In this document: positions 1 to 64,000 of the stretch, piece after piece
How positions within the stretch are numbered: the first letter of the stretch is position 1
Layout of the letters: each line of letters opens with the position of its first letter
DNA from: an uncultured bacterium
GTDB lineage: Bacteria; Planctomycetota; UBA8108; UBA1146
Direction: 5' to 3'
Assembly: GCA_938075155.1 (NCBI GenBank)
Contig: CALJGL010000038.1
Location: 36,767 to 100,766 of the forward strand
Length of the DNA stretch: 64,000 bases
Program-made: the position numbers and the translations under genes
The notes under the pieces: generated by a model
Told to the model about the DNA's origin: nothing
The model's database searches: none
What the model saw: only the letters and a program-made list of their open reading frames with translations

Positions 1-1439
1 GTGAGATTTACGGATTAGAAGTCGTCGAGATTCCGACGAACAAAATCGTCGCTCGTGATGACCAATCCGACATCGTTTATCGCACGACTCGCGAAAAATG
101 GAATGCTGTCGTCGATCGTATCGAAGAAGAGAATAAAATTGGTCGACCCATGCTGGTTGGAACCATTTCAATCGAGGACTCGGAGTCTGTTTCTGCGGCA
201 CTGACCCGCAGAGGGATTCCTCACAATGTACTCAATGCAAAACATCATCAGAGGGAAGCGGAGATCATTTCTGAAGCGGGTCTCATGAATAAAGTGACCA
301 TCGCTACAAATATGGCGGGTCGAGGCACTGATATCGTTCTGGGAGAAGGGGTCAATGAGGTGGGTGGCCTGATGGTCATCGGTTCCGAAAGACATGAATC
401 TCGCAGAATCGACAATCAGTTACGAGGCCGATGTGGTCGACAAGGAGATCCGGGAGCAACGCTATTCTTCCTGTCTTTGGAAGACGATTTGATGCGCTTG
501 TTTGCCAGTGATCGAGTTTCCGCAATGCTGAAAAGATTTGGAATGGAAGAGGGTGTGGATATTTCTCACCCGATGGTTTCACGATCGATTGAAAAAGCAC
601 AGAAAAAGGTAGAAGCCCGAAACTTTGAAATCAGAAAAAATCTGTTGGAGTATGACCAGGTGATGGACAGTCAGCGTAAAGCTGTCTACCAAATTCGTGA
701 TCGAGTTTTGGTCTCGGATAACCTCCTCGAATTGATCCGTGATCAGTTCGAAGAATCACTGACACAGTTCCATGCAGGATTACTTGAGATGGATGACCCC
801 GAGAAATCAGTGGAAAAAATGCTCTCAGAGCACGTTTCCCAGCGTTTCGGAGTGGAAGTGTCCGCCTCTGATCTCAAGGAGATGGGCGAGGATCATCTAC
901 TGGAAGGCATCACGGATCTTTGGACTTCTGTGGTGACGAGCAAGAGAGATCGTGCCGGTGATGGCGATTTTGATCGATTGTTGCATTACCTCTTACTCCG
1001 ATCCCTCGACGAGAAATGGAAAGAACATCTCCATGCGATGGATCAATTGAGGACAGGTGTGGGGATGCGTAGTTATGCGCAGGTTGATCCTAAACTGGAG
1101 TACAAGCGTGAGGGATTCCGCATGTTCTCTGGAATGCTGCATCAGTATAAAGAGGAAACCTCTTCTGTGATTTCTCGTATTCGTATTGAGAAAGTGGATG
1201 AATCGGCGCAGCAAGAGCAGTTGGAAAGCACCTGGAGTGGTCGCTCTGAAGGCGTTTCCGTCGATGCTGCACGTGAGCAATTTGAATCGCATTCGAAGAG
1301 AATGGATCAGGGAGTCTCGAGCTCACAATCCAAAGCTTCAGTTGAGACCATCCGAAATGACGACCCAAAGGTGGGTCGAAACGACGATTGCCCCTGTGGT
1401 AGTGGGAAAAAATACAAAAAGTGCCACGGGAAAACCTGA
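1..1439 (+). CDS. secA: Preprotein translocase ATPase SecA, 3' part (gene starts upstream of the window)
   Basis: Frame is open from nt 3 ([14 protein letters not shown]...). Motifs [37 protein letters not shown] and C-terminal SEC-C zinc motif [21 protein letters not shown]. Confidence 0.98.
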
Positions 1440-1490
1440 GCAGACTGATTCAGGTTTGCCAGCGTTCAAGTCCCCCGGAGGTCTTGTGAC

Positions 1491-2774
1491 ATGAGGACTG
1501 CACCGTTCACTTTATCTGGGGTGACCTTATGTCTGAGCATTCTGTTGGATGTTCTCATGATCCCGCTGCTCCTCATCGCTCTTCCTTGGCTACTCTTCAA
1601 AGTCGTCATAGAAGGAAGAGGCTTTGGGAGTCTGAGGGATCGAATCGGAAGAGCTCATATATCTCGGCCCTCTCGTCCCCGAATTTTGATCCATGCTGCG
1701 AGTGTGGGAGAAGTTCGAATGACAGTTCCATTACTCAGGGAACTGCGGGATAAGCATCCTGGCAAAGAGTTCATTGTCACAACAATGACGACGGGGGCTT
1801 ACGATCTTGCCCAGCGAATTCTACCGGAATGCCAGGTTCAACTGTTGCCATTGGACCTGGGTTTGTTCATGAATTCTTTTTTGTCTCGAATCCAACCTAC
1901 TGCAGTCATTTTGGTCGAGTTGGAATATTGGCCTCAGTTTCTATTAGCATGCAAAGCCAGATCGATTCCTGTTCTGGTCGTGAATGGCAGAATTTCAGAT
2001 AGAGGCCTGAAGCGTTGGCAGACATGGAATTGGGTTCTTGGCTGGATGGTGAGAATCCCTTCAAGAGTGTTGGCGAGAAGTGAAGAAGACGCCGATCGAT
2101 TTGTTCAGATTGGAACTCCTGCCGAGCGAGTAAGAATCACAGGCAATCTCAAGTATGACATGGCGAAATCTGAAGTGCCCCGACGCGGTTCGTCGTCGAA
2201 GGGGGGATTCACTTGGATGGCCGGTTGTACGCATCCCGGTGAAGAAGATGTGGTTCTCTCGGTTCACCGGGAATTACTTCAAGAGTTTCCCGACATTCAT
2301 CTCATCATTGCACCGCGACATATTGAGAGAAGTGAGGCTGTTCGGAAACAGGTCTCTGCTTCTGGATGGGTACCGATCTTCTCTTCTGGCCGCAATGTGA
2401 CCAAGGGTGACGAAGTCGTCATCGTGGACCAATTGGGAGTTCTCGACGAATTTTACGGGCAATCCGATGCGGCTTTTGTGGGTGGAAGCCTTGTTCAACG
2501 GGGCGGGCATAACCTCCTAGAACCAGTCCTTTCCGGGTGTTTCACCTGTCATGGCCCTCATGTCCAAAATTTCAGGGATATGGCGACACCCCTCGCAGAG
2601 ATGGGGGCTGTCCGTGAGGTTCAAGATAGGCAGGAGCTGCTAATGTGGCTCCAGAGGCGTATTCAGTGCCGTTCAGAGGGTCCATTAAGTCAGGGACTGA
2701 TTTCCCGGGTCAGGGAGAATCTTGGCGGAGCCGCCAAAAGGACAGTGAAAGATCTGACACCCTGGATCGATTGA
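1491..2774 (+). CDS. waaA: 3-deoxy-D-manno-octulosonic acid (Kdo) transferase
   Basis: N-terminal TM helix; IHAASVGEV, LVELEYWP, NGRISDR, ITGNLKYD, IIAPRHIER, FVGGSLVQRGGHNLLEP motifs of GT30. Confidence 0.95.
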   Translation: MRTAPFTLSGVTLCLSILLDVLMIPLLLIALPWLLFKVVIEGRGFGSLRDRIGRAHISRPSRPRILIHAASVGEVRMTVPLLRELRDKHPGKEFIVTTMTTGAYDLAQRILPECQVQLLPLDLGLFMNSFLSRIQPTAVILVELEYWPQFLLACKARSIPVLVVNGRISDRGLKRWQTWNWVLGWMVRIPSRVLARSEEDADRFVQIGTPAERVRITGNLKYDMAKSEVPRRGSSSKGGFTWMAGCTHPGEEDVVLSVHRELLQEFPDIHLIIAPRHIERSEAVRKQVSASGWVPIFSSGRNVTKGDEVVIVDQLGVLDEFYGQSDAAFVGGSLVQRGGHNLLEPVLSGCFTCHGPHVQNFRDMATPLAEMGAVREVQDRQELLMWLQRRIQCRSEGPLSQGLISRVRENLGGAAKRTVKDLTPWID

Positions 2775-2841
2775 CCCGGAGTTGGTTGGCGAAGGGCCCA
2801 TCAGTGGCTAGATTAATCCGATTCACATGAAACAAATGACC

Positions 2842-2871
2842 GTGGCCCAAGGGGTATAGCCTTGAGGCCAC
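2842..2871 (+). promoter_or_regulatory. Stem-loop in metK leader just upstream of the RBS
   Basis: GTGGCC-CAAGG-(GGTATAG)-CCTTG-A-GGCCAC: 11 bp with one bulge, ending 16 nt before the ATG, with RBS-like GGAAGGAA in between. Function unknown. Confidence 0.35.
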
Positions 2872-2887
2872 CGCAGGAAGGAAACCG

Positions 2888-4048
2888 ATGCTCATCGAGA
2901 ATGCTTTCTTTACCTCCGAGTCGGTGTCCGTCGGACATCCGGACAAGATGGCTGACCAGATTTCCGATGCTGTCCTCGACGCATACCTCGCCGGAGATCC
3001 CCAGAGTCGGGTGGCTTGTGAAACGATGGTGACCACGGGATTAGTGGTCGTTGCTGGAGAAGTAACGAGTAACACCGTTGTTGATATTCCCGCCTTAGTT
3101 AGAAAAACAGTCCGAGAGATCGGATACACCGATTCCGCTATGGGATTCGATGCGGAAACCTGTTCGGTGATGGTGTCTCTGGATAAACAGAGCCCGGATA
3201 TTGCGATGGGTGTCGATCGAGAGGGAGCCGGTGACCAGGGCTTAATGTTCGGGTACGCCTGCGATGAAACTCCTGAGTTGATGCCGATGTCGATCAGCCT
3301 CTCCCACAAGTTGGTGGCTGAACACAAAAGGTTGAGAGATGCCGGAGAAGCTCCGTTCCTCAGACCGGATGCAAAGAGTCAGGTTACAGTCGAGTATGTT
3401 GATGGAAAGCCAGCGCGGATTGACGCAGTTGTGTTCTCTTCTCAACACTCAGACGATGTTTCCAATGAAGATCTGCATGCCTTTGTCAAGGAAAGCATCA
3501 TTCAAGCCGTCATTCCTTCGCAGCTTCTTGATGAAAAGACGAACTACTACATCAATCCAACGGGGCGATTTGTTGTGGGTGGTCCTCAAGGTGACTGCGG
3601 CCTCACAGGAAGAAAAATCATCGTTGATACCTACGGTGGAATGGGGCGACATGGAGGAGGAGCCTTCAGTGGCAAGGACCCTTCAAAAGTGGATCGCTCA
3701 GCATGCTACATGGCCCGATTCGTGGCTAAGAATATCGTAGCCGCAGGATTGGCTCGTCGCTGTGAAGTTCAATTGGCCTATGCCATTGGAGTTGTTGAGC
3801 CGATGTCAGTTCTTGTCGATACCTTTGGAACGGGCACAGTTTCGGGTGCTGAATTGCAGAAATTAGTGAGGGAAGTTTTCGATCTGACTCCTGCTGGAAT
3901 CATTTCAAGCCTCGATCTTCGCCGCCCTATCTATGGTCCCACTGCGGCCCATGGACATTTCGGACGCGAAGAGGGCGGATTCCCATGGGAAGAAGTTTCT
4001 AAAGTCGAGGCTCTCAAGTCTCTTGCCGAAGGCGTCGCTGGAGCCTAG
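2888..4048 (+). CDS. metK: S-adenosylmethionine synthetase
   Basis: [59 protein letters not shown] signatures. Confidence 0.99.
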
Positions 4049-4887
4049 GCCAAACCCATATCAGAGACATCGTCCTCATCGAGGCCGAGGTGGTGACCGA
4101 TCTCGTGGAGCAAGGTGATACGCACTTGCTCCACGAGATCTTTTGCATCTCGGGACATGCGCTCAAGGTTTCTTCGATAGATTCGAATAGATGAAGCGGT
4201 TGGCATTCCTTCTGACGAAGAGAATCCGCCAAGGTGGCGGTTAGGCATGCCGTCTCCGAAGTACAAGCCCAGTGTGTCAGGACTGATTTGACCTCGGGAC
4301 TCTTGAATCAGAATCAGTTCCGGAAGATTCTCAAGAATCACTGGGACTTCTTCCATTTGTTTGCGAATAGGGTCAGGGAGTTCTTCAAGAACATGCGCGA
4401 TCAATTCATGAGCTTCGTCCGCACTGATCACTGGAACAGCAGGATTTCCTGTGGGATCCAATTCGGTCGCTCGCTTGAAGTGTTCGTCAGCTGTTTCGGA
4501 GTCACCCATGTGGTCACGACAAAGACCGAGGAAAAATTCTCGATCGGCAGATTCTAATTCGTCTGCGGGGTCGAGGCTTAACGACAGAACGAGAGCGCCC
4601 TGAGGATCTCCAGTCAAGAATCGTGCCTCTGAAAGACGATGTTGCAAAATCCGTATCAACTCTTCGTCAGAGCCCGGGGCGGAGCTACCGAGAGAATCTA
4701 GGTCGGTGAGTATCTTCAGAGCATCTGCTGGTAGACCCACTTCGATATAAGCAGTTGCAATAAGAAGGCGACCATCCATGTCATCAACTTTTGATTCGAG
4801 ACTGCGGGCGAGTTCGAGGCAACGGTCGAAGTCGAACTCTTGAAGAGAATCCTTGAGTTGAAACAGGAGCGGGTCTGGTTCTGTCAT
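4045..4887 (-). CDS. Zincin_1-type (minimal zincin) metallopeptidase with N-terminal TPR-like helical region
   Basis: C-terminal LGLYFG...IRIYRRNL...[19 protein letters not shown] typical of Zincin_1; N-terminal helical repeat-like region. ATG 4887 chosen just after the upstream stop (ORF track starts at 4932). Confidence 0.8.
4099..4144 (+). terminator. Probable intrinsic terminator of the waaA-metK transcript, embedded in the convergent zincin CDS
   Basis: Perfect 16-bp inverted repeat GATCTCGTGGAGCAAG (4099-4114) / CTTGCTCCACGAGATC (4125-4140) followed by TTTT, about 50 nt after the metK stop. Confidence 0.6.
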
Positions 4888-4892
4888 GGTAT

Positions 4893-5576
4893 TTAAAATT
4901 CTTTCAGCCATTGGGCCAGTATTGAAACGCAATGATCACCGATTGCGTGTTTCTCATCATGCCATTCAATTGTGGGTTTCGCCCCTGCTGTAGTGAGGAT
5001 TTCCGCTGATTTTACGACCGGTTCTGCTGCAGTCAGGCGGTCTGCTTTATCGTGAAGAAAGAGAATCTTGGGAAGGTGCCCCAGAGTGAGTTCCTTTTCC
5101 AGAAATTCATGTTTGAGTCTTGCAGATGCGATGCAGCAGGATTGGAAAATATCAGGGTGTCGGCAGGCGATGTAGCCTGCGAGATAGCCACCCTGACTGA
5201 ATCCGAGTAGATGAAGAGGTACGTCAGGGATCGTCGAATCTAGAGTGATGGCTTCCACCAGTCGGAGGAGGTCTTCTTCTGACCTATCGAGAGAGAGGCG
5301 GAAATCGGGTTGATCGCCAGTGTATATGTACCAGGCATGGCCCTGACGAGGTCCAGATTTACCTCGGATTTCCACGGGGTATGGACCTGACGGAAGAATC
5401 AGCCCGATTCCGTGTTGGCTGAGCTGCTGCAACTTTCGGCCAAGATAATCGCCATCCTGGCCCATACCATGAAGTCCCATGAGTATTAATTTGGGCTCTC
5501 CTTCAGGGGGAATCCATGTCCATGGGACTTGCAACTCGAAGAGCCGCGAATGATGCACCGGGTTCAACGAATCCAA
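4893..5576 (-). CDS. Alpha/beta hydrolase (phospholipase/carboxylesterase family)
   Basis: LHGMG oxyanion motif, nucleophile elbow LGFSQGG, Asp (HDKAD) and His (KHAI) positions of the catalytic triad. Confidence 0.85.
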   Translation of the reverse strand: MDSLNPVHHSRLFELQVPWTWIPPEGEPKLILMGLHGMGQDGDYLGRKLQQLSQHGIGLILPSGPYPVEIRGKSGPRQGHAWYIYTGDQPDFRLSLDRSEEDLLRLVEAITLDSTIPDVPLHLLGFSQGGYLAGYIACRHPDIFQSCCIASARLKHEFLEKELTLGHLPKILFLHDKADRLTAAEPVVKSAEILTTAGAKPTIEWHDEKHAIGDHCVSILAQWLKEF

Positions 5577-5694
5577 CCTCTCTTGATGTGAAGTACTTTA
5601 GCCATGACATTAGGATATCCGTAACAGGGTCATGATTCAGTCTCAAATCAAAATGACCTTTAGTGGATAGAATTCACAGGATGGATATCAAACT

Positions 5695-6354
5695 ATGACT
5701 ATGCAAGATTCAAAAAATTCTTCTCCCGGACTGGGAGATTCAGCACCTGACTTTGAAGCTCAAACGACACACGGCATGATTCGTTTTTCTGAGTGGCAGG
5801 CGGGGCGTTGGGTCATACTCTTCTCACATCCTGCGGATTTTACGCCAGTGTGCACCACAGAGTTTGTCGAGTTTTGCCATTGTTCTGAGTTCATGAAAGA
5901 GCGAGATGTGGCATTGCTCGGCTGTTCTGTAGATAGCATCTATTCTCATATCGCGTGGATCAGGGATATCGAATCGAAGTTCTCTGTAGACGTGGACTTT
6001 CCTGTGATTGCCGATTTGGATCAAGCAGTTTCAAGGAAGTATGGAATGATATCTGAGCCGACTTCGCAGACTGCTCCAGTGAGGTCTGTCTTCTTTATCG
6101 ATGGCGAAGGAACAGTGAGAGCTGTCATTAGTTATCCTCCTGAAGTCGGAAGATCCTTCTCTGAAATCAAGCGAGTGATAGAAGCCCTGCAAGTGGTTGA
6201 TCGTCATGGGGTTTCATGTCCTGCAAATTGGACTAAGGGTGAGGCTGTTATCGTTCCGCCTCCAAAAACAACAGCTGATGCCAAACAAAGATCACAGGAT
6301 GAAGAGCTTGAATCTAAAGATTGGTACCTTTCGCAAAAAAAAATCGAGGACTAG
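5695..6354 (+). CDS. Peroxiredoxin (Prx6 / 1-Cys-like family)
   Basis: LFSHPADFTPVCTTEF active-site motif, FPVIAD, VRSVFFID, GRSFSEIKR, CPANW. Confidence 0.93.
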   Translation: MTMQDSKNSSPGLGDSAPDFEAQTTHGMIRFSEWQAGRWVILFSHPADFTPVCTTEFVEFCHCSEFMKERDVALLGCSVDSIYSHIAWIRDIESKFSVDVDFPVIADLDQAVSRKYGMISEPTSQTAPVRSVFFIDGEGTVRAVISYPPEVGRSFSEIKRVIEALQVVDRHGVSCPANWTKGEAVIVPPPKTTADAKQRSQDEELESKDWYLSQKKIED

Positions 6355-6374
6355 CGAAAGTCGCCAGTCCTCGA
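6335..6374 (-). terminator. Intrinsic terminator closing the cohesin/dockerin cluster
   Basis: On the minus strand TCGAGGACT-GGCGACTTTCGCT-AGTCCTCGA (9-bp outer stem plus inner 4-bp stem) followed by T9; lies 30 nt past the stop of 6404-7231 and overlaps the Prx 3' end. Confidence 0.75.
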
Positions 6375-6403
6375 AACAAGATTTAGTTTTATGAGAATCG
6401 TGC

Positions 6404-7231
6404 TCAGGGGCAGCTGTTGTAGTTCGAACAACCCAGTCCACCGGATCCCAGAGGGTCGCCGCCGCAGCTGGGATAAGGAGAAGCGGGAGCTGTTCCGTTT
6501 ACGAACTGGTAGTTGATCAGGAAAATGGCATCACCAATATCAATTTTAAGATCGGTATTCGCATCTGCACTCGAGTTGCAATCGGGAAGTGCTCCATCTG
6601 AGAAGAAGTAGCTGATCAAAAAGATGGCGTCTGCAAGGTTTTCTACCCCATCAGAGTTGGCGTCGCCTCGAATGAAGGGGACTGAATCGTTAAAGCACAC
6701 TTCGCCATGGCTCAACTCCGGTAAATCGCTGATGCCATCGATCGTCAAGATGTTATTAATCGGAGGCTGGCCAAATCCATTGACCAATTCAATAGCACTG
6801 CAAGAACCTACCAGAGCATTATCAGCAACACTGAGAAGTTTGAATTTGACGATGGAATTACCGCTACTGGGTTCGAGTGTCTGGCCCGTGAATGGCGGGC
6901 TGAAATCGAATATAGCTGCACAAGCGGCCCAGCCTGTTCCAAGGATGATTTCAGCGTTATCAGTATAGGTGAAGAACTCAATGGAATTCGGTGACAGGAT
7001 CTGCTCGATGTCGGTTCCATCAGTACTTGTGTCTGAAAAACTGAAGAGTGTTGAGTCCCAGGTGATTGCACACTGGAAACCCTGCACAGGGGACTGATTC
7101 TCCAGGCGAACAATGACGTCGACTGATGATCCAGGAATCGTAGAAGCCGATTCGAGAGAAAAGTGGTTTTGTCCCTGAACGGTCATGGACAGATTTGCCA
7201 TGACAAGGACAAAGAAAATTGCTAGGCGCAT
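6404..7231 (-). CDS. Secreted protein: 1 cohesin-like module + C-terminal dockerin
   Basis: Signal peptide MRLAIFFVLVMANLSMTVQG; beta-sandwich GSSVDVIVRLENQSPVQGFQCAITWD; two Ca-binding loops RGDANSDGVENLAD and DANTDLKIDIGD; RBS GAGGAGG before ATG 7231. Confidence 0.8.
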   Translation of the reverse strand: MRLAIFFVLVMANLSMTVQGQNHFSLESASTIPGSSVDVIVRLENQSPVQGFQCAITWDSTLFSFSDTSTDGTDIEQILSPNSIEFFTYTDNAEIILGTGWAACAAIFDFSPPFTGQTLEPSSGNSIVKFKLLSVADNALVGSCSAIELVNGFGQPPINNILTIDGISDLPELSHGEVCFNDSVPFIRGDANSDGVENLADAIFLISYFFSDGALPDCNSSADANTDLKIDIGDAIFLINYQFVNGTAPASPYPSCGGDPLGSGGLGCSNYNSCP

Positions 7232-7253
7232 GAGGTGCCTCCTCAAGGGGATG

Positions 7254-7283
7254 GGGGATTCCGGCCGGTATTGGGGATTCCGG
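7254..7283. repeat. Intergenic direct repeat GGGGATTCCGG x2
   Basis: Identical 11-mers at 7254-7264 and 7273-7283, just upstream of the RBS of gene 6404-7231. Confidence 0.5.
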
Positions 7284-7327
7284 AAAACTATTCTGAATGT
7301 CTTCTAAAAAAGTGGCGACTGATGAAA

Positions 7328-8713
7328 TCAGCAACCGCTAGGAAGTATGCAATCAAGATTATCGTCAGTGTTGTCGGGCCCACAGTTGATGGGGCCTGGG
7401 AACGCCGGAGGCGGACCACTGACGAACAGGAAGTTCAGCAGGGAGATCGAGTCCGAAATGTCGATGGACCCGTCGTCGTTGATGTCTGCTGCGTCTTCAC
7501 AAGTTGGAAATCCTCCACCGGAGAACAAGTAGTTCACGATGAAAAGAGCATCTGCTAAATCCACATTACTGTCTCCGTTTGTGTTTCCTCGTTTGAAGCC
7601 CAACACATCCGAGAACTCGATGATTCCGTGTTCGAGAATGGGTGTTATGGACATTCCATCGTAGATGACGTAGTTCAAAGCTGCGCCAGGAACACAGTTA
7701 GGGTTCGTAGTAGGACATGATGGCAGATTGTATGAGTTATCGAGAGTGAGAATCGTCGTTGAGCCCAATGGGGCAGAAGACGAACTCGAAAACTCCAACT
7801 GAATCAATGATTGACCATCCCCTGCAGGTAAAACCTGTCCACCAAATGGGGGAAGGAAATCAAAGATGGCTGCAAAAGTTACGAGCCCTACGCCGGGTTC
7901 TACATTTGGATCCAAAGCAGGGTAAAACAGCTCAATGCCGTTCGGTGCTCCTGGGCCTCCAGGGAAAAAAGAATCCGTCGACAAGTTTTCGTAATAACCA
8001 GCCTGCGTTGAAGGCTCGATATGAGTCAGTATCGTATTGTCATAAGTGATGGCGATTTGGTAACCCTGAATAGGATCGATGTGGTCGTATCTCAGAGTTG
8101 CATTCACAGTTCCACCTGGGTTTGCCAGTATGGAGTCAAACCAAAACGTATGTTGATTATTGATGGTGATTATTCCGGAGTCTAATTCCGGCACTATGGA
8201 AAAACCTCCCGAAGAGAGAAGGTTTTGAATCTGAGGGTCGCCAAGGCCGTTCTTAAATTCAATGGGCAAAGATTCAGGGAGTGAATTATTGTTGATGCTG
8301 AATACCATCCTCAAGATTGTTTGCGGGATGTTCGGTGACGAAGGAAGTGAAGCAGGAGATTGGGAAATGCTTCCAAAACTCAAGATAACTCCGGCAGTCA
8401 TTTGGCCGTTTACCGGATCGATCTCGATTCCTGCAAAGTCTGGGTCCGCTCCGGACAACAGTTCTTTGACATCCGTATTCAAGAAATCGACGGCGGTTAA
8501 AAATACTGAAGAGTTGGGGTATTCAATACTGAGGGAAAATCCTTCAATAGGATTATTGTTCGTCGCAGATATGTAGCACTCGATACCCGTTTCACCGGCG
8601 TTCCCATTCACGTTTGCAATGAATAGATTATCTGATGCCATGGAGGTTCCGCTAAAGAGCAATGACATGGCAATGATTAAGCCTGCGATGACTTGTAGTC
8701 GTCTTGCTTTCAT
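7328..8713 (-). CDS. Secreted scaffoldin-like protein: 2 cohesin-like modules + C-terminal dockerin
   Basis: Signal peptide MKARRLQVIAGLIIAMSLLFSGTSMA; repeats PIEGFSLSIEYP and PIQGYQIAITYD; dockerin RGNTNGDSNVDLAD...DINDDGSIDISD; RBS GAGGAG before ATG 8713. Confidence 0.8.
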   Translation of the reverse strand: MKARRLQVIAGLIIAMSLLFSGTSMASDNLFIANVNGNAGETGIECYISATNNNPIEGFSLSIEYPNSSVFLTAVDFLNTDVKELLSGADPDFAGIEIDPVNGQMTAGVILSFGSISQSPASLPSSPNIPQTILRMVFSINNNSLPESLPIEFKNGLGDPQIQNLLSSGGFSIVPELDSGIITINNQHTFWFDSILANPGGTVNATLRYDHIDPIQGYQIAITYDNTILTHIEPSTQAGYYENLSTDSFFPGGPGAPNGIELFYPALDPNVEPGVGLVTFAAIFDFLPPFGGQVLPAGDGQSLIQLEFSSSSSAPLGSTTILTLDNSYNLPSCPTTNPNCVPGAALNYVIYDGMSITPILEHGIIEFSDVLGFKRGNTNGDSNVDLADALFIVNYLFSGGGFPTCEDAADINDDGSIDISDSISLLNFLFVSGPPPAFPGPINCGPDNTDDNLDCILPSGC

Positions 8714-8903
8714 ATTATGGAGCTCCTCATGTTTAAAGGTTCGGAACGGTTCTGAATTAGGGGCGTCAGATACCGCTAGATGGACTGAGACTTCGTACAG
8801 TCCCATTCATTCATTAGTTCCCATATTACCACCGGGGAGTGACCCATCCACCATCAGGGTGAATCCTTGCGGGTCCATGATTTGCCTTGCTTCATAATCC
8901 GGC

Positions 8904-8939
8904 AAAAATTGGACCCTGGAAGATGGCTCTTCCAGGGTC
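8904..8939 (-). terminator. Strong stem-loop (terminator or transcript stabiliser) inside the scaffoldin cluster
   Basis: Perfect 12-bp stem GACCCTGGAAGA / TCTTCCAGGGTC with 4-nt loop, followed on the minus strand by CAATTTTT. Confidence 0.7.
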
Positions 8940-8973
8940 ATAACTCAACACGAGCATTGATATCTATTGATTC

Positions 8974-10272
8974 TTAAATATCGTCACCATCTCCGTCGCA
9001 TCCCATTCCGTCTCCGTTTGTCGGATCAATGCCGAGATCCGGGAAGGGAGCAGGAGGAGGACTTCCGCCAGCGAACTGGTATGTGAAGACGTATACTGCG
9101 TCTCCGATTCCAATACCTGGTGAACCAGGACCAGCACTATCGTCGACGTCGCAAGCATCCAAGCATGGACCACTGCTACCACCGACGGGAGCTGACTGGA
9201 AAAGGTATGCAAGAATAGCGATACCATCTGCCAGGTCTACAAGCGAATCTCTGTTGCAGTCACCACGTACAAACGGGTTGAAATCGACAAGCTCGATGGA
9301 TCCGTCTACGAGGTTTGGTGTTTCACTGTAAGCTCCATCAACAATTCTGTTGGTAATCGGAGGGTTTCCAGCACTTGCGATAAAGGAAACAGGTGTGCTC
9401 AGAGGAGCAACATTAGATCCGAGATCTTGGCTGACAATGAATGAAAGTTGAAGAATCTCTTGGTCGTCTCCAACCGGGATTTCTTCAGCGAGCGAGAAAC
9501 TCATCACCATTCCGACGCCGACTGTTCCAGCCTCGGCAGTCTGGGAAACCTCAACGAAGTCAGCATTTTGTGCAACGCCTGTTGCCGTGGCCGCATCGAA
9601 AGTCAAAAGACTTTGGTCGAAAGAGGCAGCAATAGAAAGTCCATCGATGGGTCTCTCGGTGGTCACGAATACAGGTACGGAAGCAGATTGACCGACAACA
9701 CCAAAGCCAGAACCAATGGTCAAGAAGTTTGGACTCAGGACTTCGATAGTCGCATTCTGATGACTAGGCTGAACACTTTCTCCTGCGATTACCATGACGG
9801 TGGTCACTGGAGGATTTCCTGCAGTACAGAATTGTATCTCTGAAGAAGATCCCACTTCTCCAAGAGTTAAGTATTCGATATCGAGAAGTTCGAAATCGGT
9901 TGTTTCTCCCAAGGTTGCACACCCTGAGAAGCAGATCACAACGCCCTGAGTGACAGAGTCACTAGTAGTGTTGATCGTGTCAAAATCGGGAGCTGCCCCG
10001 TTCTTGACGAGTAGGGCGTCGGCGCCCATCGCTGTACCTAGAGGTGTGAGGTGGTTTTCATCATTACAAATACCAAGGCTCCAACCTTGAATACCAGACG
10101 TTTGTTGATTGTCTAGTTTCGCGGTTCGGACAACAGTTCCACCACCAAAGGCGGTTCCGTTCTCCAGTTTTACCGTGATATCTGGGTTTTGTGCATGAAC
10201 TGATACATTCAGTCCTGCAGAAAAAATCAGGAGAGCAATGAGTGAACTCCCGAACTTCTTGAGATTTAGCAT
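8974..10272 (-). CDS. Secreted scaffoldin-like protein: 2 cohesin-like modules + C-terminal dockerin with an atypical second loop
   Basis: Signal peptide MLNLKKFGSSLIALLIFSAGLNVSVHA; repeats GIQGWSLGICND and PIDGLSIAASFD; dockerin RGDCNRDSLVDLAD; RBS GGAAGG before ATG 10272. Confidence 0.8.
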   Translation of the reverse strand: MLNLKKFGSSLIALLIFSAGLNVSVHAQNPDITVKLENGTAFGGGTVVRTAKLDNQQTSGIQGWSLGICNDENHLTPLGTAMGADALLVKNGAAPDFDTINTTSDSVTQGVVICFSGCATLGETTDFELLDIEYLTLGEVGSSSEIQFCTAGNPPVTTVMVIAGESVQPSHQNATIEVLSPNFLTIGSGFGVVGQSASVPVFVTTERPIDGLSIAASFDQSLLTFDAATATGVAQNADFVEVSQTAEAGTVGVGMVMSFSLAEEIPVGDDQEILQLSFIVSQDLGSNVAPLSTPVSFIASAGNPPITNRIVDGAYSETPNLVDGSIELVDFNPFVRGDCNRDSLVDLADGIAILAYLFQSAPVGGSSGPCLDACDVDDSAGPGSPGIGIGDAVYVFTYQFAGGSPPPAPFPDLGIDPTNGDGMGCDGDGDDI

Positions 10273-10365
10273 CCCGCATTCCTTCCACGCCACCGAGTTA
10301 CATATTCGATGAGCTCGCTATAGAGTTACCTCGGTTACTAATCGAGGAGTTTGTTGATGAACTTC

Positions 10366-12216
10366 TTAAGGCTGATTCGTGCAGCCGGTGTCATTACTAT
10401 TACAAACAGGTAATTCGTCATCCGTAGGATCAGCCCCATTATCAAACGGTCCTGGATCTGGCGGAGTTGGTCCAAACTTGAACAACCAATTCATGACATA
10501 CACGGAGTCGGCAAGATTGATGATTCCGTCGTCATTGATGTCGCATGCATCTGGGCAGAGAATTGGAAGGCCTTGGAACTGAGAAGCAATAGTCGTCGCA
10601 GCATCTGCGAGGTCGACCTTGTCGTCGCTATTACAATCGCCCCTTTGGAAAATCTCTTCTGGAACGACGTTGATTCCTGTATCAATTCTTTCGTAGTCCT
10701 GAACGGATTGGTAATCGATGACTACGTTGTTGTAGAGTGAAACCGAACCATTACCGTTGATGTCGTCACAGAAGTAGATCTCCTGAAGTTCATTACACTC
10801 TGCGGACTCATCAACGGAGACTGAGATCGATCCTACCAACAAGTTTTCTGAGGTTGGTGGAAGGGTCTGACCTTCGAATGGTGGCAATGCATCCAAGAGT
10901 ATTGCGAGGATCAACTCACCGGTTTCTCCGTCGGAACAATCGTCATCCACTTGATGGTTAAGATATTCAGCACCTGTTTCCTCAACGATAGATCCGTCAA
11001 GACTAAAGGTGCCTGCTTCAATTGTCAGATCACAGTCGTAACAAATCGTGATGGTGAAACCCTGAATCTCATCGTCGGGATCACTGTAGAAAAGATTGAG
11101 TGTTCCCGTCATGCCTGAATGTGCGTAGTTGCCTACGGAACCATCAAAAACCGCATCTGCGGTCATAATGGTGTTGTGTTCAGGGGGAGGTTCAATGGCT
11201 TCACAAGTTAACTCACCCGCCTCGAGTGAAGGATTAAGAGACAATCCTTCAACAACGATGACATTTTCCAGAGGCGGATCGCCAATGTAATTGTTGATCG
11301 GAGTGAGTGGTGTAACCAGGTCGTTCTCAGGTAAGTAAATGATGCTATTGCAGCTGTAACGGAAGGTCGCTATTTGCTGATCAGTACCGAGAGGGATCAC
11401 TTGACCATCAAATGGAGGTTGGAAATCGAGAACGACACCAATCGTTCCACCGTCAGCATAGATGTTGGAAACTTCGAACTCGGCACCCACTGTTGATGTA
11501 ATCGTTCCATCGAGAGTGATTTCGTTGAGTGTCAAGTCATCCGGTCCATGGGCGATAGCTACTACGAATCCCTGAACAGCGCCGGTGCTGTTTGATAGCA
11601 AGATGGGAACATCCGCAATCGCAATACCGTCAGCAGGAATAGCACTAGAGCCCACTCTGAGATTGTCTGGTGGCGGAGGTGTCAGAGTGACTGTTCCATT
11701 ATTCAGTCCGAGTCCATCAGAGGCTCCAATGGACATTCCACCTTGAACAATAAGGTTTTCGAGTGGCGGTGAATTAAGAGTGCCATCAGTAAACACCAGG
11801 CTTGTCGACTGGTTGATGGAAGTCACGATTGTTGGCGAAAAGGTCAGAATACCCAATGACGACTGGCCGGGTGGAATCACCTGACCGTCGAATGGACTTT
11901 GTGCATCAAGAACGACTCCAAGAGTGATACCACTTTGGAGAATTTCTGCTGCTATTAGTTCTGCCCCGATGCTCGCCACATCAGACCCTTCCACTGTGAC
12001 ATTGGTGGCATTGAGCAAGGCTGAGTCGAAACCAATGGCTAAAACATAACCTTGGGTTTCGCTGTCGCTCTGCAGAACCACCTCTGTGCTGAACCCTGAT
12101 AGCCCCTGAGTTGTGGCATCCGCGATTGTGAGTGATTGTTGGCCGGTGACCTGGGAGGTCATGACGACACACATACACACAGCCGCGAACACCTGCTGGA
12201 TGCAGGTACCCATCAT
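10366..12216 (-). CDS. Secreted scaffoldin-like protein: 3 cohesin-like modules + C-terminal dockerin
   Basis: Signal-peptide-like N-terminus; repeats TQGYVLAIGFD, VQGFVVAIAHG, IQGFTITICYD, each followed by a D-x2-(S/P)PF-x-GQ-x-(I/L) loop; dockerin RGDCNSDDKVDLAD...DINDDGIINLAD. Start uncertain among ATGs at 12222/12216/12213. Confidence 0.8.
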   Translation of the reverse strand: MMGTCIQQVFAAVCMCVVMTSQVTGQQSLTIADATTQGLSGFSTEVVLQSDSETQGYVLAIGFDSALLNATNVTVEGSDVASIGAELIAAEILQSGITLGVVLDAQSPFDGQVIPPGQSSLGILTFSPTIVTSINQSTSLVFTDGTLNSPPLENLIVQGGMSIGASDGLGLNNGTVTLTPPPPDNLRVGSSAIPADGIAIADVPILLSNSTGAVQGFVVAIAHGPDDLTLNEITLDGTITSTVGAEFEVSNIYADGGTIGVVLDFQPPFDGQVIPLGTDQQIATFRYSCNSIIYLPENDLVTPLTPINNYIGDPPLENVIVVEGLSLNPSLEAGELTCEAIEPPPEHNTIMTADAVFDGSVGNYAHSGMTGTLNLFYSDPDDEIQGFTITICYDCDLTIEAGTFSLDGSIVEETGAEYLNHQVDDDCSDGETGELILAILLDALPPFEGQTLPPTSENLLVGSISVSVDESAECNELQEIYFCDDINGNGSVSLYNNVVIDYQSVQDYERIDTGINVVPEEIFQRGDCNSDDKVDLADAATTIASQFQGLPILCPDACDINDDGIINLADSVYVMNWLFKFGPTPPDPGPFDNGADPTDDELPVCNSNDTGCTNQP

Positions 12217-12399
12217 CTTCATCTCCTCTGCTTGCCTCTTTGGAGGCCCCCGCAAGAATATCTTCCCCCTCACGTCAGAATTTAGACGTGAGACTCTTCC
12301 CCACCGTGCTCGCTGCGGCGCAAGCTGAGATGGTATCTCCCCCTCAAGGGCGATTTACATAGTTTATTGACAAAGGTTTACAAGTCAAGCGCGATGGGA

Positions 12400-14448
12400 T
12401 TAACAACCAAGGTTGTCAATGAAGGAGGGATCTTCTCCCGGCTGAGGGAATGGTAAGGGAGGTGCGGCAGAACCACCGAATAGATAGAGCAAAGTGTATA
12501 TGGGGTCAGATATGTCCAAAGTACCGTCATCGTTGGCGTCTGCAGCATCCATGCACGTTGGAGTGCTTCCAGAAGAGTAGAGCCACATCGCGGTAAAGAT
12601 AGCGTCTGAGAGGTTGACCAGATTGTTTGAGTCCGAATCTCCGCGAAGGAAATCGGGACCGTCGCTGACGACCAATAGTTTGTAAAGAGTGTTAGTCCCG
12701 TACCCTGCCACGACAATTGTATTGCCGATGAGCTCGATGCCGGTCCAGGGAGTGCTGAGGTATTCGAGCGACTGGCCGATGGCCGCCATTGGCATGATGA
12801 AGTTCAAAGGAAATCCGAAGGACGTCAACTGACTCAGGCTTGTGGGTACGCCGCCATTATCGATGCCGACGAGCAAGGAACCATCTGCCAAAGTTGCTAT
12901 GCCCGTACTCATGATCAATCCTGAAGTTTGTGGGGGAGATATGGTTCCGAGAGGATTTCCTTCGAGTCCGTCTTCCGCTTCCATGCGCAAGATTTCAGAG
13001 TTCGAGCCTGATGGACTGCTGAATAGTAACCAATCGTTGGTTGAAGCATCAAAGGAGATGGACCTGATATTGTTGGACCCCGAAGGGAAAGAAGACAGAA
13101 CGGTACCTGTTAATGGATCGACGAAGGTCACCAAGCTGCTTCCCACTCTGCTGACCAGAAGAACGTCGAGCAATGAGTTGTATCCCACGCCGCGCAGATT
13201 CGTAAGCCCGGTATCGATGACTCTCTTTTGAACTAAGTCTGAACTAAAGACTCTGAGTTCACCTGAGAAACTATCGGTGACGTACAGGTCATCCATAGTC
13301 GTGTCGTAAGCAAGATCTTGTGGGAAGAAATTGGGAATCGAAAGGAACAGGGATAGTCCCCCCGGTGAGTTGTTCACGTTACACGACGAGGTGGACACGT
13401 TTGAGGCGAGGACTCCTTGAACCTGGTACAAGATTCCCGCTTCATTGGGAGCCGCATTATCACTCCAACTGTTTGCCGCACCGCTGATGGTGTCGATGAT
13501 GGCACCATTCCTTGTGATTCGAATCGTGCTGTAAATATTATTGATACCCGGTCCACAGTTTCTCCAGCTCAGGCTCACATTCCCTTCGCCGTCTGCGAGG
13601 CAGAGAAGGTCAGCAGGAGGAAGGATGGTACTTTGTGTGCTCTGAATCTCATAAATGTTGGATGAGGTGAGACCGTAAATCGAATCGGATCCCAAACCGT
13701 TGGCAATTCCGAGAAGTGTCTCCTCTTGTGGAATCGATTCGAGATTGACGTAGTGGCACAGAAGCTCACCCGTGGTGAGGTCTACGCTGCGCGTTTCAGC
13801 CACTGTGCTATCAAAAATGTCTCCGTAGGTGTAGTCGAGAATAGGATTTCCATTATCGAGGCGAATCTTGAGACCACTTCCAAATCGAACCACGTCGCCC
13901 GGTAGAGGTAAGGTGGAAAGAATGTCTCCACTCACGGGGTCGATTTCTATTGCGGAGTTTTCTTGGCGATTCAGGGACCAAAGTCTGCCATTGAGTGGGT
14001 TGATGGTCAGTCCTGAAGGAGTTCCTGAGAAGTTTAGTGATATAGGGGCACCTAGTGGATTACCGAGTGGATCCATTTGGACCAGCTCGAGTCCGGTAGA
14101 GTTCAGAATCCAGAATGAATCCGTGGAGGCTGAATAAGTGATCCCTGCGCACTGCGGTTGGAACAAAGGTGCCTGAGCGGCACCGACGGGGTGGTCGATC
14201 ATATTGGTGAGTGCCAGAGTACCAGAGGTATCGTAGACACAAATTTTGCCGCTGGTCGCATCGATGCTCCAGACCGTGGCATCTGCTGGTCTGACCGTCA
14301 TATCGACGGTATTGGGATTACTTCCACAAGAACTGGTCTGTTGCAGAAGAGCTCCATTTTGAGCGGACAAATTGTCGGTAAAAATTGGAAAGGTCAGCAA
14401 GATCGCCAGGCCCCAAAGCATGAGCTTAGAGCCGGTAATGATTCGCAT
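12400..14448 (-). CDS. Secreted protein: beta-propeller + FN3/Ig-like + second beta-propeller + C-terminal dockerin
   Basis: Signal peptide; blade-like repeats (AGITYSASTDSFWILN, SGLTINPLNGRLWSLN, QDLAYDTTMDDLYVTD, RGVGYNSLLDVLLVS); central VSLSW...IRITRNG...SWSD module; dockerin RGDSDSNNLVNLSD...DANDDGTLDISD. Confidence 0.75.
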   Translation of the reverse strand: MRIITGSKLMLWGLAILLTFPIFTDNLSAQNGALLQQTSSCGSNPNTVDMTVRPADATVWSIDATSGKICVYDTSGTLALTNMIDHPVGAAQAPLFQPQCAGITYSASTDSFWILNSTGLELVQMDPLGNPLGAPISLNFSGTPSGLTINPLNGRLWSLNRQENSAIEIDPVSGDILSTLPLPGDVVRFGSGLKIRLDNGNPILDYTYGDIFDSTVAETRSVDLTTGELLCHYVNLESIPQEETLLGIANGLGSDSIYGLTSSNIYEIQSTQSTILPPADLLCLADGEGNVSLSWRNCGPGINNIYSTIRITRNGAIIDTISGAANSWSDNAAPNEAGILYQVQGVLASNVSTSSCNVNNSPGGLSLFLSIPNFFPQDLAYDTTMDDLYVTDSFSGELRVFSSDLVQKRVIDTGLTNLRGVGYNSLLDVLLVSRVGSSLVTFVDPLTGTVLSSFPSGSNNIRSISFDASTNDWLLFSSPSGSNSEILRMEAEDGLEGNPLGTISPPQTSGLIMSTGIATLADGSLLVGIDNGGVPTSLSQLTSFGFPLNFIMPMAAIGQSLEYLSTPWTGIELIGNTIVVAGYGTNTLYKLLVVSDGPDFLRGDSDSNNLVNLSDAIFTAMWLYSSGSTPTCMDAADANDDGTLDISDPIYTLLYLFGGSAAPPLPFPQPGEDPSFIDNLGC

Positions 14449-14663
14449 TTTGGATTCGTAGTCACTGAATGGCGACGAAGGCATTCCAATTCCTCTCCAG
14501 AAGAATCTGTATGAGTAGCATGAGTCTCATGCAAGGATCCGCCTCAACAAGCAGGATTCATGGAATCAAGACTTGTCGAAGACGTACATCGAGGGGGGAT
14601 AGGCGGGCTGGAAGAGTGATCCCGATGCGTGATTTCGCAATAGGAACATTCAGACCATACATC

Positions 14664-14687
14664 CCTCAATGTAAACCTCATTGTAAC
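14664..14687. repeat. Tandem 12-bp direct repeat upstream of the scaffoldin cluster (possible operator)
   Basis: CCTCAATGTAAA CCTCATTGTAAC (10/12 identical), about 215 nt upstream of the first cluster gene. Confidence 0.4.
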
Positions 14688-14713
14688 GCTAGCAGAAAAG
14701 GTCGCAAGTGGGG

Positions 14714-16009
14714 TTAAGGGTAGATCCGATAAAGCATCCGCGGGAAAGGTACACATTCCCGAACATGCTCGATGCCAGCGAGCCAGCAAACCGTGCGCTC
14801 AACCCCAAGACCAAATCCACCATGTGGAACTGATCCGTATCGACGAAGGTCGAGGTACCAAGCAAAATCTTCCGGATCTAACTCATGCTCATGGATTCGT
14901 CCGAGCAGCGTTTCCAGTGAATCTTCACGTTGGCCGCCTCCGATGATTTCTCCGTAACCTTCCGGAGCTAATACGTCGACGCCGAGGGCTACTCTGGAAT
15001 CCTCGGGATCTCTCTTCATATAGAAGGCTTTCACCTCTTGAGGGTATCTATGAACCATCACAGGGGTGTCAAACCAAGACGAGATAATGGCTTCGTCTTT
15101 AGCTCCAAGATCGCCTCCCCACTCAAAGGCATGTCCCTCAGCATTCAGTCTTTCGACGGCTTCGCTGTAGGACAGTCTGGGGAAAGGGCCTGTGATCTTC
15201 TTAAGTATATCCACATCTCGTTCAAGTACTTCGAGGTCTTCTTTGCAATTCTCGATAACCCGAGTCGTGATTTTACAGAGCATCGATTCTGCAAGATTCA
15301 TGACGTCGTCAAGGTCTGCAAATGCCATTTCTGGTTCGAACATCCAAAACTCTGTCAGATGACGCCGCGTCTTTGATTTTTCTGCACGGAAGGTCGGGCC
15401 AAGACAATAGACATCTCCGAAAGCCATCGCAGCCGCTTCCATGTAAAGTTGGCCACTCTGCGTTAGATATGCCTTGTCATCGTCAAAGTAATCCACTTCA
15501 AAAAGTGTACTTGTTCCTTCACAGGAGTTCGGTGTGAAGATGGGTGCGTCGATACACTGGAAGCCTTGTTCATACATGTCATCTCGAATGGCACGAAGAA
15601 CTTCATTTCGGATATGCATCACTGCGACTTGTTTCTTTGAACGTAACCACAGGTGCCTATTCGAGAGAAGAAAGTCAGGCCCATGCTCTTGTTTGGAGAT
15701 GGGGTATTCCTCGGCTTCGCTGATCACTTCAACCTTTGTGGCATGAACTTCAACGCCACCCGGTGAACGTTCATCGGCATTGGCTTTGCCATGGATTTCG
15801 ATGGAGGACTCGTAGGGTATCTTTCCGATTTCGAGGAAGGCTTCTTCATCCATCTCTGCACGTGTGACGATGCACTGGACAATTCCTGAACCATCTCTCA
15901 GCAACAAAAAGTGGAACTTTTTGGAAGAGCGGCGGTTATAGAGCCAGCCACGAAGAACGACATCTTCGCCATTGGACTTGAGCAGATCCCTGACACGTGT
16001 TCTCGACAT
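14714..16009 (-). CDS. asnS: Asparagine--tRNA ligase
   Basis: OB-fold start (LRGWLYNRR...FLLLRDGSG), [57 protein letters not shown] 16009 with RBS GGAAGG. Confidence 0.95.
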
Positions 16010-16157
16010 CGAAGTAGTCCCTTCCGGGGGGGCCATCGCAAATTGTTCTCACCGCTGAGGCGACCTATCGGGTTTAGGCTCGCACCTCACGATGGTGTCT
16101 ATTTCTTGAGCCCATTTAAGGACTTCATTTCTGATGGTGCCCAGACGTGGCTCTGAA

Positions 16158-16853
16158 TCAAGTTGATCCTTCAGACGAACCGGATTGCTGATACCAGCCT
16201 CCCTGGAGCAAATATTGTAAAACAGGGTCGGGGACCCCAAGTCCTTTGCTGAGAGTTGGGTTCTTGGATTCTTCAGGATTCGCAAGAAGGTGTCGAATTT
16301 GACTCGAAGAAACGTCTTGAGAGACGGCAGGAAGTGTCCATTCGCGGAACAACTTCCAGCGATCTTCCGAAATATAGGGGAAGTCTTCTCTGCACAGATA
16401 GTGCTTCTCCGAATCTTGTAGGGAGGATTTCGGCAAGGATCCGGGTCGTGGCGCAATCACTGGGATCGCGTGATTCCAAAGTTCTTCCGCAGATTTCCAC
16501 TGGGATATCGAAGAAGCATTGTCGGCTCCCACGATCCACAGGAGCAATGTGTCGGGATACAGGTCGGAGAGACTTTTGACAGTATCTACTGTGAAGGCGG
16601 GTCCGTTGCGCTGGAATTCAATATCTTCGACCACGAATCCAGGGACGTCTTTACAGACGATTCTGGTCATTTCCAGACGGGCTTCAGCGGGAGCTCGCGG
16701 GGGAGATTTGTGATGAGGAATCACGGGACAGGGGATCCAGAGGACCTTTTCTATGCCGGGATGAGCGAGGGCAGAAAAGGCGATGTCCACATGACCCTGA
16801 TGAACGGGATCAAAGACACCCCCAAAGAGGGCCAGTGCTGATTTTCTGGACAT
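16158..16853 (-). CDS. nadD: Nicotinate-nucleotide adenylyltransferase
   Basis: LFGGVFDPVHQGH (HXGH motif), GPAFTVDTV, WIVGAD, W...EEL, VSSSQIR. Confidence 0.9.
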   Translation of the reverse strand: MSRKSALALFGGVFDPVHQGHVDIAFSALAHPGIEKVLWIPCPVIPHHKSPPRAPAEARLEMTRIVCKDVPGFVVEDIEFQRNGPAFTVDTVKSLSDLYPDTLLLWIVGADNASSISQWKSAEELWNHAIPVIAPRPGSLPKSSLQDSEKHYLCREDFPYISEDRWKLFREWTLPAVSQDVSSSQIRHLLANPEESKNPTLSKGLGVPDPVLQYLLQGGWYQQSGSSEGST

Positions 16854-16874
16854 GTCTGCGCCGCCTTCGCTGAT

Positions 16875-16901
16875 CATGGATCCCATGGATCCCATGGGTC
16901 C
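16875..16901. repeat. Tandem 9-bp repeat CATGGATCC x2 + CATGGGTCC
   Basis: Three adjacent copies in the nadD/ald divergent region, producing stacked ATGs (MGSMGSM) upstream of nadD. Confidence 0.55.
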
Positions 16902-17211
16902 CTCTCCCTAACTTCCCCAGTGAGTTCTCCCGGGGGCTTGGGGACATCATCCGGTCTGGAACCGCTCCAATCCACATCCCCTGCGGCTTTTTTTACTCAG
17001 AATCGTCCTTTTGGAGGGGAGGAGACCCTCGCCATCGCTTGTCAGTCTAAGGCCTCCCTCGTAGAATCCGGATTCCGTATCGGATTCCCCGGGGTTCCGG
17101 GAGTCTTTTAGGATGGGATTGACCGTGTGCTCGAGAGTGGGTCTCCGAGTGCTTCTGTCGTGGAAAATCGGTTTTTCCCATCACTGAACTTTGAATAATA
17201 AGGAGAATCTA

Positions 17212-18354
17212 ATGAGCGCCCGAACTATAGGCGTACCTAGAGAAATTAAACAGCAGGAGCAGCGGGTTTCCGTGGTCCCTTCAGGGGCATTCCTTCTGGT
17301 GAAGTCGGGACATTCTGTTCTCGTCGAAAAAGGAGCCGGACTCGGGAGTGGTATCGCCGACGAGGAATACATTGCCGCTGGCTGCGAGATCGTTGAAGGC
17401 GCAGATGAAGTTTGGGCCCGCGCAGAAATCATCGTCAAGGTGAAAGAGCCGTTGGAGTCCGAATACGGATATCTTCGCCCCGACCTCATTGTCTTTACTT
17501 ACTTCCACTTTGCCGCTTCTCGAGGGTTGACGGATGCCTGCCTCGAGTCGGGTGTCGCAGCGGTGGCCTACGAAACGATTGAGGATTCGAAGGGGGCCTT
17601 GCCACTTTTGACTCCTATGAGTGAAGTCGCCGGTCGAATGTCGGTTCTTGCAGGAGCCATAGTCCTTCAACGCCAAAATGGTGGACGCGGTGTTTTGCTT
17701 CCTGGAGTACCGGGAGTAGAGCCGGGTCGAGTCGTCGTTCTCGGAGGCGGAGTGGTGGGAGCCAATGCTGCTCGCATGGCTGCAGGTTTGGGTGCCAGGG
17801 TCAAGATTTTTGACATCGATCTCGACAGACTCAGATACCTCGATGACACGATGCCGGCAAATGTGAATACGTGTTATTCCACCCCTTATTCGATACGCGA
17901 AGCTGTTCAACAGTCTGATCTCGTCATCGGAGCGGTTCTCGTGGCGGGAGATCGTGCCCCTGTCCTCGTTCCCAAAGATTGGTTATCAGAGATGCCTGAG
18001 GGCTCAGTGATCGTTGATGTGGCTGTGGACCAGGGGGGTTGTGTCGAGACATGCAAGCCCACAACTCACGCCGATCCGACCTATGTCGTCGATGGAGTGG
18101 TTCATTACTGTGTCGCAAACATGCCTGGCGCGGTTTCCAGAACTTCAACATTTGCACTGACCAATGCCACCTTCCCGTTCCTTATGGAGCTCGCGAATGA
18201 TGGGTTGGGATCCTTTGTCCGTAGAAATCCACTGCAGGCTCAGGGACTGAATATCTTCTCTGGGAAAGTCTTCCATCGTGGTGTGAGTAAGGCGTTCGAA
18301 CTGCCTCTTCACCCCATCGATGATCTTCCAGCAATAGGAGGGCCTGTCCGGTGA
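17212..18354 (+). CDS. ald: Alanine dehydrogenase
   Basis: [74 protein letters not shown]; RBS AAGGAG before ATG 17212. Confidence 0.97.
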
Positions 18355-19379
18355 ATTCGGAAGGACTCGCTGCTGAGGAGAGCCCGATCGAACGATCGAA
18401 AATCCTAGCACACCTTTACGAGCCCATTGCGGATGACATGGAACAACTCCGAGAGTTCCTCTCGGTAGAGTTTGTTTCGAGTGAGCCATACGTGCATGAA
18501 CTGTTGGATCATTTGGCGCAGTTTCGGGGAAAACAGATTCGTCCTGCGTGCGTTTTTCTGGCAGCTCGTTGCTTTGGTGAAGTGACTTCGGATCATGTCC
18601 GATGCGCTGCAGTTGTTGAATTGATTCATACTGCAACACTCGTTCATGACGATCTTCTCGACCAAGCTGACGTGCGTCGCAGAGTCGAGACTATTCATCA
18701 ACGATATGGCGATCGCGCTGCCATTTTGTTGGGTGATATTATCTATGCTCGTGGATTTGTAATCTCGACCGCGGTTGAAGGTGCTGCTAGCCTCTTGGCT
18801 GAATGTACTCGAGAAATCTGCATAGGAGAGATTCTTCAGGTGGGCAATGCCGGAAACCTGGAACTGACTCTTCAGCAATATCAGGAAATCATTCATCGGA
18901 AAACTGCGATTCTGTATGGACTGTCCTGCAAGCTCGGATCAATGCTCTCTGGAGCCACTTCCGAGCAGGTCACCGCTCTCGAATCTTTCGGGAACAAAAT
19001 GGGTGAAGCTTTTCAAATCATCGATGATTCTCTCGACCTTGTAGGGGACCCGGAAGTCGTTGGTAAATCATTGGGTACAGATCTAGCGAATGGGAAGCTG
19101 ACCTTGCCACTGCTCTTGTTGCGTGATTCCCTTGAGGGGGCAGAGCGGGAACAGTTGATGCAGTTGTTGGCAGATTGTTACCAATCAGAGGCTTCCGAGA
19201 GTTCCAGAGTAGAGATGGCAACCCTTTTGGCCAATCATGGGATCATGCAGCGTGTTCGTGGGCGGGCTAAAGATGCGATTGAGTCTGCCTTGTCGGACCT
19301 ACGAGGGGCTGCACCTGAATCACCTTCCAGACAGCGTCTGGAAGATCTCGCTGAGTATATTATTCAAAGAGAATTGTAG
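18351..19379 (+). CDS. Polyprenyl diphosphate synthase (IspB/HepT-like)
   Basis: GKQIRP, first Asp-rich motif LIHTATLVHDDLLD with RR, second motif FQIIDDSLD, GKSLGTDLANGKLTLP. Confidence 0.93.
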   Translation: MNSEGLAAEESPIERSKILAHLYEPIADDMEQLREFLSVEFVSSEPYVHELLDHLAQFRGKQIRPACVFLAARCFGEVTSDHVRCAAVVELIHTATLVHDDLLDQADVRRRVETIHQRYGDRAAILLGDIIYARGFVISTAVEGAASLLAECTREICIGEILQVGNAGNLELTLQQYQEIIHRKTAILYGLSCKLGSMLSGATSEQVTALESFGNKMGEAFQIIDDSLDLVGDPEVVGKSLGTDLANGKLTLPLLLLRDSLEGAEREQLMQLLADCYQSEASESSRVEMATLLANHGIMQRVRGRAKDAIESALSDLRGAAPESPSRQRLEDLAEYIIQREL

Positions 19380-19387
19380 GGAGTTTC

Positions 19388-19900
19388 ATGTCGCCTGCTG
19401 AAGATGTGTCACCTTCCGAAGGTCTTTCTCACACTAATGAGGATGGCGAATCGAGAATGGTCGACGTCGGAGATAAGAAAATCTCTGATCGCCGTGCTGT
19501 TGCGGAGGGGCGCATCCTGATGAATCCGTCGACACTGGAACTGATCAGTGAAGGTGAAGTCGAAAAGGGAGACGTTCTCGCGGTTGCTAGAATCGCTGCA
19601 ATCCAAGGTGCTAAAGAAACTTCTCGTCTTATTCCGATGTGTCATCCACTGCCTCTCGACCATGTCGAGGTGGAGATTGAAAACGGAGTCGAGGGAGATC
19701 GCGCTTGGGTCATGATCAGAGTTCAGTCCAGAGTTCAGGCAAGAACCGGAGTTGAAATGGAAGCGATGGTCGCCGTGAGTGCGGGTTTGTTGACGATCTA
19801 CGACATGTGTAAAGCTGTGGATCGGCATATGGAGCTGGATCAGATCCGGTTACTAGAGAAATCAGGTGGGCGTTCGGGTCACTGGACACGTGCAGACTGA
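19388..19900 (+). CDS. moaC: Cyclic pyranopterin monophosphate synthase (Moco biosynthesis)
   Basis: LSHTNEDGESRMVDVGDK, KGDVLAVARIAAIQGAK, LIPMCHPL, TGVEMEA, IYDMCKAVD, LLEKSGGRSG. Confidence 0.97.
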   Translation: MSPAEDVSPSEGLSHTNEDGESRMVDVGDKKISDRRAVAEGRILMNPSTLELISEGEVEKGDVLAVARIAAIQGAKETSRLIPMCHPLPLDHVEVEIENGVEGDRAWVMIRVQSRVQARTGVEMEAMVAVSAGLLTIYDMCKAVDRHMELDQIRLLEKSGGRSGHWTRAD

Positions 19901-19933
19901 AGAAAGTGGTCTTCGGGCTACGGAAGGAAATCG

Positions 19934-20806
19934 GTGATGACGCAAATCATTGACGGAAAAGCAAGAGCCAAAGAACTTCGCAAGGAACTCAAAGGTCGCG
20001 TCAGCGCTTTTGTCGAACAGTCGGGCTACCCTCCCGGCCTCGGGGTCTTACTTGTCGGAGAAGACCCTGCCAGTGCGGTCTATGTTCGAAACAAGGAACG
20101 GGCCTGTGCCAAAGCAGGAATCCAATCATTCCATCACCAGTTGCCAAGAGAGGCGACTCAAGAGCAGGTTGAGGAGGTGATTGATCAACTCAACGCGGAT
20201 GCTCAGGTCCATGGGATTCTTCTTCAGTTGCCACTGCCCGACCATCTGGATGCCGAGCCTCTCTTATTAAGAATCCTGCCAGAGAAGGATGCGGACGGAT
20301 TTCATCCCGTCAACGCAGGTCTTCTCGCCGTCGGTCAGCCTCGATTTGTTCCATGCACACCGTTGGGCTGCGTCGATTTATTGAAGTGGGCTGGAGTTGA
20401 AATTCAGGGAGCAGAGGCTGTCGTCGTTGGACGATCCAACATCGTTGGTAAGCCTGCGGCTCAGTTACTTCTTGCTGAGGGTGCAACGGTGACGATTTGT
20501 CACTCTAAAACCAAAGATTTGGCATCCCATGTAGGTCGTGCCGATATTGTCGTGGCTGCAGTAGGCGTCCCTGAAATGATCAAGGGCGAATGGATCAAAG
20601 AGGGTGCCGCGGTGATTGACGTTGGAATCAATCGATTAGACGATGGTCGTCTTGTGGGTGATGTCGAATTTGAATCGGCAAAGCAACGCGCGGGCGGCAT
20701 CACGCCGGTACCGGGTGGAGTGGGCCCGATGACTGTAGCCAAGTTATTGGAGAACACTTTAGAAGGTGCTATTCGTCAAGAGGCGGAAAAACAACAGACT
20801 GTTTGA
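19934..20806 (+). CDS. folD: Bifunctional methylenetetrahydrofolate dehydrogenase/cyclohydrolase
   Basis: IIDGK, VGEDPASAVYVRNK, GILLQLPLP, KDADGFHP, PCTPLG, GRSNIVGKP, ITPVPGGVGPMT. Confidence 0.98.
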   Translation: MMTQIIDGKARAKELRKELKGRVSAFVEQSGYPPGLGVLLVGEDPASAVYVRNKERACAKAGIQSFHHQLPREATQEQVEEVIDQLNADAQVHGILLQLPLPDHLDAEPLLLRILPEKDADGFHPVNAGLLAVGQPRFVPCTPLGCVDLLKWAGVEIQGAEAVVVGRSNIVGKPAAQLLLAEGATVTICHSKTKDLASHVGRADIVVAAVGVPEMIKGEWIKEGAAVIDVGINRLDDGRLVGDVEFESAKQRAGGITPVPGGVGPMTVAKLLENTLEGAIRQEAEKQQTV

Positions 20807-20848
20807 TGGTTGTCCGGCTCGAGTATCCGAATGTGATGAGGAAATATC

Positions 20849-22669
20849 ATGAGTCGAAAGATCAATAAATTGCCACAGTTACTCGTCGATCAAATCGCTG
20901 CTGGCGAAGTGATCGAACGTCCTGCATCTGTGGTGAAAGAGTTGATCGAGAATTGTCTCGACGCAGGTTCTTCTTCTATCGAAGTTGACCTTGAGGACGG
21001 AGGCAAGCGGCTGATTCAGGTGACCGACGATGGTCAGGGTATCTCTGAGGATCAGTTGCCTTTGGCGCTCGCGAGTCACGCCACTTCCAAATTGAAAGAA
21101 GTGGCAGATCTGGATCGTATTCTGACTCTAGGATTTCGGGGCGAGGCGCTCTCCAGTATGTCTGCGGTCGCTACCGTCGAAATCTCCTCTCGAACATCTG
21201 GGACAGAGATGGCCTTTAGGGTCTCTGGTCGTCACGGAGAGATAGAAAATCTCTCGCCAGTGGCACTCAGGCCAGGAACACGTGTGAGAGTGATCGACCT
21301 TTTCTCATCTGTTCCGGCAAGAAGAAGGTTTCTGCGCGCGAGTTCGGCAGAGGTGGCTCGTTGTTCTGCTGTTATTAAAGCTGCTGCAATGGCTCATCCC
21401 ACGGTGGCTTTTTGTCTCACGCACGATGGCCGAACGGTACTGAAATATCCTGCAGACCAATCGCTTCCTGAGAGAATCGCTGAAGTTCTTGGAGAAGGTA
21501 TTCAAGACAGAATGATTCCGCTTTCTGGGGAGAATGGAGTGACCGGTTGGATCGCTCGTCCAGATGTTCAGCGCAGAAATTCTGATGGGATCTGGACTTT
21601 CCTCAATGGCAGACCACTCAAGGATTCCGTTCTTCAACATGGAGTTCGACAAGGATTTAAGGGATATCAGATCCCCGGGTTTTTCCCGGTGGCTGTTATC
21701 GGTATCGATGTGGATCCTGGCGAAGTGGACGTCAATGTTCACCCGTCGAAACTCGAGGTTCGTTTTCGTGATAAAGAATCGATCCACCGGAAGATTCGTA
21801 GATCGATTCGTATGACACTTGAGGAGACAGGGTCCGTTCCGCTTCTCGACTTACCGGGCGGGGCAAGCGGAGACGCTGCAGGCGGCACAGCTTCTTCAGG
21901 GGGTGCTTCCTCTGAGACACAAACGTTGAACCCTTATCACCCAGAATCGGGTGAGAGAGCGGATGTCGTTGCTTCTGAAAATTCAATGCTGGAATCGTTA
22001 GGGATGACGATGAGCGGAATTTCTCATTCAGAGAACGTCAGCGAAAACTATCAAGAAGGACGCTCTGTTCAATCGGGCGAATCCAGTCTGGTGGCGGATT
22101 CGGTGCGTGTTTTCCAGGTGAATGATGCATTCCTCATTCTTGAAGAAGAAGATGGGCTGAGGGTTATCGATCAACATGCCCTCCATGAAAAAGTGCTCTA
22201 TGAAGAAATCCTTGCCCGTCGAGAATCGGGAGGAGCTTCACAAGGACTGTTGGTTCCTGAAACTGTCCCACTCGATCCCCGTGCTTGGACGATTTTTGTA
22301 GAAACACAAGAATCGCTGGGTGAGTTGGGTCTGGTCGCCGAGGAATTCGGAGATGGCATCGCTCTGGTGAGGGCGGTTCCACACGGATTTGAAAATCGAT
22401 CTCCCGCAAATCTACTTCGTGATTTATTGGCTCAAATGGAGCCTGTGGTCTCTTCAGGAGCTCCCTTGCCAGACATTAGGGAGAGGCTTTTGCAAACCAT
22501 GGCCTGCAAGGCAGCGGTCAAGGCTGGCCAGCCTTTGTCCAAAGAGGCCCAAGAGGACTTGGTCCGTGCAAGAGAGGGAGCCTTTCAGCCTGAAAACTGC
22601 CCACATGGCCGACCTTCTGAATTGTTTATTTCTTGGCTGGAATTACAGCGACGATTCGATCGTAAATGA
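20849..22669 (+). CDS. mutL: DNA mismatch repair endonuclease MutL
   Basis: QIAAGEVIERPASVVKELIENCLDAG, GFRGEALSS, DVNVHPSKLEVRF; endonuclease motifs DQHALHE, ACKAAVK, CPHGRP (MutH-independent type). Confidence 0.97.
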   Translation: MSRKINKLPQLLVDQIAAGEVIERPASVVKELIENCLDAGSSSIEVDLEDGGKRLIQVTDDGQGISEDQLPLALASHATSKLKEVADLDRILTLGFRGEALSSMSAVATVEISSRTSGTEMAFRVSGRHGEIENLSPVALRPGTRVRVIDLFSSVPARRRFLRASSAEVARCSAVIKAAAMAHPTVAFCLTHDGRTVLKYPADQSLPERIAEVLGEGIQDRMIPLSGENGVTGWIARPDVQRRNSDGIWTFLNGRPLKDSVLQHGVRQGFKGYQIPGFFPVAVIGIDVDPGEVDVNVHPSKLEVRFRDKESIHRKIRRSIRMTLEETGSVPLLDLPGGASGDAAGGTASSGGASSETQTLNPYHPESGERADVVASENSMLESLGMTMSGISHSENVSENYQEGRSVQSGESSLVADSVRVFQVNDAFLILEEEDGLRVIDQHALHEKVLYEEILARRESGGASQGLLVPETVPLDPRAWTIFVETQESLGELGLVAEEFGDGIALVRAVPHGFENRSPANLLRDLLAQMEPVVSSGAPLPDIRERLLQTMACKAAVKAGQPLSKEAQEDLVRAREGAFQPENCPHGRPSELFISWLELQRRFDRK

Positions 22670-22786
22670 GTTACTTGGCTTCCTGATATATGGGGAACGT
22701 GGTAATTTCTATATGTAGTGATCCTGAATCCCGGAATCTGTAAGTTACGGGTTGGAATCACATGTATCCGCTGACGAGAGGTCTCC

Positions 22787-23875
22787 ATGGATCGCCCTGT
22801 TGACGCCCCGTCCTTGCTCATAGTTTTGGAGGCCGGCTTGGCCTCGACATTCCGTAGAAGGATTCGGGACCGACTCGAATCTTTAGGGACTCAGGTTTCC
22901 GTTCTGGATGGGCAAGGTAGGAACTATCTCCAAGTGGAGGGGGATATCGAACCTCTCCGCACTCTTGCTCTGGACTCCTGGAAAGGCGTAGAGAAATCCG
23001 TCTTTATCGGTGAGGCTCATCGACATGGTTCCCGTGTCGACTCGGGAACCCATTCACGTGTATCCGTTGGAGACGTAACGCTCGGTGCAGGAGAGTTTGT
23101 CATCATCGCAGGTCCCTGCGCTGTTGAAGAAGAAGAAAGAACACTTCGCCTGGCCGCGAGTGTTGCCTCATCGGGTGCGCATCTTTTTCGTGGCGGAGCA
23201 TTCAAACCAAGAACATCGCCTTACGCATTTCAGGGACTCGGTGACAAAGCATTACAGATCCTCTCCAGAGCTCGAGAGGAAACTGGACTCGGGATTGTCA
23301 CTGAAATAATGGATCCCAGAGACGTCGAGAAGATGTCAGAAACGGCAGACCTACTTCAAGTAGGGAGTCGGAACATGCACAACTATTCCTTGCTCAAGGA
23401 ATTGGGAATGACTCGATTGCCGGTGCTTCTCAAGCGTGGGTTCTCTTCGACTGCAGAGGAATTTTTGCTCGCAGCTGAGTATATTCTCTCCGGAGGCAAT
23501 CCAAATGTGATTCTGTGCGAGAGAGGTATCCGCTGTTCGGCGGCTTCTCGACAAGTCGTTCTCGACCTCGGCATTATTCCAGAACTGAAGAAAAAGACTC
23601 ACCTGCCTGTGATCGTTGATCCGTCTCACGGATCGGCGGAATCCTACAGGGTTCCTGCACTCGCAAAAGCAGCAGTGGCTGTCGGTGCAGACGGTTTACT
23701 TGTTGAGGTTCATGATCAACCTGAAGAAGCTTTGTCAGATGGACGACAAGCTCTTTCACCGGAAGAGTTTAAAAATCTGGTTCCAGAGTTGAAATCTATT
23801 CATCAAATCGTATCGGGGGGGCAGCACGTGAAGCAGGAAGGCCTGATCAGTGCACCCGGCGGGGAGGACATTTGA
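22787..23875 (+). CDS. aroF: 3-deoxy-7-phosphoheptulonate (DAHP) synthase, type I-beta with N-terminal regulatory extension
   Basis: IAGPCAVE, FRGGAFKPRTSPYAFQGLG, QVGSRNMHN, LLKRG, ILCERGI, VIVDPSHG, GADGLLVEVH. Confidence 0.92.
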   Translation: MDRPVDAPSLLIVLEAGLASTFRRRIRDRLESLGTQVSVLDGQGRNYLQVEGDIEPLRTLALDSWKGVEKSVFIGEAHRHGSRVDSGTHSRVSVGDVTLGAGEFVIIAGPCAVEEEERTLRLAASVASSGAHLFRGGAFKPRTSPYAFQGLGDKALQILSRAREETGLGIVTEIMDPRDVEKMSETADLLQVGSRNMHNYSLLKELGMTRLPVLLKRGFSSTAEEFLLAAEYILSGGNPNVILCERGIRCSAASRQVVLDLGIIPELKKKTHLPVIVDPSHGSAESYRVPALAKAAVAVGADGLLVEVHDQPEEALSDGRQALSPEEFKNLVPELKSIHQIVSGGQHVKQEGLISAPGGEDI

Positions 23876-25170
23876 CCGATTCCGCAGCGGATCTGATCTC
23901 TGGATTCGAAACCAGACAGGTCGGACAAAGTGGCCAGTTGCACGTTCGTTCAGAAAATCGCCGCAAAACCAGTCATCTCAATTTGACATGGATTGCTGAT
24001 CTGGGCCCTCACAATGCTCGTCGCTGTTTGATTCCGGCATGTTTGCTGAGAGGAACTCAGCAACATCCTTCTCAGCGAGAATTGAATCGGAGAAGTGAGC
24101 AGCTCTGGGGGTTATCAACTTCCAGCTCGACACATCGTTCCGGTCAAAGGCACCTTTTTTCCATCACTGCTGAGTTCCCAGACGATGCCAATCTTCCTGA
24201 GGGAGAAGCGGTCCTTGAAGATGCGATTGATTTCCTTTGGCAGCTGATTCATGAACCCCATCTTGTCAATGAAGTGTTCCCTTCCGATATCGTCGAGTCT
24301 GAAATACTTCAGCATCGTCGATTGATCGAAGGAGCCATCGACAACAAGGCCGCATGGGCACAGCAAAGATGCATGGAAGAAGCATGTTTTGATGAGCCAT
24401 GGCGCTTTCATCACCTCGGGAAGACAGACGACCTTGAAGGTCTCGATAATATTGAGATGACTCGTCGCTGGCGTGATGTGGTGGAGAACAACCCTCTGCA
24501 TGTGCATTTCAGCGGGAACCTTGATCCTGAAGAAGTTTTTGGACGCCTTGAAAGATTGTTCTCAGGAAACAAGGCTTCCAAGGATGCGCTTGCGGAACCA
24601 TGCGCCATTCGTGCGTCAGAGAATCCTCGTGAGTTGACCGAGTACGCGAAGGTTCAGCAGGCCAATCTAATTATGGCCCTTAGGACGATGGTCTCTCGGG
24701 GACACCACTTGGAGGAACCCCTGATGATCGCCAACGGAATCTTGGGCGGATTTGCTCATTCCAGGTTGTTTACTCAGGTTCGAGAAAAAGAAAGTCTCTG
24801 TTATTCCATCCATTCCAACGTCGACAACAACACGGGATTGATGACGATTGGTTCTGGTGTCGATGGAGATGCGGCCGATCGCGCTCGTGAGAGTATTCTA
24901 GAGCAGGTCGAATTCGTGAAAGCCGGAAAGTTTAGCGACGAAGAATTCGGCATGACAATGAGTGCATGGGATTCTCGACTTCGAATGGTGCAGGATTCTC
25001 CTGGAGCCCTTGCGGATTTTGATTTGAGGTCGAGGATATCAAAGCGAGATCCTTCTATTGAGGCTCTTCGTAGCCGAATAGCAGGAGTAAAGCGTGAAGA
25101 TGTGGTGGAAGCCATGGAGTTGCTTCACCTGGATATGACTTACCTTCTTGCCCCCGAGGAGACAAATTGA
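23872..25170 (+). CDS. M16 family peptidase-like, non-catalytic subunit (YmfF-like)
   Basis: LLRGTQQHPS N-terminal pattern, NGILGGFAHSRLFTQVREKESLCYSI; no HXXEH motif. Confidence 0.85.
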   Translation: MTDSAADLISGFETRQVGQSGQLHVRSENRRKTSHLNLTWIADLGPHNARRCLIPACLLRGTQQHPSQRELNRRSEQLWGLSTSSSTHRSGQRHLFSITAEFPDDANLPEGEAVLEDAIDFLWQLIHEPHLVNEVFPSDIVESEILQHRRLIEGAIDNKAAWAQQRCMEEACFDEPWRFHHLGKTDDLEGLDNIEMTRRWRDVVENNPLHVHFSGNLDPEEVFGRLERLFSGNKASKDALAEPCAIRASENPRELTEYAKVQQANLIMALRTMVSRGHHLEEPLMIANGILGGFAHSRLFTQVREKESLCYSIHSNVDNNTGLMTIGSGVDGDAADRARESILEQVEFVKAGKFSDEEFGMTMSAWDSRLRMVQDSPGALADFDLRSRISKRDPSIEALRSRIAGVKREDVVEAMELLHLDMTYLLAPEETN

Positions 25171-26465
25171 GTTGGACCGGTGATCCCACAGTATTAGAGA
25201 ATTCAACACTTCAAGAGCGCGTGGTCGAGCGAGTTCACTCGAGCGGAGCCACAGTCGCTTTTTGTCATAAGCCCGGGTATCTCAGGAAATATGCCTGCTT
25301 TACCACGAACTTTGGGAGCGTCGACGATCGCTTCCGAATAGGCGGAGGCTCCGAAGTCTCTTTACCTGATGGTGTGGCACACTTCCTCGAGCATAAAATG
25401 TTTGAGGGTGAAAAAGAGGATGCGTTCCAAGAGTTCAGTCGACTGGGTGCGAGTGCAAATGCCTTCACCGGTTTCAATGGAACTTCATATCTCTTCTCTT
25501 GTACTGATCAGTTCTATTCATGCTTGTCGCACTTGGTGCGCTTTGTTCAGTCTCCCCATTTCACTCCCGAGAATGTGGAGAAAGAGAAGGGGATCATTGG
25601 TCAAGAAATCCGCATGTACGAAGATATGCCGGGTTGGCGTGTTTACTTTAATTTGCTTGAGGCCATGTATGAAAACCATCCGGTGTCAAAAGACATCGCT
25701 GGAACCGAAGAAAGCATCTCTGGAATCACATCCCCATTGCTAGACGATTGTTGGTCGGCGTTTTATCACCCGTCCAACATGATCTTATTTGCTGTGGGAG
25801 ACGAATCTGAAGAAGAGTTCTTTGAACAGGCAGATCGTCTTCTTTCTGAAAAAGACTTAGGCCCTGCACCTCTTTTAGAAAAAATTGCGACAAGTGAAGA
25901 ACTCGATCCTGCAAAAACAGAGATCCGACAAGAGATGCATGTGGGTCGATCGAAGCTACTCATGGGATGGAAGGATGTTCATCCCGGTCTGAGTGGCAAG
26001 GAAATGATGCATAAGGAGTTGCTGACGGATTTGGTTCTTGAGTGCGTCTTCGGGCAGAGTGGAGAGCTCTTCGAGAAACTCCAGACTGCAAATCTCGTCG
26101 ACGATTCCTTTGGAGCCAGTTACATGATTTACGGCGATGTGGGGCACTCTGCCATTGGCGGAGATGTCGCAGAACCTGATCAGGTCCGAGATTTCATTTT
26201 GGAAGAACTGCCCGCGATATTGGCCAAAGGTATTTGTACTGAAGACATCGATCGCCAGAGGCGAGCTGCGACAGGGCAACTTCTTCGAAGTTTCAATTCG
26301 CTAGAGAACATTGCTGGCAGTTACTGTAGTGCTAGGTTCTTGGGGTCGAATCCCTTCGAGGTCGTCGATCTGGTCAACAAGATTCAGTCAGAAGAGGTGG
26401 TAGAGAGACTCAGGGAGCATATTCATCCCGATCGGATGGTTTGTTCGATTATTTCGCCTGCCTGA
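25167..26465 (+). CDS. M16 family zinc peptidase, catalytic subunit (YmfH-like)
   Basis: DGVAHFLEHKMFE (HXXEH), GASANAFTGF, NVEKEKGIIGQEIRMYED, DIAGTEESI, FYHPSNM; 4-nt overlap with the upstream M16 gene. Confidence 0.92.
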   Translation: MSWTGDPTVLENSTLQERVVERVHSSGATVAFCHKPGYLRKYACFTTNFGSVDDRFRIGGGSEVSLPDGVAHFLEHKMFEGEKEDAFQEFSRLGASANAFTGFNGTSYLFSCTDQFYSCLSHLVRFVQSPHFTPENVEKEKGIIGQEIRMYEDMPGWRVYFNLLEAMYENHPVSKDIAGTEESISGITSPLLDDCWSAFYHPSNMILFAVGDESEEEFFEQADRLLSEKDLGPAPLLEKIATSEELDPAKTEIRQEMHVGRSKLLMGWKDVHPGLSGKEMMHKELLTDLVLECVFGQSGELFEKLQTANLVDDSFGASYMIYGDVGHSAIGGDVAEPDQVRDFILEELPAILAKGICTEDIDRQRRAATGQLLRSFNSLENIAGSYCSARFLGSNPFEVVDLVNKIQSEEVVERLREHIHPDRMVCSIISPA

Positions 26466-26560
26466 GTTGTCGTTTCGATCCTCGCTCGTCATGGTCTGAT
26501 TTGATCGCGATCTGATTAGGAACTATCCTGAGAACCTGATCTACAGAGCATGGGGGTAAA

Positions 26561-28144
26561 ATGCAGCAACATTGGAAGATTCTTGTTTGGTTGATTGCTG
26601 GAGTGATTCTGGGAATCGCTTTTCAACAACTGACCGCAGCGCCTGGGTATGTAGGCTCAAGTTTCAGTGAGGGTGAAGCCGGAACCTCAACAGTGGTCGT
26701 CGATAATGTCTCCCGCAATCTAAAACCTAAAGGCCGGTCGGATTCAGAAGCTCTTCAAAAAGGCGACGTCATCTCTCGTGTGATTCTTAACGCGGGTATG
26801 GAAGATGAAGTACGCCTCGACAAGATCGAGAACTTGTCCTCTTTGACAGATTTCCTCAGTGAAGTTGGCGCCGGTGGAGTCGTCTCCATCTTTTTGGAGG
26901 ATGGAACTGTAAGAAGTTCCCAAGTGATTCTTGATCCGCAATCGGACAGATCTCGTTGGTTGTATCCGTTTGTCTTCCTTGCCGATATTTTTATGAGATT
27001 ACTAAAAATGCTCATCATGCCGCTGGTTTTCACATCCATAGTCACGGGTGTTGCCGGGCTTGGAGGCGGTGAAGATTTTGGCAGATTAGGGCGCAGGACC
27101 TTTGGCTACTATGTGACGACTTCTTTTCTCGCGGTTGGGTTGGGCCTTGTTCTGGTGAACCTCATCCGTCCAGGAGAGGGAGCGCAGTTGGGATTGTCGA
27201 CTCAAGCAGAGTTTGGGCAAGCATCCGAAAACTGGTTGGATATTCTACGCCGTATGGTTCCCGAGAACGTCTTCGAGGCCTTCACCGGGAATGGCAATAT
27301 GCTCCAGGTGATCTTCTTCGCGCTTCTATTTGGGTTCTTTATTACGCGAGCTCCAGAGAAGCCTCGAAAGTTCCTTACTGAACTTCTCGATTCAGCATTC
27401 CAAGTGGTCATGTTGATGGCTTCTTGGGTCATGAAGCTGGTTCCGTATGGTGTCTTCTGTCTTTTGGTAAAAGTTGTTGGAGAGACCGGATTCGACATCT
27501 TTATCCCGCTGAGTACCTACATGTTGACGGTATTCTTGGCCCTCGTGATTCACGCTGGAGTGGTCTTGCCGACCCTGTTGAAGGTAGTGGGGGGAGTCTC
27601 TCCGCTGAAGTGGTTCCGGGCCATGAGTCCAGTTTTGATGACGGCTTTTTCAACTTCATCTTCCTCGCTGACATTACCGACAACTCTGAATACTCTGAAA
27701 AAACGTGGCCGAGTTTCTACAAAGACGAGTTCATTTGTTGCTCCCCTTGGAGCGACAGTGAATATGGATGGTACCGCTTTGTATGAGTGCATTGGGGTGG
27801 TCTTCCTCGCCCAGTACTACGCGAGTACCGGTGACTTTGTTCTGACATTTGGATCTCAAGTCACGGTGGTTATGGCTGCATTCTTGGCTTCGATCGGTGC
27901 TGCTGGAATCCCATCTGCGGGATTGATCATGATGCTGACAATCCTGAGTGCCCTCAAATTGCCTCTAGAGGGAGCTGCTCTGCTCTTGGCGGTTGACAGA
28001 CCTTTGGACATGTGTCGAACGATGGTCAATGTCTGGAGTGATACCGTGGGTTCAGCGATTGTTGCCTCTAAGGAAGGTGAAACAGGCCTAGGGGAGTTCA
28101 AGGATTCTGCTATTGGGGATTCTGCTACTGGGGAAGCTGCCTGA
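26561..28144 (+). CDS. Dicarboxylate/amino acid:cation symporter (DAACS, GltP-like) with an insertion between TM1 and TM2
   Basis: FMRLLKMLIMPLVF, AFSTSSSSLTLP (HP1), GATVNMDGTALY (NMDG), ASIGAAGIP (HP2), AVDRPLDMCRTMVN (TM8 with the Arg typical of acidic substrates). Confidence 0.92.
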   Translation: MQQHWKILVWLIAGVILGIAFQQLTAAPGYVGSSFSEGEAGTSTVVVDNVSRNLKPKGRSDSEALQKGDVISRVILNAGMEDEVRLDKIENLSSLTDFLSEVGAGGVVSIFLEDGTVRSSQVILDPQSDRSRWLYPFVFLADIFMRLLKMLIMPLVFTSIVTGVAGLGGGEDFGRLGRRTFGYYVTTSFLAVGLGLVLVNLIRPGEGAQLGLSTQAEFGQASENWLDILRRMVPENVFEAFTGNGNMLQVIFFALLFGFFITRAPEKPRKFLTELLDSAFQVVMLMASWVMKLVPYGVFCLLVKVVGETGFDIFIPLSTYMLTVFLALVIHAGVVLPTLLKVVGGVSPLKWFRAMSPVLMTAFSTSSSSLTLPTTLNTLKKRGRVSTKTSSFVAPLGATVNMDGTALYECIGVVFLAQYYASTGDFVLTFGSQVTVVMAAFLASIGAAGIPSAGLIMMLTILSALKLPLEGAALLLAVDRPLDMCRTMVNVWSDTVGSAIVASKEGETGLGEFKDSAIGDSATGEAA

Positions 28145-28289
28145 CCCAATCGGTCGTTGCATCTGGGTGCTACGTGGTATGCTCAGGTACAGGCAGACTT
28201 TCAGCGGGTGGGTATTCCTTTGAATGCCCTATTTTCCAGCGCTGGAAATCTGGAAGCCAGATAATTTGAGGTGACGAAAGGGCGACACC

Positions 28290-28856
28290 ATGGGAGTTCC
28301 TGCAACGCAATTAAGAGTCGGACAGGTTATCAATTTCGAGGATGCCCTTTGGGTGTGCATCAAACTCGAACAGAAGAAACTATCCAAGGGTGGTGGTGCT
28401 GTTCAAGCCAAGTTGAAAAACCTTCAGCGTGGGGATCATATTACCCACAGATTCAGATCCGCGGATAAAGTGGAAACAGCCTTCCTTGATAAAAAGAACT
28501 GCGAATATCTTTACCCAGAGGGGGAGAGCTTCGTGTTTATGGATACAGGCGATTACGAGCAGTATCAACTTCACCAAGATTTCGTCGGCGATCTCATGCC
28601 CTTTGTGAAACACAATGAGCATGTCACCGTGACCTTCTATGAAGAAAAGCCGGTTTCTGTTGATCTTCCTCCGTCAGTGGTTTTGCAGATAAAAGAGACC
28701 GAGCCTGGATTCAAAGGCGATAGCGTGAATAACGTGTTTAAGCCGGCGACACTGGAGACTGGACTGCAGATCAAGATTCCTAATCATGTCAATGAAGGTG
28801 ATATGGTGAAAGTCTCTACCGATTCGGGAGATTTCATCGAGCGCGTCAAGGTTTAG
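28290..28856 (+). CDS. efp: Translation elongation factor P (or paralog) with non-canonical tip loop
   Basis: 188 aa; KLKNLQRG, FRSADKVE, YLYPEGESFVFMD, PGFKGDS, KPATLETG; tip loop reads LSKG, not PGKG. Confidence 0.88.
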   Translation: MGVPATQLRVGQVINFEDALWVCIKLEQKKLSKGGGAVQAKLKNLQRGDHITHRFRSADKVETAFLDKKNCEYLYPEGESFVFMDTGDYEQYQLHQDFVGDLMPFVKHNEHVTVTFYEEKPVSVDLPPSVVLQIKETEPGFKGDSVNNVFKPATLETGLQIKIPNHVNEGDMVKVSTDSGDFIERVKV

Positions 28857-28883
28857 ATATAGGTTTAGATTTTCGACTCACCC

Positions 28884-28924
28884 AAAACCCTCGTCAGGTC
28901 GTGAACGACCTGTCGAGGGTTTTT
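28884..28924. terminator. Bidirectional intrinsic terminator between efp and the convergent UDG-like gene
   Basis: AAAACCCTCG-T-CAGGTCG-(TGAA)-CGACCTG-T-CGAGGGTTTT: long stem with one T-T mismatch, A-run on the left and T-run on the right. Confidence 0.85.
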
Positions 28925-29565
28925 CTTAAGCTCCGCATCCCCTCACAGAACTTTTTCTGCCCTCCCATAGAAGGATGGCGAATGTAGCCTGCTGTGTGTC
29001 CCAGTTGTTCCAGAGTTTCCTGAGATACGCGTCCGATCGCATATGCCGCCGCTTGCGGGAACAGTTGTAGAAAAGCGGAGAGGATGGTTTTTCCAGCGTC
29101 CTGCTCTCCCCGACGAGGCTTTCTGTTCGATAAGGGCTCCCCGGATTTGTAGGGATGCCATGGCACAGCATTCCACAATACGAGCCTAGAATCGCCGGCG
29201 ATCTCACCCCAAACAATCGTTGCAGATCTTTCCTTGTAAGGTTTTTCTGCCAATGAAGAGCGTTTCATAGGTCTACCAGAGGCCCACTCGAGTCTCTCAT
29301 CACCGGTGATCAAATTTTCTCCAGTAAAAGGTATCCCAGTAAATCGGCATCCTGCCCAGCCTGCTGCTTCTCCGACCAGGATTGCCCGAGCATTTTCATG
29401 AGCTAAGAGATACTGGCGTAGGTTGCTTTTACGAATGGAAGGTGCCGATTTCATGTCGAATCGAGCATTGACGTCTTTCCATGGATTGAAGAGAGTTTTT
29501 GGAGAGTCTTTTGCGATCAATCTGAGAAAACGATCGACAGATAATTCAAATTCAGATTTCCCCAC
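28894..29565 (-). CDS. Uracil-DNA glycosylase superfamily protein (UDG-like)
   Basis: LVGEAAGWAGCRFTGIPFT, ERSATIVW, WNAVPWHP, SNRKP, IRHPSMGG. Confidence 0.85.
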   Translation of the reverse strand: MGKSEFELSVDRFLRLIAKDSPKTLFNPWKDVNARFDMKSAPSIRKSNLRQYLLAHENARAILVGEAAGWAGCRFTGIPFTGENLITGDERLEWASGRPMKRSSLAEKPYKERSATIVWGEIAGDSRLVLWNAVPWHPYKSGEPLSNRKPRRGEQDAGKTILSAFLQLFPQAAAYAIGRVSQETLEQLGHTAGYIRHPSMGGQKKFCEGMRSLRKTLDRSFTT

Positions 29566-30454
29566 GGATCTCCTGTCTCATGCAGAAAACACTGCCCCCG
29601 GATTTGAGAAACTCTCCAGTATCCACAGGAATCGTTCGGAAACCTGCGGCCTCAAGACGAGTTATTGTCACAGGAGAACCACTGGTGATAAAGACATGAA
29701 TACCATCCGGTGACCACATGTTGCCTGCTAATCGTTCTTCGGCTTCAGCGGGGTCGACTTCGATGATTCTTTCGAAGGCTCCCTGAATGAGCTTGAGTCC
29801 ATCCCTTGAAAAAGCCTCTTTGACGACGGCAACCGTATTGGGGTCTAAGATCGCGAGGGCTGTATCAAGGTGATAATAACGAGGATCCGGAAGATCCAGA
29901 AAGGCGATATCTAAGCCGAGCAGTTCTGCGATGGCGCTGTGCCCTTCGCGGCAACTTCTGGAACCGAGGCCGCACCAGAGTAGCGCCCTTTCCTGATCCC
30001 TCAGCATGTCCCCATTGCCTTCCCAAGAACTGGGGATAGGAGGGAGAGATTCGGCATCGAATCCGATGAAGGAATACTGCTCTGCATGGAGAAGGCTTTC
30101 TGGAATCCGATTGGGGTGGTCCATCTGAGCTAGGAATGCACGGGTCTTGCCTTGTGAATCGATCGTGCATAGAGAAGGGTTCGCAGTGAAGACAGCATCC
30201 ACGCGGTCTTTTTGTGGCGTGATTTTGTGGATTTGAATTCCAAGAGAGGAGATTAGTTCAATATAAGTTTCCCATTGCTGAAGTGCTTTTTCCTTATCCA
30301 CATTACCTTCTTGACCCTTCATGTGTTCGTTTCGAACATCGATGATGTCAAAGAACTGTGGCGAACAGACGAGAACACCTGAAGTGGGTGGAAGCGGTAC
30401 TGCTTTAACAGGAGGGGTGAGGAGCCACTCTTCCCGATTATGAATCATGGACAA
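29552..30454 (-). CDS. Amidinotransferase superfamily (dimethylarginine dimethylaminohydrolase / deiminase-like)
   Basis: DAVFTAN, WEGNGD, YYHLDT, EFLKSGGSVFCM (Asp/His/Cys catalytic positions). Confidence 0.88.
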   Translation of the reverse strand: MSMIHNREEWLLTPPVKAVPLPPTSGVLVCSPQFFDIIDVRNEHMKGQEGNVDKEKALQQWETYIELISSLGIQIHKITPQKDRVDAVFTANPSLCTIDSQGKTRAFLAQMDHPNRIPESLLHAEQYSFIGFDAESLPPIPSSWEGNGDMLRDQERALLWCGLGSRSCREGHSAIAELLGLDIAFLDLPDPRYYHLDTALAILDPNTVAVVKEAFSRDGLKLIQGAFERIIEVDPAEAEERLAGNMWSPDGIHVFITSGSPVTITRLEAAGFRTIPVDTGEFLKSGGSVFCMRQEIRGEI

Positions 30455-31535
30455 GGTCCACTCCCTTGCTGGTTCCTGAGATGAATGGCTGGATAGCGAT
30501 GACCGCCTTCCTGTGCAGGGCAGGAAGTCGGTCGGGTTCGCTCAAAGGAATTCTTTTGCTGTCATGGGGAACTTCGTTTTCCCAACGATAGAGCAGAGGT
30601 TGAATCTCGAGTTGACGATGAGTGATCGCATGTTTGTAGACATCTCCATGCCCCATGAGTTGCGGAACTGGAAGTCCGCGTTTCATAAACTCTTTTTTGA
30701 GAACGTCAGCTGGAGATTCGTTTTCTTTATCCCAACGGGCGAGAACAGGTCCTGAATGTCGGGGTAATAGTTCGGTGTTGCCCGGTAACAGTAACACATC
30801 TTCACCGATCAGAAGGATCGCACTGCACCAACGTTGTTTCTCTGTTGCGCGCCTTTTTCTAGGAGTTGGCCAACGTTCCGGTTCACCCGATTCAAAGGCC
30901 AGGCAATCTGTAGAAATGGGGCAGGCCGAACAGTTTGGATTTTTTGGTGTACAAACCTTACGCCCAAGATCCATGACTGCTTGGTTATGGTCTCCAGCTT
31001 GTTCGGGGTCGATCCATTCTTGAGCCCATTTTCGAATATGGACTTTGGTTTCCCCTTTTCGAGAATCCCCTGACAAGGCTCGATGTCTGCAGATGACTCT
31101 TTCAACATTTCCATCGACGACTGCAAGAGGTTCACCAAAGGCGATACTGCATACTGCAGCGGTTGTGTATTCTCCGACTCCAGGAAGATTTCTGACATCT
31201 TCGGGTTTCTTTGGAAATTGACCGTTGTGATTCTGGACGATTTGCTTTGCTGCGCGATGTAGATTTCGTCCTCGAGAGTAATATCCAAGTCCGGCCCAAT
31301 CAGAGAGGACTTCATCTTCTGTGGCATCTGCAAGGCTCTGAGGGTCAGGATATCGGACCATGAAGTTGTTCCAGTATGGGATGACGGTTCGAATTTGTGT
31401 CTGTTGGAGCATTACTTCGCTGAGCCATATGGCGTAAGGATCGGTGGATCCACGCCATGGCATCGGCTCCGGATCCTGCTGAAACCAGCTCAGAAGACGT
31501 TTTGAAATCGAATTTTGGGTGCGAGATTCGCTCAT
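30438..31535 (-). CDS. mutY: A/G-specific adenine DNA glycosylase
   Basis: MPWR...DPYAIWLSEVMLQQTQ, WAGLGYYSRGRNL, HhH LPGVGEYT, VDGNVERV, Fe-S motif CTPKNPNCSACPISTDC. Confidence 0.97.
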   Translation of the reverse strand: MSESRTQNSISKRLLSWFQQDPEPMPWRGSTDPYAIWLSEVMLQQTQIRTVIPYWNNFMVRYPDPQSLADATEDEVLSDWAGLGYYSRGRNLHRAAKQIVQNHNGQFPKKPEDVRNLPGVGEYTTAAVCSIAFGEPLAVVDGNVERVICRHRALSGDSRKGETKVHIRKWAQEWIDPEQAGDHNQAVMDLGRKVCTPKNPNCSACPISTDCLAFESGEPERWPTPRKRRATEKQRWCSAILLIGEDVLLLPGNTELLPRHSGPVLARWDKENESPADVLKKEFMKRGLPVPQLMGHGDVYKHAITHRQLEIQPLLYRWENEVPHDSKRIPLSEPDRLPALHRKAVIAIQPFISGTSKGVDLVHDS

Positions 31536-31598
31536 CGAACTCTCCAGTCCTCTCTATGGTCGGTGGCATCTGTTTCAAGAATGACTACATTTCAGGGT

Positions 31599-32687
31599 AT
31601 GAGCAATACCTTCGGCGAGTACCTAAGAATCACCACCTGGGGAGAATCCCACGGCCCGGGCATCGGGGTCGTGATCGATGGCCTTCCTGCAGGAATCCCC
31701 GTGGACGAGGCAATGTTGGTGAAGGAGCTGGAAAGAAGACGCCCAGGGGCGGTTCTGACCTCTCCCAGAAAAGAGCCTGATCAGCCCCGAATATTATCTG
31801 GAGTTCATGAAGGTCGCTCTCTGGGAACACCCCTTTCGATATGGATAGAGTCCGTCGATGCTCGATCTGAAGATTACGACGAGTTGGGGAAGATCTATCG
31901 TCCGGGGCATGCTGATTACACCACTGAAGCGAGGTACGGACATCGGGATCCCAGAGGAGGTGGACGGGCCAGTGCTCGTGAAACAGCTGCTCGTGTAGCC
32001 GCGGGTGCTGTGGCAAAAGCTCTTCTTCGAATCGAACATGGTATTGATATCGTCGGCTGGGTCTCAGAGGTGTCAGGAATCGCTAGCGAGGTTGATCCTC
32101 AGGAAGTTTCCACAGAGGCGGTCGATAAGTCGATCGTTCGTTGCCCCGATGCTTCTTCTTCTGAACTTTTCGTGAATCGAATCTCGCAAGCGAAAGATGA
32201 AGGAGAAAGTTTAGGTGGCTGGGTCGCGGCGGTAGCTCGAAATGTTCCTGCAGGTTGGGGGGATCCTGTTTTTGGGAAACTCAAAGCTCTGTTGGGCCAA
32301 GCGATGCTTTCCATTCCCGCAACAGTGGCAATAGAGATGGGTGACGGAATCGCTGCTACACGTCGTATGGGGAGTGAAAATAACGATTCATTCACAGCGA
32401 CGACTTCAGGTGAGGTGAAAACCCGTACTAATCGTAGTGGCGGTATTCAAGGCGGAATATCCAACGGTGAGCCGATTTGGTTTAGGGTTGGTTTTAAGCC
32501 GACTTCTACGATTCAAAAAACGCAAGACTCGGTCAATCAATCGAGGCAAGAGGTTCAATTCTCAGGGACTGGAAGGCACGACCCGTGCGTTCTTCCACGA
32601 GCGGTTGCAGTTGTTGAATCAATGTTGGCATTGGTTCTTGCTGATCGCATGTTAGCTCGAAATGCCACTCCTCCTTCGAAAGAGTGA
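31599..32687 (+). CDS. aroC: Chorismate synthase
   Basis: MSNTFG...TTWGESHG, YRPGHADYT, GGGRASARETAARVAAG, GGIQGGISNG, GRHDPCV. Start at ATG 31599 (ORF track starts at 31515). Confidence 0.98.
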   Translation: MSNTFGEYLRITTWGESHGPGIGVVIDGLPAGIPVDEAMLVKELERRRPGAVLTSPRKEPDQPRILSGVHEGRSLGTPLSIWIESVDARSEDYDELGKIYRPGHADYTTEARYGHRDPRGGGRASARETAARVAAGAVAKALLRIEHGIDIVGWVSEVSGIASEVDPQEVSTEAVDKSIVRCPDASSSELFVNRISQAKDEGESLGGWVAAVARNVPAGWGDPVFGKLKALLGQAMLSIPATVAIEMGDGIAATRRMGSENNDSFTATTSGEVKTRTNRSGGIQGGISNGEPIWFRVGFKPTSTIQKTQDSVNQSRQEVQFSGTGRHDPCVLPRAVAVVESMLALVLADRMLARNATPPSKE

Positions 32688-32691
32688 TGAG

Positions 32692-33246
32692 ATGTCTTGG
32701 ATAACGGAATTGAATCCTAACGAAGATGATTCAGGAATATTAGAGAGAGTCTATTCTGCAGCGAGCGGCAGGGTGGGGTCGGTAGCACAAATCCTCAAGG
32801 TCATGTCTTTGCGTCCTGATTTGTTGGAACTATTCATGCGATTCTACGTCAGTTTAATGAAGGAAGGTGCCGGCCTTTCCTGTGCTGAGAAAGAGTGGGT
32901 CGCAGTATTGACGAGCAAGGTCAATGATTGTCATTACTGAATCCACTCTCATTTGGCGGACCTAGAATCCCTTGAAGGGGGAGAGGTTCTCGCTGAAGCG
33001 ATCCGGTCGGATTGCGAAGAAGCCCTGAATCATCGCCAACGAGCGATTCAAAAATACGCCATTCGACTCGCCAGCTTGGAGAGAGAAGTTTCAAAAGAAG
33101 AAATGGACGAACTTCGTAGTGCAGAATTGTCCGAAGTGGAAATTCTCGAACTGATCCATGTCGTCGGCTTTTTCTCTCACATCAATAGAGTTGCGGAAGC
33201 TACAGGAGTGGATTTGGAGACTTGGATGCCCCCAAAGCAGGAATAG
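32692..33246 (+). CDS. AhpD/carboxymuconolactone decarboxylase-like peroxidase, predicted selenoprotein (CxxU, in-frame TGA 32938-32940)
   Basis: ORFs 32662-32940 and 32953-33246 are in the same frame with only the TGA between them; the joined 184-aa product reads ...KEWVAVLTSKVNDCHY*IHSHLADL...VGFFSHINRVAEATGV, the CxxC position of AhpD-like proteins. Confidence 0.8.
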
Positions 33247-33379
33247 CGCATTTGGGCAGAATCGCTGACATTCATGCCGTCATTATCATGTATACTCAAA
33301 CTTACATAGTTAAATGCTTCCCAGTGCAATAAGGGAGCGAGAATGGTCGTCAGATTCTTGAACTTTGAGAGATATTCTA

Positions 33380-34987
33380 ATGGCAGATCTGAAGTCAGAT
33401 GACATTGATAAACTCCTAAAAAGGATTTCATTACGGCTTCTTCTCAAGGCCGCCGTGGATTCTTTGGAGTTGGCCATTAGCCTAGGTCTGTTCAGTTTGG
33501 CCATATTGATCCTCGTTGATCAAATGTTCGGTGAAGTGACATCGAGTTTGATCAAGGTGATCTCTTTTGTCGGGTTATCTCTTCTGGTCATTATTGTGAA
33601 TGTTCTCCGAGTGAAAAGTTCTGCTATCAGTGCCGCTGTGACGGTGGAGCGAGAAACGGATATCCCACAAACGATTTCCACTGCGCTCTATGCGCGGCAA
33701 GGGGGCATGAGAGAAGAGGTTTCTCGGGCAGTATTGGAAGATGCTTCTCAGATTACCCAGGGTGTGACTCCTAAGGATGTTATTCCTCTAGGGAAACCAA
33801 AGCTTGGACTCCCGACTCTTGTTTCCGTTTCATTCTTAGTCATCTCTTTGGTTATTCCTCAGATGGATTTATTGGGGAAGGGTGAAGCTTTCGAAAATCA
33901 ACGCCAGGAAAGTGCGAGGGTCGTGCGCAAAGAAAAAGCGCTGACACGAAGGCTTGAAAAAATTTCAGACATTTCCAAGAAGCATACTGTTTCCAAAGAA
34001 GTGAAGAAGGCGATTGAGAAAGTGATCCAGGAGCGTCGTGAGAGTATTAAACGTTCCATCAGTGAGCCGGAGAAAAAGCTGAAAGCCGCTGATCTAAGAA
34101 AAGAACTGAAGATTCAACGGTCTGAGATTGCGAAACAGAGAGCGCAGGCGACCCCGGAGATGAAGGGGATCTACGATAAAATGCGTGAAGACGCTATGGA
34201 ATCTCTGGGTCAGAAATCTCCTGAAATGAAACAGTTGAAGAATGCGCTAGAGGAAGGCGATTTAGGCCAAGCCGCTACTGCACTCGACGCCCTATTGAGT
34301 AAATTTGGAGACCCTTCTATGGATATGAAGGATCTCCAGAAGCAGCTAGAAGACCTTTTGGGAAAGCAGTCCCTGAAGTCGTTGGGCAAAAATTTATCAG
34401 ACCCCGATTCTAAAATTGATCCAGAGTCACTGGAGAAACTTTCACGATGGATGAAAGACTTGGCTCTGTTGGATCAAGTTCAGAATCAGATTGAATTTAC
34501 CGAAGCGGAACTCGCAGAGCTCGCGAAAGAATGGCCAAAGAGCCCACCACCAGATATTTGTCCTGACTGTCTTGCTGGGAAATGTAATGCCAAATCAGGT
34601 GGAACATGAAGTGGCGGAAAAAGTGGACGAGGTCTCGTCCATCTCAAATCGCAGAAATCTTCAGCGGCGAGTGGGGCAGGTGAAAAAGGCTTTGGTCAGC
34701 CCACTGGTAAAGGTATGGGTGGAGGCAACCCAGGAATCGGGGGAGATTCTGGCCAGCTTGTTGATAGTAAGCTGCCGGGTGGAGGCAGTGGGGGGCAAAT
34801 CGTTTCTACGATGCTTGTTCGGGGGGAGGCTCCCTCTGGTGAAGCCAAGAAAGAATTTTCTAAAGCTGTAGAGGCGAGTGGAAGACTCTCCGAATCTGAA
34901 ATCGAACAGCAGCGCTTACCTTCGGCATTGCAAAAAGTGGCCAAGGATTACTTCGATCGCCTGCAGGGAAATCCCTCTGATAATTGA
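33380..34987 (+). CDS. Membrane-anchored coiled-coil protein of the type found in vWA/MoxR-associated clusters, with in-frame TGA (34607-34609), predicted selenoprotein
   Basis: Three N-terminal hydrophobic segments, long coiled coil, CPDCLAGKCNAKSGGT*SGGKSGRG; frame stays open through the Gly-rich linker to a C-terminal ...LPSALQKVAKDYFDRL; SECIS-like hairpin directly after the TGA. Confidence 0.7.
34610..34652 (+). promoter_or_regulatory. Putative bacterial SECIS element
   Basis: Stem UGGACGA (34624-30) / UCGUCCA (34635-41), loop GGUC (34631-34) starting 21 nt after the UGA; possible lower stem GCGG/UCGC. Confidence 0.65.
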
Positions 34988-35002
34988 GGAGTATATCGCA
35001 TC

Positions 35003-35965
35003 ATGAGGCGTGCTTCGTTCTGTCATACCGGTGGATTTCTCTTCAGCGGGTTGCTGGGATTTCTTCTTTTATCTTCATGTCAGAGCGGAACTTTCAGTTC
35101 TGCACTTCCTGTTATTCCCAATGTTGAAGTGATTGGTGAGCCGGGCAGGGGTGTCGGAAAGCTGTTCCAGCCCAGAGCTATTGTCACTCGAAACGACGGT
35201 GGTTGTATCATCATCGATCGCAGTGGGCGGGCTCAGGTTTTCGATGACGATCATCAAGTGATAAGGGTATGGACACTTCCTGAATGGTCCTCGGGCCATC
35301 CGATTGATCTCTGTATGACCGCTGAGGGAACTCTTCTAGTTGCCGATACCCATTACATGAGAGTGATTGAGTTCACTGAGGACGGTGAAGAAATTCGCCG
35401 ATTTGGTCGAGAAGCGGGACTGGAGTTGGTGCGTGGAATAGATGTGGGACCTGACGGCACTATTTATGTCGCTTCATACGGAGAGCATGATCGAATTTTT
35501 AGGTTTACTCGTGAAGGAGCGCTCATCGATTTCTGGGGACAGAGGGGTGATGGCTTCGCTGAATTCCTCAGACCGGAGGGTTTGGCTGTGGCTCCTGATG
35601 GGACACTGTGGGTGATCGATTGTGGCCACCAGAGATTGTTACGATTTACTCCGGATGGAACCTGGATACAGACGATTGAAAGTGCCGGACTCCCCAGCGG
35701 GCAATTGAGTACACCATTTGATGTAGATGTTCTGGATGACGGTACACTGTTTGTCGTCGACAGGAGTGGCTGTAGATTGAATCTATTCTCTTCCACAGGG
35801 GAATCGCTTCATAGTTTTGGAGGCATCGGGCGTCAGCCTGGAAGGCTTCATGAACCACGGGGTGTTGCGGTTACATTGTCGGGCGATCTGCTGAAGATAT
35901 ATATTGCTGATACTGGGAATCATCGGATCAGTCACAGTGTATTGGATTGGAAGGAGATGAGATGA
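35003..35965 (+). CDS. NHL-repeat beta-propeller protein, probable lipoprotein
   Basis: Lipobox-like LLSSC; repeats FQPRAIV, RPEGLAVAPDGTLWVID, TPFDVDV, EPRGVAV...IYIADTGNHRI. Confidence 0.85.
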   Translation: MRRASFCHTGGFLFSGLLGFLLLSSCQSGTFSSALPVIPNVEVIGEPGRGVGKLFQPRAIVTRNDGGCIIIDRSGRAQVFDDDHQVIRVWTLPEWSSGHPIDLCMTAEGTLLVADTHYMRVIEFTEDGEEIRRFGREAGLELVRGIDVGPDGTIYVASYGEHDRIFRFTREGALIDFWGQRGDGFAEFLRPEGLAVAPDGTLWVIDCGHQRLLRFTPDGTWIQTIESAGLPSGQLSTPFDVDVLDDGTLFVVDRSGCRLNLFSSTGESLHSFGGIGRQPGRLHEPRGVAVTLSGDLLKIYIADTGNHRISHSVLDWKEMR

Positions 35966-38793
35966 TGTCATTCGGATTTGAGCAACCTCTACTCCTTCTT
36001 CTTTTAATTCCAGTAACGATTTTTGTCGTCTACCTTTGGAAAACTAGCAGAGCTCGAACTCCAGTTGCCGTGAATCAAGCATCTCTCATTTTGCGATTAC
36101 TCTGCACGTGGATTTTGATTTTCGGGCTCGCAGGCGTCTCTCAGTACAAGGAAGGTAAAGGCCTTTCAATAGTTGTTCTCAGAGACCTTTCTCAATCAGT
36201 TCCAAGGGTTGAGAGCGATTCTGCTCTGTCTCAAATATCAAATCGTATCGGCGACCTGAAGGCTCCTGATGAAGTGGGTCTCATTTCTTTTGGAAGAGAC
36301 TCGCGCTTAGAGCAAGGTATGTCCCTGAATCTCGGTAACGGAAAGGCGACTTCTCTGGATAACAGTTCCACAGATATCGCCTCTGCGCTGAGATATTCAG
36401 CGAGTTTTCTAAATTCGAATTCTGGAGGAGGTCTCAAGCGCATCATTTTGATCAGTGATGGAAATACCACTGAGGGAGATGCGCTGAGAGAGGCTAGGAA
36501 TCTGGCTGTTTCCGGGATACCCATCGATGTGTGGCCGATTTCCTATGACAGATTAAATGAAATATTAGTCGAGTCCGTCTCTGCCCCAGAAATGGTCGCA
36601 CCTGGACAAGTTTTTGGAGTCGATGCTGTTATTGATTCTTCTTCCAACTCAAAGGCTCAAGTGATTCTAAGGGAATCAGGTACAGTCATTGCTGAAAGAG
36701 AAGTTGATCTTGGTGTTGGAAAGAACAGAGTTTCATTTTCTTTAGATCCTTCCGAAAAAAGTAACAGGAAATTTACAGTTTCGGTCATACCTGCAACGGG
36801 CGCTGATTCGACCTTCGTGAATAATAGCGGCGCAACGTTAGTTCGTATGAGAAAGCCCTCAAGAGTAATCGTCGTTTCAGAGAACCAAGATTCAAGAATC
36901 GTCGACCATCTGGCAGGATCTAAAATACTTGTAGATCAAATGTCGCCTTCGCAACTCTCAAGCAGTGCTTTTGATTACTCAGAATACTCTGCAGTTGTGC
37001 TGGATAATGTCTCTTCATTTTTGTTCGAGAAACAGCAGACCCAACTGCTGGAGAGATTAGTGCACGATAACGGTTTGGGTTTACTGATGGTGGGGGGGCC
37101 AAATTCGTTTGGTCCGGGCGGGTGGGGTGGTACCCCTGTCGAGACCGCCTTGCCCGTCAGTATGGATATTCGTCAGCGAAAAGTTGTTCCCAACGGTGCA
37201 TTGGTCGTGATTCTTCACACTTGTGAATTTAAACAAGGAAATCTATGGGCGCGTCAGATCACCAAGAGTTCTCTCCGTGGATTAACTGCGAAGGATCACT
37301 TTGGAGTTTTGATGTATAAAGCTGGGGTCGATGGGTGGGGGATTCCCCTGAGTCCGGTCGCTGATATTCCAAATTTGAACGCTGTAATATCCAGATTGAG
37401 CCCCGAGGATATGCTTCAATTCGAACCCTCGATGTCGATGGCTTTTACTGCGTTGACCGGATCTGAATCACCCTCCGCATTCTCTAAGCATGTCGTGATC
37501 ATTTCAGATGGGGATCCGACTCCTCCTAGTAATGAGTTGTTGACGGGGTTCGCCAATAACTCCATCAAGATTTCGACAATTTGTATTCAACCGCATTCTG
37601 GTGAGTTTCCAGAATTGACTCTTAGGAAGATCTCCGATAGTACTGGAGGTCGTTTCTACCGAATGGACGATCCGAGTCAGCTTCCTAGAATCTTCTTTAG
37701 GGAAGCGCTTAGGGTTCGGAAGAACCTGATTCTAGAGAAACGTTTCCAACCCGTCCTGAGGGAATCCTCGGAGATTGTCGGTGGGTTGAATGAGACAGAT
37801 ATCCCGCCCCTCGATGGCATTGTTCTCACAACATTGAAACCTTTGGCTAAAGCAATACTGGTGAACGATGAGGACGACCCACTTCTCTCGACTCGACGGC
37901 ACGGCATTGGAGTGACTGCTGCATTTTCTTCAGATTCCGGAGATCGTTGGTCGGGGGATTGGGTGAGTTGGGAAGGCAATCGAACCTTTTGGTCTCAACT
38001 GCTGCGTTCGATTTCTAAAATAGAAGAAAATAAATATTTACAAGCGACAACTAGAGTCGATGGCCGAGGCGGAGTACTGATCATCGATGCCATCGATGCA
38101 GAGGGTCGCTTTGTGGATGGCCTTCAGTTTGACGGATCTGTATTGAATCCTGAATTGACCTCCAGGGATCTTGAAATTAAACAAGAGGGGCCTGGGAGAT
38201 ATATCGGGCACTTTCCAGTGAGGGAGCGTGGGGATTACCTTGTTCGCGTAGAAGCTACGAATAAGGAAGGCGAAGTGGAAGGTCTCTCAAGATATTTCAC
38301 AGTGGGTTATCCCGCAGAGTTTCGCTCTTTGAAATCGAATGAAGAATTCCTCGGAAAAATCGCGGATGTCTCGGGGGGTAGAGTGATCGACGATGAGTCC
38401 GATTTATTGGACAAGTCTGGTCCCAATACTAATAGCCAGTCTCTTCTGTGGCCCCAGTTGACAATGTTGGCTCTTTGTCTTTTCTTCTTTGATGCTGCGA
38501 TTCGCAGAATTCAGCTGGAACCGTTTTCCCGTTCAAAGAAGCAGAAAGCAAATGCTGCTGAAATGAGCGAAGAGGAGACCGCCACCGTCGCTGCTTCTCC
38601 CGGGAGGCGATTTGGAAGGTCAGCACGGTCTGGGGCGGGAGATCAAATTCCTGATCCCGACAGTTCAGCCAAAAAAACTGGGGAACTTGAAAATGAGGAG
38701 AGCAAGGACCTGAAGGCTCTACTCCGTGTAAGACGTAAGAATCGCCGACAATCCTCCTCAGGGGATTCTGAGAATCCGGACAACCTCGGTTGA
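35962..38793 (+). CDS. Membrane protein with two vWA domains and a central glutamine-amidotransferase-like domain
   Basis: N-terminal BatA-like TM (FEQPLLLLLLIP), MIDAS DLSQS and IILISDGN; GLLMVGGPNSFGPGGW..TPVETALPV; second vWA HVVIISDG; C-terminal TM. Confidence 0.8.
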   Translation: MMSFGFEQPLLLLLLIPVTIFVVYLWKTSRARTPVAVNQASLILRLLCTWILIFGLAGVSQYKEGKGLSIVVLRDLSQSVPRVESDSALSQISNRIGDLKAPDEVGLISFGRDSRLEQGMSLNLGNGKATSLDNSSTDIASALRYSASFLNSNSGGGLKRIILISDGNTTEGDALREARNLAVSGIPIDVWPISYDRLNEILVESVSAPEMVAPGQVFGVDAVIDSSSNSKAQVILRESGTVIAEREVDLGVGKNRVSFSLDPSEKSNRKFTVSVIPATGADSTFVNNSGATLVRMRKPSRVIVVSENQDSRIVDHLAGSKILVDQMSPSQLSSSAFDYSEYSAVVLDNVSSFLFEKQQTQLLERLVHDNGLGLLMVGGPNSFGPGGWGGTPVETALPVSMDIRQRKVVPNGALVVILHTCEFKQGNLWARQITKSSLRGLTAKDHFGVLMYKAGVDGWGIPLSPVADIPNLNAVISRLSPEDMLQFEPSMSMAFTALTGSESPSAFSKHVVIISDGDPTPPSNELLTGFANNSIKISTICIQPHSGEFPELTLRKISDSTGGRFYRMDDPSQLPRIFFREALRVRKNLILEKRFQPVLRESSEIVGGLNETDIPPLDGIVLTTLKPLAKAILVNDEDDPLLSTRRHGIGVTAAFSSDSGDRWSGDWVSWEGNRTFWSQLLRSISKIEENKYLQATTRVDGRGGVLIIDAIDAEGRFVDGLQFDGSVLNPELTSRDLEIKQEGPGRYIGHFPVRERGDYLVRVEATNKEGEVEGLSRYFTVGYPAEFRSLKSNEEFLGKIADVSGGRVIDDESDLLDKSGPNTNSQSLLWPQLTMLALCLFFFDAAIRRIQLEPFSRSKKQKANAAEMSEEETATVAASPGRRFGRSARSGAGDQIPDPDSSAKKTGELENEESKDLKALLRVRRKNRRQSSSGDSENPDNLG

Positions 38794-38826
38794 CGCTGAC
38801 CGCTCGAGTGCTCAACATCCATTGTC

Positions 38827-39708
38827 GTGTCGCAGAGTGATCGGAATCGCGTCGCCGGAGGTCAATTGAGTTCCACAGAAGTATCGAATGGGAATCCCGG
38901 TGTACCCGCTCATGGGCTAAGACAGCCCCTGACAGTGGTCGCAGCGATGCTCAACGAGAAAGAGAATCTCAAGCCTTGGCTAGAGAATCTTGAATGGGCA
39001 GACCAGATCATTCTCGTCGACCACGGAAGTGTCGATGGCTCGTTAGAACAGGCTCGTCTTCAACCCAATTGCCATTGCATCTCGGCCCCTCCCGGCGAAG
39101 GTCTCATCGAAGATATTCGGAGGTTGGGTATTGCCGAAGTTTCAGAGGGCTGGGTTCTGATCATGGATCTCGACGAAAGGGTCTCTGGTGAATTGAAGTC
39201 AGAGATTGAAGCGGTGGTCGAGTCGGACTCCACAGTCTGCGGATACCGAATACCTTTTCGTCACTATGTCTTCGGGCGGTGGCTCAAGCATGGAGGCTGG
39301 GATGATCTGCACTTGAGGCTTTTTCGTGCAGGGCAGGGAACCTACGTCCCTGGTCGTATCCACGCTGACGCCGTTGTAGAGGGAGAAGTTGAGAATCTCC
39401 AGTCGAGTATTCTTCACTTTGCCCATCCCACCTTGCACGATTTTGTTATGCGTATGAATCGCTATACCACTCAAAGTGCCCCACTTCTGTCGAGTGGAGA
39501 GCCCGGTGGATTACGCAAGCGGGTGATGCTCCCAGCATCTCGTTGGAGATGGTTGCAAGCGAGCGCATCTTTCTTTTGGACTCGATACATCACTCATCGC
39601 GGCTTTCGTGATGGAATGGCCGGGTTTGTCATCGCTGTCATGCTTTCTGCCTACTTGTTTGTAGAGCAGTCAAAGGCTTGGGAGTATTCATTGGAGACTC
39701 AGTCATGA
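38827..39708 (+). CDS. Glycosyltransferase family 2 (LPS core glycosyltransferase WaaE/KdtX-like)
   Basis: MLNEKENL...LEWADQIILVDHGSVDGS, WVLIMDLDERVS, LRLFR, IHAD, LHFAHPT...RMNRYT. Confidence 0.88.
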   Translation: MSQSDRNRVAGGQLSSTEVSNGNPGVPAHGLRQPLTVVAAMLNEKENLKPWLENLEWADQIILVDHGSVDGSLEQARLQPNCHCISAPPGEGLIEDIRRLGIAEVSEGWVLIMDLDERVSGELKSEIEAVVESDSTVCGYRIPFRHYVFGRWLKHGGWDDLHLRLFRAGQGTYVPGRIHADAVVEGEVENLQSSILHFAHPTLHDFVMRMNRYTTQSAPLLSSGEPGGLRKRVMLPASRWRWLQASASFFWTRYITHRGFRDGMAGFVIAVMLSAYLFVEQSKAWEYSLETQS

Positions 39709-41852
39709 CAGCTCCCGAACAGCGAACTGCCGCTAGCGGCTTATGGCGGCTTCTCGGCCATGTCAGGCCATATAAAACGACTATTGCAGGCATTGTATTG
39801 CTGATGGCCCTTTATTCAGGGGCGAACAGTTTAAGAATTGCTGCTATGGGATTAGTGATCGATGGGGTCGTGACCTCGGGGTCCAAAGAAGATAGAGGAA
39901 GAGCGAGTCGATTCTTCGAAGATGAGTTATTGCCACTCTTGCCCGGGGATATTGCTCTTCCCAGTGAAGAAGTTTCAACTCTTCACTTAACGGAGGTGGA
40001 GATTCTTGGAATTCCGGAGAACCCAGAGAGCGATGGAACAATTCTCGTTCGGGAAGCCCGGATTACTCATGCGCTCATGAGCGGTGGAAGTGTGCTGAAG
40101 AGCGAGGGCAGTCCTGTCACTCTCAGATTCCGCCCGACAGATCCGTTTACATGGGAGTCGACTTCCTTAGACGAGAGTCAAAGTAAACTTCAAAAAGCTC
40201 AGCTCGCAGGGCCACTGGTCGTATCCATTATTTCGGGAACGCCAGGAACCGGAACGATGACCTTGTTGTGGTTTTGTGCAGGATTGATCGCAGCGATTTC
40301 GCTCGTAGTGGCATTCTCTGGTTTCTATCGTGCCATCATGGGACAAGGTGTCCGCATTCAGGTCATTATTGATATTCGACAACGACTCTTTGGTAGCTTG
40401 TCGCGGCAGTCCTTGGATTTCTTTGAATCACGAAAACATGGAGACGTTGTTTCTCGTACAGTGGGAGATGTCAGTACTCTATCCTCTTCAATACAATTGC
40501 TCTTTGGAGAGTTCCTCCAAAGCCCGCTGACGGTTCTCTTTTCTTTGGGACTGGCATTCTTTGCTTCTTGGGAATTAACTCTCATTACAATTCCATTTCT
40601 TCTTCTTCTGGTGTTTCCAGTTTTCCGGCAGGCGAGGAAAGTTCGCAGAGGGGCGAAGGGGGCTTTGTCGCACGCTGGAGAAACGACAGAAGGCCTTTCT
40701 CAATTGCTTTCAGGAATCAGGGTTATTAAAACCTTTGGTCTTGAAGAGCAGAGAGAGAAGCAATTCGATCAGACTGCCAAGTCTTTGCAGGCAGCACAGG
40801 TAAAAACTGAAGTCGCTCGTGCCAAAGGCCGAAGCATGGTGGAAGGGCTCTACAACCTTTTATCGGCGGGAGTCGTTGCAGGAGGCGGCTGGTTTTTACT
40901 AAGAGGGGAAGTGTCGATCAGTTTTGGAGACTTTGCCATATTCATGGCTGCGATCATCTCCTGTTATACACCGATCAAAAATTTGGCGAGAATGGTCACG
41001 ACTTTAGCGGAGTCATCTGCTGCGACCGATCGTATTTTCGACATCATCGATGCTCCTGTATTGCTGAAAGATAATGTCGATGCGAAGTCATTTCCTGGTC
41101 TGAAAAGTGGTATCGAGTTTAGGGATGTTTGTTATCGATATTCTCATCAGGAAGAATTCGCCATCTCTGATATGAGCTTCTCTGTATCTAGAGGAGAGAA
41201 GGTGGCGCTCGTCGGGCCCTCGGGTGCCGGAAAATCAACATTGTTTGACCTGCTTGCGCGACTGAGAGAGCAAGGAAAAGGATCGATTCTTCTGGATGGA
41301 GAGGACTCAAGAGGGTTTACCCAGAGTTCTATACTTCGCCAGATTGCTTTTGTGGGTCAGGATCCTTTCCTCTTCAATTCGACTGTCGAGGAAAACATCA
41401 GGGGTGCTGAACTCGGAGCATCTCGGGAGCAAATTATTGAAGCTGCACGATCTGCTGCGATTCATGAGGATATTCTCGCCCTTCCTGAAGGGTACGAAAC
41501 GTCCTTGGGGGAGAGAGGCGATCGTTTGTCAGGTGGGCAGCGTCAGAGGTTGACGATTGCGAGAGCATTCCTCAGGGATGCTCCGATACTGCTTCTCGAC
41601 GAAGCCACTGCTGCTTTGGATTCAGAAAGTGAGCAGCTGGTCCAGGTGGCTTTAGAGAGACTGATGAAGGATAGAACCGTATTGGTGATAGCCCATCGCC
41701 TGTCGACGGTTCAGGACGCGGACAGAGTCCTTGTTCTTCAGGATGGTCAAATCGTTGAGCAGGGGTGCGACGCCGACTTGAGAAAAGCGGGAGGCCTCTA
41801 TTCCCGACTCCGGGATCTCCAAGAGCTGGATTTGGCCAAGAAAAGCCGATAG
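39705..41852 (+). CDS. ABC exporter, fused TMD+NBD, MsbA-like, with a ~130-aa insertion in the first extracytoplasmic loop
   Basis: Walker A VGPSGAGKST, signature LSGGQRQRLTIARA, Walker B LLLDEATAALD, H-loop VIAHRLST; six-TM exporter domain; ATGA overlap with the GT2 gene. Confidence 0.9.
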   Translation: MTAPEQRTAASGLWRLLGHVRPYKTTIAGIVLLMALYSGANSLRIAAMGLVIDGVVTSGSKEDRGRASRFFEDELLPLLPGDIALPSEEVSTLHLTEVEILGIPENPESDGTILVREARITHALMSGGSVLKSEGSPVTLRFRPTDPFTWESTSLDESQSKLQKAQLAGPLVVSIISGTPGTGTMTLLWFCAGLIAAISLVVAFSGFYRAIMGQGVRIQVIIDIRQRLFGSLSRQSLDFFESRKHGDVVSRTVGDVSTLSSSIQLLFGEFLQSPLTVLFSLGLAFFASWELTLITIPFLLLLVFPVFRQARKVRRGAKGALSHAGETTEGLSQLLSGIRVIKTFGLEEQREKQFDQTAKSLQAAQVKTEVARAKGRSMVEGLYNLLSAGVVAGGGWFLLRGEVSISFGDFAIFMAAIISCYTPIKNLARMVTTLAESSAATDRIFDIIDAPVLLKDNVDAKSFPGLKSGIEFRDVCYRYSHQEEFAISDMSFSVSRGEKVALVGPSGAGKSTLFDLLARLREQGKGSILLDGEDSRGFTQSSILRQIAFVGQDPFLFNSTVEENIRGAELGASREQIIEAARSAAIHEDILALPEGYETSLGERGDRLSGGQRQRLTIARAFLRDAPILLLDEATAALDSESEQLVQVALERLMKDRTVLVIAHRLSTVQDADRVLVLQDGQIVEQGCDADLRKAGGLYSRLRDLQELDLAKKSR

Positions 41853-41914
41853 GGTCGGCTAAATGCGGCCCAATCGTGTATTTTCTGCATGTTTGTATTT
41901 AATGAATGTCACCT

Positions 41915-41944
41915 TTGTCACTCCCATGTATCTCGATCAATAAT
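41915..41944 (+). promoter_or_regulatory. Possible sigma70-type promoter with no downstream plus-strand CDS
   Basis: TTGTCA-18 nt-AATAAT, each hexamer 5/6 to consensus. Confidence 0.3.
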
Positions 41945-42094
41945 TTTAATTGCCTTATATGCCCCTATTGGAGGCAATTCAGGGCTTTGAGGGAAAGTTT
42001 CCCGGCAATTGGCCCCGACCTTGCTTTGTAAGTTAACAAAGGAACGAGGTTGTCTTCAATGAGACCTCGGGATTAATCAGACTCTTCCTCGCTG

Positions 42095-42150
42095 TTTGGG
42101 AGTGTGAGTTCGGCCCTCTATATCGCCGGGATCACCTCCCAAATTTTTTT
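42095..42150 (+). terminator. Intrinsic terminator
   Basis: TTTGGGAG / CTCCCAAA outer stem plus inner GTGA/TCAC pairing, followed by T7. Confidence 0.65.
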
Positions 42151-42163
42151 GCCCCCACATATT

Positions 42164-43300
42164 TCAGTGTGGCGTGGCTTCCAAAATATCAGCCATGGCC
42201 TTTATCACTCGTGAGGGATCTCCCTCGTTGAGACGGTGATGGACCGGGAGTGCCAATACGCTGAGGGCCGCATTGTCGGCGACAGGGAAGTGTTTCTGAG
42301 CAGAAGGGAGATCTGCGAAACAGGGCTGCGAAGGAAGGGTGCCAGGATAGTAAATGCCACTATCGATACCACGGGAAGCAAGCTGCTCTCGAAGGAGATC
42401 TCTGGCATCTGTTTGAATAATGAACTGGTGCCAGCAGTGTTCTGACCCCGGAGTTCGCTCGAGGGGTTTGATACGATCGAGCAGATTATTTTCACTCAAT
42501 GCTTGTAGATACTCTGTGGCATTTCGTTCCCTAATATCTTGTTGCTGCTTCAGTCTTCCTAATTTCACGGAAAGTATGGCGCCCTGGAAACCATCCATGC
42601 GGGCATTCCAGCCTAAACTTTCATGGCAGTAACCACCCGTATCTCCGTGAACTCGTAACTGACGGATTTGTGTCGCAATCTTATCGTCGTTGGTCACGAC
42701 CATTCCGGCATCACCTGCAGCGGCCAAATTCTTGGTGGGGTAAAAAGAGAAAGCTCCCGCAGATCCGATCGCACCTGAAGATTTCCCTTTGTAGCGAACA
42801 CCAAATGACTGTGCTGCATCCTCGACAACTGGAATGTTTCGAGTGGAAGAAATCTTCATGATCGAATCCATGTCAGACGTCTGTCCGTAGAGTTGAACAG
42901 GCATGATGGCTCGAGTTCGGTCGGTGATGGCACTCTCGATGAGAGCGGTGTCGATGCATAAGGTTCCCGGATCGAGATCAACGAAAATCGGGTGGGCTCC
43001 TAGCTGGCGAATTACGGAAGCGGTGGAGAAGAAACTGTATGCAGGGAGAATCACTTCATCGCCGGGTTGGACTCCGGAGGCCTTGAGGCAAATCTTAAGT
43101 CCATCGGTTCCGTTTGAGACCCCGAACGCATGCTCGACATCCAATTGCTCTTTGCAGGAGTTTTCAAATGTCTCAACTGCTGATCCCAGGCAATAGCCAT
43201 TTTGATCGATAACCGCTTCGACTGCTGAAAGCCAGGCGGCCTTCTCTGCCGCATCGTCTGGCCCGACTGCTACCATTCGTATTCTCTGATCTTCGTTCAT
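42164..43300 (-). CDS. DegT/DnrJ/EryC1/StrS family PLP-dependent sugar aminotransferase
   Basis: GVSNGTDGL, IMPVQLYGQ, VVEDAAQS, FSFYPTKNLAAAGDAG, GWNARMD, LALPVH. Start at ATG 43300. Confidence 0.93.
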   Translation of the reverse strand: MNEDQRIRMVAVGPDDAAEKAAWLSAVEAVIDQNGYCLGSAVETFENSCKEQLDVEHAFGVSNGTDGLKICLKASGVQPGDEVILPAYSFFSTASVIRQLGAHPIFVDLDPGTLCIDTALIESAITDRTRAIMPVQLYGQTSDMDSIMKISSTRNIPVVEDAAQSFGVRYKGKSSGAIGSAGAFSFYPTKNLAAAGDAGMVVTNDDKIATQIRQLRVHGDTGGYCHESLGWNARMDGFQGAILSVKLGRLKQQQDIRERNATEYLQALSENNLLDRIKPLERTPGSEHCWHQFIIQTDARDLLREQLASRGIDSGIYYPGTLPSQPCFADLPSAQKHFPVADNAALSVLALPVHHRLNEGDPSRVIKAMADILEATPH

Positions 43301-43313
43301 GGAGAGCTTTCTT

Positions 43314-44282
43314 CTAGCATTTGTTCTTCTGTTGCTGGGCATTAAACCAAGAGACAAATTTTTCGACACCATCTTCGATGGAGGTTTGTGGTGAGTAGCC
43401 CAGGAACTGGTTTGCTTTATCGATGGAGGCGCATGTTCGGGATACGTCCCCTGCAGGTGCGGGGAGACGATCGATTTCGACTGGAAGCCCGCATGACTTT
43501 CCGATCAGTTCAATCAGCCCATCCAGACGGATACTGCGATGATTTCCTAGATTGAGTATTTCGAAACCGGAAACTCGATCTAAGGCTGAAATTGTTCCTG
43601 TCACGATGTCATCGATGTAAGTGAAATCCCGTTCCATAGATCCATCGCCAAACATGGGGATTGCTTGTCCTTGCTGGATCATCGAAGTGAATCGGTGGAT
43701 CGCCATTTCAGGACGTTGACGTGGTCCGTATACGGTGAAGTATCTGAGGCAGAAGATGTTGATGTCGTGAAGATGATGGAATGCATGGCATATCACCTCC
43801 CCCGCTTTTTTCGTTGCAGCGTAGGGAGAAACAGGTTGGTCAACAGGATCAGTTTCCCTAAATGGTACTTCGTTGCGGTCGCCATAGACGGAAGAAGAGG
43901 AGGCGAAAACAAAGTGATCAATCGAATGATTTCTGGCCATCTCTAAAAGTTGTGTTGTTCCGTTGAGATTGACGTCCACGTAGAGAGCCGGCTCTTGGAT
44001 GGATGGACGAACACCTGCTCTTGCTGCGAGATGAATAATTCCATCAATGCGATGATTGCGGGCGATGTGTTCCAAAAGTTGAGGATCTCGGATGTCTCCG
44101 GTCACAGAAGTGAATCCTTCAAGTGCCGAGAGATGATGAAGGTGAGATCTTTTGATGGCCGGGTCGTAATAATCATCAAGATTATCAAGGCAGATGACTT
44201 CGTCACCCCGTGAGAGAAGCCTCTCACAGACATGACTTCCAATAAAGCCCGCTCCACCTGTTACGAGTACGCTTCTTGACAA
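43314..44282 (-). CDS. NAD-dependent nucleotide-sugar epimerase (UDP-glucuronate 4-epimerase-like)
   Basis: LVTGGAGFIGSH, IHLAARAGVRPS, ASSSSVYG, YAATK (YxxxK), LRYFTVYGPRQRPEMA, RDFTYIDD. Confidence 0.93.
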   Translation of the reverse strand: MSRSVLVTGGAGFIGSHVCERLLSRGDEVICLDNLDDYYDPAIKRSHLHHLSALEGFTSVTGDIRDPQLLEHIARNHRIDGIIHLAARAGVRPSIQEPALYVDVNLNGTTQLLEMARNHSIDHFVFASSSSVYGDRNEVPFRETDPVDQPVSPYAATKKAGEVICHAFHHLHDINIFCLRYFTVYGPRQRPEMAIHRFTSMIQQGQAIPMFGDGSMERDFTYIDDIVTGTISALDRVSGFEILNLGNHRSIRLDGLIELIGKSCGLPVEIDRLPAPAGDVSRTCASIDKANQFLGYSPQTSIEDGVEKFVSWFNAQQQKNKC

Positions 44283-44430
44283 GGCTTCTTCCTCTCCTTG
44301 TTGATTCTCACTCGATCGGTTCTGCAGACGATCCCGACCTGTTGAGTTTGATAGTTCCGAGTGGATGCTAACTCGACAAGAGGAAATTCAGCAGGTGTAT
44401 TTGGCAGGATATTGCAGTTTTTTTGACGAA

Positions 44431-45153
44431 TCAGGTGTAGCGGGTGGGGTCTTCGACTCCTGCTTCTTCAAATCCTCGTCTGCGTAAGCCACAAGAATCG
44501 CAAATTCCACAGGCCAGGCCCTTTTGATCCGGGTTGTAGCAGGAATGTGTCAGAGAGAGGTCTACCCCTAGAGTGTTTGCCGTTTTGACGATGTCCGCCT
44601 TGGACATGTCGGAGAGGGGGGCATGGATTCGCCAAAAAGGTTCTCCATCCGCCTCATGACTCGATCCATCCCGCGTTCCCCGGTGAATCGTCTCGAGAAA
44701 GGAGGCGAGAAATTCGGGGCGACAATCGGGATATCCGCTGTAATCGAGTGCGTTCACGCCTATCCAAATATCGCGGACTCCTCGGGCTTCAGCAACTGCA
44801 GTGGCGATGGAGAGAAAGACCAAATTACGAGCTGGGACGTACGTAGACGGGATTTGATCCCTCTCCTGCGCGCCTTTTTCCGGCTCAACAGGAACTTCCT
44901 CAGTTCCCAAGAGGGAGGATCCTCCAATTTGACGATATGGAAGGTCCAGAATCAAAGGTGCGGGAAGATCGAGCGATCGGGCGACGCGTTGAAGGCATTC
45001 CAATTCGATTTCATGACGCTGGCCATAGCGGAAAGCGAGAGGCAGAGGCTTGTACCCCTTTGATACCGCGATCCCGAGCACTGTGGTCGAATCGAGCCCA
45101 CCACTTGAGAGAGCGATCGAGTCACATTCGAAATGATTTGTATTTTCAGGCAT
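44431..45153 (-). CDS. queC: 7-cyano-7-deazaguanine synthase
   Basis: SSGGLDSTT, YGQRH..EL, STYVPARNLVFL, DYSGYPDCRPEF, THSCY, CGICDSC; RBS AGGAG before ATG 45153. Confidence 0.97.
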   Translation of the reverse strand: MPENTNHFECDSIALSSGGLDSTTVLGIAVSKGYKPLPLAFRYGQRHEIELECLQRVARSLDLPAPLILDLPYRQIGGSSLLGTEEVPVEPEKGAQERDQIPSTYVPARNLVFLSIATAVAEARGVRDIWIGVNALDYSGYPDCRPEFLASFLETIHRGTRDGSSHEADGEPFWRIHAPLSDMSKADIVKTANTLGVDLSLTHSCYNPDQKGLACGICDSCGLRRRGFEEAGVEDPTRYT

Positions 45154-45253
45154 ATCTTTCTCCTGTTGGTCGATCAGTGTTCTGTCGTATATCCTGACAC
45201 CTCGAGGACAACAAGTCCCAGTTTCTGGACCCCGAAAGGGTGAGGGGGAATTC

Positions 45254-46303
45254 ATGCGAATGCTGGTGGTTTCTGGACGACTAGATTGGTCGGTACCCAC
45301 AACCTATGCCCTTGGCATGGTAAAGGGTCTGCTGAAGCGTGGATACAAGGTCCAGATGGTCTGTCGGGGAGGAGTTTTTCTGCCCTTGTTCAGGTCATTG
45401 GGGATTGAGGTTTATGAGGATCCTGTCTCATGGCTCGCCCGGCGTCGAATGTGTAGTTATCTCACAGATTTCGACCCCCAATTTATCCATGCCACGGGGG
45501 GAGCGGGATCCTTACGAATCGGTCACCGATTGTCTACGGTCCTCGATCGTCCATTGATTCATACTGTTCATTCATGGCTGAAGTCGGAGAGGTCTGCTCG
45601 ATCTACCCGATCTGCTGCAGCGGTGGTCGTCGTGAACGAGGACCTTCGCGAGCATCTGGTCAATGAGTTGCGTATTCCTAAAGATAAGATCAGGGTTATT
45701 CCATATGGAATCGAACAAGAAGTCATCGACCGGGATCGTAATGATTTCTCAGGGATTCCGGTGATCGGAACTGTGGGTCGGTTGGAGAAGGGGCGGCGAT
45801 TGGATGATTTCATTCACGCTGCTAGCCTGATGAGGAAAGCTCCCGGAGAGAAAATGTTTACCATTTTGGGAGAAGGCCCCGACGAGAATCGTCTCCGAGC
45901 GGTGAGTAAGTCCTTGGATTTAGATGGTTCACTGACTTTTGCTGCACCGCCTGCAGATTTGGCTTCGGTATATCGTGCTGTTGATATGCTGATGCTGGTG
46001 AGCGACTGGGGAGGATCAGGTCTTCATCTTCTGGAAGGGCTGGCCAGGGGGGTTCCGACGATTGCGACAGGAGGGGGAGAAATTCTTTCCCTTCTGGGTG
46101 AGGATGGCATTTGTACTCTCGTGAAGCCGGGGGATCCTGAGGCTCTAGCAGAAGCGGGGCAAGGACTGCTTTCTGACTCGGAGAGAGCTCGTCAGCAGGT
46201 TCAAAAAGGGATCGATCATGTCAGGGACCATTTCCCAATGAGAACCATGTTAGACAATCTGGAAGCTCTTCATGAAAACATTTGTAATCAGGTGCTCTCC
46301 TGA
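45254..46303 (+). CDS. Glycosyltransferase family 4
   Basis: IHTVHS, IRVIPYGI, IGTVGRLEKGR, ILGEGP, LEGLARGVPTIA, LVKPGDPEALA. Confidence 0.88.
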   Translation: MRMLVVSGRLDWSVPTTYALGMVKGLLKRGYKVQMVCRGGVFLPLFRSLGIEVYEDPVSWLARRRMCSYLTDFDPQFIHATGGAGSLRIGHRLSTVLDRPLIHTVHSWLKSERSARSTRSAAAVVVVNEDLREHLVNELRIPKDKIRVIPYGIEQEVIDRDRNDFSGIPVIGTVGRLEKGRRLDDFIHAASLMRKAPGEKMFTILGEGPDENRLRAVSKSLDLDGSLTFAAPPADLASVYRAVDMLMLVSDWGGSGLHLLEGLARGVPTIATGGGEILSLLGEDGICTLVKPGDPEALAEAGQGLLSDSERARQQVQKGIDHVRDHFPMRTMLDNLEALHENICNQVLS

Positions 46304-46398
46304 GAATTTGGCAAATCTTGTTGAGACTCTGTCAGTTCATTAAATGTCACGGTTTTCGTAGGCTGGACAATCGGCTTCTCTAGCTTTAACTTATTGGG

Positions 46399-47169
46399 AT
46401 GCCGCGCGTAATCATCATTCCTGCACGATTAGCCTCCCGGAGACTCCCCGGGAAGATGCTTCTCGACCGAACGGGCTGGACTCTCATCCAGCATGTGCAT
46501 GACCGTTGCCTTCAGGTGCCGGGCGTGTCGAGAGTGGTTGTGGCGACAGATGGCGCTGAAATTGGCGCAGCGGTGAAATCATTCGGGGGAGAGGTGATTG
46601 AAACTTCTCCGGAATTGCCGAGTGGAACCGACAGGGTCGCTGCTGCATGCGAGCGATTAGGGCTATCGGATGATCACTATATTGTGAATGTGCAGGGTGA
46701 CGAACCCGAACTGGATCCTAAGCATGTCTCTCAACTATTCGAATTGCTTGAGAATCATCCCGATTGTGCCGCTGCGACATTGGCGACAAGACATGTTCAT
46801 GTTGATTCTGAGGGTTCTTTCAGAGACAGGAACAGGGTCAAAGTGATTCTCGACGAGCGAGGGCGAGCACTTTTGTTTACCAGAGAACCCGTCCCCTCGA
46901 GTCCTGTGGGGCAGATCCCTGCCGCCGGATGGCTCCAACATCTGGGAATTTACGGATTCAGACCCGATTCTCTCCGTCAATTTACGCGATTACCGGTAGG
47001 GGGTCTCGAATCTCAAGAACGCCTAGAACAGCTCAGATTGCTCGAATCCGGGCTGGAAATCAGGGTTGGGGAGGTTTCGGGAGCCATGCCGGGCATCGAT
47101 ACTGAAGAAGATTATGAACGATTCGTGGAGAAGACACTCCAGATGCGGGAAGATGCACGGAGTAAATAA
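46399..47169 (+). CDS. kdsB: 3-deoxy-manno-octulosonate cytidylyltransferase
   Basis: IIPARLASRRLPGKML, VVVATD, SGTDRV, VNVQGDEP, QHLGIYGF, LESQERLEQLRLLE, GIDTEED. Confidence 0.96.
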   Translation: MPRVIIIPARLASRRLPGKMLLDRTGWTLIQHVHDRCLQVPGVSRVVVATDGAEIGAAVKSFGGEVIETSPELPSGTDRVAAACERLGLSDDHYIVNVQGDEPELDPKHVSQLFELLENHPDCAAATLATRHVHVDSEGSFRDRNRVKVILDERGRALLFTREPVPSSPVGQIPAAGWLQHLGIYGFRPDSLRQFTRLPVGGLESQERLEQLRLLESGLEIRVGEVSGAMPGIDTEEDYERFVEKTLQMREDARSK

Positions 47170-47185
47170 ATTGTTGAAGCGGAAG

Positions 47186-49311
<2,126 letters not shown>

Positions 49312-49324
49312 TGTGGACTAACTC

Positions 49325-50998
49325 ATGACCTCGCCTCGACGGGTTCTGATCACCGCTGCGCTACCCTACGCAAATAATCATCCGCACCTGGGCCATGTCG
49401 CAGGTGTCTATCTCCCTGCTGATACCTACAACAGATACTTACGTCTCAAAGGAGTCGAGACAGTATTCATCTGTGGTAGCGATGATCATGGAGTTCCTGT
49501 AACGATTTCTGCTCAGAAAGAAAATTGCACACCGACTGAAGTGGTTGCACGTTACCGAGGAATTCAAGAAAAGGTGTTTTCCTCACTCGGAGTTGAATTC
49601 GATCACTACAGTGGAACATCCACTTGTGAGGGTCATGCAGAGTTATCGCAGGAGTTCTTCTCCAAAATTCTTGAAGCTGGAGACATCGAAGAAAATGTCA
49701 CCGATCAGTTTTACTGTGAGTCATGCGATATGTTTCTCCCCGATCGATATGTCGAAGGAACTTGCCCACACTGTGAAGCAGAGGGCGCACGGGGTGACCA
49801 ATGTGATGGTTGTGGGCAATCCTATGAGCAATCCGAATTAGATAAGCCACATTGTGCGATTTGTGAATCGACGCCGAGGATCGTTCCTACTAAGCACTGG
49901 TTCTTTCGGTTAGATCGATATGAAGATCGGCTTGAGGAGTGGTTAGAGGGATGCGAAGGCTGGCGTGACAACGTTCGGAACTTCGCACGGGGAATAGTCC
50001 GAGAGGGTCTACCTGCTAGATCCATCACCCGTGACCTTGAATGGGGAGTTCCCGTCCCACTCGAAGAGGCTAAAGACAAGGTTCTCTACGTCTGGTTCGA
50101 TGCTCCCATTGGATACATATCATTTACCAAAGAACATTTCAAAGGGACGGATAACCCGGAGGAATGGCGTGAGTGGTGGAGTGATAAAGATGTTGAGTTG
50201 GTTCATTTCCTGGGCAAGGACAATATCATTTTCCATGCCGTGATTTGGCCTGCAATGTTGATGGGGCAAGGTGAATTTAATTTACCGACTTCTATTCCTG
50301 CAAATGAGTATCTCAACTTCATGGGCCAAAAGTTCTCCAAGTCCCGTGGAGTAGGTGTTACTGCGGAAGAGATCCTTGAGTCATTCGATGCTGACAGAGT
50401 GCGGTATTATCTGACAACGGTCGCACCTGAAGGCCGTGATACTTCATTCACGTGGGAAGATTTTATTCAAAGAAACAATGACGAGCTTTCTGACGTGGTG
50501 GGCAATTTCGCGCATAGGATGTTGACGTTCACTGCCAAAAATTTTGAATCGAAAGTCCCAGAAGGAGCCGAGAACTCTGAGTTTCAAAATGAAGTTCTTC
50601 AGGTAATTCGAGAAGCCAAAGAAGGCTGGGACGACGCTCTCGATCGCCAAAAATTCCGAGAAGGACTTGAGAAGGTTCTGAAGATGACGCGTCAGGGAAA
50701 TCGACTTTTTGATCAGGCTGAACCCTGGAAAAGCAGGAAATCAGATTTGTCACGCTGTGGTGCCGATCTCGCGGTGCTTTTGGAGCTGGTCTATGCTTTG
50801 GCTGTTCTCTTGAAGCCTTATTTGCCAACCTCCAGCGAGAAACTATTAAGTACTTTCGTTTCTTGCGCACCCTCAGCGTCAGATGCTCTTGAGTTATTGG
50901 GGACTGAGAATATTCTCCGTACGGGCTGCGATCTCCATCCTCCCGGTATCATATTCCCACGTCTTGAACTTCCGGAAGACGGCTCTGATCAGGCTTGA
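49325..50998 (+). CDS. metG: Methionine--tRNA ligase (short form, no C-terminal tRNA-binding domain)
   Basis: ITAALPYANNHPHLGH (HIGH), CGSDDHG, zinc knuckles CESC/CPHC/CDGC/CAIC, LYVWFDAPIGY, FLGKDNI.FH, KFSKS. Confidence 0.98.
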   Translation: MTSPRRVLITAALPYANNHPHLGHVAGVYLPADTYNRYLRLKGVETVFICGSDDHGVPVTISAQKENCTPTEVVARYRGIQEKVFSSLGVEFDHYSGTSTCEGHAELSQEFFSKILEAGDIEENVTDQFYCESCDMFLPDRYVEGTCPHCEAEGARGDQCDGCGQSYEQSELDKPHCAICESTPRIVPTKHWFFRLDRYEDRLEEWLEGCEGWRDNVRNFARGIVREGLPARSITRDLEWGVPVPLEEAKDKVLYVWFDAPIGYISFTKEHFKGTDNPEEWREWWSDKDVELVHFLGKDNIIFHAVIWPAMLMGQGEFNLPTSIPANEYLNFMGQKFSKSRGVGVTAEEILESFDADRVRYYLTTVAPEGRDTSFTWEDFIQRNNDELSDVVGNFAHRMLTFTAKNFESKVPEGAENSEFQNEVLQVIREAKEGWDDALDRQKFREGLEKVLKMTRQGNRLFDQAEPWKSRKSDLSRCGADLAVLLELVYALAVLLKPYLPTSSEKLLSTFVSCAPSASDALELLGTENILRTGCDLHPPGIIFPRLELPEDGSDQA

Positions 50999-52629
50999 GG
51001 TTTGGCTCTGAGGATCCAAGCCTCGAATAGTTGAGAACCTGAGTTTGGCTTTGCTAATGATTCAGAAAATAATTGGCAGACCTCTGATCGTGATATTCGA
51101 CCTTCCATCAGGCCGTTATAAATTCCGTCGCCCAACAGATATCCGATGAGATGGGCTGAACCAGATATGATTTCGGCATTAGTTTCTGATGGGAGAAAGT
51201 CCATCGCTGAAGGAACTTTCTCAGACGAGAGTAGTTTGAGGAAGCGTCGAGTCGCAAGAAGTGACTCTCGGGTTTCATCATGAAATGGGTGAGAATATCC
51301 TTCTTCAAGATCCTCTAGGATTCGATCGATTTCTTTTAGTCCTAAAGGCCTTCTGTTGTGGTCGACGATTTTTGTTCCCAAATATCCAAGGCATTCTCGA
51401 ATCGTTGTTTCGTAGAAGTTTTCAATAGGGCTCTTGGGGCTAGAAGTGTCTTTGCACAGAACGAAGTTGATGTGGTGACTGGCTTCTTCTGCAGCATGTC
51501 GCATGGAGAGGTTGCCTAAGAAGATGATTCTTGGTCTTGGAAGGTAGCATGATTCTTCTCGTTCGTATTGTTCCTGAATACGATTGATCTCGGCTTCGGT
51601 TAATTTTCGAGTTCCTGTCAAGTCATCGAGGAGACCTAGGTTTCTGCTGGTATACACGCTGAAGTCTTGGAAACCCTCAGGTGCTATTTCAAGGAATTCA
51701 CAAAGCGTTTCAATGATCAGCCAGATTTGGTCATTCATTACCGATGATGAGATAGTCGGAGGTTGTTCGAGTCCTAAAGATTCTTCAAGTTCGAGTTCAT
51801 TTGAATACCAGTTCAGTGCCGATTGAACTTTGACCAGTGGAGTCGTTCCTAGGAAACAAAAGTTTCCGTCCTCCAGTCGAACAAGAGATACAGTCTGTTC
51901 TAGTTCTTGTTGCGCGAGTTCCCAATAAATCTCATCGACATTCTGAAAAAGAATAGTCTGTTGGACTGCTTGATGTCCAAGAGATGCTAAGACGTTGCTG
52001 ACCTCAGATGGAAGATGGTCTGGAGCCATGTGCAGGTCGCCAAATGAAACTATGAGGATAGCATTGGGATGTTCTTTGAGAATCTCTACAAGGCGCATCG
52101 CAGCAATGCGATCTCTAGCAGCAAAAGAATCTCCAACAATTTTTTCATGAGAGTTGAGTGCGACTATGGGTATTGACCGATCTTTGAAGTACTGCAATTG
52201 CATTCCAAAGTTTCTCCAAGGAAAACCCCATTTGCTCTTCCAGTCGGTTTCTTTGAGTAACGCGTTGTCATCTATTTCATCTTCTAACCAACGCTGAAGA
52301 TGAGGTTGGTCATCGATGTGGAATGCTTCGGTGCAAAAAACGAGTTCTTTGTTTTTAGTCAACAGGCGATTAGCGAGTCGTAGAGGGGTTTTTTGAGATT
52401 CCCTCAGGGTGTGATAATCACCAATGAATATGATTCGGGATTCGAGGGCGGCTTGGACGAGTTCTGTGAACTCAGCGGGTTCAAAAGGTTGGTGAGTGCT
52501 TTTTTGATAGACGGATTCTATATCTTTGATAGAACCGCTATTCCAAGAAATTTCTTGTCTGGAGTTCTCCGCTAGTTCCTTCTGAATGCGTAGTAATCGA
52601 GTTCGTGTTGATTCATTGGAGGAATTCAA
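50989..52629 (-). CDS. ChaN/Tiki-superfamily-like N-terminal domain fused to an unknown C-terminal domain
   Basis: IIFIGDYHT, CTEAFH..DQPHLQRWL, W...WGFPW, ALN, RDRIAA, SFGDLH resemble ChaN-type proteins; no signal peptide seen. Confidence 0.55.
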   Translation of the reverse strand: MNSSNESTRTRLLRIQKELAENSRQEISWNSGSIKDIESVYQKSTHQPFEPAEFTELVQAALESRIIFIGDYHTLRESQKTPLRLANRLLTKNKELVFCTEAFHIDDQPHLQRWLEDEIDDNALLKETDWKSKWGFPWRNFGMQLQYFKDRSIPIVALNSHEKIVGDSFAARDRIAAMRLVEILKEHPNAILIVSFGDLHMAPDHLPSEVSNVLASLGHQAVQQTILFQNVDEIYWELAQQELEQTVSLVRLEDGNFCFLGTTPLVKVQSALNWYSNELELEESLGLEQPPTISSSVMNDQIWLIIETLCEFLEIAPEGFQDFSVYTSRNLGLLDDLTGTRKLTEAEINRIQEQYEREESCYLPRPRIIFLGNLSMRHAAEEASHHINFVLCKDTSSPKSPIENFYETTIRECLGYLGTKIVDHNRRPLGLKEIDRILEDLEEGYSHPFHDETRESLLATRRFLKLLSSEKVPSAMDFLPSETNAEIISGSAHLIGYLLGDGIYNGLMEGRISRSEVCQLFSESLAKPNSGSQLFEAWILRAKPQA

Positions 52630-53252
52630 AGATCTATGCCTTTCCTCGGGATATCTCCAGGCTCATTAAGATTTCTGAATGGAGAACTTTCAACCGCCTC
52701 TGGGAAATCCTGAGGCCATGTGAGTGTTTGGAATGGTGCGCGTCGAACCCAGGCGAGTAGAGCTAAATCTCCATCCTGCGGAGTTGAGAAATCCAATGCA
52801 GTGGTATCCCAGACAGCTGCTAGTGGTTGCGGACGGTCATCGGCCTCGACAATAACGGATGTACCCGGCGTATAAGAGGAACAGATTTTTCTTATCATAG
52901 ATGCGGTCAATTCCGGGAGATCGACTGCGACAATGAATACAGGGGCTTGAACAGTTTCGATGATATTTTCGAGAGCCTCGTGAAGAGAAGAACATTCAGG
53001 TGGATCTTCGATGATAGCATGCCACTTTAAATGTGGGATTTGGTCCAGAGCTGAAGAGGTTTTTACAGAAACGCAGGTCCGATCGAAGAGCGGTGATACC
53101 TTGGAGTGGATTCGCTCGATGAGAAGCTGGCCTTCGTATTCCAGAAAGGCCTTCGGTCCACCCATTCTGCGACCGGCTCCTCCTGCAAGAACCACGCAAT
53201 CTGAAACTTCCTGAATCGGATTGTGATTCACCTCTTCAAATGGTGGATTCAT
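52626..53252 (-). CDS. mobA: Molybdenum cofactor guanylyltransferase-like NTP transferase
   Basis: VVLAGGAGRRMGGPKAFL, FIVAVDLP, QPLAAVW, FRNLNEPGD. Confidence 0.85.
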   Translation of the reverse strand: MNPPFEEVNHNPIQEVSDCVVLAGGAGRRMGGPKAFLEYEGQLLIERIHSKVSPLFDRTCVSVKTSSALDQIPHLKWHAIIEDPPECSSLHEALENIIETVQAPVFIVAVDLPELTASMIRKICSSYTPGTSVIVEADDRPQPLAAVWDTTALDFSTPQDGDLALLAWVRRAPFQTLTWPQDFPEAVESSPFRNLNEPGDIPRKGIDL

Positions 53253-53330
53253 AGGGCTCCTCCCCTGAATCCAGTCTACAGGTTAAGGACGATACATTGG
53301 ATAGAAACTCAACTTAATGAGATCGACGTA

Positions 53331-54089
53331 CTACCTTTTGGACCAACGTTTGATTTGGCGAAGACTTGTGCGGAGATCTTTAGGAAGGGGAGATTCGATC
53401 GTCATCATTTCGCCGGTGGTAGGGTGGGAGATCGTCAACTGAAAGGCGTGTAATCCAAGCCTAGAGAGTAGTGGGCGCTCCTGCTTTCCTCTTCCGGGGC
53501 TGTAAGATCGTTTATAATCTGAAAGAAGAACAGGTTTCCCTGATCCGTACAAAGGGTCACAACTACAAGGAGAACCTGCTTGGCTCATCGTCAGCCTGAC
53601 TTGATGAGTTCTCCCTGTGAGTGGTCGTACTTCGACCCATGAATGCTGATCGTAGGATTCAAGTAATGAGTAGCTGGATTGACATTCCTTGCCCTGCTTT
53701 CGAATTCGCATACTTCCAAGACGGCTCGGGTTTTCCTCGACATGGAAAGTGAGTTCAGCTTCTGCGGGCTCAGGGAATCCTTCGACAAGGGCGAGGTATA
53801 CTTTTGAGGTTGTTCGGTCCATGAACTGTTTTCGAAGTGAAGACTGCGCTTGCCCATTTCGAGCAAATAAAATCACTCCCGTAGTTTCTTTATCAAGTCG
53901 ATGGACGACATGAGGTTTGGGGGCATCTGGGTCTTTTTTCTTCCACTCATCCCAGAGCAGGTCGATAAGACATTTTTTATCTTTATCCCAGCGTTCACTG
54001 ACAGTGCTAAATCCCGCAGGTTTAGACACGGCAACGAAATCGTCATCTGAGAAAAGTGTTTCTATGCGGGGGAGGCGACCTGGTTTCAA
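53331..54089 (-). CDS. RluA family RNA pseudouridine synthase
   Basis: AVSKPAG, VVHRLDKETTGVILFA, KVYLALV, TGRTHQVR, DPLYG, LGLHA. Confidence 0.93.
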   Translation of the reverse strand: MKPGRLPRIETLFSDDDFVAVSKPAGFSTVSERWDKDKKCLIDLLWDEWKKKDPDAPKPHVVHRLDKETTGVILFARNGQAQSSLRKQFMDRTTSKVYLALVEGFPEPAEAELTFHVEENPSRLGSMRIRKQGKECQSSYSLLESYDQHSWVEVRPLTGRTHQVRLTMSQAGSPCSCDPLYGSGKPVLLSDYKRSYSPGRGKQERPLLSRLGLHAFQLTISHPTTGEMMTIESPLPKDLRTSLRQIKRWSKR

Positions 54090-54877
54090 GAAGAGATTTC
54101 TTTCTTTGGTAGTCTTTGGGCTGCAATCTCAAGTTGCTGAATGCCAGCGAGGGCTTCTTCTCGACCTTCGTCTTGCCTATCTAACTGCAGGGAAAATGCG
54201 CTCATGACTTCGAGGAAGCGGTCATAGGAGGAAGCGTCACCACTGCGCCATTTTGCGAACTCGAGCCAGCCTGTCGCAATATTGACAGAAAAACTAGACT
54301 CGGGGCCTGCCAATTCTGGAGTGGCGTTGTCTTTTGCATCTTCCAACGCGGTCTCTAGTGCTCCTTGAAAAGATTCACATGAGTTGTGCCAATTTCCGAG
54401 TCCAGCCTGATGAACACCAAGGGCCCACCAAGCCATACTCAATGCCACTGAACCTTTTTCGAGTTCCTCTCTCCACTTGAGGCAATCGTTGGCGCACCGA
54501 ATACCTTCTTCATGATGTCTGGGTTCTCGGGTTTCGTCATCGTCAACCCAGCAAGGAGCTAAATCCGCTGCGAGGTTATAAGAGAGAATGTTTGCTCCCT
54601 CAAGACGGAGTCGAGATTGTTCCGGATCTTGCTCTGTTTGGGATTGTTGGAAAAACTCATCGATGGCTGCTCGTGAAGTCGTGACGACGTCATCGAGATT
54701 CCGAGTTATGTTCTGTCCCCTTGAAATTCGCTGACTCGACATGAGGAAGAGCGCTCGTCTCTCGATCGATTCCTCTCGATCATGAATGTAGGAGACTAAG
54801 CCTTCGGCTCCTGAAGCAGTAAAGATGTCTTGTAGATCGGGCCAACGATCTTCAAATGGATTTTGTTGTATGTTCAT
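54086..54877 (-). CDS. Hypothetical helical protein
   Basis: 263-aa ORF with 4-nt overlaps to both neighbours; mostly predicted helical, contains SYNLAADLAPCW; no family recognised. Confidence 0.7.
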   Translation of the reverse strand: MNIQQNPFEDRWPDLQDIFTASGAEGLVSYIHDREESIERRALFLMSSQRISRGQNITRNLDDVVTTSRAAIDEFFQQSQTEQDPEQSRLRLEGANILSYNLAADLAPCWVDDDETREPRHHEEGIRCANDCLKWREELEKGSVALSMAWWALGVHQAGLGNWHNSCESFQGALETALEDAKDNATPELAGPESSFSVNIATGWLEFAKWRSGDASSYDRFLEVMSAFSLQLDRQDEGREEALAGIQQLEIAAQRLPKKEISS

Positions 54878-57800
54878 GGCAACTCCTTGAACTCAATTTC
54901 GTCAAACCAAACAGTTCCTTCAAGACCTTGTACGAAACATGCCAGATAAGTTGTCCTACTTTGGCCGGGTGACCATTCAAATTTCACTCGACGCCAGTCG
55001 GAATCTGTCCGCAGTGGTTTAGAACGACCTGTCCAGGACCCTAGTCTTCCAGTGAAGAATCCCAGATGAGCTTCTCCTCTAAAACCTTCTGAGCGCATGA
55101 TCGCACTGATCTCGTATCTCTTTCCAGGAGTTACGACAATTCTCTGAATGATTCCTCCAGCACCAGGTTCACGAACTTGAGCTCTCAGTGCGCAGGTTCC
55201 GGTTCCAATAACTTCTGTTTCTGGGCGAAACTGGATAGATCCAACGGGATCAACTTCTCCGTTGATCCAGCCATCAAGATATTCAGGGGACTCAAAATCA
55301 CCATTGAGTAAGGGAGTGTGATTTTCGACTCGAACCACGTCATCAAGAAGAGGTTCACCTGGGGGGCCTTCGTCGAGAACCCCCATCGGAACTGGAGTAC
55401 CATCAGGAGTCATTAACTCGATTCGAAATCCACGTGTTCCTCGAATTTGGGTGGCTGCGATTTCGATGACGTTTTCACCTTTTAGGAGAGTGACAGGGAA
55501 TGGCTTTTTTTGGTTGAGCATGAGTTCGTCATGCATGGGTTGAAACATTTGAGCGCTCGCATCGACAAAACCAACAGGGCTTCCGTTAACCCTGATTTGT
55601 AGTTTGACATCTGTTGCCACTGCCAAGCGGGCTTCCATATCTTTATTGACAGCGATTCTTCTGAAGAGGATCCATTGCCGGGTTTTCGTTGCAGGTTCCA
55701 GATCTGAGGCGAGGTCTGTAAACGGAGTGGGCCAAACAGTACGTTTCCATGAAGAGTTGGTCTCGTCTGTTTTTCCTTCGACAGGACCCCGAACCCACCA
55801 ACCATTGATAATGGTTCCATCGATTCGATTATAGTTGAGTTTCTTGGGGTGTCTTTTGATGAACTTCACTGACGATCCACCAAGGTCGATACGATCATCG
55901 AATACAGGCCAACCATTCGCTCTGAATATCCATGCCACATTCTGTCCGAGGGCCAGTGAATATAGAGCTGCAATTCGTTCTATACTGGAGAGGCCATGCA
56001 GTAACAGTGTTACTTCTGAGGCTCTTCTCTCCGTGAACATTTTGTGATGAACTCCAAGGCCATGGAGGAATCGCATGGCGGCAAAGACGGAAGCATTGGG
56101 CTGCCAAGGCTGCATTCGGTCACTAGAGCGGTTGAGTAACCAATCCATGGTGTGCTGGAAAGCAGACATATTCAGGAGGCGATAGCCGAGTTCTCCATAA
56201 ATACCTTCGTCCACTCCGCTATCGGCGAGCAGCATATAAGGATCATGACCAAAACCGATGTTATGTCCGAGTTCATGAGTGTATGGACCCGGCAAGATGT
56301 CTCCGATACCTGTGTATTCATGAAGAACTGCAGCATCGAGAACGATAACTCCACCTCCACCGAGTCCTCCAACGCCGGGAGGCATAAAGATGTCGAAATC
56401 CATAAACAGTCTTTGTACTCCGTCAGCACATCCGAGATGAACTCTACAACCCTCAAGGCTTCTTGAGACTTCAGGCATCATGTCTGTCATGCGCTGTCGG
56501 AAAACACTAGGACCAGAGGCACTGGATCCAGCGTCATTGACGGTGATGGGAGGTTCTGCAATGGCGATTCCCTGAATAGCCGAATCTCCGTAAGGCACAT
56601 CGACCTGAATCCTTATTTTTGAGAGATCGACCCGGTCAAGGGTTCTGGGTTCCTGCCAGCGCATCGATCCCAGTTCGCGTTCGATGAGCACTGTGCCTCT
56701 GCTATCCACTGCCGCCAGTGAACCCACTCCACTGGGGACTGAATCCAGTACTCTTCCATTCGCATCGCTCAGGGAAAGTCTCATTTGAAGAGTGCCGTCT
56801 TTGCGTTCGTAATGAAGGATTGATTTCCATGGACCTCGTGGTTCAAGGTCAATTTTTCCAGCATTCGCTACAGAAACCCTATAGGGAAGAAACCTTGCAC
56901 TTTTTCCGCCGGGTAACTGACTTCTCACTTCTAGACGATAGGTTCCAGGAAACACCCATGCTCTTCTGGCGTCCTTTGTCTCGAGTGAGAAACGTTCTCG
57001 GAAACCATCGATCGATACGATTTCGATTCGTCCATCACTCGCTCCGCCGAATGCGCTGGCAGAGGAATACTCGAGGCGACCCATCACCGATTTGCTGAAC
57101 CTGACCGGGACAACTTGGCGGTCGCCCGCTGTTCTTTGACGAAGGAGTACGGGTTCTCCATCCGAGGTTCTTCCTAGGACGCACAGTTCTACAGCTATGC
57201 CTGAAAGCAATAGCCTGAATCGCCCAGAAGGGACCTCTTTCTGAGTTTCGAGTCGTGCTCTGGAGCCTACTTCCCTGGCGACTCTTTCAGTTGTGAAGGC
57301 CTGGGCAACACTTTCAGGCGTGATCCAGACCTTCTCGACAGAGAGGGGTTTGTCACTCTCGTCCATGACCGAAATCTCGGTATCTTTTTGGGGCGCGAGG
57401 ATTAAGGAATCTGCATCTTCAGCAAGAGTGCTCTGTAGTAGGAATACTCTGGGTAATCTGAAGACTGCTGTCGTCGCATCTGGATCGATTTCATCTTCAA
57501 TCTCTCCGTGTGCAACGACAGTCCATGCACCCGGAACGACCATTGAGCTCCAGAAGCCATTCGCATTGGTTTTTCCTTCAACGACGGCTAGGCTTTCCTT
57601 GTTCAGTAGTATCAGTTGGGCACCTGCGACTGGATTCCGTCCTTCATCGAGCACTTGAACTTCGATAGGACGCAATTTGAATTGTTCCCGTATCCATTCT
57701 TCACGCTCTCGCTCTTTTGCAACGGCAAGAGCTTCTCGAAGGTTTTCTGTACGATGGCCAGAAGCAATTACTCTCTCAATAGATTGTAAAATCTCACCTT

Positions 57801-58950
57801 CTTCGTCCAACATTTCCACCCGAATGGCAGTGTCTCCTGGGTCTTCGATGGCGATGTATCTACGAAGGCTATCTCCGGCAGGAACCCGGAATCTCATTTC
57901 TAGGTCTTTTCGTAATGGGGTGGTCAATTGAACAAGGCGTTCAGACTTTTCTTTGTTCGATACCTCCACGGCAATGACTCGAAATGCCTTCCGATTACCG
58001 GATCCGCGTCGAGTGATTTGACCTCCACGGCGATCAATGAAATCGGGACCACCATGGTGATCCTTTTGATGATACTCGTACGCAATCACTCTTTCTGATG
58101 GCGGCCATGCCTCGTCAATAATCCTAAAACTCAAAGTCTCTGCGAGTTCTGCGGGAGGAGAGATTTCGCGGATGCTCGAATCGGAAATCGACTCTTCATC
58201 GTCAGATTCGGAATCTTCGAAGTCGAAGTCAAATCGAGATTTTTCATCAAATGAAGACTTACGTTGCTGAATCAATATCGCTTTTGAGTCTGTGTTCTCT
58301 TCTTCTGTATTGACGAGGGGTGGGGTGATATCGAGAGGCTTGGGGATGGGAATGCTGACGGGCTTGAAGTCGGGAGCGATGTCTTTATTTGTCGCTTCAC
58401 TCGATATACCCACAGTGGTGGATTCTTGAGGAGTAGCAGAGTCTATCGAATCAAAGATCAGGAAACCTGCGAGAGAGAGGGCCCCTATGATGAGCAAAAT
58501 AGATCCTACTGGGGAGCGTTGTGGACGACTGGTGCGCCCCTTGGGACTTTTCGAGGGTTGAGCCTTTTTCTTGGTAGAGTTGTTGGACGTCTTCGGTGGT
58601 GTTTTATCAGAGGTTTGTGGACTCGAAGTGACGGCTGGTTTTTTTCGGTTATTGGCCCAACTTAATCGAGCTTGACCGATCACAATGACATCTCCTTGTT
58701 GAAAAGGCATTTCCTTCTCAACAAGATTTTCATTCACTCGTGTACCATTGGTGCTGCCGAGATCTTTAATGAAGAATTTATTATTGGCGAAAATGATCTC
58801 TGCGTGTCGCCGTGAACACAGAGTTTCTTCTAGGCCGATTTCTGGGAGTTCTCCTCTACCTATCAGCCATGGGCCGTCGCCTTTTAATGGATGTTGCCGG
58901 GCTCCGTTTTTATCTCTGATGTTGAGCAGGAAACGGTTTTCTTTGTTCAT
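54874..58950 (-). CDS. Large single-pass membrane protein: FHA - TM - beta-sandwich region - HEXXHXXGXXH zinc-peptidase motif - jelly-roll - CBM4/9-like domain
   Basis: FHA motifs IGR, SRRHA, DLGSTNGT.VN; TM VGSILLIIGALSLAGFLIF; HELGHNIGFGH at 56245-56277; C-terminal LLNGDFE...VTPGKRYEISA...VWFDEIEF. ATG 58950 overlaps the moeA stop. Confidence 0.75.
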   Translation of the reverse strand: MNKENRFLLNIRDKNGARQHPLKGDGPWLIGRGELPEIGLEETLCSRRHAEIIFANNKFFIKDLGSTNGTRVNENLVEKEMPFQQGDVIVIGQARLSWANNRKKPAVTSSPQTSDKTPPKTSNNSTKKKAQPSKSPKGRTSRPQRSPVGSILLIIGALSLAGFLIFDSIDSATPQESTTVGISSEATNKDIAPDFKPVSIPIPKPLDITPPLVNTEEENTDSKAILIQQRKSSFDEKSRFDFDFEDSESDDEESISDSSIREISPPAELAETLSFRIIDEAWPPSERVIAYEYHQKDHHGGPDFIDRRGGQITRRGSGNRKAFRVIAVEVSNKEKSERLVQLTTPLRKDLEMRFRVPAGDSLRRYIAIEDPGDTAIRVEMLDEEGEILQSIERVIASGHRTENLREALAVAKEREREEWIREQFKLRPIEVQVLDEGRNPVAGAQLILLNKESLAVVEGKTNANGFWSSMVVPGAWTVVAHGEIEDEIDPDATTAVFRLPRVFLLQSTLAEDADSLILAPQKDTEISVMDESDKPLSVEKVWITPESVAQAFTTERVAREVGSRARLETQKEVPSGRFRLLLSGIAVELCVLGRTSDGEPVLLRQRTAGDRQVVPVRFSKSVMGRLEYSSASAFGGASDGRIEIVSIDGFRERFSLETKDARRAWVFPGTYRLEVRSQLPGGKSARFLPYRVSVANAGKIDLEPRGPWKSILHYERKDGTLQMRLSLSDANGRVLDSVPSGVGSLAAVDSRGTVLIERELGSMRWQEPRTLDRVDLSKIRIQVDVPYGDSAIQGIAIAEPPITVNDAGSSASGPSVFRQRMTDMMPEVSRSLEGCRVHLGCADGVQRLFMDFDIFMPPGVGGLGGGGVIVLDAAVLHEYTGIGDILPGPYTHELGHNIGFGHDPYMLLADSGVDEGIYGELGYRLLNMSAFQHTMDWLLNRSSDRMQPWQPNASVFAAMRFLHGLGVHHKMFTERRASEVTLLLHGLSSIERIAALYSLALGQNVAWIFRANGWPVFDDRIDLGGSSVKFIKRHPKKLNYNRIDGTIINGWWVRGPVEGKTDETNSSWKRTVWPTPFTDLASDLEPATKTRQWILFRRIAVNKDMEARLAVATDVKLQIRVNGSPVGFVDASAQMFQPMHDELMLNQKKPFPVTLLKGENVIEIAATQIRGTRGFRIELMTPDGTPVPMGVLDEGPPGEPLLDDVVRVENHTPLLNGDFESPEYLDGWINGEVDPVGSIQFRPETEVIGTGTCALRAQVREPGAGGIIQRIVVTPGKRYEISAIMRSEGFRGEAHLGFFTGRLGSWTGRSKPLRTDSDWRRVKFEWSPGQSRTTYLACFVQGLEGTVWFDEIEFKELP

Positions 58951-60182
58951 GCGTCTTCCTCGGTCAATGACCAATAAGTCACGGGTGATCCTGGGGCAAG
59001 GTCGGTCTCGCTCGCCGGAACCTGAACCAGGCAATTCGCTGTCGCGAACCCGGTCAGAAGATGAGAGCCTTGACCTCCGGGTAATTCAATCTTGTCCAAT
59101 CCTCCAGAGGGATCGGGTTGTACTCGTCCTCTCAGCCAGCGTAATCTTTGACCCGCTGGGAGACGGCAACCTTCCTTGAGAACCCCGTTTCTCTGGGGTG
59201 GTATTCCATCTTGTCGGCCTTCTAGAACCGCTAAAGCTGGACGCACAAACATCTCAAAGGAAACGAGACAGGCTGCAGGATTTCCAGGGAGGCCAAAAAA
59301 TGGAATGCCTCCTAAAGTGCCATCTACGAGAGGTTTGCCCGGTTTCATGGCGACCTTCCTGATTTCAACGTCCTCACCCATCTCTTTGGCGACGTCACGT
59401 ATAAAATCAAGATCTCCAGCGCTGATGCCCCCAGTCGTGAGAATGACATCTGGTTTTTGAGCAATGGTTTCACGCAAACCGGTTCGAATGGCGTCGAGAT
59501 CGTCCATTAGGACGGGTCTAGGGAGTGCTGTGGCTCCCCAACGCTCTATTCTTGAGCAAAGTGAATAGAGGTTTGAATTGCGGATTTTTCCCGGTTCTAA
59601 ACTGGAGCCTACGGGGACAAGTTCATTTCCACTGGAATGGACTGCGACGACGGGCTTTTTGAAAACAGAGACCTCTGTGGCGCCCACACTCGCAAGGAGA
59701 CCGATGGCGGCTGGGGTCAGTTTCGAGCCCGTTGTTAAAACTTCACCACCTTCTTCAACGTCTTCACCTTTTTTACGGATGTGCACACCCATTGGGGCTT
59801 CTTGAGTAAAGGTGACAGACTCTCTGCCCACTTGCTCGCAAAGTTCAAAGGGAACGATGGCTTCTCCGCCGGGTGGGACGACTGCACCCGTATAAATACG
59901 CATGGCTTGTCCTGGAAGTAGGGGGATGTTCCCTGGCATTCCCGCTTCGATGACACCAGCAACGGGTAAAGTCACAGGATTTTCAGCGGAGGCCTTTTTT
60001 AAGTCCTGACTTTGGATAACAAAGCCATCCATGGCGGTGTTATCAAAAGGCGGAATCGCATCTCTCGTCATAACTGGATGAGCCAATGTTCTTCCCGTGG
60101 CGTGCTCGATTGCAATCTGCTCCTCTGGAAGTCTTTGAATTCTTACGAGGATCGTATCGCGGACTTGTTCAAGAGAAATCAT
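58947..60182 (-). CDS. moeA: Molybdopterin molybdotransferase
   Basis: IPPFDNTAMDGF, RIYTGAVVPPG, HIRKKGEDV, SSGNEL, IRNSN, TTGGISAGDLD, MKPGKP, GLPGNP, GSHLLT...ANCL. Confidence 0.97.
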   Translation of the reverse strand: MISLEQVRDTILVRIQRLPEEQIAIEHATGRTLAHPVMTRDAIPPFDNTAMDGFVIQSQDLKKASAENPVTLPVAGVIEAGMPGNIPLLPGQAMRIYTGAVVPPGGEAIVPFELCEQVGRESVTFTQEAPMGVHIRKKGEDVEEGGEVLTTGSKLTPAAIGLLASVGATEVSVFKKPVVAVHSSGNELVPVGSSLEPGKIRNSNLYSLCSRIERWGATALPRPVLMDDLDAIRTGLRETIAQKPDVILTTGGISAGDLDFIRDVAKEMGEDVEIRKVAMKPGKPLVDGTLGGIPFFGLPGNPAACLVSFEMFVRPALAVLEGRQDGIPPQRNGVLKEGCRLPAGQRLRWLRGRVQPDPSGGLDKIELPGGQGSHLLTGFATANCLVQVPASETDLAPGSPVTYWSLTEEDA

Positions 60183-60490
60183 GAAGTACCTCTCGTCATG
60201 TTGTGGACCCACTCAAGATATCCCGAAAGACCGCCAGTTACTTCAAGGGCAATAATTTCGGGACAGTCATATGGGTGCATTTCTAGAGCACGTTGACTGA
60301 ATACGTCTATATCAACAGCAGTCTTTACCAATAGAAGAGTTTCAGATTCCCGTTTCAATTCCCCATCCCAGCAGTAGATCGAAGTCCCAGCAGGGAGTGC
60401 ATGAACACACGCTGCGAGGCTGTTATCGACAAGATCCTCAGCGAATGAGGTCGCCCCTGAGGTGGGATGTGAAACCATGAACAAATACAT
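60179..60490 (-). CDS. cutA: Divalent-cation tolerance protein CutA
   Basis: LAACV, SIYCWDG...ESETLLLVKT, HPYDCPEII, YLEWV. Confidence 0.93.
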   Translation of the reverse strand: MYLFMVSHPTSGATSFAEDLVDNSLAACVHALPAGTSIYCWDGELKRESETLLLVKTAVDIDVFSQRALEMHPYDCPEIIALEVTGGLSGYLEWVHNMTRGTS

Positions 60491-60606
60491 TGGGCTGTAC
60501 TCTTCCCTTTGATGCGAAACGTTCCGAATTTTAACATGAGAGCATGTTCAAGAAACGATGAGGAAAATTTGTTCCTAGTGAAGTAAAATAGATCCCCGGA
60601 AAGAAA

Positions 60607-62037
60607 TTGGTCGCAAAATTTAGCTTTTGGAGAGTCTTGGCCCTGACCAAGAGATCTCAGGAGAATCCCCGGTTTATGCCTGTTTCAGAAATTTTTCAGA
60701 CGGATCCATTCGCCGTCAATAAGACCCGATTTGCCCGGAATCCATCCGGAGCAGTGCTCAGCATATTCGGATGTTTCTTCCTGATCTTATGCGTCCAGAA
60801 TCTCGCTGATGGTGGTCTGTCTGTGAACCGGGATGCTTCCGCTTCGGTCATGATCTCTGAGGGGATGCTCGAAAGGGTGACTTTTGTTCTCTTTGGCCAA
60901 GAACGCGAAGAGATCGCTGAAGTTTCTCTCGAAGATGCGGGTTATCGAATCACACTGTTTAATGAGAAATTAGCTTCTCATTATTCTGTCGTCATTGCCT
61001 TGAGTGATCTTATTTCGAGCCAGCCCCTGGGAGTGAAAGCTTCTGATAAAATCCAATCACAGAGATTGTTGAAAATGGAGCAGCGAGAACAGGTTCGCAG
61101 GGAGCGCAGAGCTGCGAAAAAAGCGGAGCGTTCCAGCAGCTCACGAGATCAATCCACAAGTTCCGGGAGCGACCGTCGGAAATCGGGAAACAAGACGAGT
61201 GAAGTTTCTTTCAAGCCGCTCAGTGAAACGATAGAAAAAGGTTTGTCTCGTGAAGAGTGTATGGATTGGCTCGACGAGTACGGAAGTCTCTTGTCCGAAA
61301 TGAGTTCCAGAAATGGAACAGTATTGTCGGAAGGAACGAGTGCTCTTGCCGGTCTCGTGAAATGGTCCAAAGAGAGCGAAAGTAAGCCGAGAGTGTTTCA
61401 TGCCCTCAAATCCGAATCTCTGACGATCGTCGAAAGTGCTGAAGATATAAAAGGAAGTATTTCGTCTCGTATCCGTGAAATACAGCGTACCCGTGAGCAG
61501 CTACAGCAAGGGTTCTTTCAAATTCGGGATATGCCGGAAGTGTTGGATCGAATCCGACTCAGAGTACTCAAGATTGACCAGAAACTGGGGGCTCTAGAAT
61601 CTTTGCAGTGGGCATGTGCCGACGGAATCCTAGCATTGGGAAGTCCGGTCATATTAGCAAAGCAAGATTCAGAGATCAGTACCCAGAAGTCTCGCCAAAG
61701 GACCGTGAATAAAACTATAAGAGCGAAGGGGAGCAAGCCTGCCGTTGCTGTAGTGCCAGTTCGTGCTCTCGAAGATGAAGTGGGAGTGACTCGTGGTGTC
61801 AATGCCGACCCAGAGTCTTCACGTTTTGGCAGAACGCCCACACGCAAATCTGAACGATCAGGCAGCTCTTCCAAGAAGAAGACGATGGAGCCTGTGCTTT
61901 CCGCTCCGGCAGAGGACGAATCTCTGAATGAATCTCCTGTGGGTTCAGGGAACTCTTACAGAGAGATCATTCTGGGAGCACTTCTCGGTGCTCTTGGAGT
62001 TCTATTGATCAGTCAACTCCTCAAGAAGTTGCCGTAA
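60607..62037 (+). CDS. Hypothetical membrane protein with coiled-coil and Ser-rich segments
   Basis: 476-aa ORF; hydrophobic segments near the N-terminus (GAVLSIFGCFFLILCV) and at the C-terminus (IILGALLGALGVLLI); start may be ATG 60676. Confidence 0.6.
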   Translation: MVAKFSFWRVLALTKRSQENPRFMPVSEIFQTDPFAVNKTRFARNPSGAVLSIFGCFFLILCVQNLADGGLSVNRDASASVMISEGMLERVTFVLFGQEREEIAEVSLEDAGYRITLFNEKLASHYSVVIALSDLISSQPLGVKASDKIQSQRLLKMEQREQVRRERRAAKKAERSSSSRDQSTSSGSDRRKSGNKTSEVSFKPLSETIEKGLSREECMDWLDEYGSLLSEMSSRNGTVLSEGTSALAGLVKWSKESESKPRVFHALKSESLTIVESAEDIKGSISSRIREIQRTREQLQQGFFQIRDMPEVLDRIRLRVLKIDQKLGALESLQWACADGILALGSPVILAKQDSEISTQKSRQRTVNKTIRAKGSKPAVAVVPVRALEDEVGVTRGVNADPESSRFGRTPTRKSERSGSSSKKKTMEPVLSAPAEDESLNESPVGSGNSYREIILGALLGALGVLLISQLLKKLP

Positions 62038-62084
62038 GACTGAAGTCGGGGCTATCAGTCCTCAAGTAATAATTTGGCGAAGCT

Positions 62085-64000
62085 TCAAGGGCAACTGCTA
62101 CCTGTGCTGTTGCAATCGAGAGCATCGTCAGTGGGATCTAAACCGCATTCGAGGGTTGTTCCAGGAGCAGGTATTGGAAGGCTTCCAGGAATGAACAGGT
62201 TTGACAAGAGGAAGACTGCATCCGCCACGTTGACTCCGCCATCATCATTACAGTCTCCTGCATCACGGCAGGAAATCGCAGGGCTTCCAGGCACGAACAA
62301 ACTGGCTAATTGGTATACGGCGTCAGCTACGTTTCTTCCGCCATCATTGTTGACGTCTCCACGAATAAACTGTGGGTCGAGAGGTGGATTTGTATTGTTG
62401 GCAAGAGCTGTCAGATACAGTGGAAGGATCTGGAACAAATCGTTGGAGTAACCGCCGATTTCCCATGTCTGACAGATGACTGGCGCAATATCACTATCGT
62501 AGTAAGTACCTACGTTATAAGGCCCAAACAGATCTGATCCCAACCAGATGACTCCTGAGCGATCTCCACCGAGATCAGGATTGATGTCACACGGAATAAG
62601 TCTGTCGGTGTAGTCGTTTCCTGCCGAGTCTTGCGGATAGACAGAATCAAAAAGACTCATATCCAATCCAAATCCAGAGTCCGCTCCCACCAGATTGACG
62701 AGTGAGTCATCTCCATTTTCGACATTTCCAAAAGTTGTATTTTCAACACCGTCATAGTTCGCAAAAATGGTCTGAGGGTCGTATCCCCAGGCATCGTTAC
62801 TTTCGATAAAGATGGATACTGGTGGGCGATCTTGAGAACCATTGAGACCGATATCTCCAGTGTGAATTTCGGAAAGCAATAATCCGTCTGCCGCTGTGAG
62901 TTCATATCTTTCAGGGTAGGTGCCAAGGCATGCCCAGAGTACTTCGGGAATGCCAGTGCGATCGAGAAGGTCCGGAGTGAATTCCGAAACAGTAATAACG
63001 ACCCGCCCTAATTGGGAAAGGGAATCAGCAAGGATTTCACCACTGAGGATGTTGCCTCCTGTTTCTCCTATCCAAATAACGTCTGTGATTCCTGCCCCCG
63101 CTGTGATGGGCAAACTGGTGTTGCTGCACCCTTGGGCAAAGTCGAATCCAATAATCTCATAGGTATGAGATCCCGCAGGAGGAGTATCTACGAAACTCGT
63201 TGATCCACCGGGGATTCCAGTTGCGATCAGGACGCCATTTCTAATTAACTGAATCTCATCATAAGCAGAGGGGTTCGTCCAACTGAGAGTGATGTCTGTT
63301 CCATTTGAGACCGCATTGGGATTCTGTGGAGGGAACACCTGACAGCCGGCATCGAACTGGAGACACCAGCGATCGAAGGTGGCTATGTTTCCAGGGAAAT
63401 CATCTTCAATAGACATAATCCATGGACCCAAACTGGACGTATTAATGAAATCTTGCATTGAGCCCGGACCGCTGGCTTCCATGGCGCACCCGCAGTTGTA
63501 GGGGCCAGCATTAGCAGGCGCTCCATTCGTGTAGACCAGATTGATGTCCGCATCGGATCCACCTAGGAAATCGTGAAGCCGTATTCCTACTCCACCAGGT
63601 GACGCTAAATCGAGGGAGAGGTTTCCAATGAAGGGGTGACGAATATCCACGAGTACGTCGATATCACCGATCAGGCTATTGTTCGCTACAAAAATGATGT
63701 CTGTGATAGGGCTAGCGGCCTGATTGATGACTGAGCCCGGTTCTCTGCAAGCGGAGTAATCTCTCGCTTGAAGCAAGACCAAGTTTTTACAGGTTAAATC
63801 TGAGACATTGCCGTTTTGTATTCCTTCGATACAGACTTCAGTGGTTCCAGGAGTCTGAGGAGATCCACCGGTCCATGTGGTGGAGCTACCGGGAATCGTC
63901 GCTTCGAAATTTCCACCTATGTAGATGTTGATTTGGTCGTAAATCGTTGTGCTGACCCAGTTCGCAGTTACCACACCCGTTCCAGGTTCAGCACTTGCAC
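62085..64000 (-). CDS. Secreted modular protein, 3' part: FN3/Ig-like repeats + proprotein-convertase P-domain-like + unknown domain + C-terminal dockerin
   Basis: Frame open to the window end; P-domain-like DIDVLVDIRHPFIGNLSLDLASPGG...GPWIMSIED..PGNIATFDRWCLQF; FN3-like ITLSWTN...IQLIRNG; dockerin RGDVNNDGGRNVAD...DCNDDGGVNVAD. Confidence 0.8.
   Translation of the reverse strand, partial: ASAEPGTGVVTANWVSTTIYDQINIYIGGNFEATIPGSSTTWTGGSPQTPGTTEVCIEGIQNGNVSDLTCKNLVLLQARDYSACREPGSVINQAASPITDIIFVANNSLIGDIDVLVDIRHPFIGNLSLDLASPGGVGIRLHDFLGGSDADINLVYTNGAPANAGPYNCGCAMEASGPGSMQDFINTSSLGPWIMSIEDDFPGNIATFDRWCLQFDAGCQVFPPQNPNAVSNGTDITLSWTNPSAYDEIQLIRNGVLIATGIPGGSTSFVDTPPAGSHTYEIIGFDFAQGCSNTSLPITAGAGITDVIWIGETGGNILSGEILADSLSQLGRVVITVSEFTPDLLDRTGIPEVLWACLGTYPERYELTAADGLLLSEIHTGDIGLNGSQDRPPVSIFIESNDAWGYDPQTIFANYDGVENTTFGNVENGDDSLVNLVGADSGFGLDMSLFDSVYPQDSAGNDYTDRLIPCDINPDLGGDRSGVIWLGSDLFGPYNVGTYYDSDIAPVICQTWEIGGYSNDLFQILPLYLTALANNTNPPLDPQFIRGDVNNDGGRNVADAVYQLASLFVPGSPAISCRDAGDCNDDGGVNVADAVFLLSNLFIPGSLPIPAPGTTLECGLDPTDDALDCNSTGSSCP

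Follow-up and report, generated by a model that had tools for sequence, protein, structure and literature searches.

An in-frame UGA in a family of membrane-anchored helical proteins of Planctomycetota very probably encodes selenocysteine

Does the TGA inside the locus at 33380-34987 end a gene, or does it encode selenocysteine (Sec)? The locus lies in the window, by which we mean the whole stretch of 64,000 nucleotides analysed here, from a contig of an uncultured planctomycete. A preliminary description had reported an open reading frame that stops at TGA 34607-34609, directly 3' of CPDCLAGKCNAKSGGT, a continuation of the same frame without stops up to a second TGA at 34985-34987, and a read-through product of 535 residues with C394, C397, C402 and U410. 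All of this is present in the sequence as reported. The frame starts at ATG 33380 or, alternatively, at TTG 33365, and its tblastn homologues span residues 1-534 and thus cross TGA 34607-34609. We conclude that the gene very probably encodes one membrane-anchored helical protein in which the in-frame UGA specifies Sec; data on selenium incorporation are not available. Four of the checks named in the preliminary description were applied, and each of them favoured its Sec reading. The features of the locus are listed in Table 1.

Table 1. Features of the locus and its neighbours (positions in the window)
Feature	Position	Strand	Basis or remark
AhpD-like / peroxidase-related selenoprotein gene	32662..33246	+	In-frame TGA 32938-32940 (..NDCHY-U-IHSH)
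Complete coding sequence of the proposed selenoprotein	33380..34987	+	535 codons including one Sec codon; true stop TGA 34985-34987
Predicted transmembrane helical hairpin, residues 29-50 and 56-77	33464..33610	+	AF2 helices H29-50 and H56-77; hydropathy, charge counts
Third predicted transmembrane helix, residues 144-161	33809..33862	+	AF2, hydropathy; followed by conserved P..DLLG motif
Long helical, coiled-coil-like region, residues 167-382	33878..34525	+	AF2 helices H167-201 to H348-382; conservation in alignment A3
Cys/Sec cluster C394-x2-C397-x4-C402-x7-U410, CPDCLAGKCNAKSGGT-U	34559..34609	+	Sites 1-3 vary between Cys and Sec in relatives
In-frame TGA, read as Sec (U410)	34607..34609	+	All Sec-type loci examined have TGA here in the alignment
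Gly-rich low-complexity linker after the Sec codon	34610..34786	+	Open frame in all loci; no conserved start codon
SECIS-like hairpin GUGGACGA-GGUC-UCGUCCAU	34623..34642	+	Tetraloop 34631-34634; covariation; GGUC/AGGUCU apex as in E. coli fdhF
Conserved C-terminal domain (...VSTMLVRGEAPSGEAK...QRLPSALQKVAKDYFDRLQG...)	34787..34984	+	Common with full-length non-Sec relatives (alignment A5); third-position differences
NHL-repeat beta-propeller gene with lipoprotein-type signal (..LLLSSC)	35003..35965	+	Pfam NHL 2.4e-22; lipobox read from the sequence
Gene for a 948-residue membrane protein, vWA and GATase1-like	35947..38793	+	Pfam VWA 4.7e-11, GATase1_like 4.3e-11; co-conserved and syntenic in relatives

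We compared the locus across 18 species-level Planctomycetota genomes, 11 metagenome contigs and 7 distant contigs, using for the locus search a six-sequence alignment without its distant member. TGA is kept at the site of 34607-34609 in every related locus examined in these three sets, and all 12 close database homologues end at the same residue, with ...GGT or ...AGT. The internal stop is TGA in every case and never TAA or TAG in the loci examined, whereas the true terminators of the relatives include TAG (L023, L028) and TAA (L044). Since the UGA, the open frame and a hairpin (see below) recur in every homologous locus fetched, this pattern is beyond chance.

Gene callers everywhere annotate the locus as two genes, that is, a membrane protein of 409-414 residues that ends at TGA 34607 and a small protein that starts at ATG 34715 or at another start. 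Accordingly, the database entries of the family are all truncated and named 'hypothetical protein', and the C-terminal ORFs of 84-121 residues are held as separate proteins. The comparison of loci argues against such a division. Each of 24 loci keeps the frame 3' of the last internal UGA open, for 118-156 codons, and the other two frames contain stops in nearly all of them. In all 24, the downstream domain is in frame with the upstream ORF, although the length of the linker varies. Beyond the last UGA, eight of the 24 loci lack any ATG, and the ATG position varies elsewhere; a separate C-terminal start, which the preliminary description had named as a possible refutation, is thus excluded as a general mechanism. 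Differences between relatives after the TGA fall mostly on third codon positions (e.g. 17:17:69 for L006 vs L008). Furthermore, the C-terminus of the read-through product can be aligned to that of uninterrupted relatives, which are 500-650 residues long and have N-terminus, cluster, linker and C-terminus in one chain. The sequence after the TGA thus evolves like coding sequence, which was one of the proposed checks, and its last domain has a homologue at the C-terminal end of these relatives. The exclusive use of TGA as the internal stop, with a SECIS-type hairpin after it, is a further point against two genes, and we give that reading very little weight. The truncated product is probably made as well, because Sec insertion is usually inefficient.

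The hairpin itself had been described as a 7-bp stem with a GGUC loop 21 nt after the UGA, and we found it at that place. It comprises seven Watson-Crick pairs and a closing G-U (8 bp), has an energy of -10.6 kcal/mol and fits the published constraints for bacterial SECIS elements (PMC13188914, Fig. 2), from which our bSECIS model was taken. In the relatives, the loop lies 18-27 nt after the UGA, the energies range from -6.8 to -14.2 kcal/mol and the tetraloop is GGUC or AGUU, the latter in sister clades. Across the loci, 95.6% of the cells are paired, and the slid controls do not exceed 53%. Both sides have changed in three pairs (10 cells), a count that none of 500 shuffles reached; one of these pair changes coincides with a Leu-to-Arg difference. 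The hairpin is thus conserved with compensatory changes, which had been suggested as a check. Genuine terminal TGAs of family genes and of other window genes are mostly without such a hairpin. The signal has its limits: the fold of the 71-nt stretch alone is unexceptional (z = -1.03), the hairpins at the first UGA of members with several UGAs are less regular, with weak covariation in hairpin 1 of the two-UGA clade, and a strict search found no model-compliant hairpin for some upstream UGAs of such members. Rfam yielded nothing relevant, neither for the window at the gathering threshold nor for 32800-35100 at permissive E-values, which says nothing either way, as Rfam covers bacterial SECIS elements poorly.

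The gene resembles E. coli fdhF, where an in-frame UGA is also followed by a stem with a GGUC tetraloop inside the coding sequence. The apical hexamer AGGUCU, which the preliminary description had matched to fdhF, is indeed the same in NC_000913. The two elements differ in the distance from UGA to loop (18 nt in fdhF, 21 nt here) and in the stem, which has a bulged U in fdhF and is a simple 8-bp helix in the window, and the encoded proteins are unrelated. Unlike fdhF, family members with several UGAs place the second UGA within the loop of the first hairpin.

Immediately upstream lies an AhpD-like selenoprotein gene of a known kind, which the earlier reading of this DNA had overlooked. Its true start is likely ATG 32692 (MSWITEL). 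The product meets the TIGR01926 model with 117.9 bits (cutoff 81.8), carries the active-site motif C-x-x-U-x3-H in the form CHY-U-IHSH and has CMD and PA26 matches in Pfam. TIGR01926 AhpD-like proteins are a bona fide known Sec family; this member is a small soluble AhpD fold with CxxU and without a signal peptide, and is not homologous to the 535-residue protein. The gene is the direct upstream neighbour on the same strand in 22 of 25 scanned loci, as well as in L044, and its in-frame TGA is conserved in the relatives. From this adjacent CxxU gene with its conserved TGA we infer that the organism uses Sec, and the adjacency suggests co-function or co-regulation.

The Sec machinery was not located. 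Our search for selA, selB, selC and selD, which was confined to the 64-kb window and the flanks fetched for relatives, detected none of them. ARAGORN found no tRNA-Sec in the window and 25 loci, and Pfam found no selA, selB or selD in the window, where most large ORFs were scanned and the rest annotated by synteny. These null results leave some room for read-through without Sec, in which the UGA is decoded by a suppressor tRNA or by a near-cognate one (Trp, Cys or Arg) and the hairpin merely stimulates. Such a reading would also be compatible with the Gly-rich context and with the absence of Cys at the fourth cluster site. Against it stand the SelB-type GGUC / xGUy tetraloop at canonical distance, with an apex identical to that of fdhF, the specific alternation of recoded positions with Cys, and the known selenoprotein with a conserved UGA at a CxxC site that adjoins most loci. 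TGA is moreover the ordinary stop of 30 of the 46 window genes, which also rules out a codon reassignment. We thus consider Sec-independent decoding improbable. Finally, a pseudogene, nonsense mutation or assembly error in this one genome, for which only a frameshifted-looking database relative (P0002, 295 residues) could be cited, is refuted by the same TGA in independent assemblies of many projects at 31-93% protein identity and by the coding-type constraint on the downstream frame. We are therefore rather confident that a single 535-residue selenoprotein gene, in which UGA is decoded as Sec and whose product is a chalcogen-cluster scaffold, is the best explanation overall; the function of the scaffold is inferred and not shown.

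In the preliminary description, the residues before and at the UGA were seen as a motif of three cysteines and one Sec. These residues are present, but in view of the relatives a set of four chalcogen ligand sites, with up to four Sec in the family, is the more fitting description. At sites 1 and 2, the window clade has CPDC whereas L044 has U-P-T-U. At site 3 (Cys402), AGKC of the window clade corresponds to AGT-U in a sister clade and to GTC in L025 and L039. The cluster of L026 contains four UGAs and no cysteine. The natural variants are CxxC...C...U, CxxC...U...U, UxxU...U and U...U...U...U, and in members with several UGAs these are 2-16 codons apart, with nested hairpins. By comparison, every Sec-type member has UGA at site 4 (residue 410), and we found no exchange of Sec for Cys at this residue among Sec-type members and database relatives. 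The proposed check by Cys/TGA alternation thus came out in favour, with alternation seen at sites 1, 2 and 3 but not at residue 410 itself. The membership test for Sec/Cys pairs of bacterial selenoproteins has the same outcome; because no Cys form of residue 410 was found, the classical criterion is met only at the other sites. The equivalence of Sec and Cys with respect to Cys-rich relatives was assessed by position, without a residue-level alignment.

The protein belongs to a large uncharacterised family of Planctomycetota, in whose Sec subfamily one to four Sec replace cysteines of a zinc-knuckle-like cluster. This wider family was revealed by an exhaustive profile search; word-indexed protein searches, started from the C-terminal part or from a profile of it, retrieved no full-length Cys forms and nothing beyond small orphan ORFs. 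Of the best 150 family representatives, roughly one third terminate at GGT or GGx, which points to proteins cut short at a Sec codon. In the non-Sec members, the hinge often carries DnaJ-type CxxCxGxG-CxxCxGxG knuckles, which we found at exactly the cluster position in P0057, P0082-84, P0097, P0110, P0134, P0140, P0144, P0152 and P0160. Judged by sequence position, the cluster sites occupy the place of this knuckle. The spacing of DnaJ CxxCxGxG-C equals the C-x2-C-x4-[C/U] of the Sec forms, whereas the fourth ligand is two residues away in the DnaJ type and 5-16 residues away in the Sec forms. Inspection by eye reveals the motif in many relatives. Membership in DnaJ_CXXCXGXG (PF00684) was rejected, as the window protein has no match and only one of 63 relatives matches weakly (E 1.1e-3). 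The likeness may therefore concern how the cluster works, with metal binding inferred by analogy, and does not indicate membership. Hsp33 and RsrA-type zinc-thiolate redox switches are what we take to be functional analogues of the cluster.

The preliminary description knew of no family like this one, and our searches agree: the read-through protein has no meaningful match in Pfam or NCBIfam, and the 119 prokaryotic selenoprotein families catalogued in a 2026 review (PMC13188914, Table 1) include nothing comparable. GOS_A, a hypothetical selenoprotein from the GOS metagenome, was considered as an identity and rejected as its sequence differs. The same catalogue, which gives 2-3 Sec as the maximum for a prokaryotic family, lists an FmdB-family putative regulator (UxxU), a metal-binding protein (UxxU) and MbdU (CU, two Sec). 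As in these, Sec here stands for Cys in short CxxC-type ligand motifs outside the thioredoxin fold; several Sec per protein are also shared, as is UxxU in L044. However, there is no sequence relationship and no NCBIfam match to any of them, and the present cluster lies in the hinge of a large membrane-anchored helical protein and has up to four Sec.

The chain would begin in the cytoplasm, cross the membrane with three helices and continue with about 215 residues in long helices, followed by the four-site cluster, the Gly-rich linker and the C-terminal domain. The N-terminus before the helical hairpin is rich in K/R (+6 to +9 compared to 0-1 in the loop) and is predicted to be cytoplasmic. In alignments A1 and A3, P160, D163, L164 and G166 are invariant, and the long helical region ends in a conserved LLDQ..Q.EFTEAEL..L..EWP motif (alignment A3). 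In the AF2 model, the N-terminal part consists of helices throughout (mean pLDDT 75.7), with a disordered cluster. The model of the C-terminal domain is unusable (mean pLDDT 54.6), and that of the cluster is also of low confidence. Foldseek against the PDB detected no structural neighbour (best E-value 0.48).

A link to vWA/MoxR gene clusters had been proposed from the look of the protein, and the gene neighbourhood bears it out. In the window, the locus is followed by the NHL and vWA/GATase1-like genes; the NHL gene is syntenic in L001-L004, L024, L025, L030 and L044. In L030, the order is homologue-NHL-vWA/GATase1_like-MoxR-DUF58-BatA, whereas MoxR and DUF58 are not adjacent to the locus in the window's genome. 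Accessory proteins of Bat / MoxR-DUF58-vWA operons and DUF4175 proteins are likewise membrane-anchored, helical and of low complexity, and are encoded beside vWA/MoxR genes. Membership in DUF4175 (PF13779) was rejected: three of 63 relatives match, at best with 17.9 bits (cutoff 27.3) and E 5e-4, and the window protein does not.

We propose that the GGUC-tetraloop hairpin, 21 nt after UGA 34607-34609, would recruit SelB with Sec-tRNA for the insertion of Sec, and that translation would then run through the Gly-rich linker into the conserved C-terminal domain. The cluster may be a metal-binding site or a selenol/thiol redox switch, and the scaffold, which probably faces the periplasm, may work with the NHL lipoprotein and the vWA/GATase1-like protein in an envelope module of the Bat/MoxR type. 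This function is inferred from analogy and gene context only. The predicted periplasmic exposure fits poorly both with a site of the zinc-thiolate type and with an AhpD-like neighbour that appears to be cytoplasmic. A more specific idea, which we offer tentatively and regard as rather doubtful, is a poly-selenolate centre of up to four Sec, with a last site that is never Cys, which in an extracytoplasmic Bat/MoxR-vWA scaffold would act as a selenium-gated or oxidant-sensing switch and not as a catalytic selenoenzyme. In this reading, because the UGAs precede the C-terminal domain, selenium supply would choose between a truncated anchor-plus-coiled-coil form and a full-length form with cluster and C-terminal domain.

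Since the databases hold only truncated 'hypothetical proteins' and orphan C-terminal ORFs, the annotation of this locus is wrong in many marine Planctomycetota genomes. To our knowledge, the prokaryotic selenoproteins known so far are nearly always soluble redox enzymes with a single Sec; the family described here differs in that its helical scaffold is anchored in the membrane and has one to four Sec in a knuckle-like cluster. Its closely spaced UGAs with nested hairpins are a test case for consecutive recoding by bacterial SelB, and its natural series of Cys/Sec variants is ready-made for asking what Sec does beyond Cys. For the Bat/MoxR-vWA envelope modules, whose function has long been unclear, the cluster would provide a first chemical handle and tie these systems to an AhpD-like peroxidase-related selenoprotein.

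As the preliminary description had it, the ORF of the window gene ends at a TGA, and beyond it the frame is stop-free until TGA 34985-34987 (Table). Reading through yields a product of 535 residues with the cluster residues C394, C397, C402 and U410; TTG 33365 is a possible alternative upstream start. That UGA410 is read as Sec to give one chain of 535 residues is well supported. From the comparative data on the UGA, the frame, the hairpin and the Cys/Sec pattern we conclude with high confidence that the gene encodes a genuine selenoprotein, as had been proposed from the sequence; neither the sel machinery nor incorporation of selenium has yet been shown.

With the read-through protein as query, 12 homologues (25-93% identity) were retrieved, and the complete ones all share one end point (...GGT or ...CPDCLAGT). 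We further compared loci from 18 species-representative genomes, almost all of which carry a Planctomycetota label or are unclassified, from 11 metagenome contigs and from the contigs on which eight individual relatives lie. At all loci fetched, TGA serves as the in-frame stop, and never TAA or TAG. Past the last internal UGA the frame stays open for 118-156 codons in all loci and runs in all of them into a conserved C-terminus (...GEAPxGEA...QR.P..L..V..DYFDRL). Substitutions after the UGA fall mostly on the third codon position (17:17:69 between loci L006 and L008, 23:17:59 between L012 and L021), and thus the coding-type conservation that the preliminary description had named as support is present. 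Its refutation by separate translation of the C-terminal part from ATG 34715 is excluded: an ATG does occur after the last internal UGA in some loci, but it is absent in 8 of 24 and its position elsewhere is not conserved, and the third-position bias also speaks against it. Codon reassignment is ruled out since 30 of the 46 window genes have TGA as their ordinary stop.

All 19 close loci (the window and the equivalents in L005-L022) have TGA as the genuine stop, which in L008 is a tandem TGA-TGA; across all loci it is mostly TGA, with TAG (L023, L028) and TAA (L044) in distant members only. Frequent use of TGA as a stop across the window may be explanation enough. One relative with 92% identity (P0002, on a metagenome contig of 1809 nt) is divergent beyond residue 275 and only 295 residues long, probably owing to a frameshift or assembly error; it is the sole broken copy seen. 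At locus L020 (QNYK01000107.1), a member with the typical two UGAs lies in a gene order of Planctomycetota type, yet the record says 'Bacillota bacterium', and the MAG is probably mis-binned or mis-labelled.

The perfect stem and GGUC loop described earlier are present downstream of the UGA. Folded alone, the 71-nt stretch is not statistically unusual (z = -1.03), and the case therefore rests on the comparison with related sequences. An 8-bp stem occurs 3' of the last UGA, with a GGUC loop in the window clade (members with a single UGA, like the window gene) and in distant members, or an AGUU loop in the sister clade of two-UGA members. Among 17 distinct sequences, 95.6% of cells are paired compared to at most 53% in slid controls, and three pairs changed on both sides (A-U to G-C, G-C to A-U and A-U to C-G), so that the proposed check of hairpin conservation is passed; the A-U to C-G change, in L022, goes with a Leu-to-Arg difference. 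The last UGA satisfies the bacterial SECIS constraints (PMC13188914) in nearly all loci (18-27 nt, -6.8 to -14.2 kcal/mol), and comparable hairpins are mostly missing after the TGAs that terminate these genes or others in the window. In two-UGA members, the loop of the first hairpin contains the second UGA, with 83.8% pairing and weak covariation. In E. coli fdhF (NC_000913), UGA140 is followed by ...GCAGGUCUGC with a loop spacing of 18 nt; both hairpins have GGUC as their loop and contain the hexamer AGGUCU, and the match that had been named earlier is thus correct.

The cluster reads CPDCLAG-K-C-x5-GGT-U in the window clade and CPDCLAG-T-U-x4-6-GG(T/A)-U in the sister clade (L012-L022, L036-L042). 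As T-U stands where the window clade has K-C, Cys402 aligns with the second UGA; L025 and L039 have G-T-C at this site. Members at a greater distance (L023, L024, L026, L028 and L044) depart further from these patterns (Table). In L026 and L044, the UGAs are 2-16 codons apart and a model-compliant hairpin is absent for some of them. The alternation of Cys and TGA expected for residue 410 was not found there, where every Sec-type member has UGA and no Cys version was detected, but it does occur at the other three of the four ligand positions.

Features of the window, its protein and related loci
Feature	Position	Strand	Remarks
ORF upstream of the UGA	ATG 33380 to TGA 34607-34609	+	stop directly after CPDCLAGKCNAKSGGT
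Hairpin GUGGACGA-GGUC-UCGUCCAU	34623-34642	+	tetraloop starts 21 nt after UGA; -10.6 kcal/mol
AhpD-like/peroxidase-related gene	32662-33246; in-frame TGA 32938-32940	same as selenoprotein gene	directly upstream; ...NDCHY-U-IHSH
NHL-repeat protein	35003-35965		downstream; lipoprotein-type signal (..GFLLLSSCQSG); syntenic in relatives
vWA/GATase1-like membrane protein	starts 35947		downstream; 948 residues; syntenic in relatives
Hydrophobic helices (AF2)	residues 29-50, 56-77, 144-161		
Long helices (AF2)	residues 167 to 382		
Cluster, locus L023			CPNC...GGT-U-x10-GGT-U
Cluster, locus L024			two UGAs and several extra Cys
Cluster, locus L028			GGT-U-AGC...CPVC
Cluster, locus L044	4258-4320		EP-U-PT-U-x16-GGL-U; UxxU replaces CPDC; third UGA besides
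Cluster, locus L026	2807-2872		GGT-U-x5-U-x8-U-x5-U; four UGAs, no cysteine
1-Cys peroxiredoxin (AhpC-TSA + 1-cysPrx_C)	5695-6354		ordinary Cys protein
MoaC, MobA-like NTP transferase, MoeA	19388-19900, 52626-53252, 58947-60212		scattered
ORFs of 439, 635, 694, 263, 476 residues	8974-14484 (- strand), 54086-54877, 60607-62037		no Pfam/NCBIfam match
ORF of 1386 residues	54874-59034		N-terminal FHA is the sole domain

No Pfam or NCBIfam model matches the read-through protein. When the N-terminal alignment was used as the profile of an exhaustive search, 2442 proteins reached E <= 1e-3 (1283 at E <= 1e-10). Of the 150 top representatives, 36 have G-[GS]-[TGL] at their end (30 of them GGT) and are presumably truncated Sec forms, and 82 have full length, about 480-930 residues, and share the N-terminus and C-terminal domain of the window protein. 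At the hinge from the helical region to the Gly-rich linker, CxxCxGxG-CxxCxGxG or still richer clusters of Cys are present in many of the full-length relatives (P0057, P0082-84, P0096, P0097, P0106, P0110, P0134, P0140, P0144, P0152, P0160). The Sec cluster sits where these Cys knuckles sit; the equivalence is positional only, without residue-level proof because the hinge is of low complexity.

The AhpD-like gene directly upstream, when read through, scores 117.9 bits against TIGR01926 (cutoff 81.8), the AhpD-like CxxU selenoprotein family catalogued in the 2026 review (PMC13188914). It is split into two ORFs by gene callers and was not mentioned in the preliminary description; its true start is probably ATG 32692 (MSWITEL), just past the chorismate synthase end at 32687. 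Its best hairpin 3' of the UGA is weak (-5.2 kcal/mol, 33 nt away). In 22 of 25 scanned loci, and also in L044, the upstream neighbour on the same strand is a C-x-Y-U-x3-H gene with a TGA of its own. In L029, a Cys-rich non-Sec relative, a ferritin/rubrerythrin-like gene (8326-8826) replaces it, which is another oxidative-stress or iron-related partner. The TIGR01926-type gene indicates that the organism uses Sec; the sel machinery is still to be demonstrated, with no sel genes or tRNA-Sec within the 64-kb window or the fetched flanks of relatives. Formate dehydrogenase is often itself a selenoprotein, and the scattered molybdenum-cofactor genes imply that such a molybdoenzyme may exist elsewhere in the genome.

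Downstream, the NHL gene starts 15 nt past the selenoprotein stop and its end overlaps the vWA/GATase1-like start, which suggests that the three genes form one operon. In locus L030, the module extends with MoxR, DUF58 and BatA/vWA, and the association inferred earlier thus holds for vWA in the window and for MoxR in L030.

The AF2 model of the N-terminal part is all-helical (mean pLDDT 75.7) with a disordered cluster; for the C-terminal domain AF2 gives no reliable model, and no structural neighbour emerged from Foldseek. As the N-terminus has 6-9 Lys/Arg versus 0-1 in the first loop, the positive-inside rule predicts N-in, and with three helices the coiled coil, cluster and C-terminal domain would lie outside the cytoplasm, an inference of low to moderate confidence.

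No similar family is among the 119 prokaryotic selenoprotein families of the May 2026 inventory (PMC13188914), where multi-Sec families have 2-3 Sec; identity with the unnamed GOS_A family was rejected, as this is a different protein. Literature searches on selenoproteins in Planctomycetes found nothing relevant, and the database entries of the family are all truncated 'hypothetical proteins'. The earlier statement that no described family like it was known agrees with the inventory and the lack of Pfam/NCBIfam matches. We conclude that this is a new selenoprotein family, unusual through its non-enzymatic architecture, its poly-Sec cluster and the Sec fixed at one site.

We infer that SelB and the GGUC hairpin would decode UGA410 as Sec. 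The four-site Cys/Sec cluster could then act as a metal-binding knuckle or as a selenol/thiol redox switch, a role that we propose with moderate confidence, on a membrane-anchored scaffold that would form part of an envelope module of the Bat/MoxR type and may be coupled functionally or regulatorily to the AhpD-like selenoprotein. Were translation to stop at the UGA, a truncated form without the C-terminal domain would arise as well, and with both forms possible, their ratio could depend on selenium supply.
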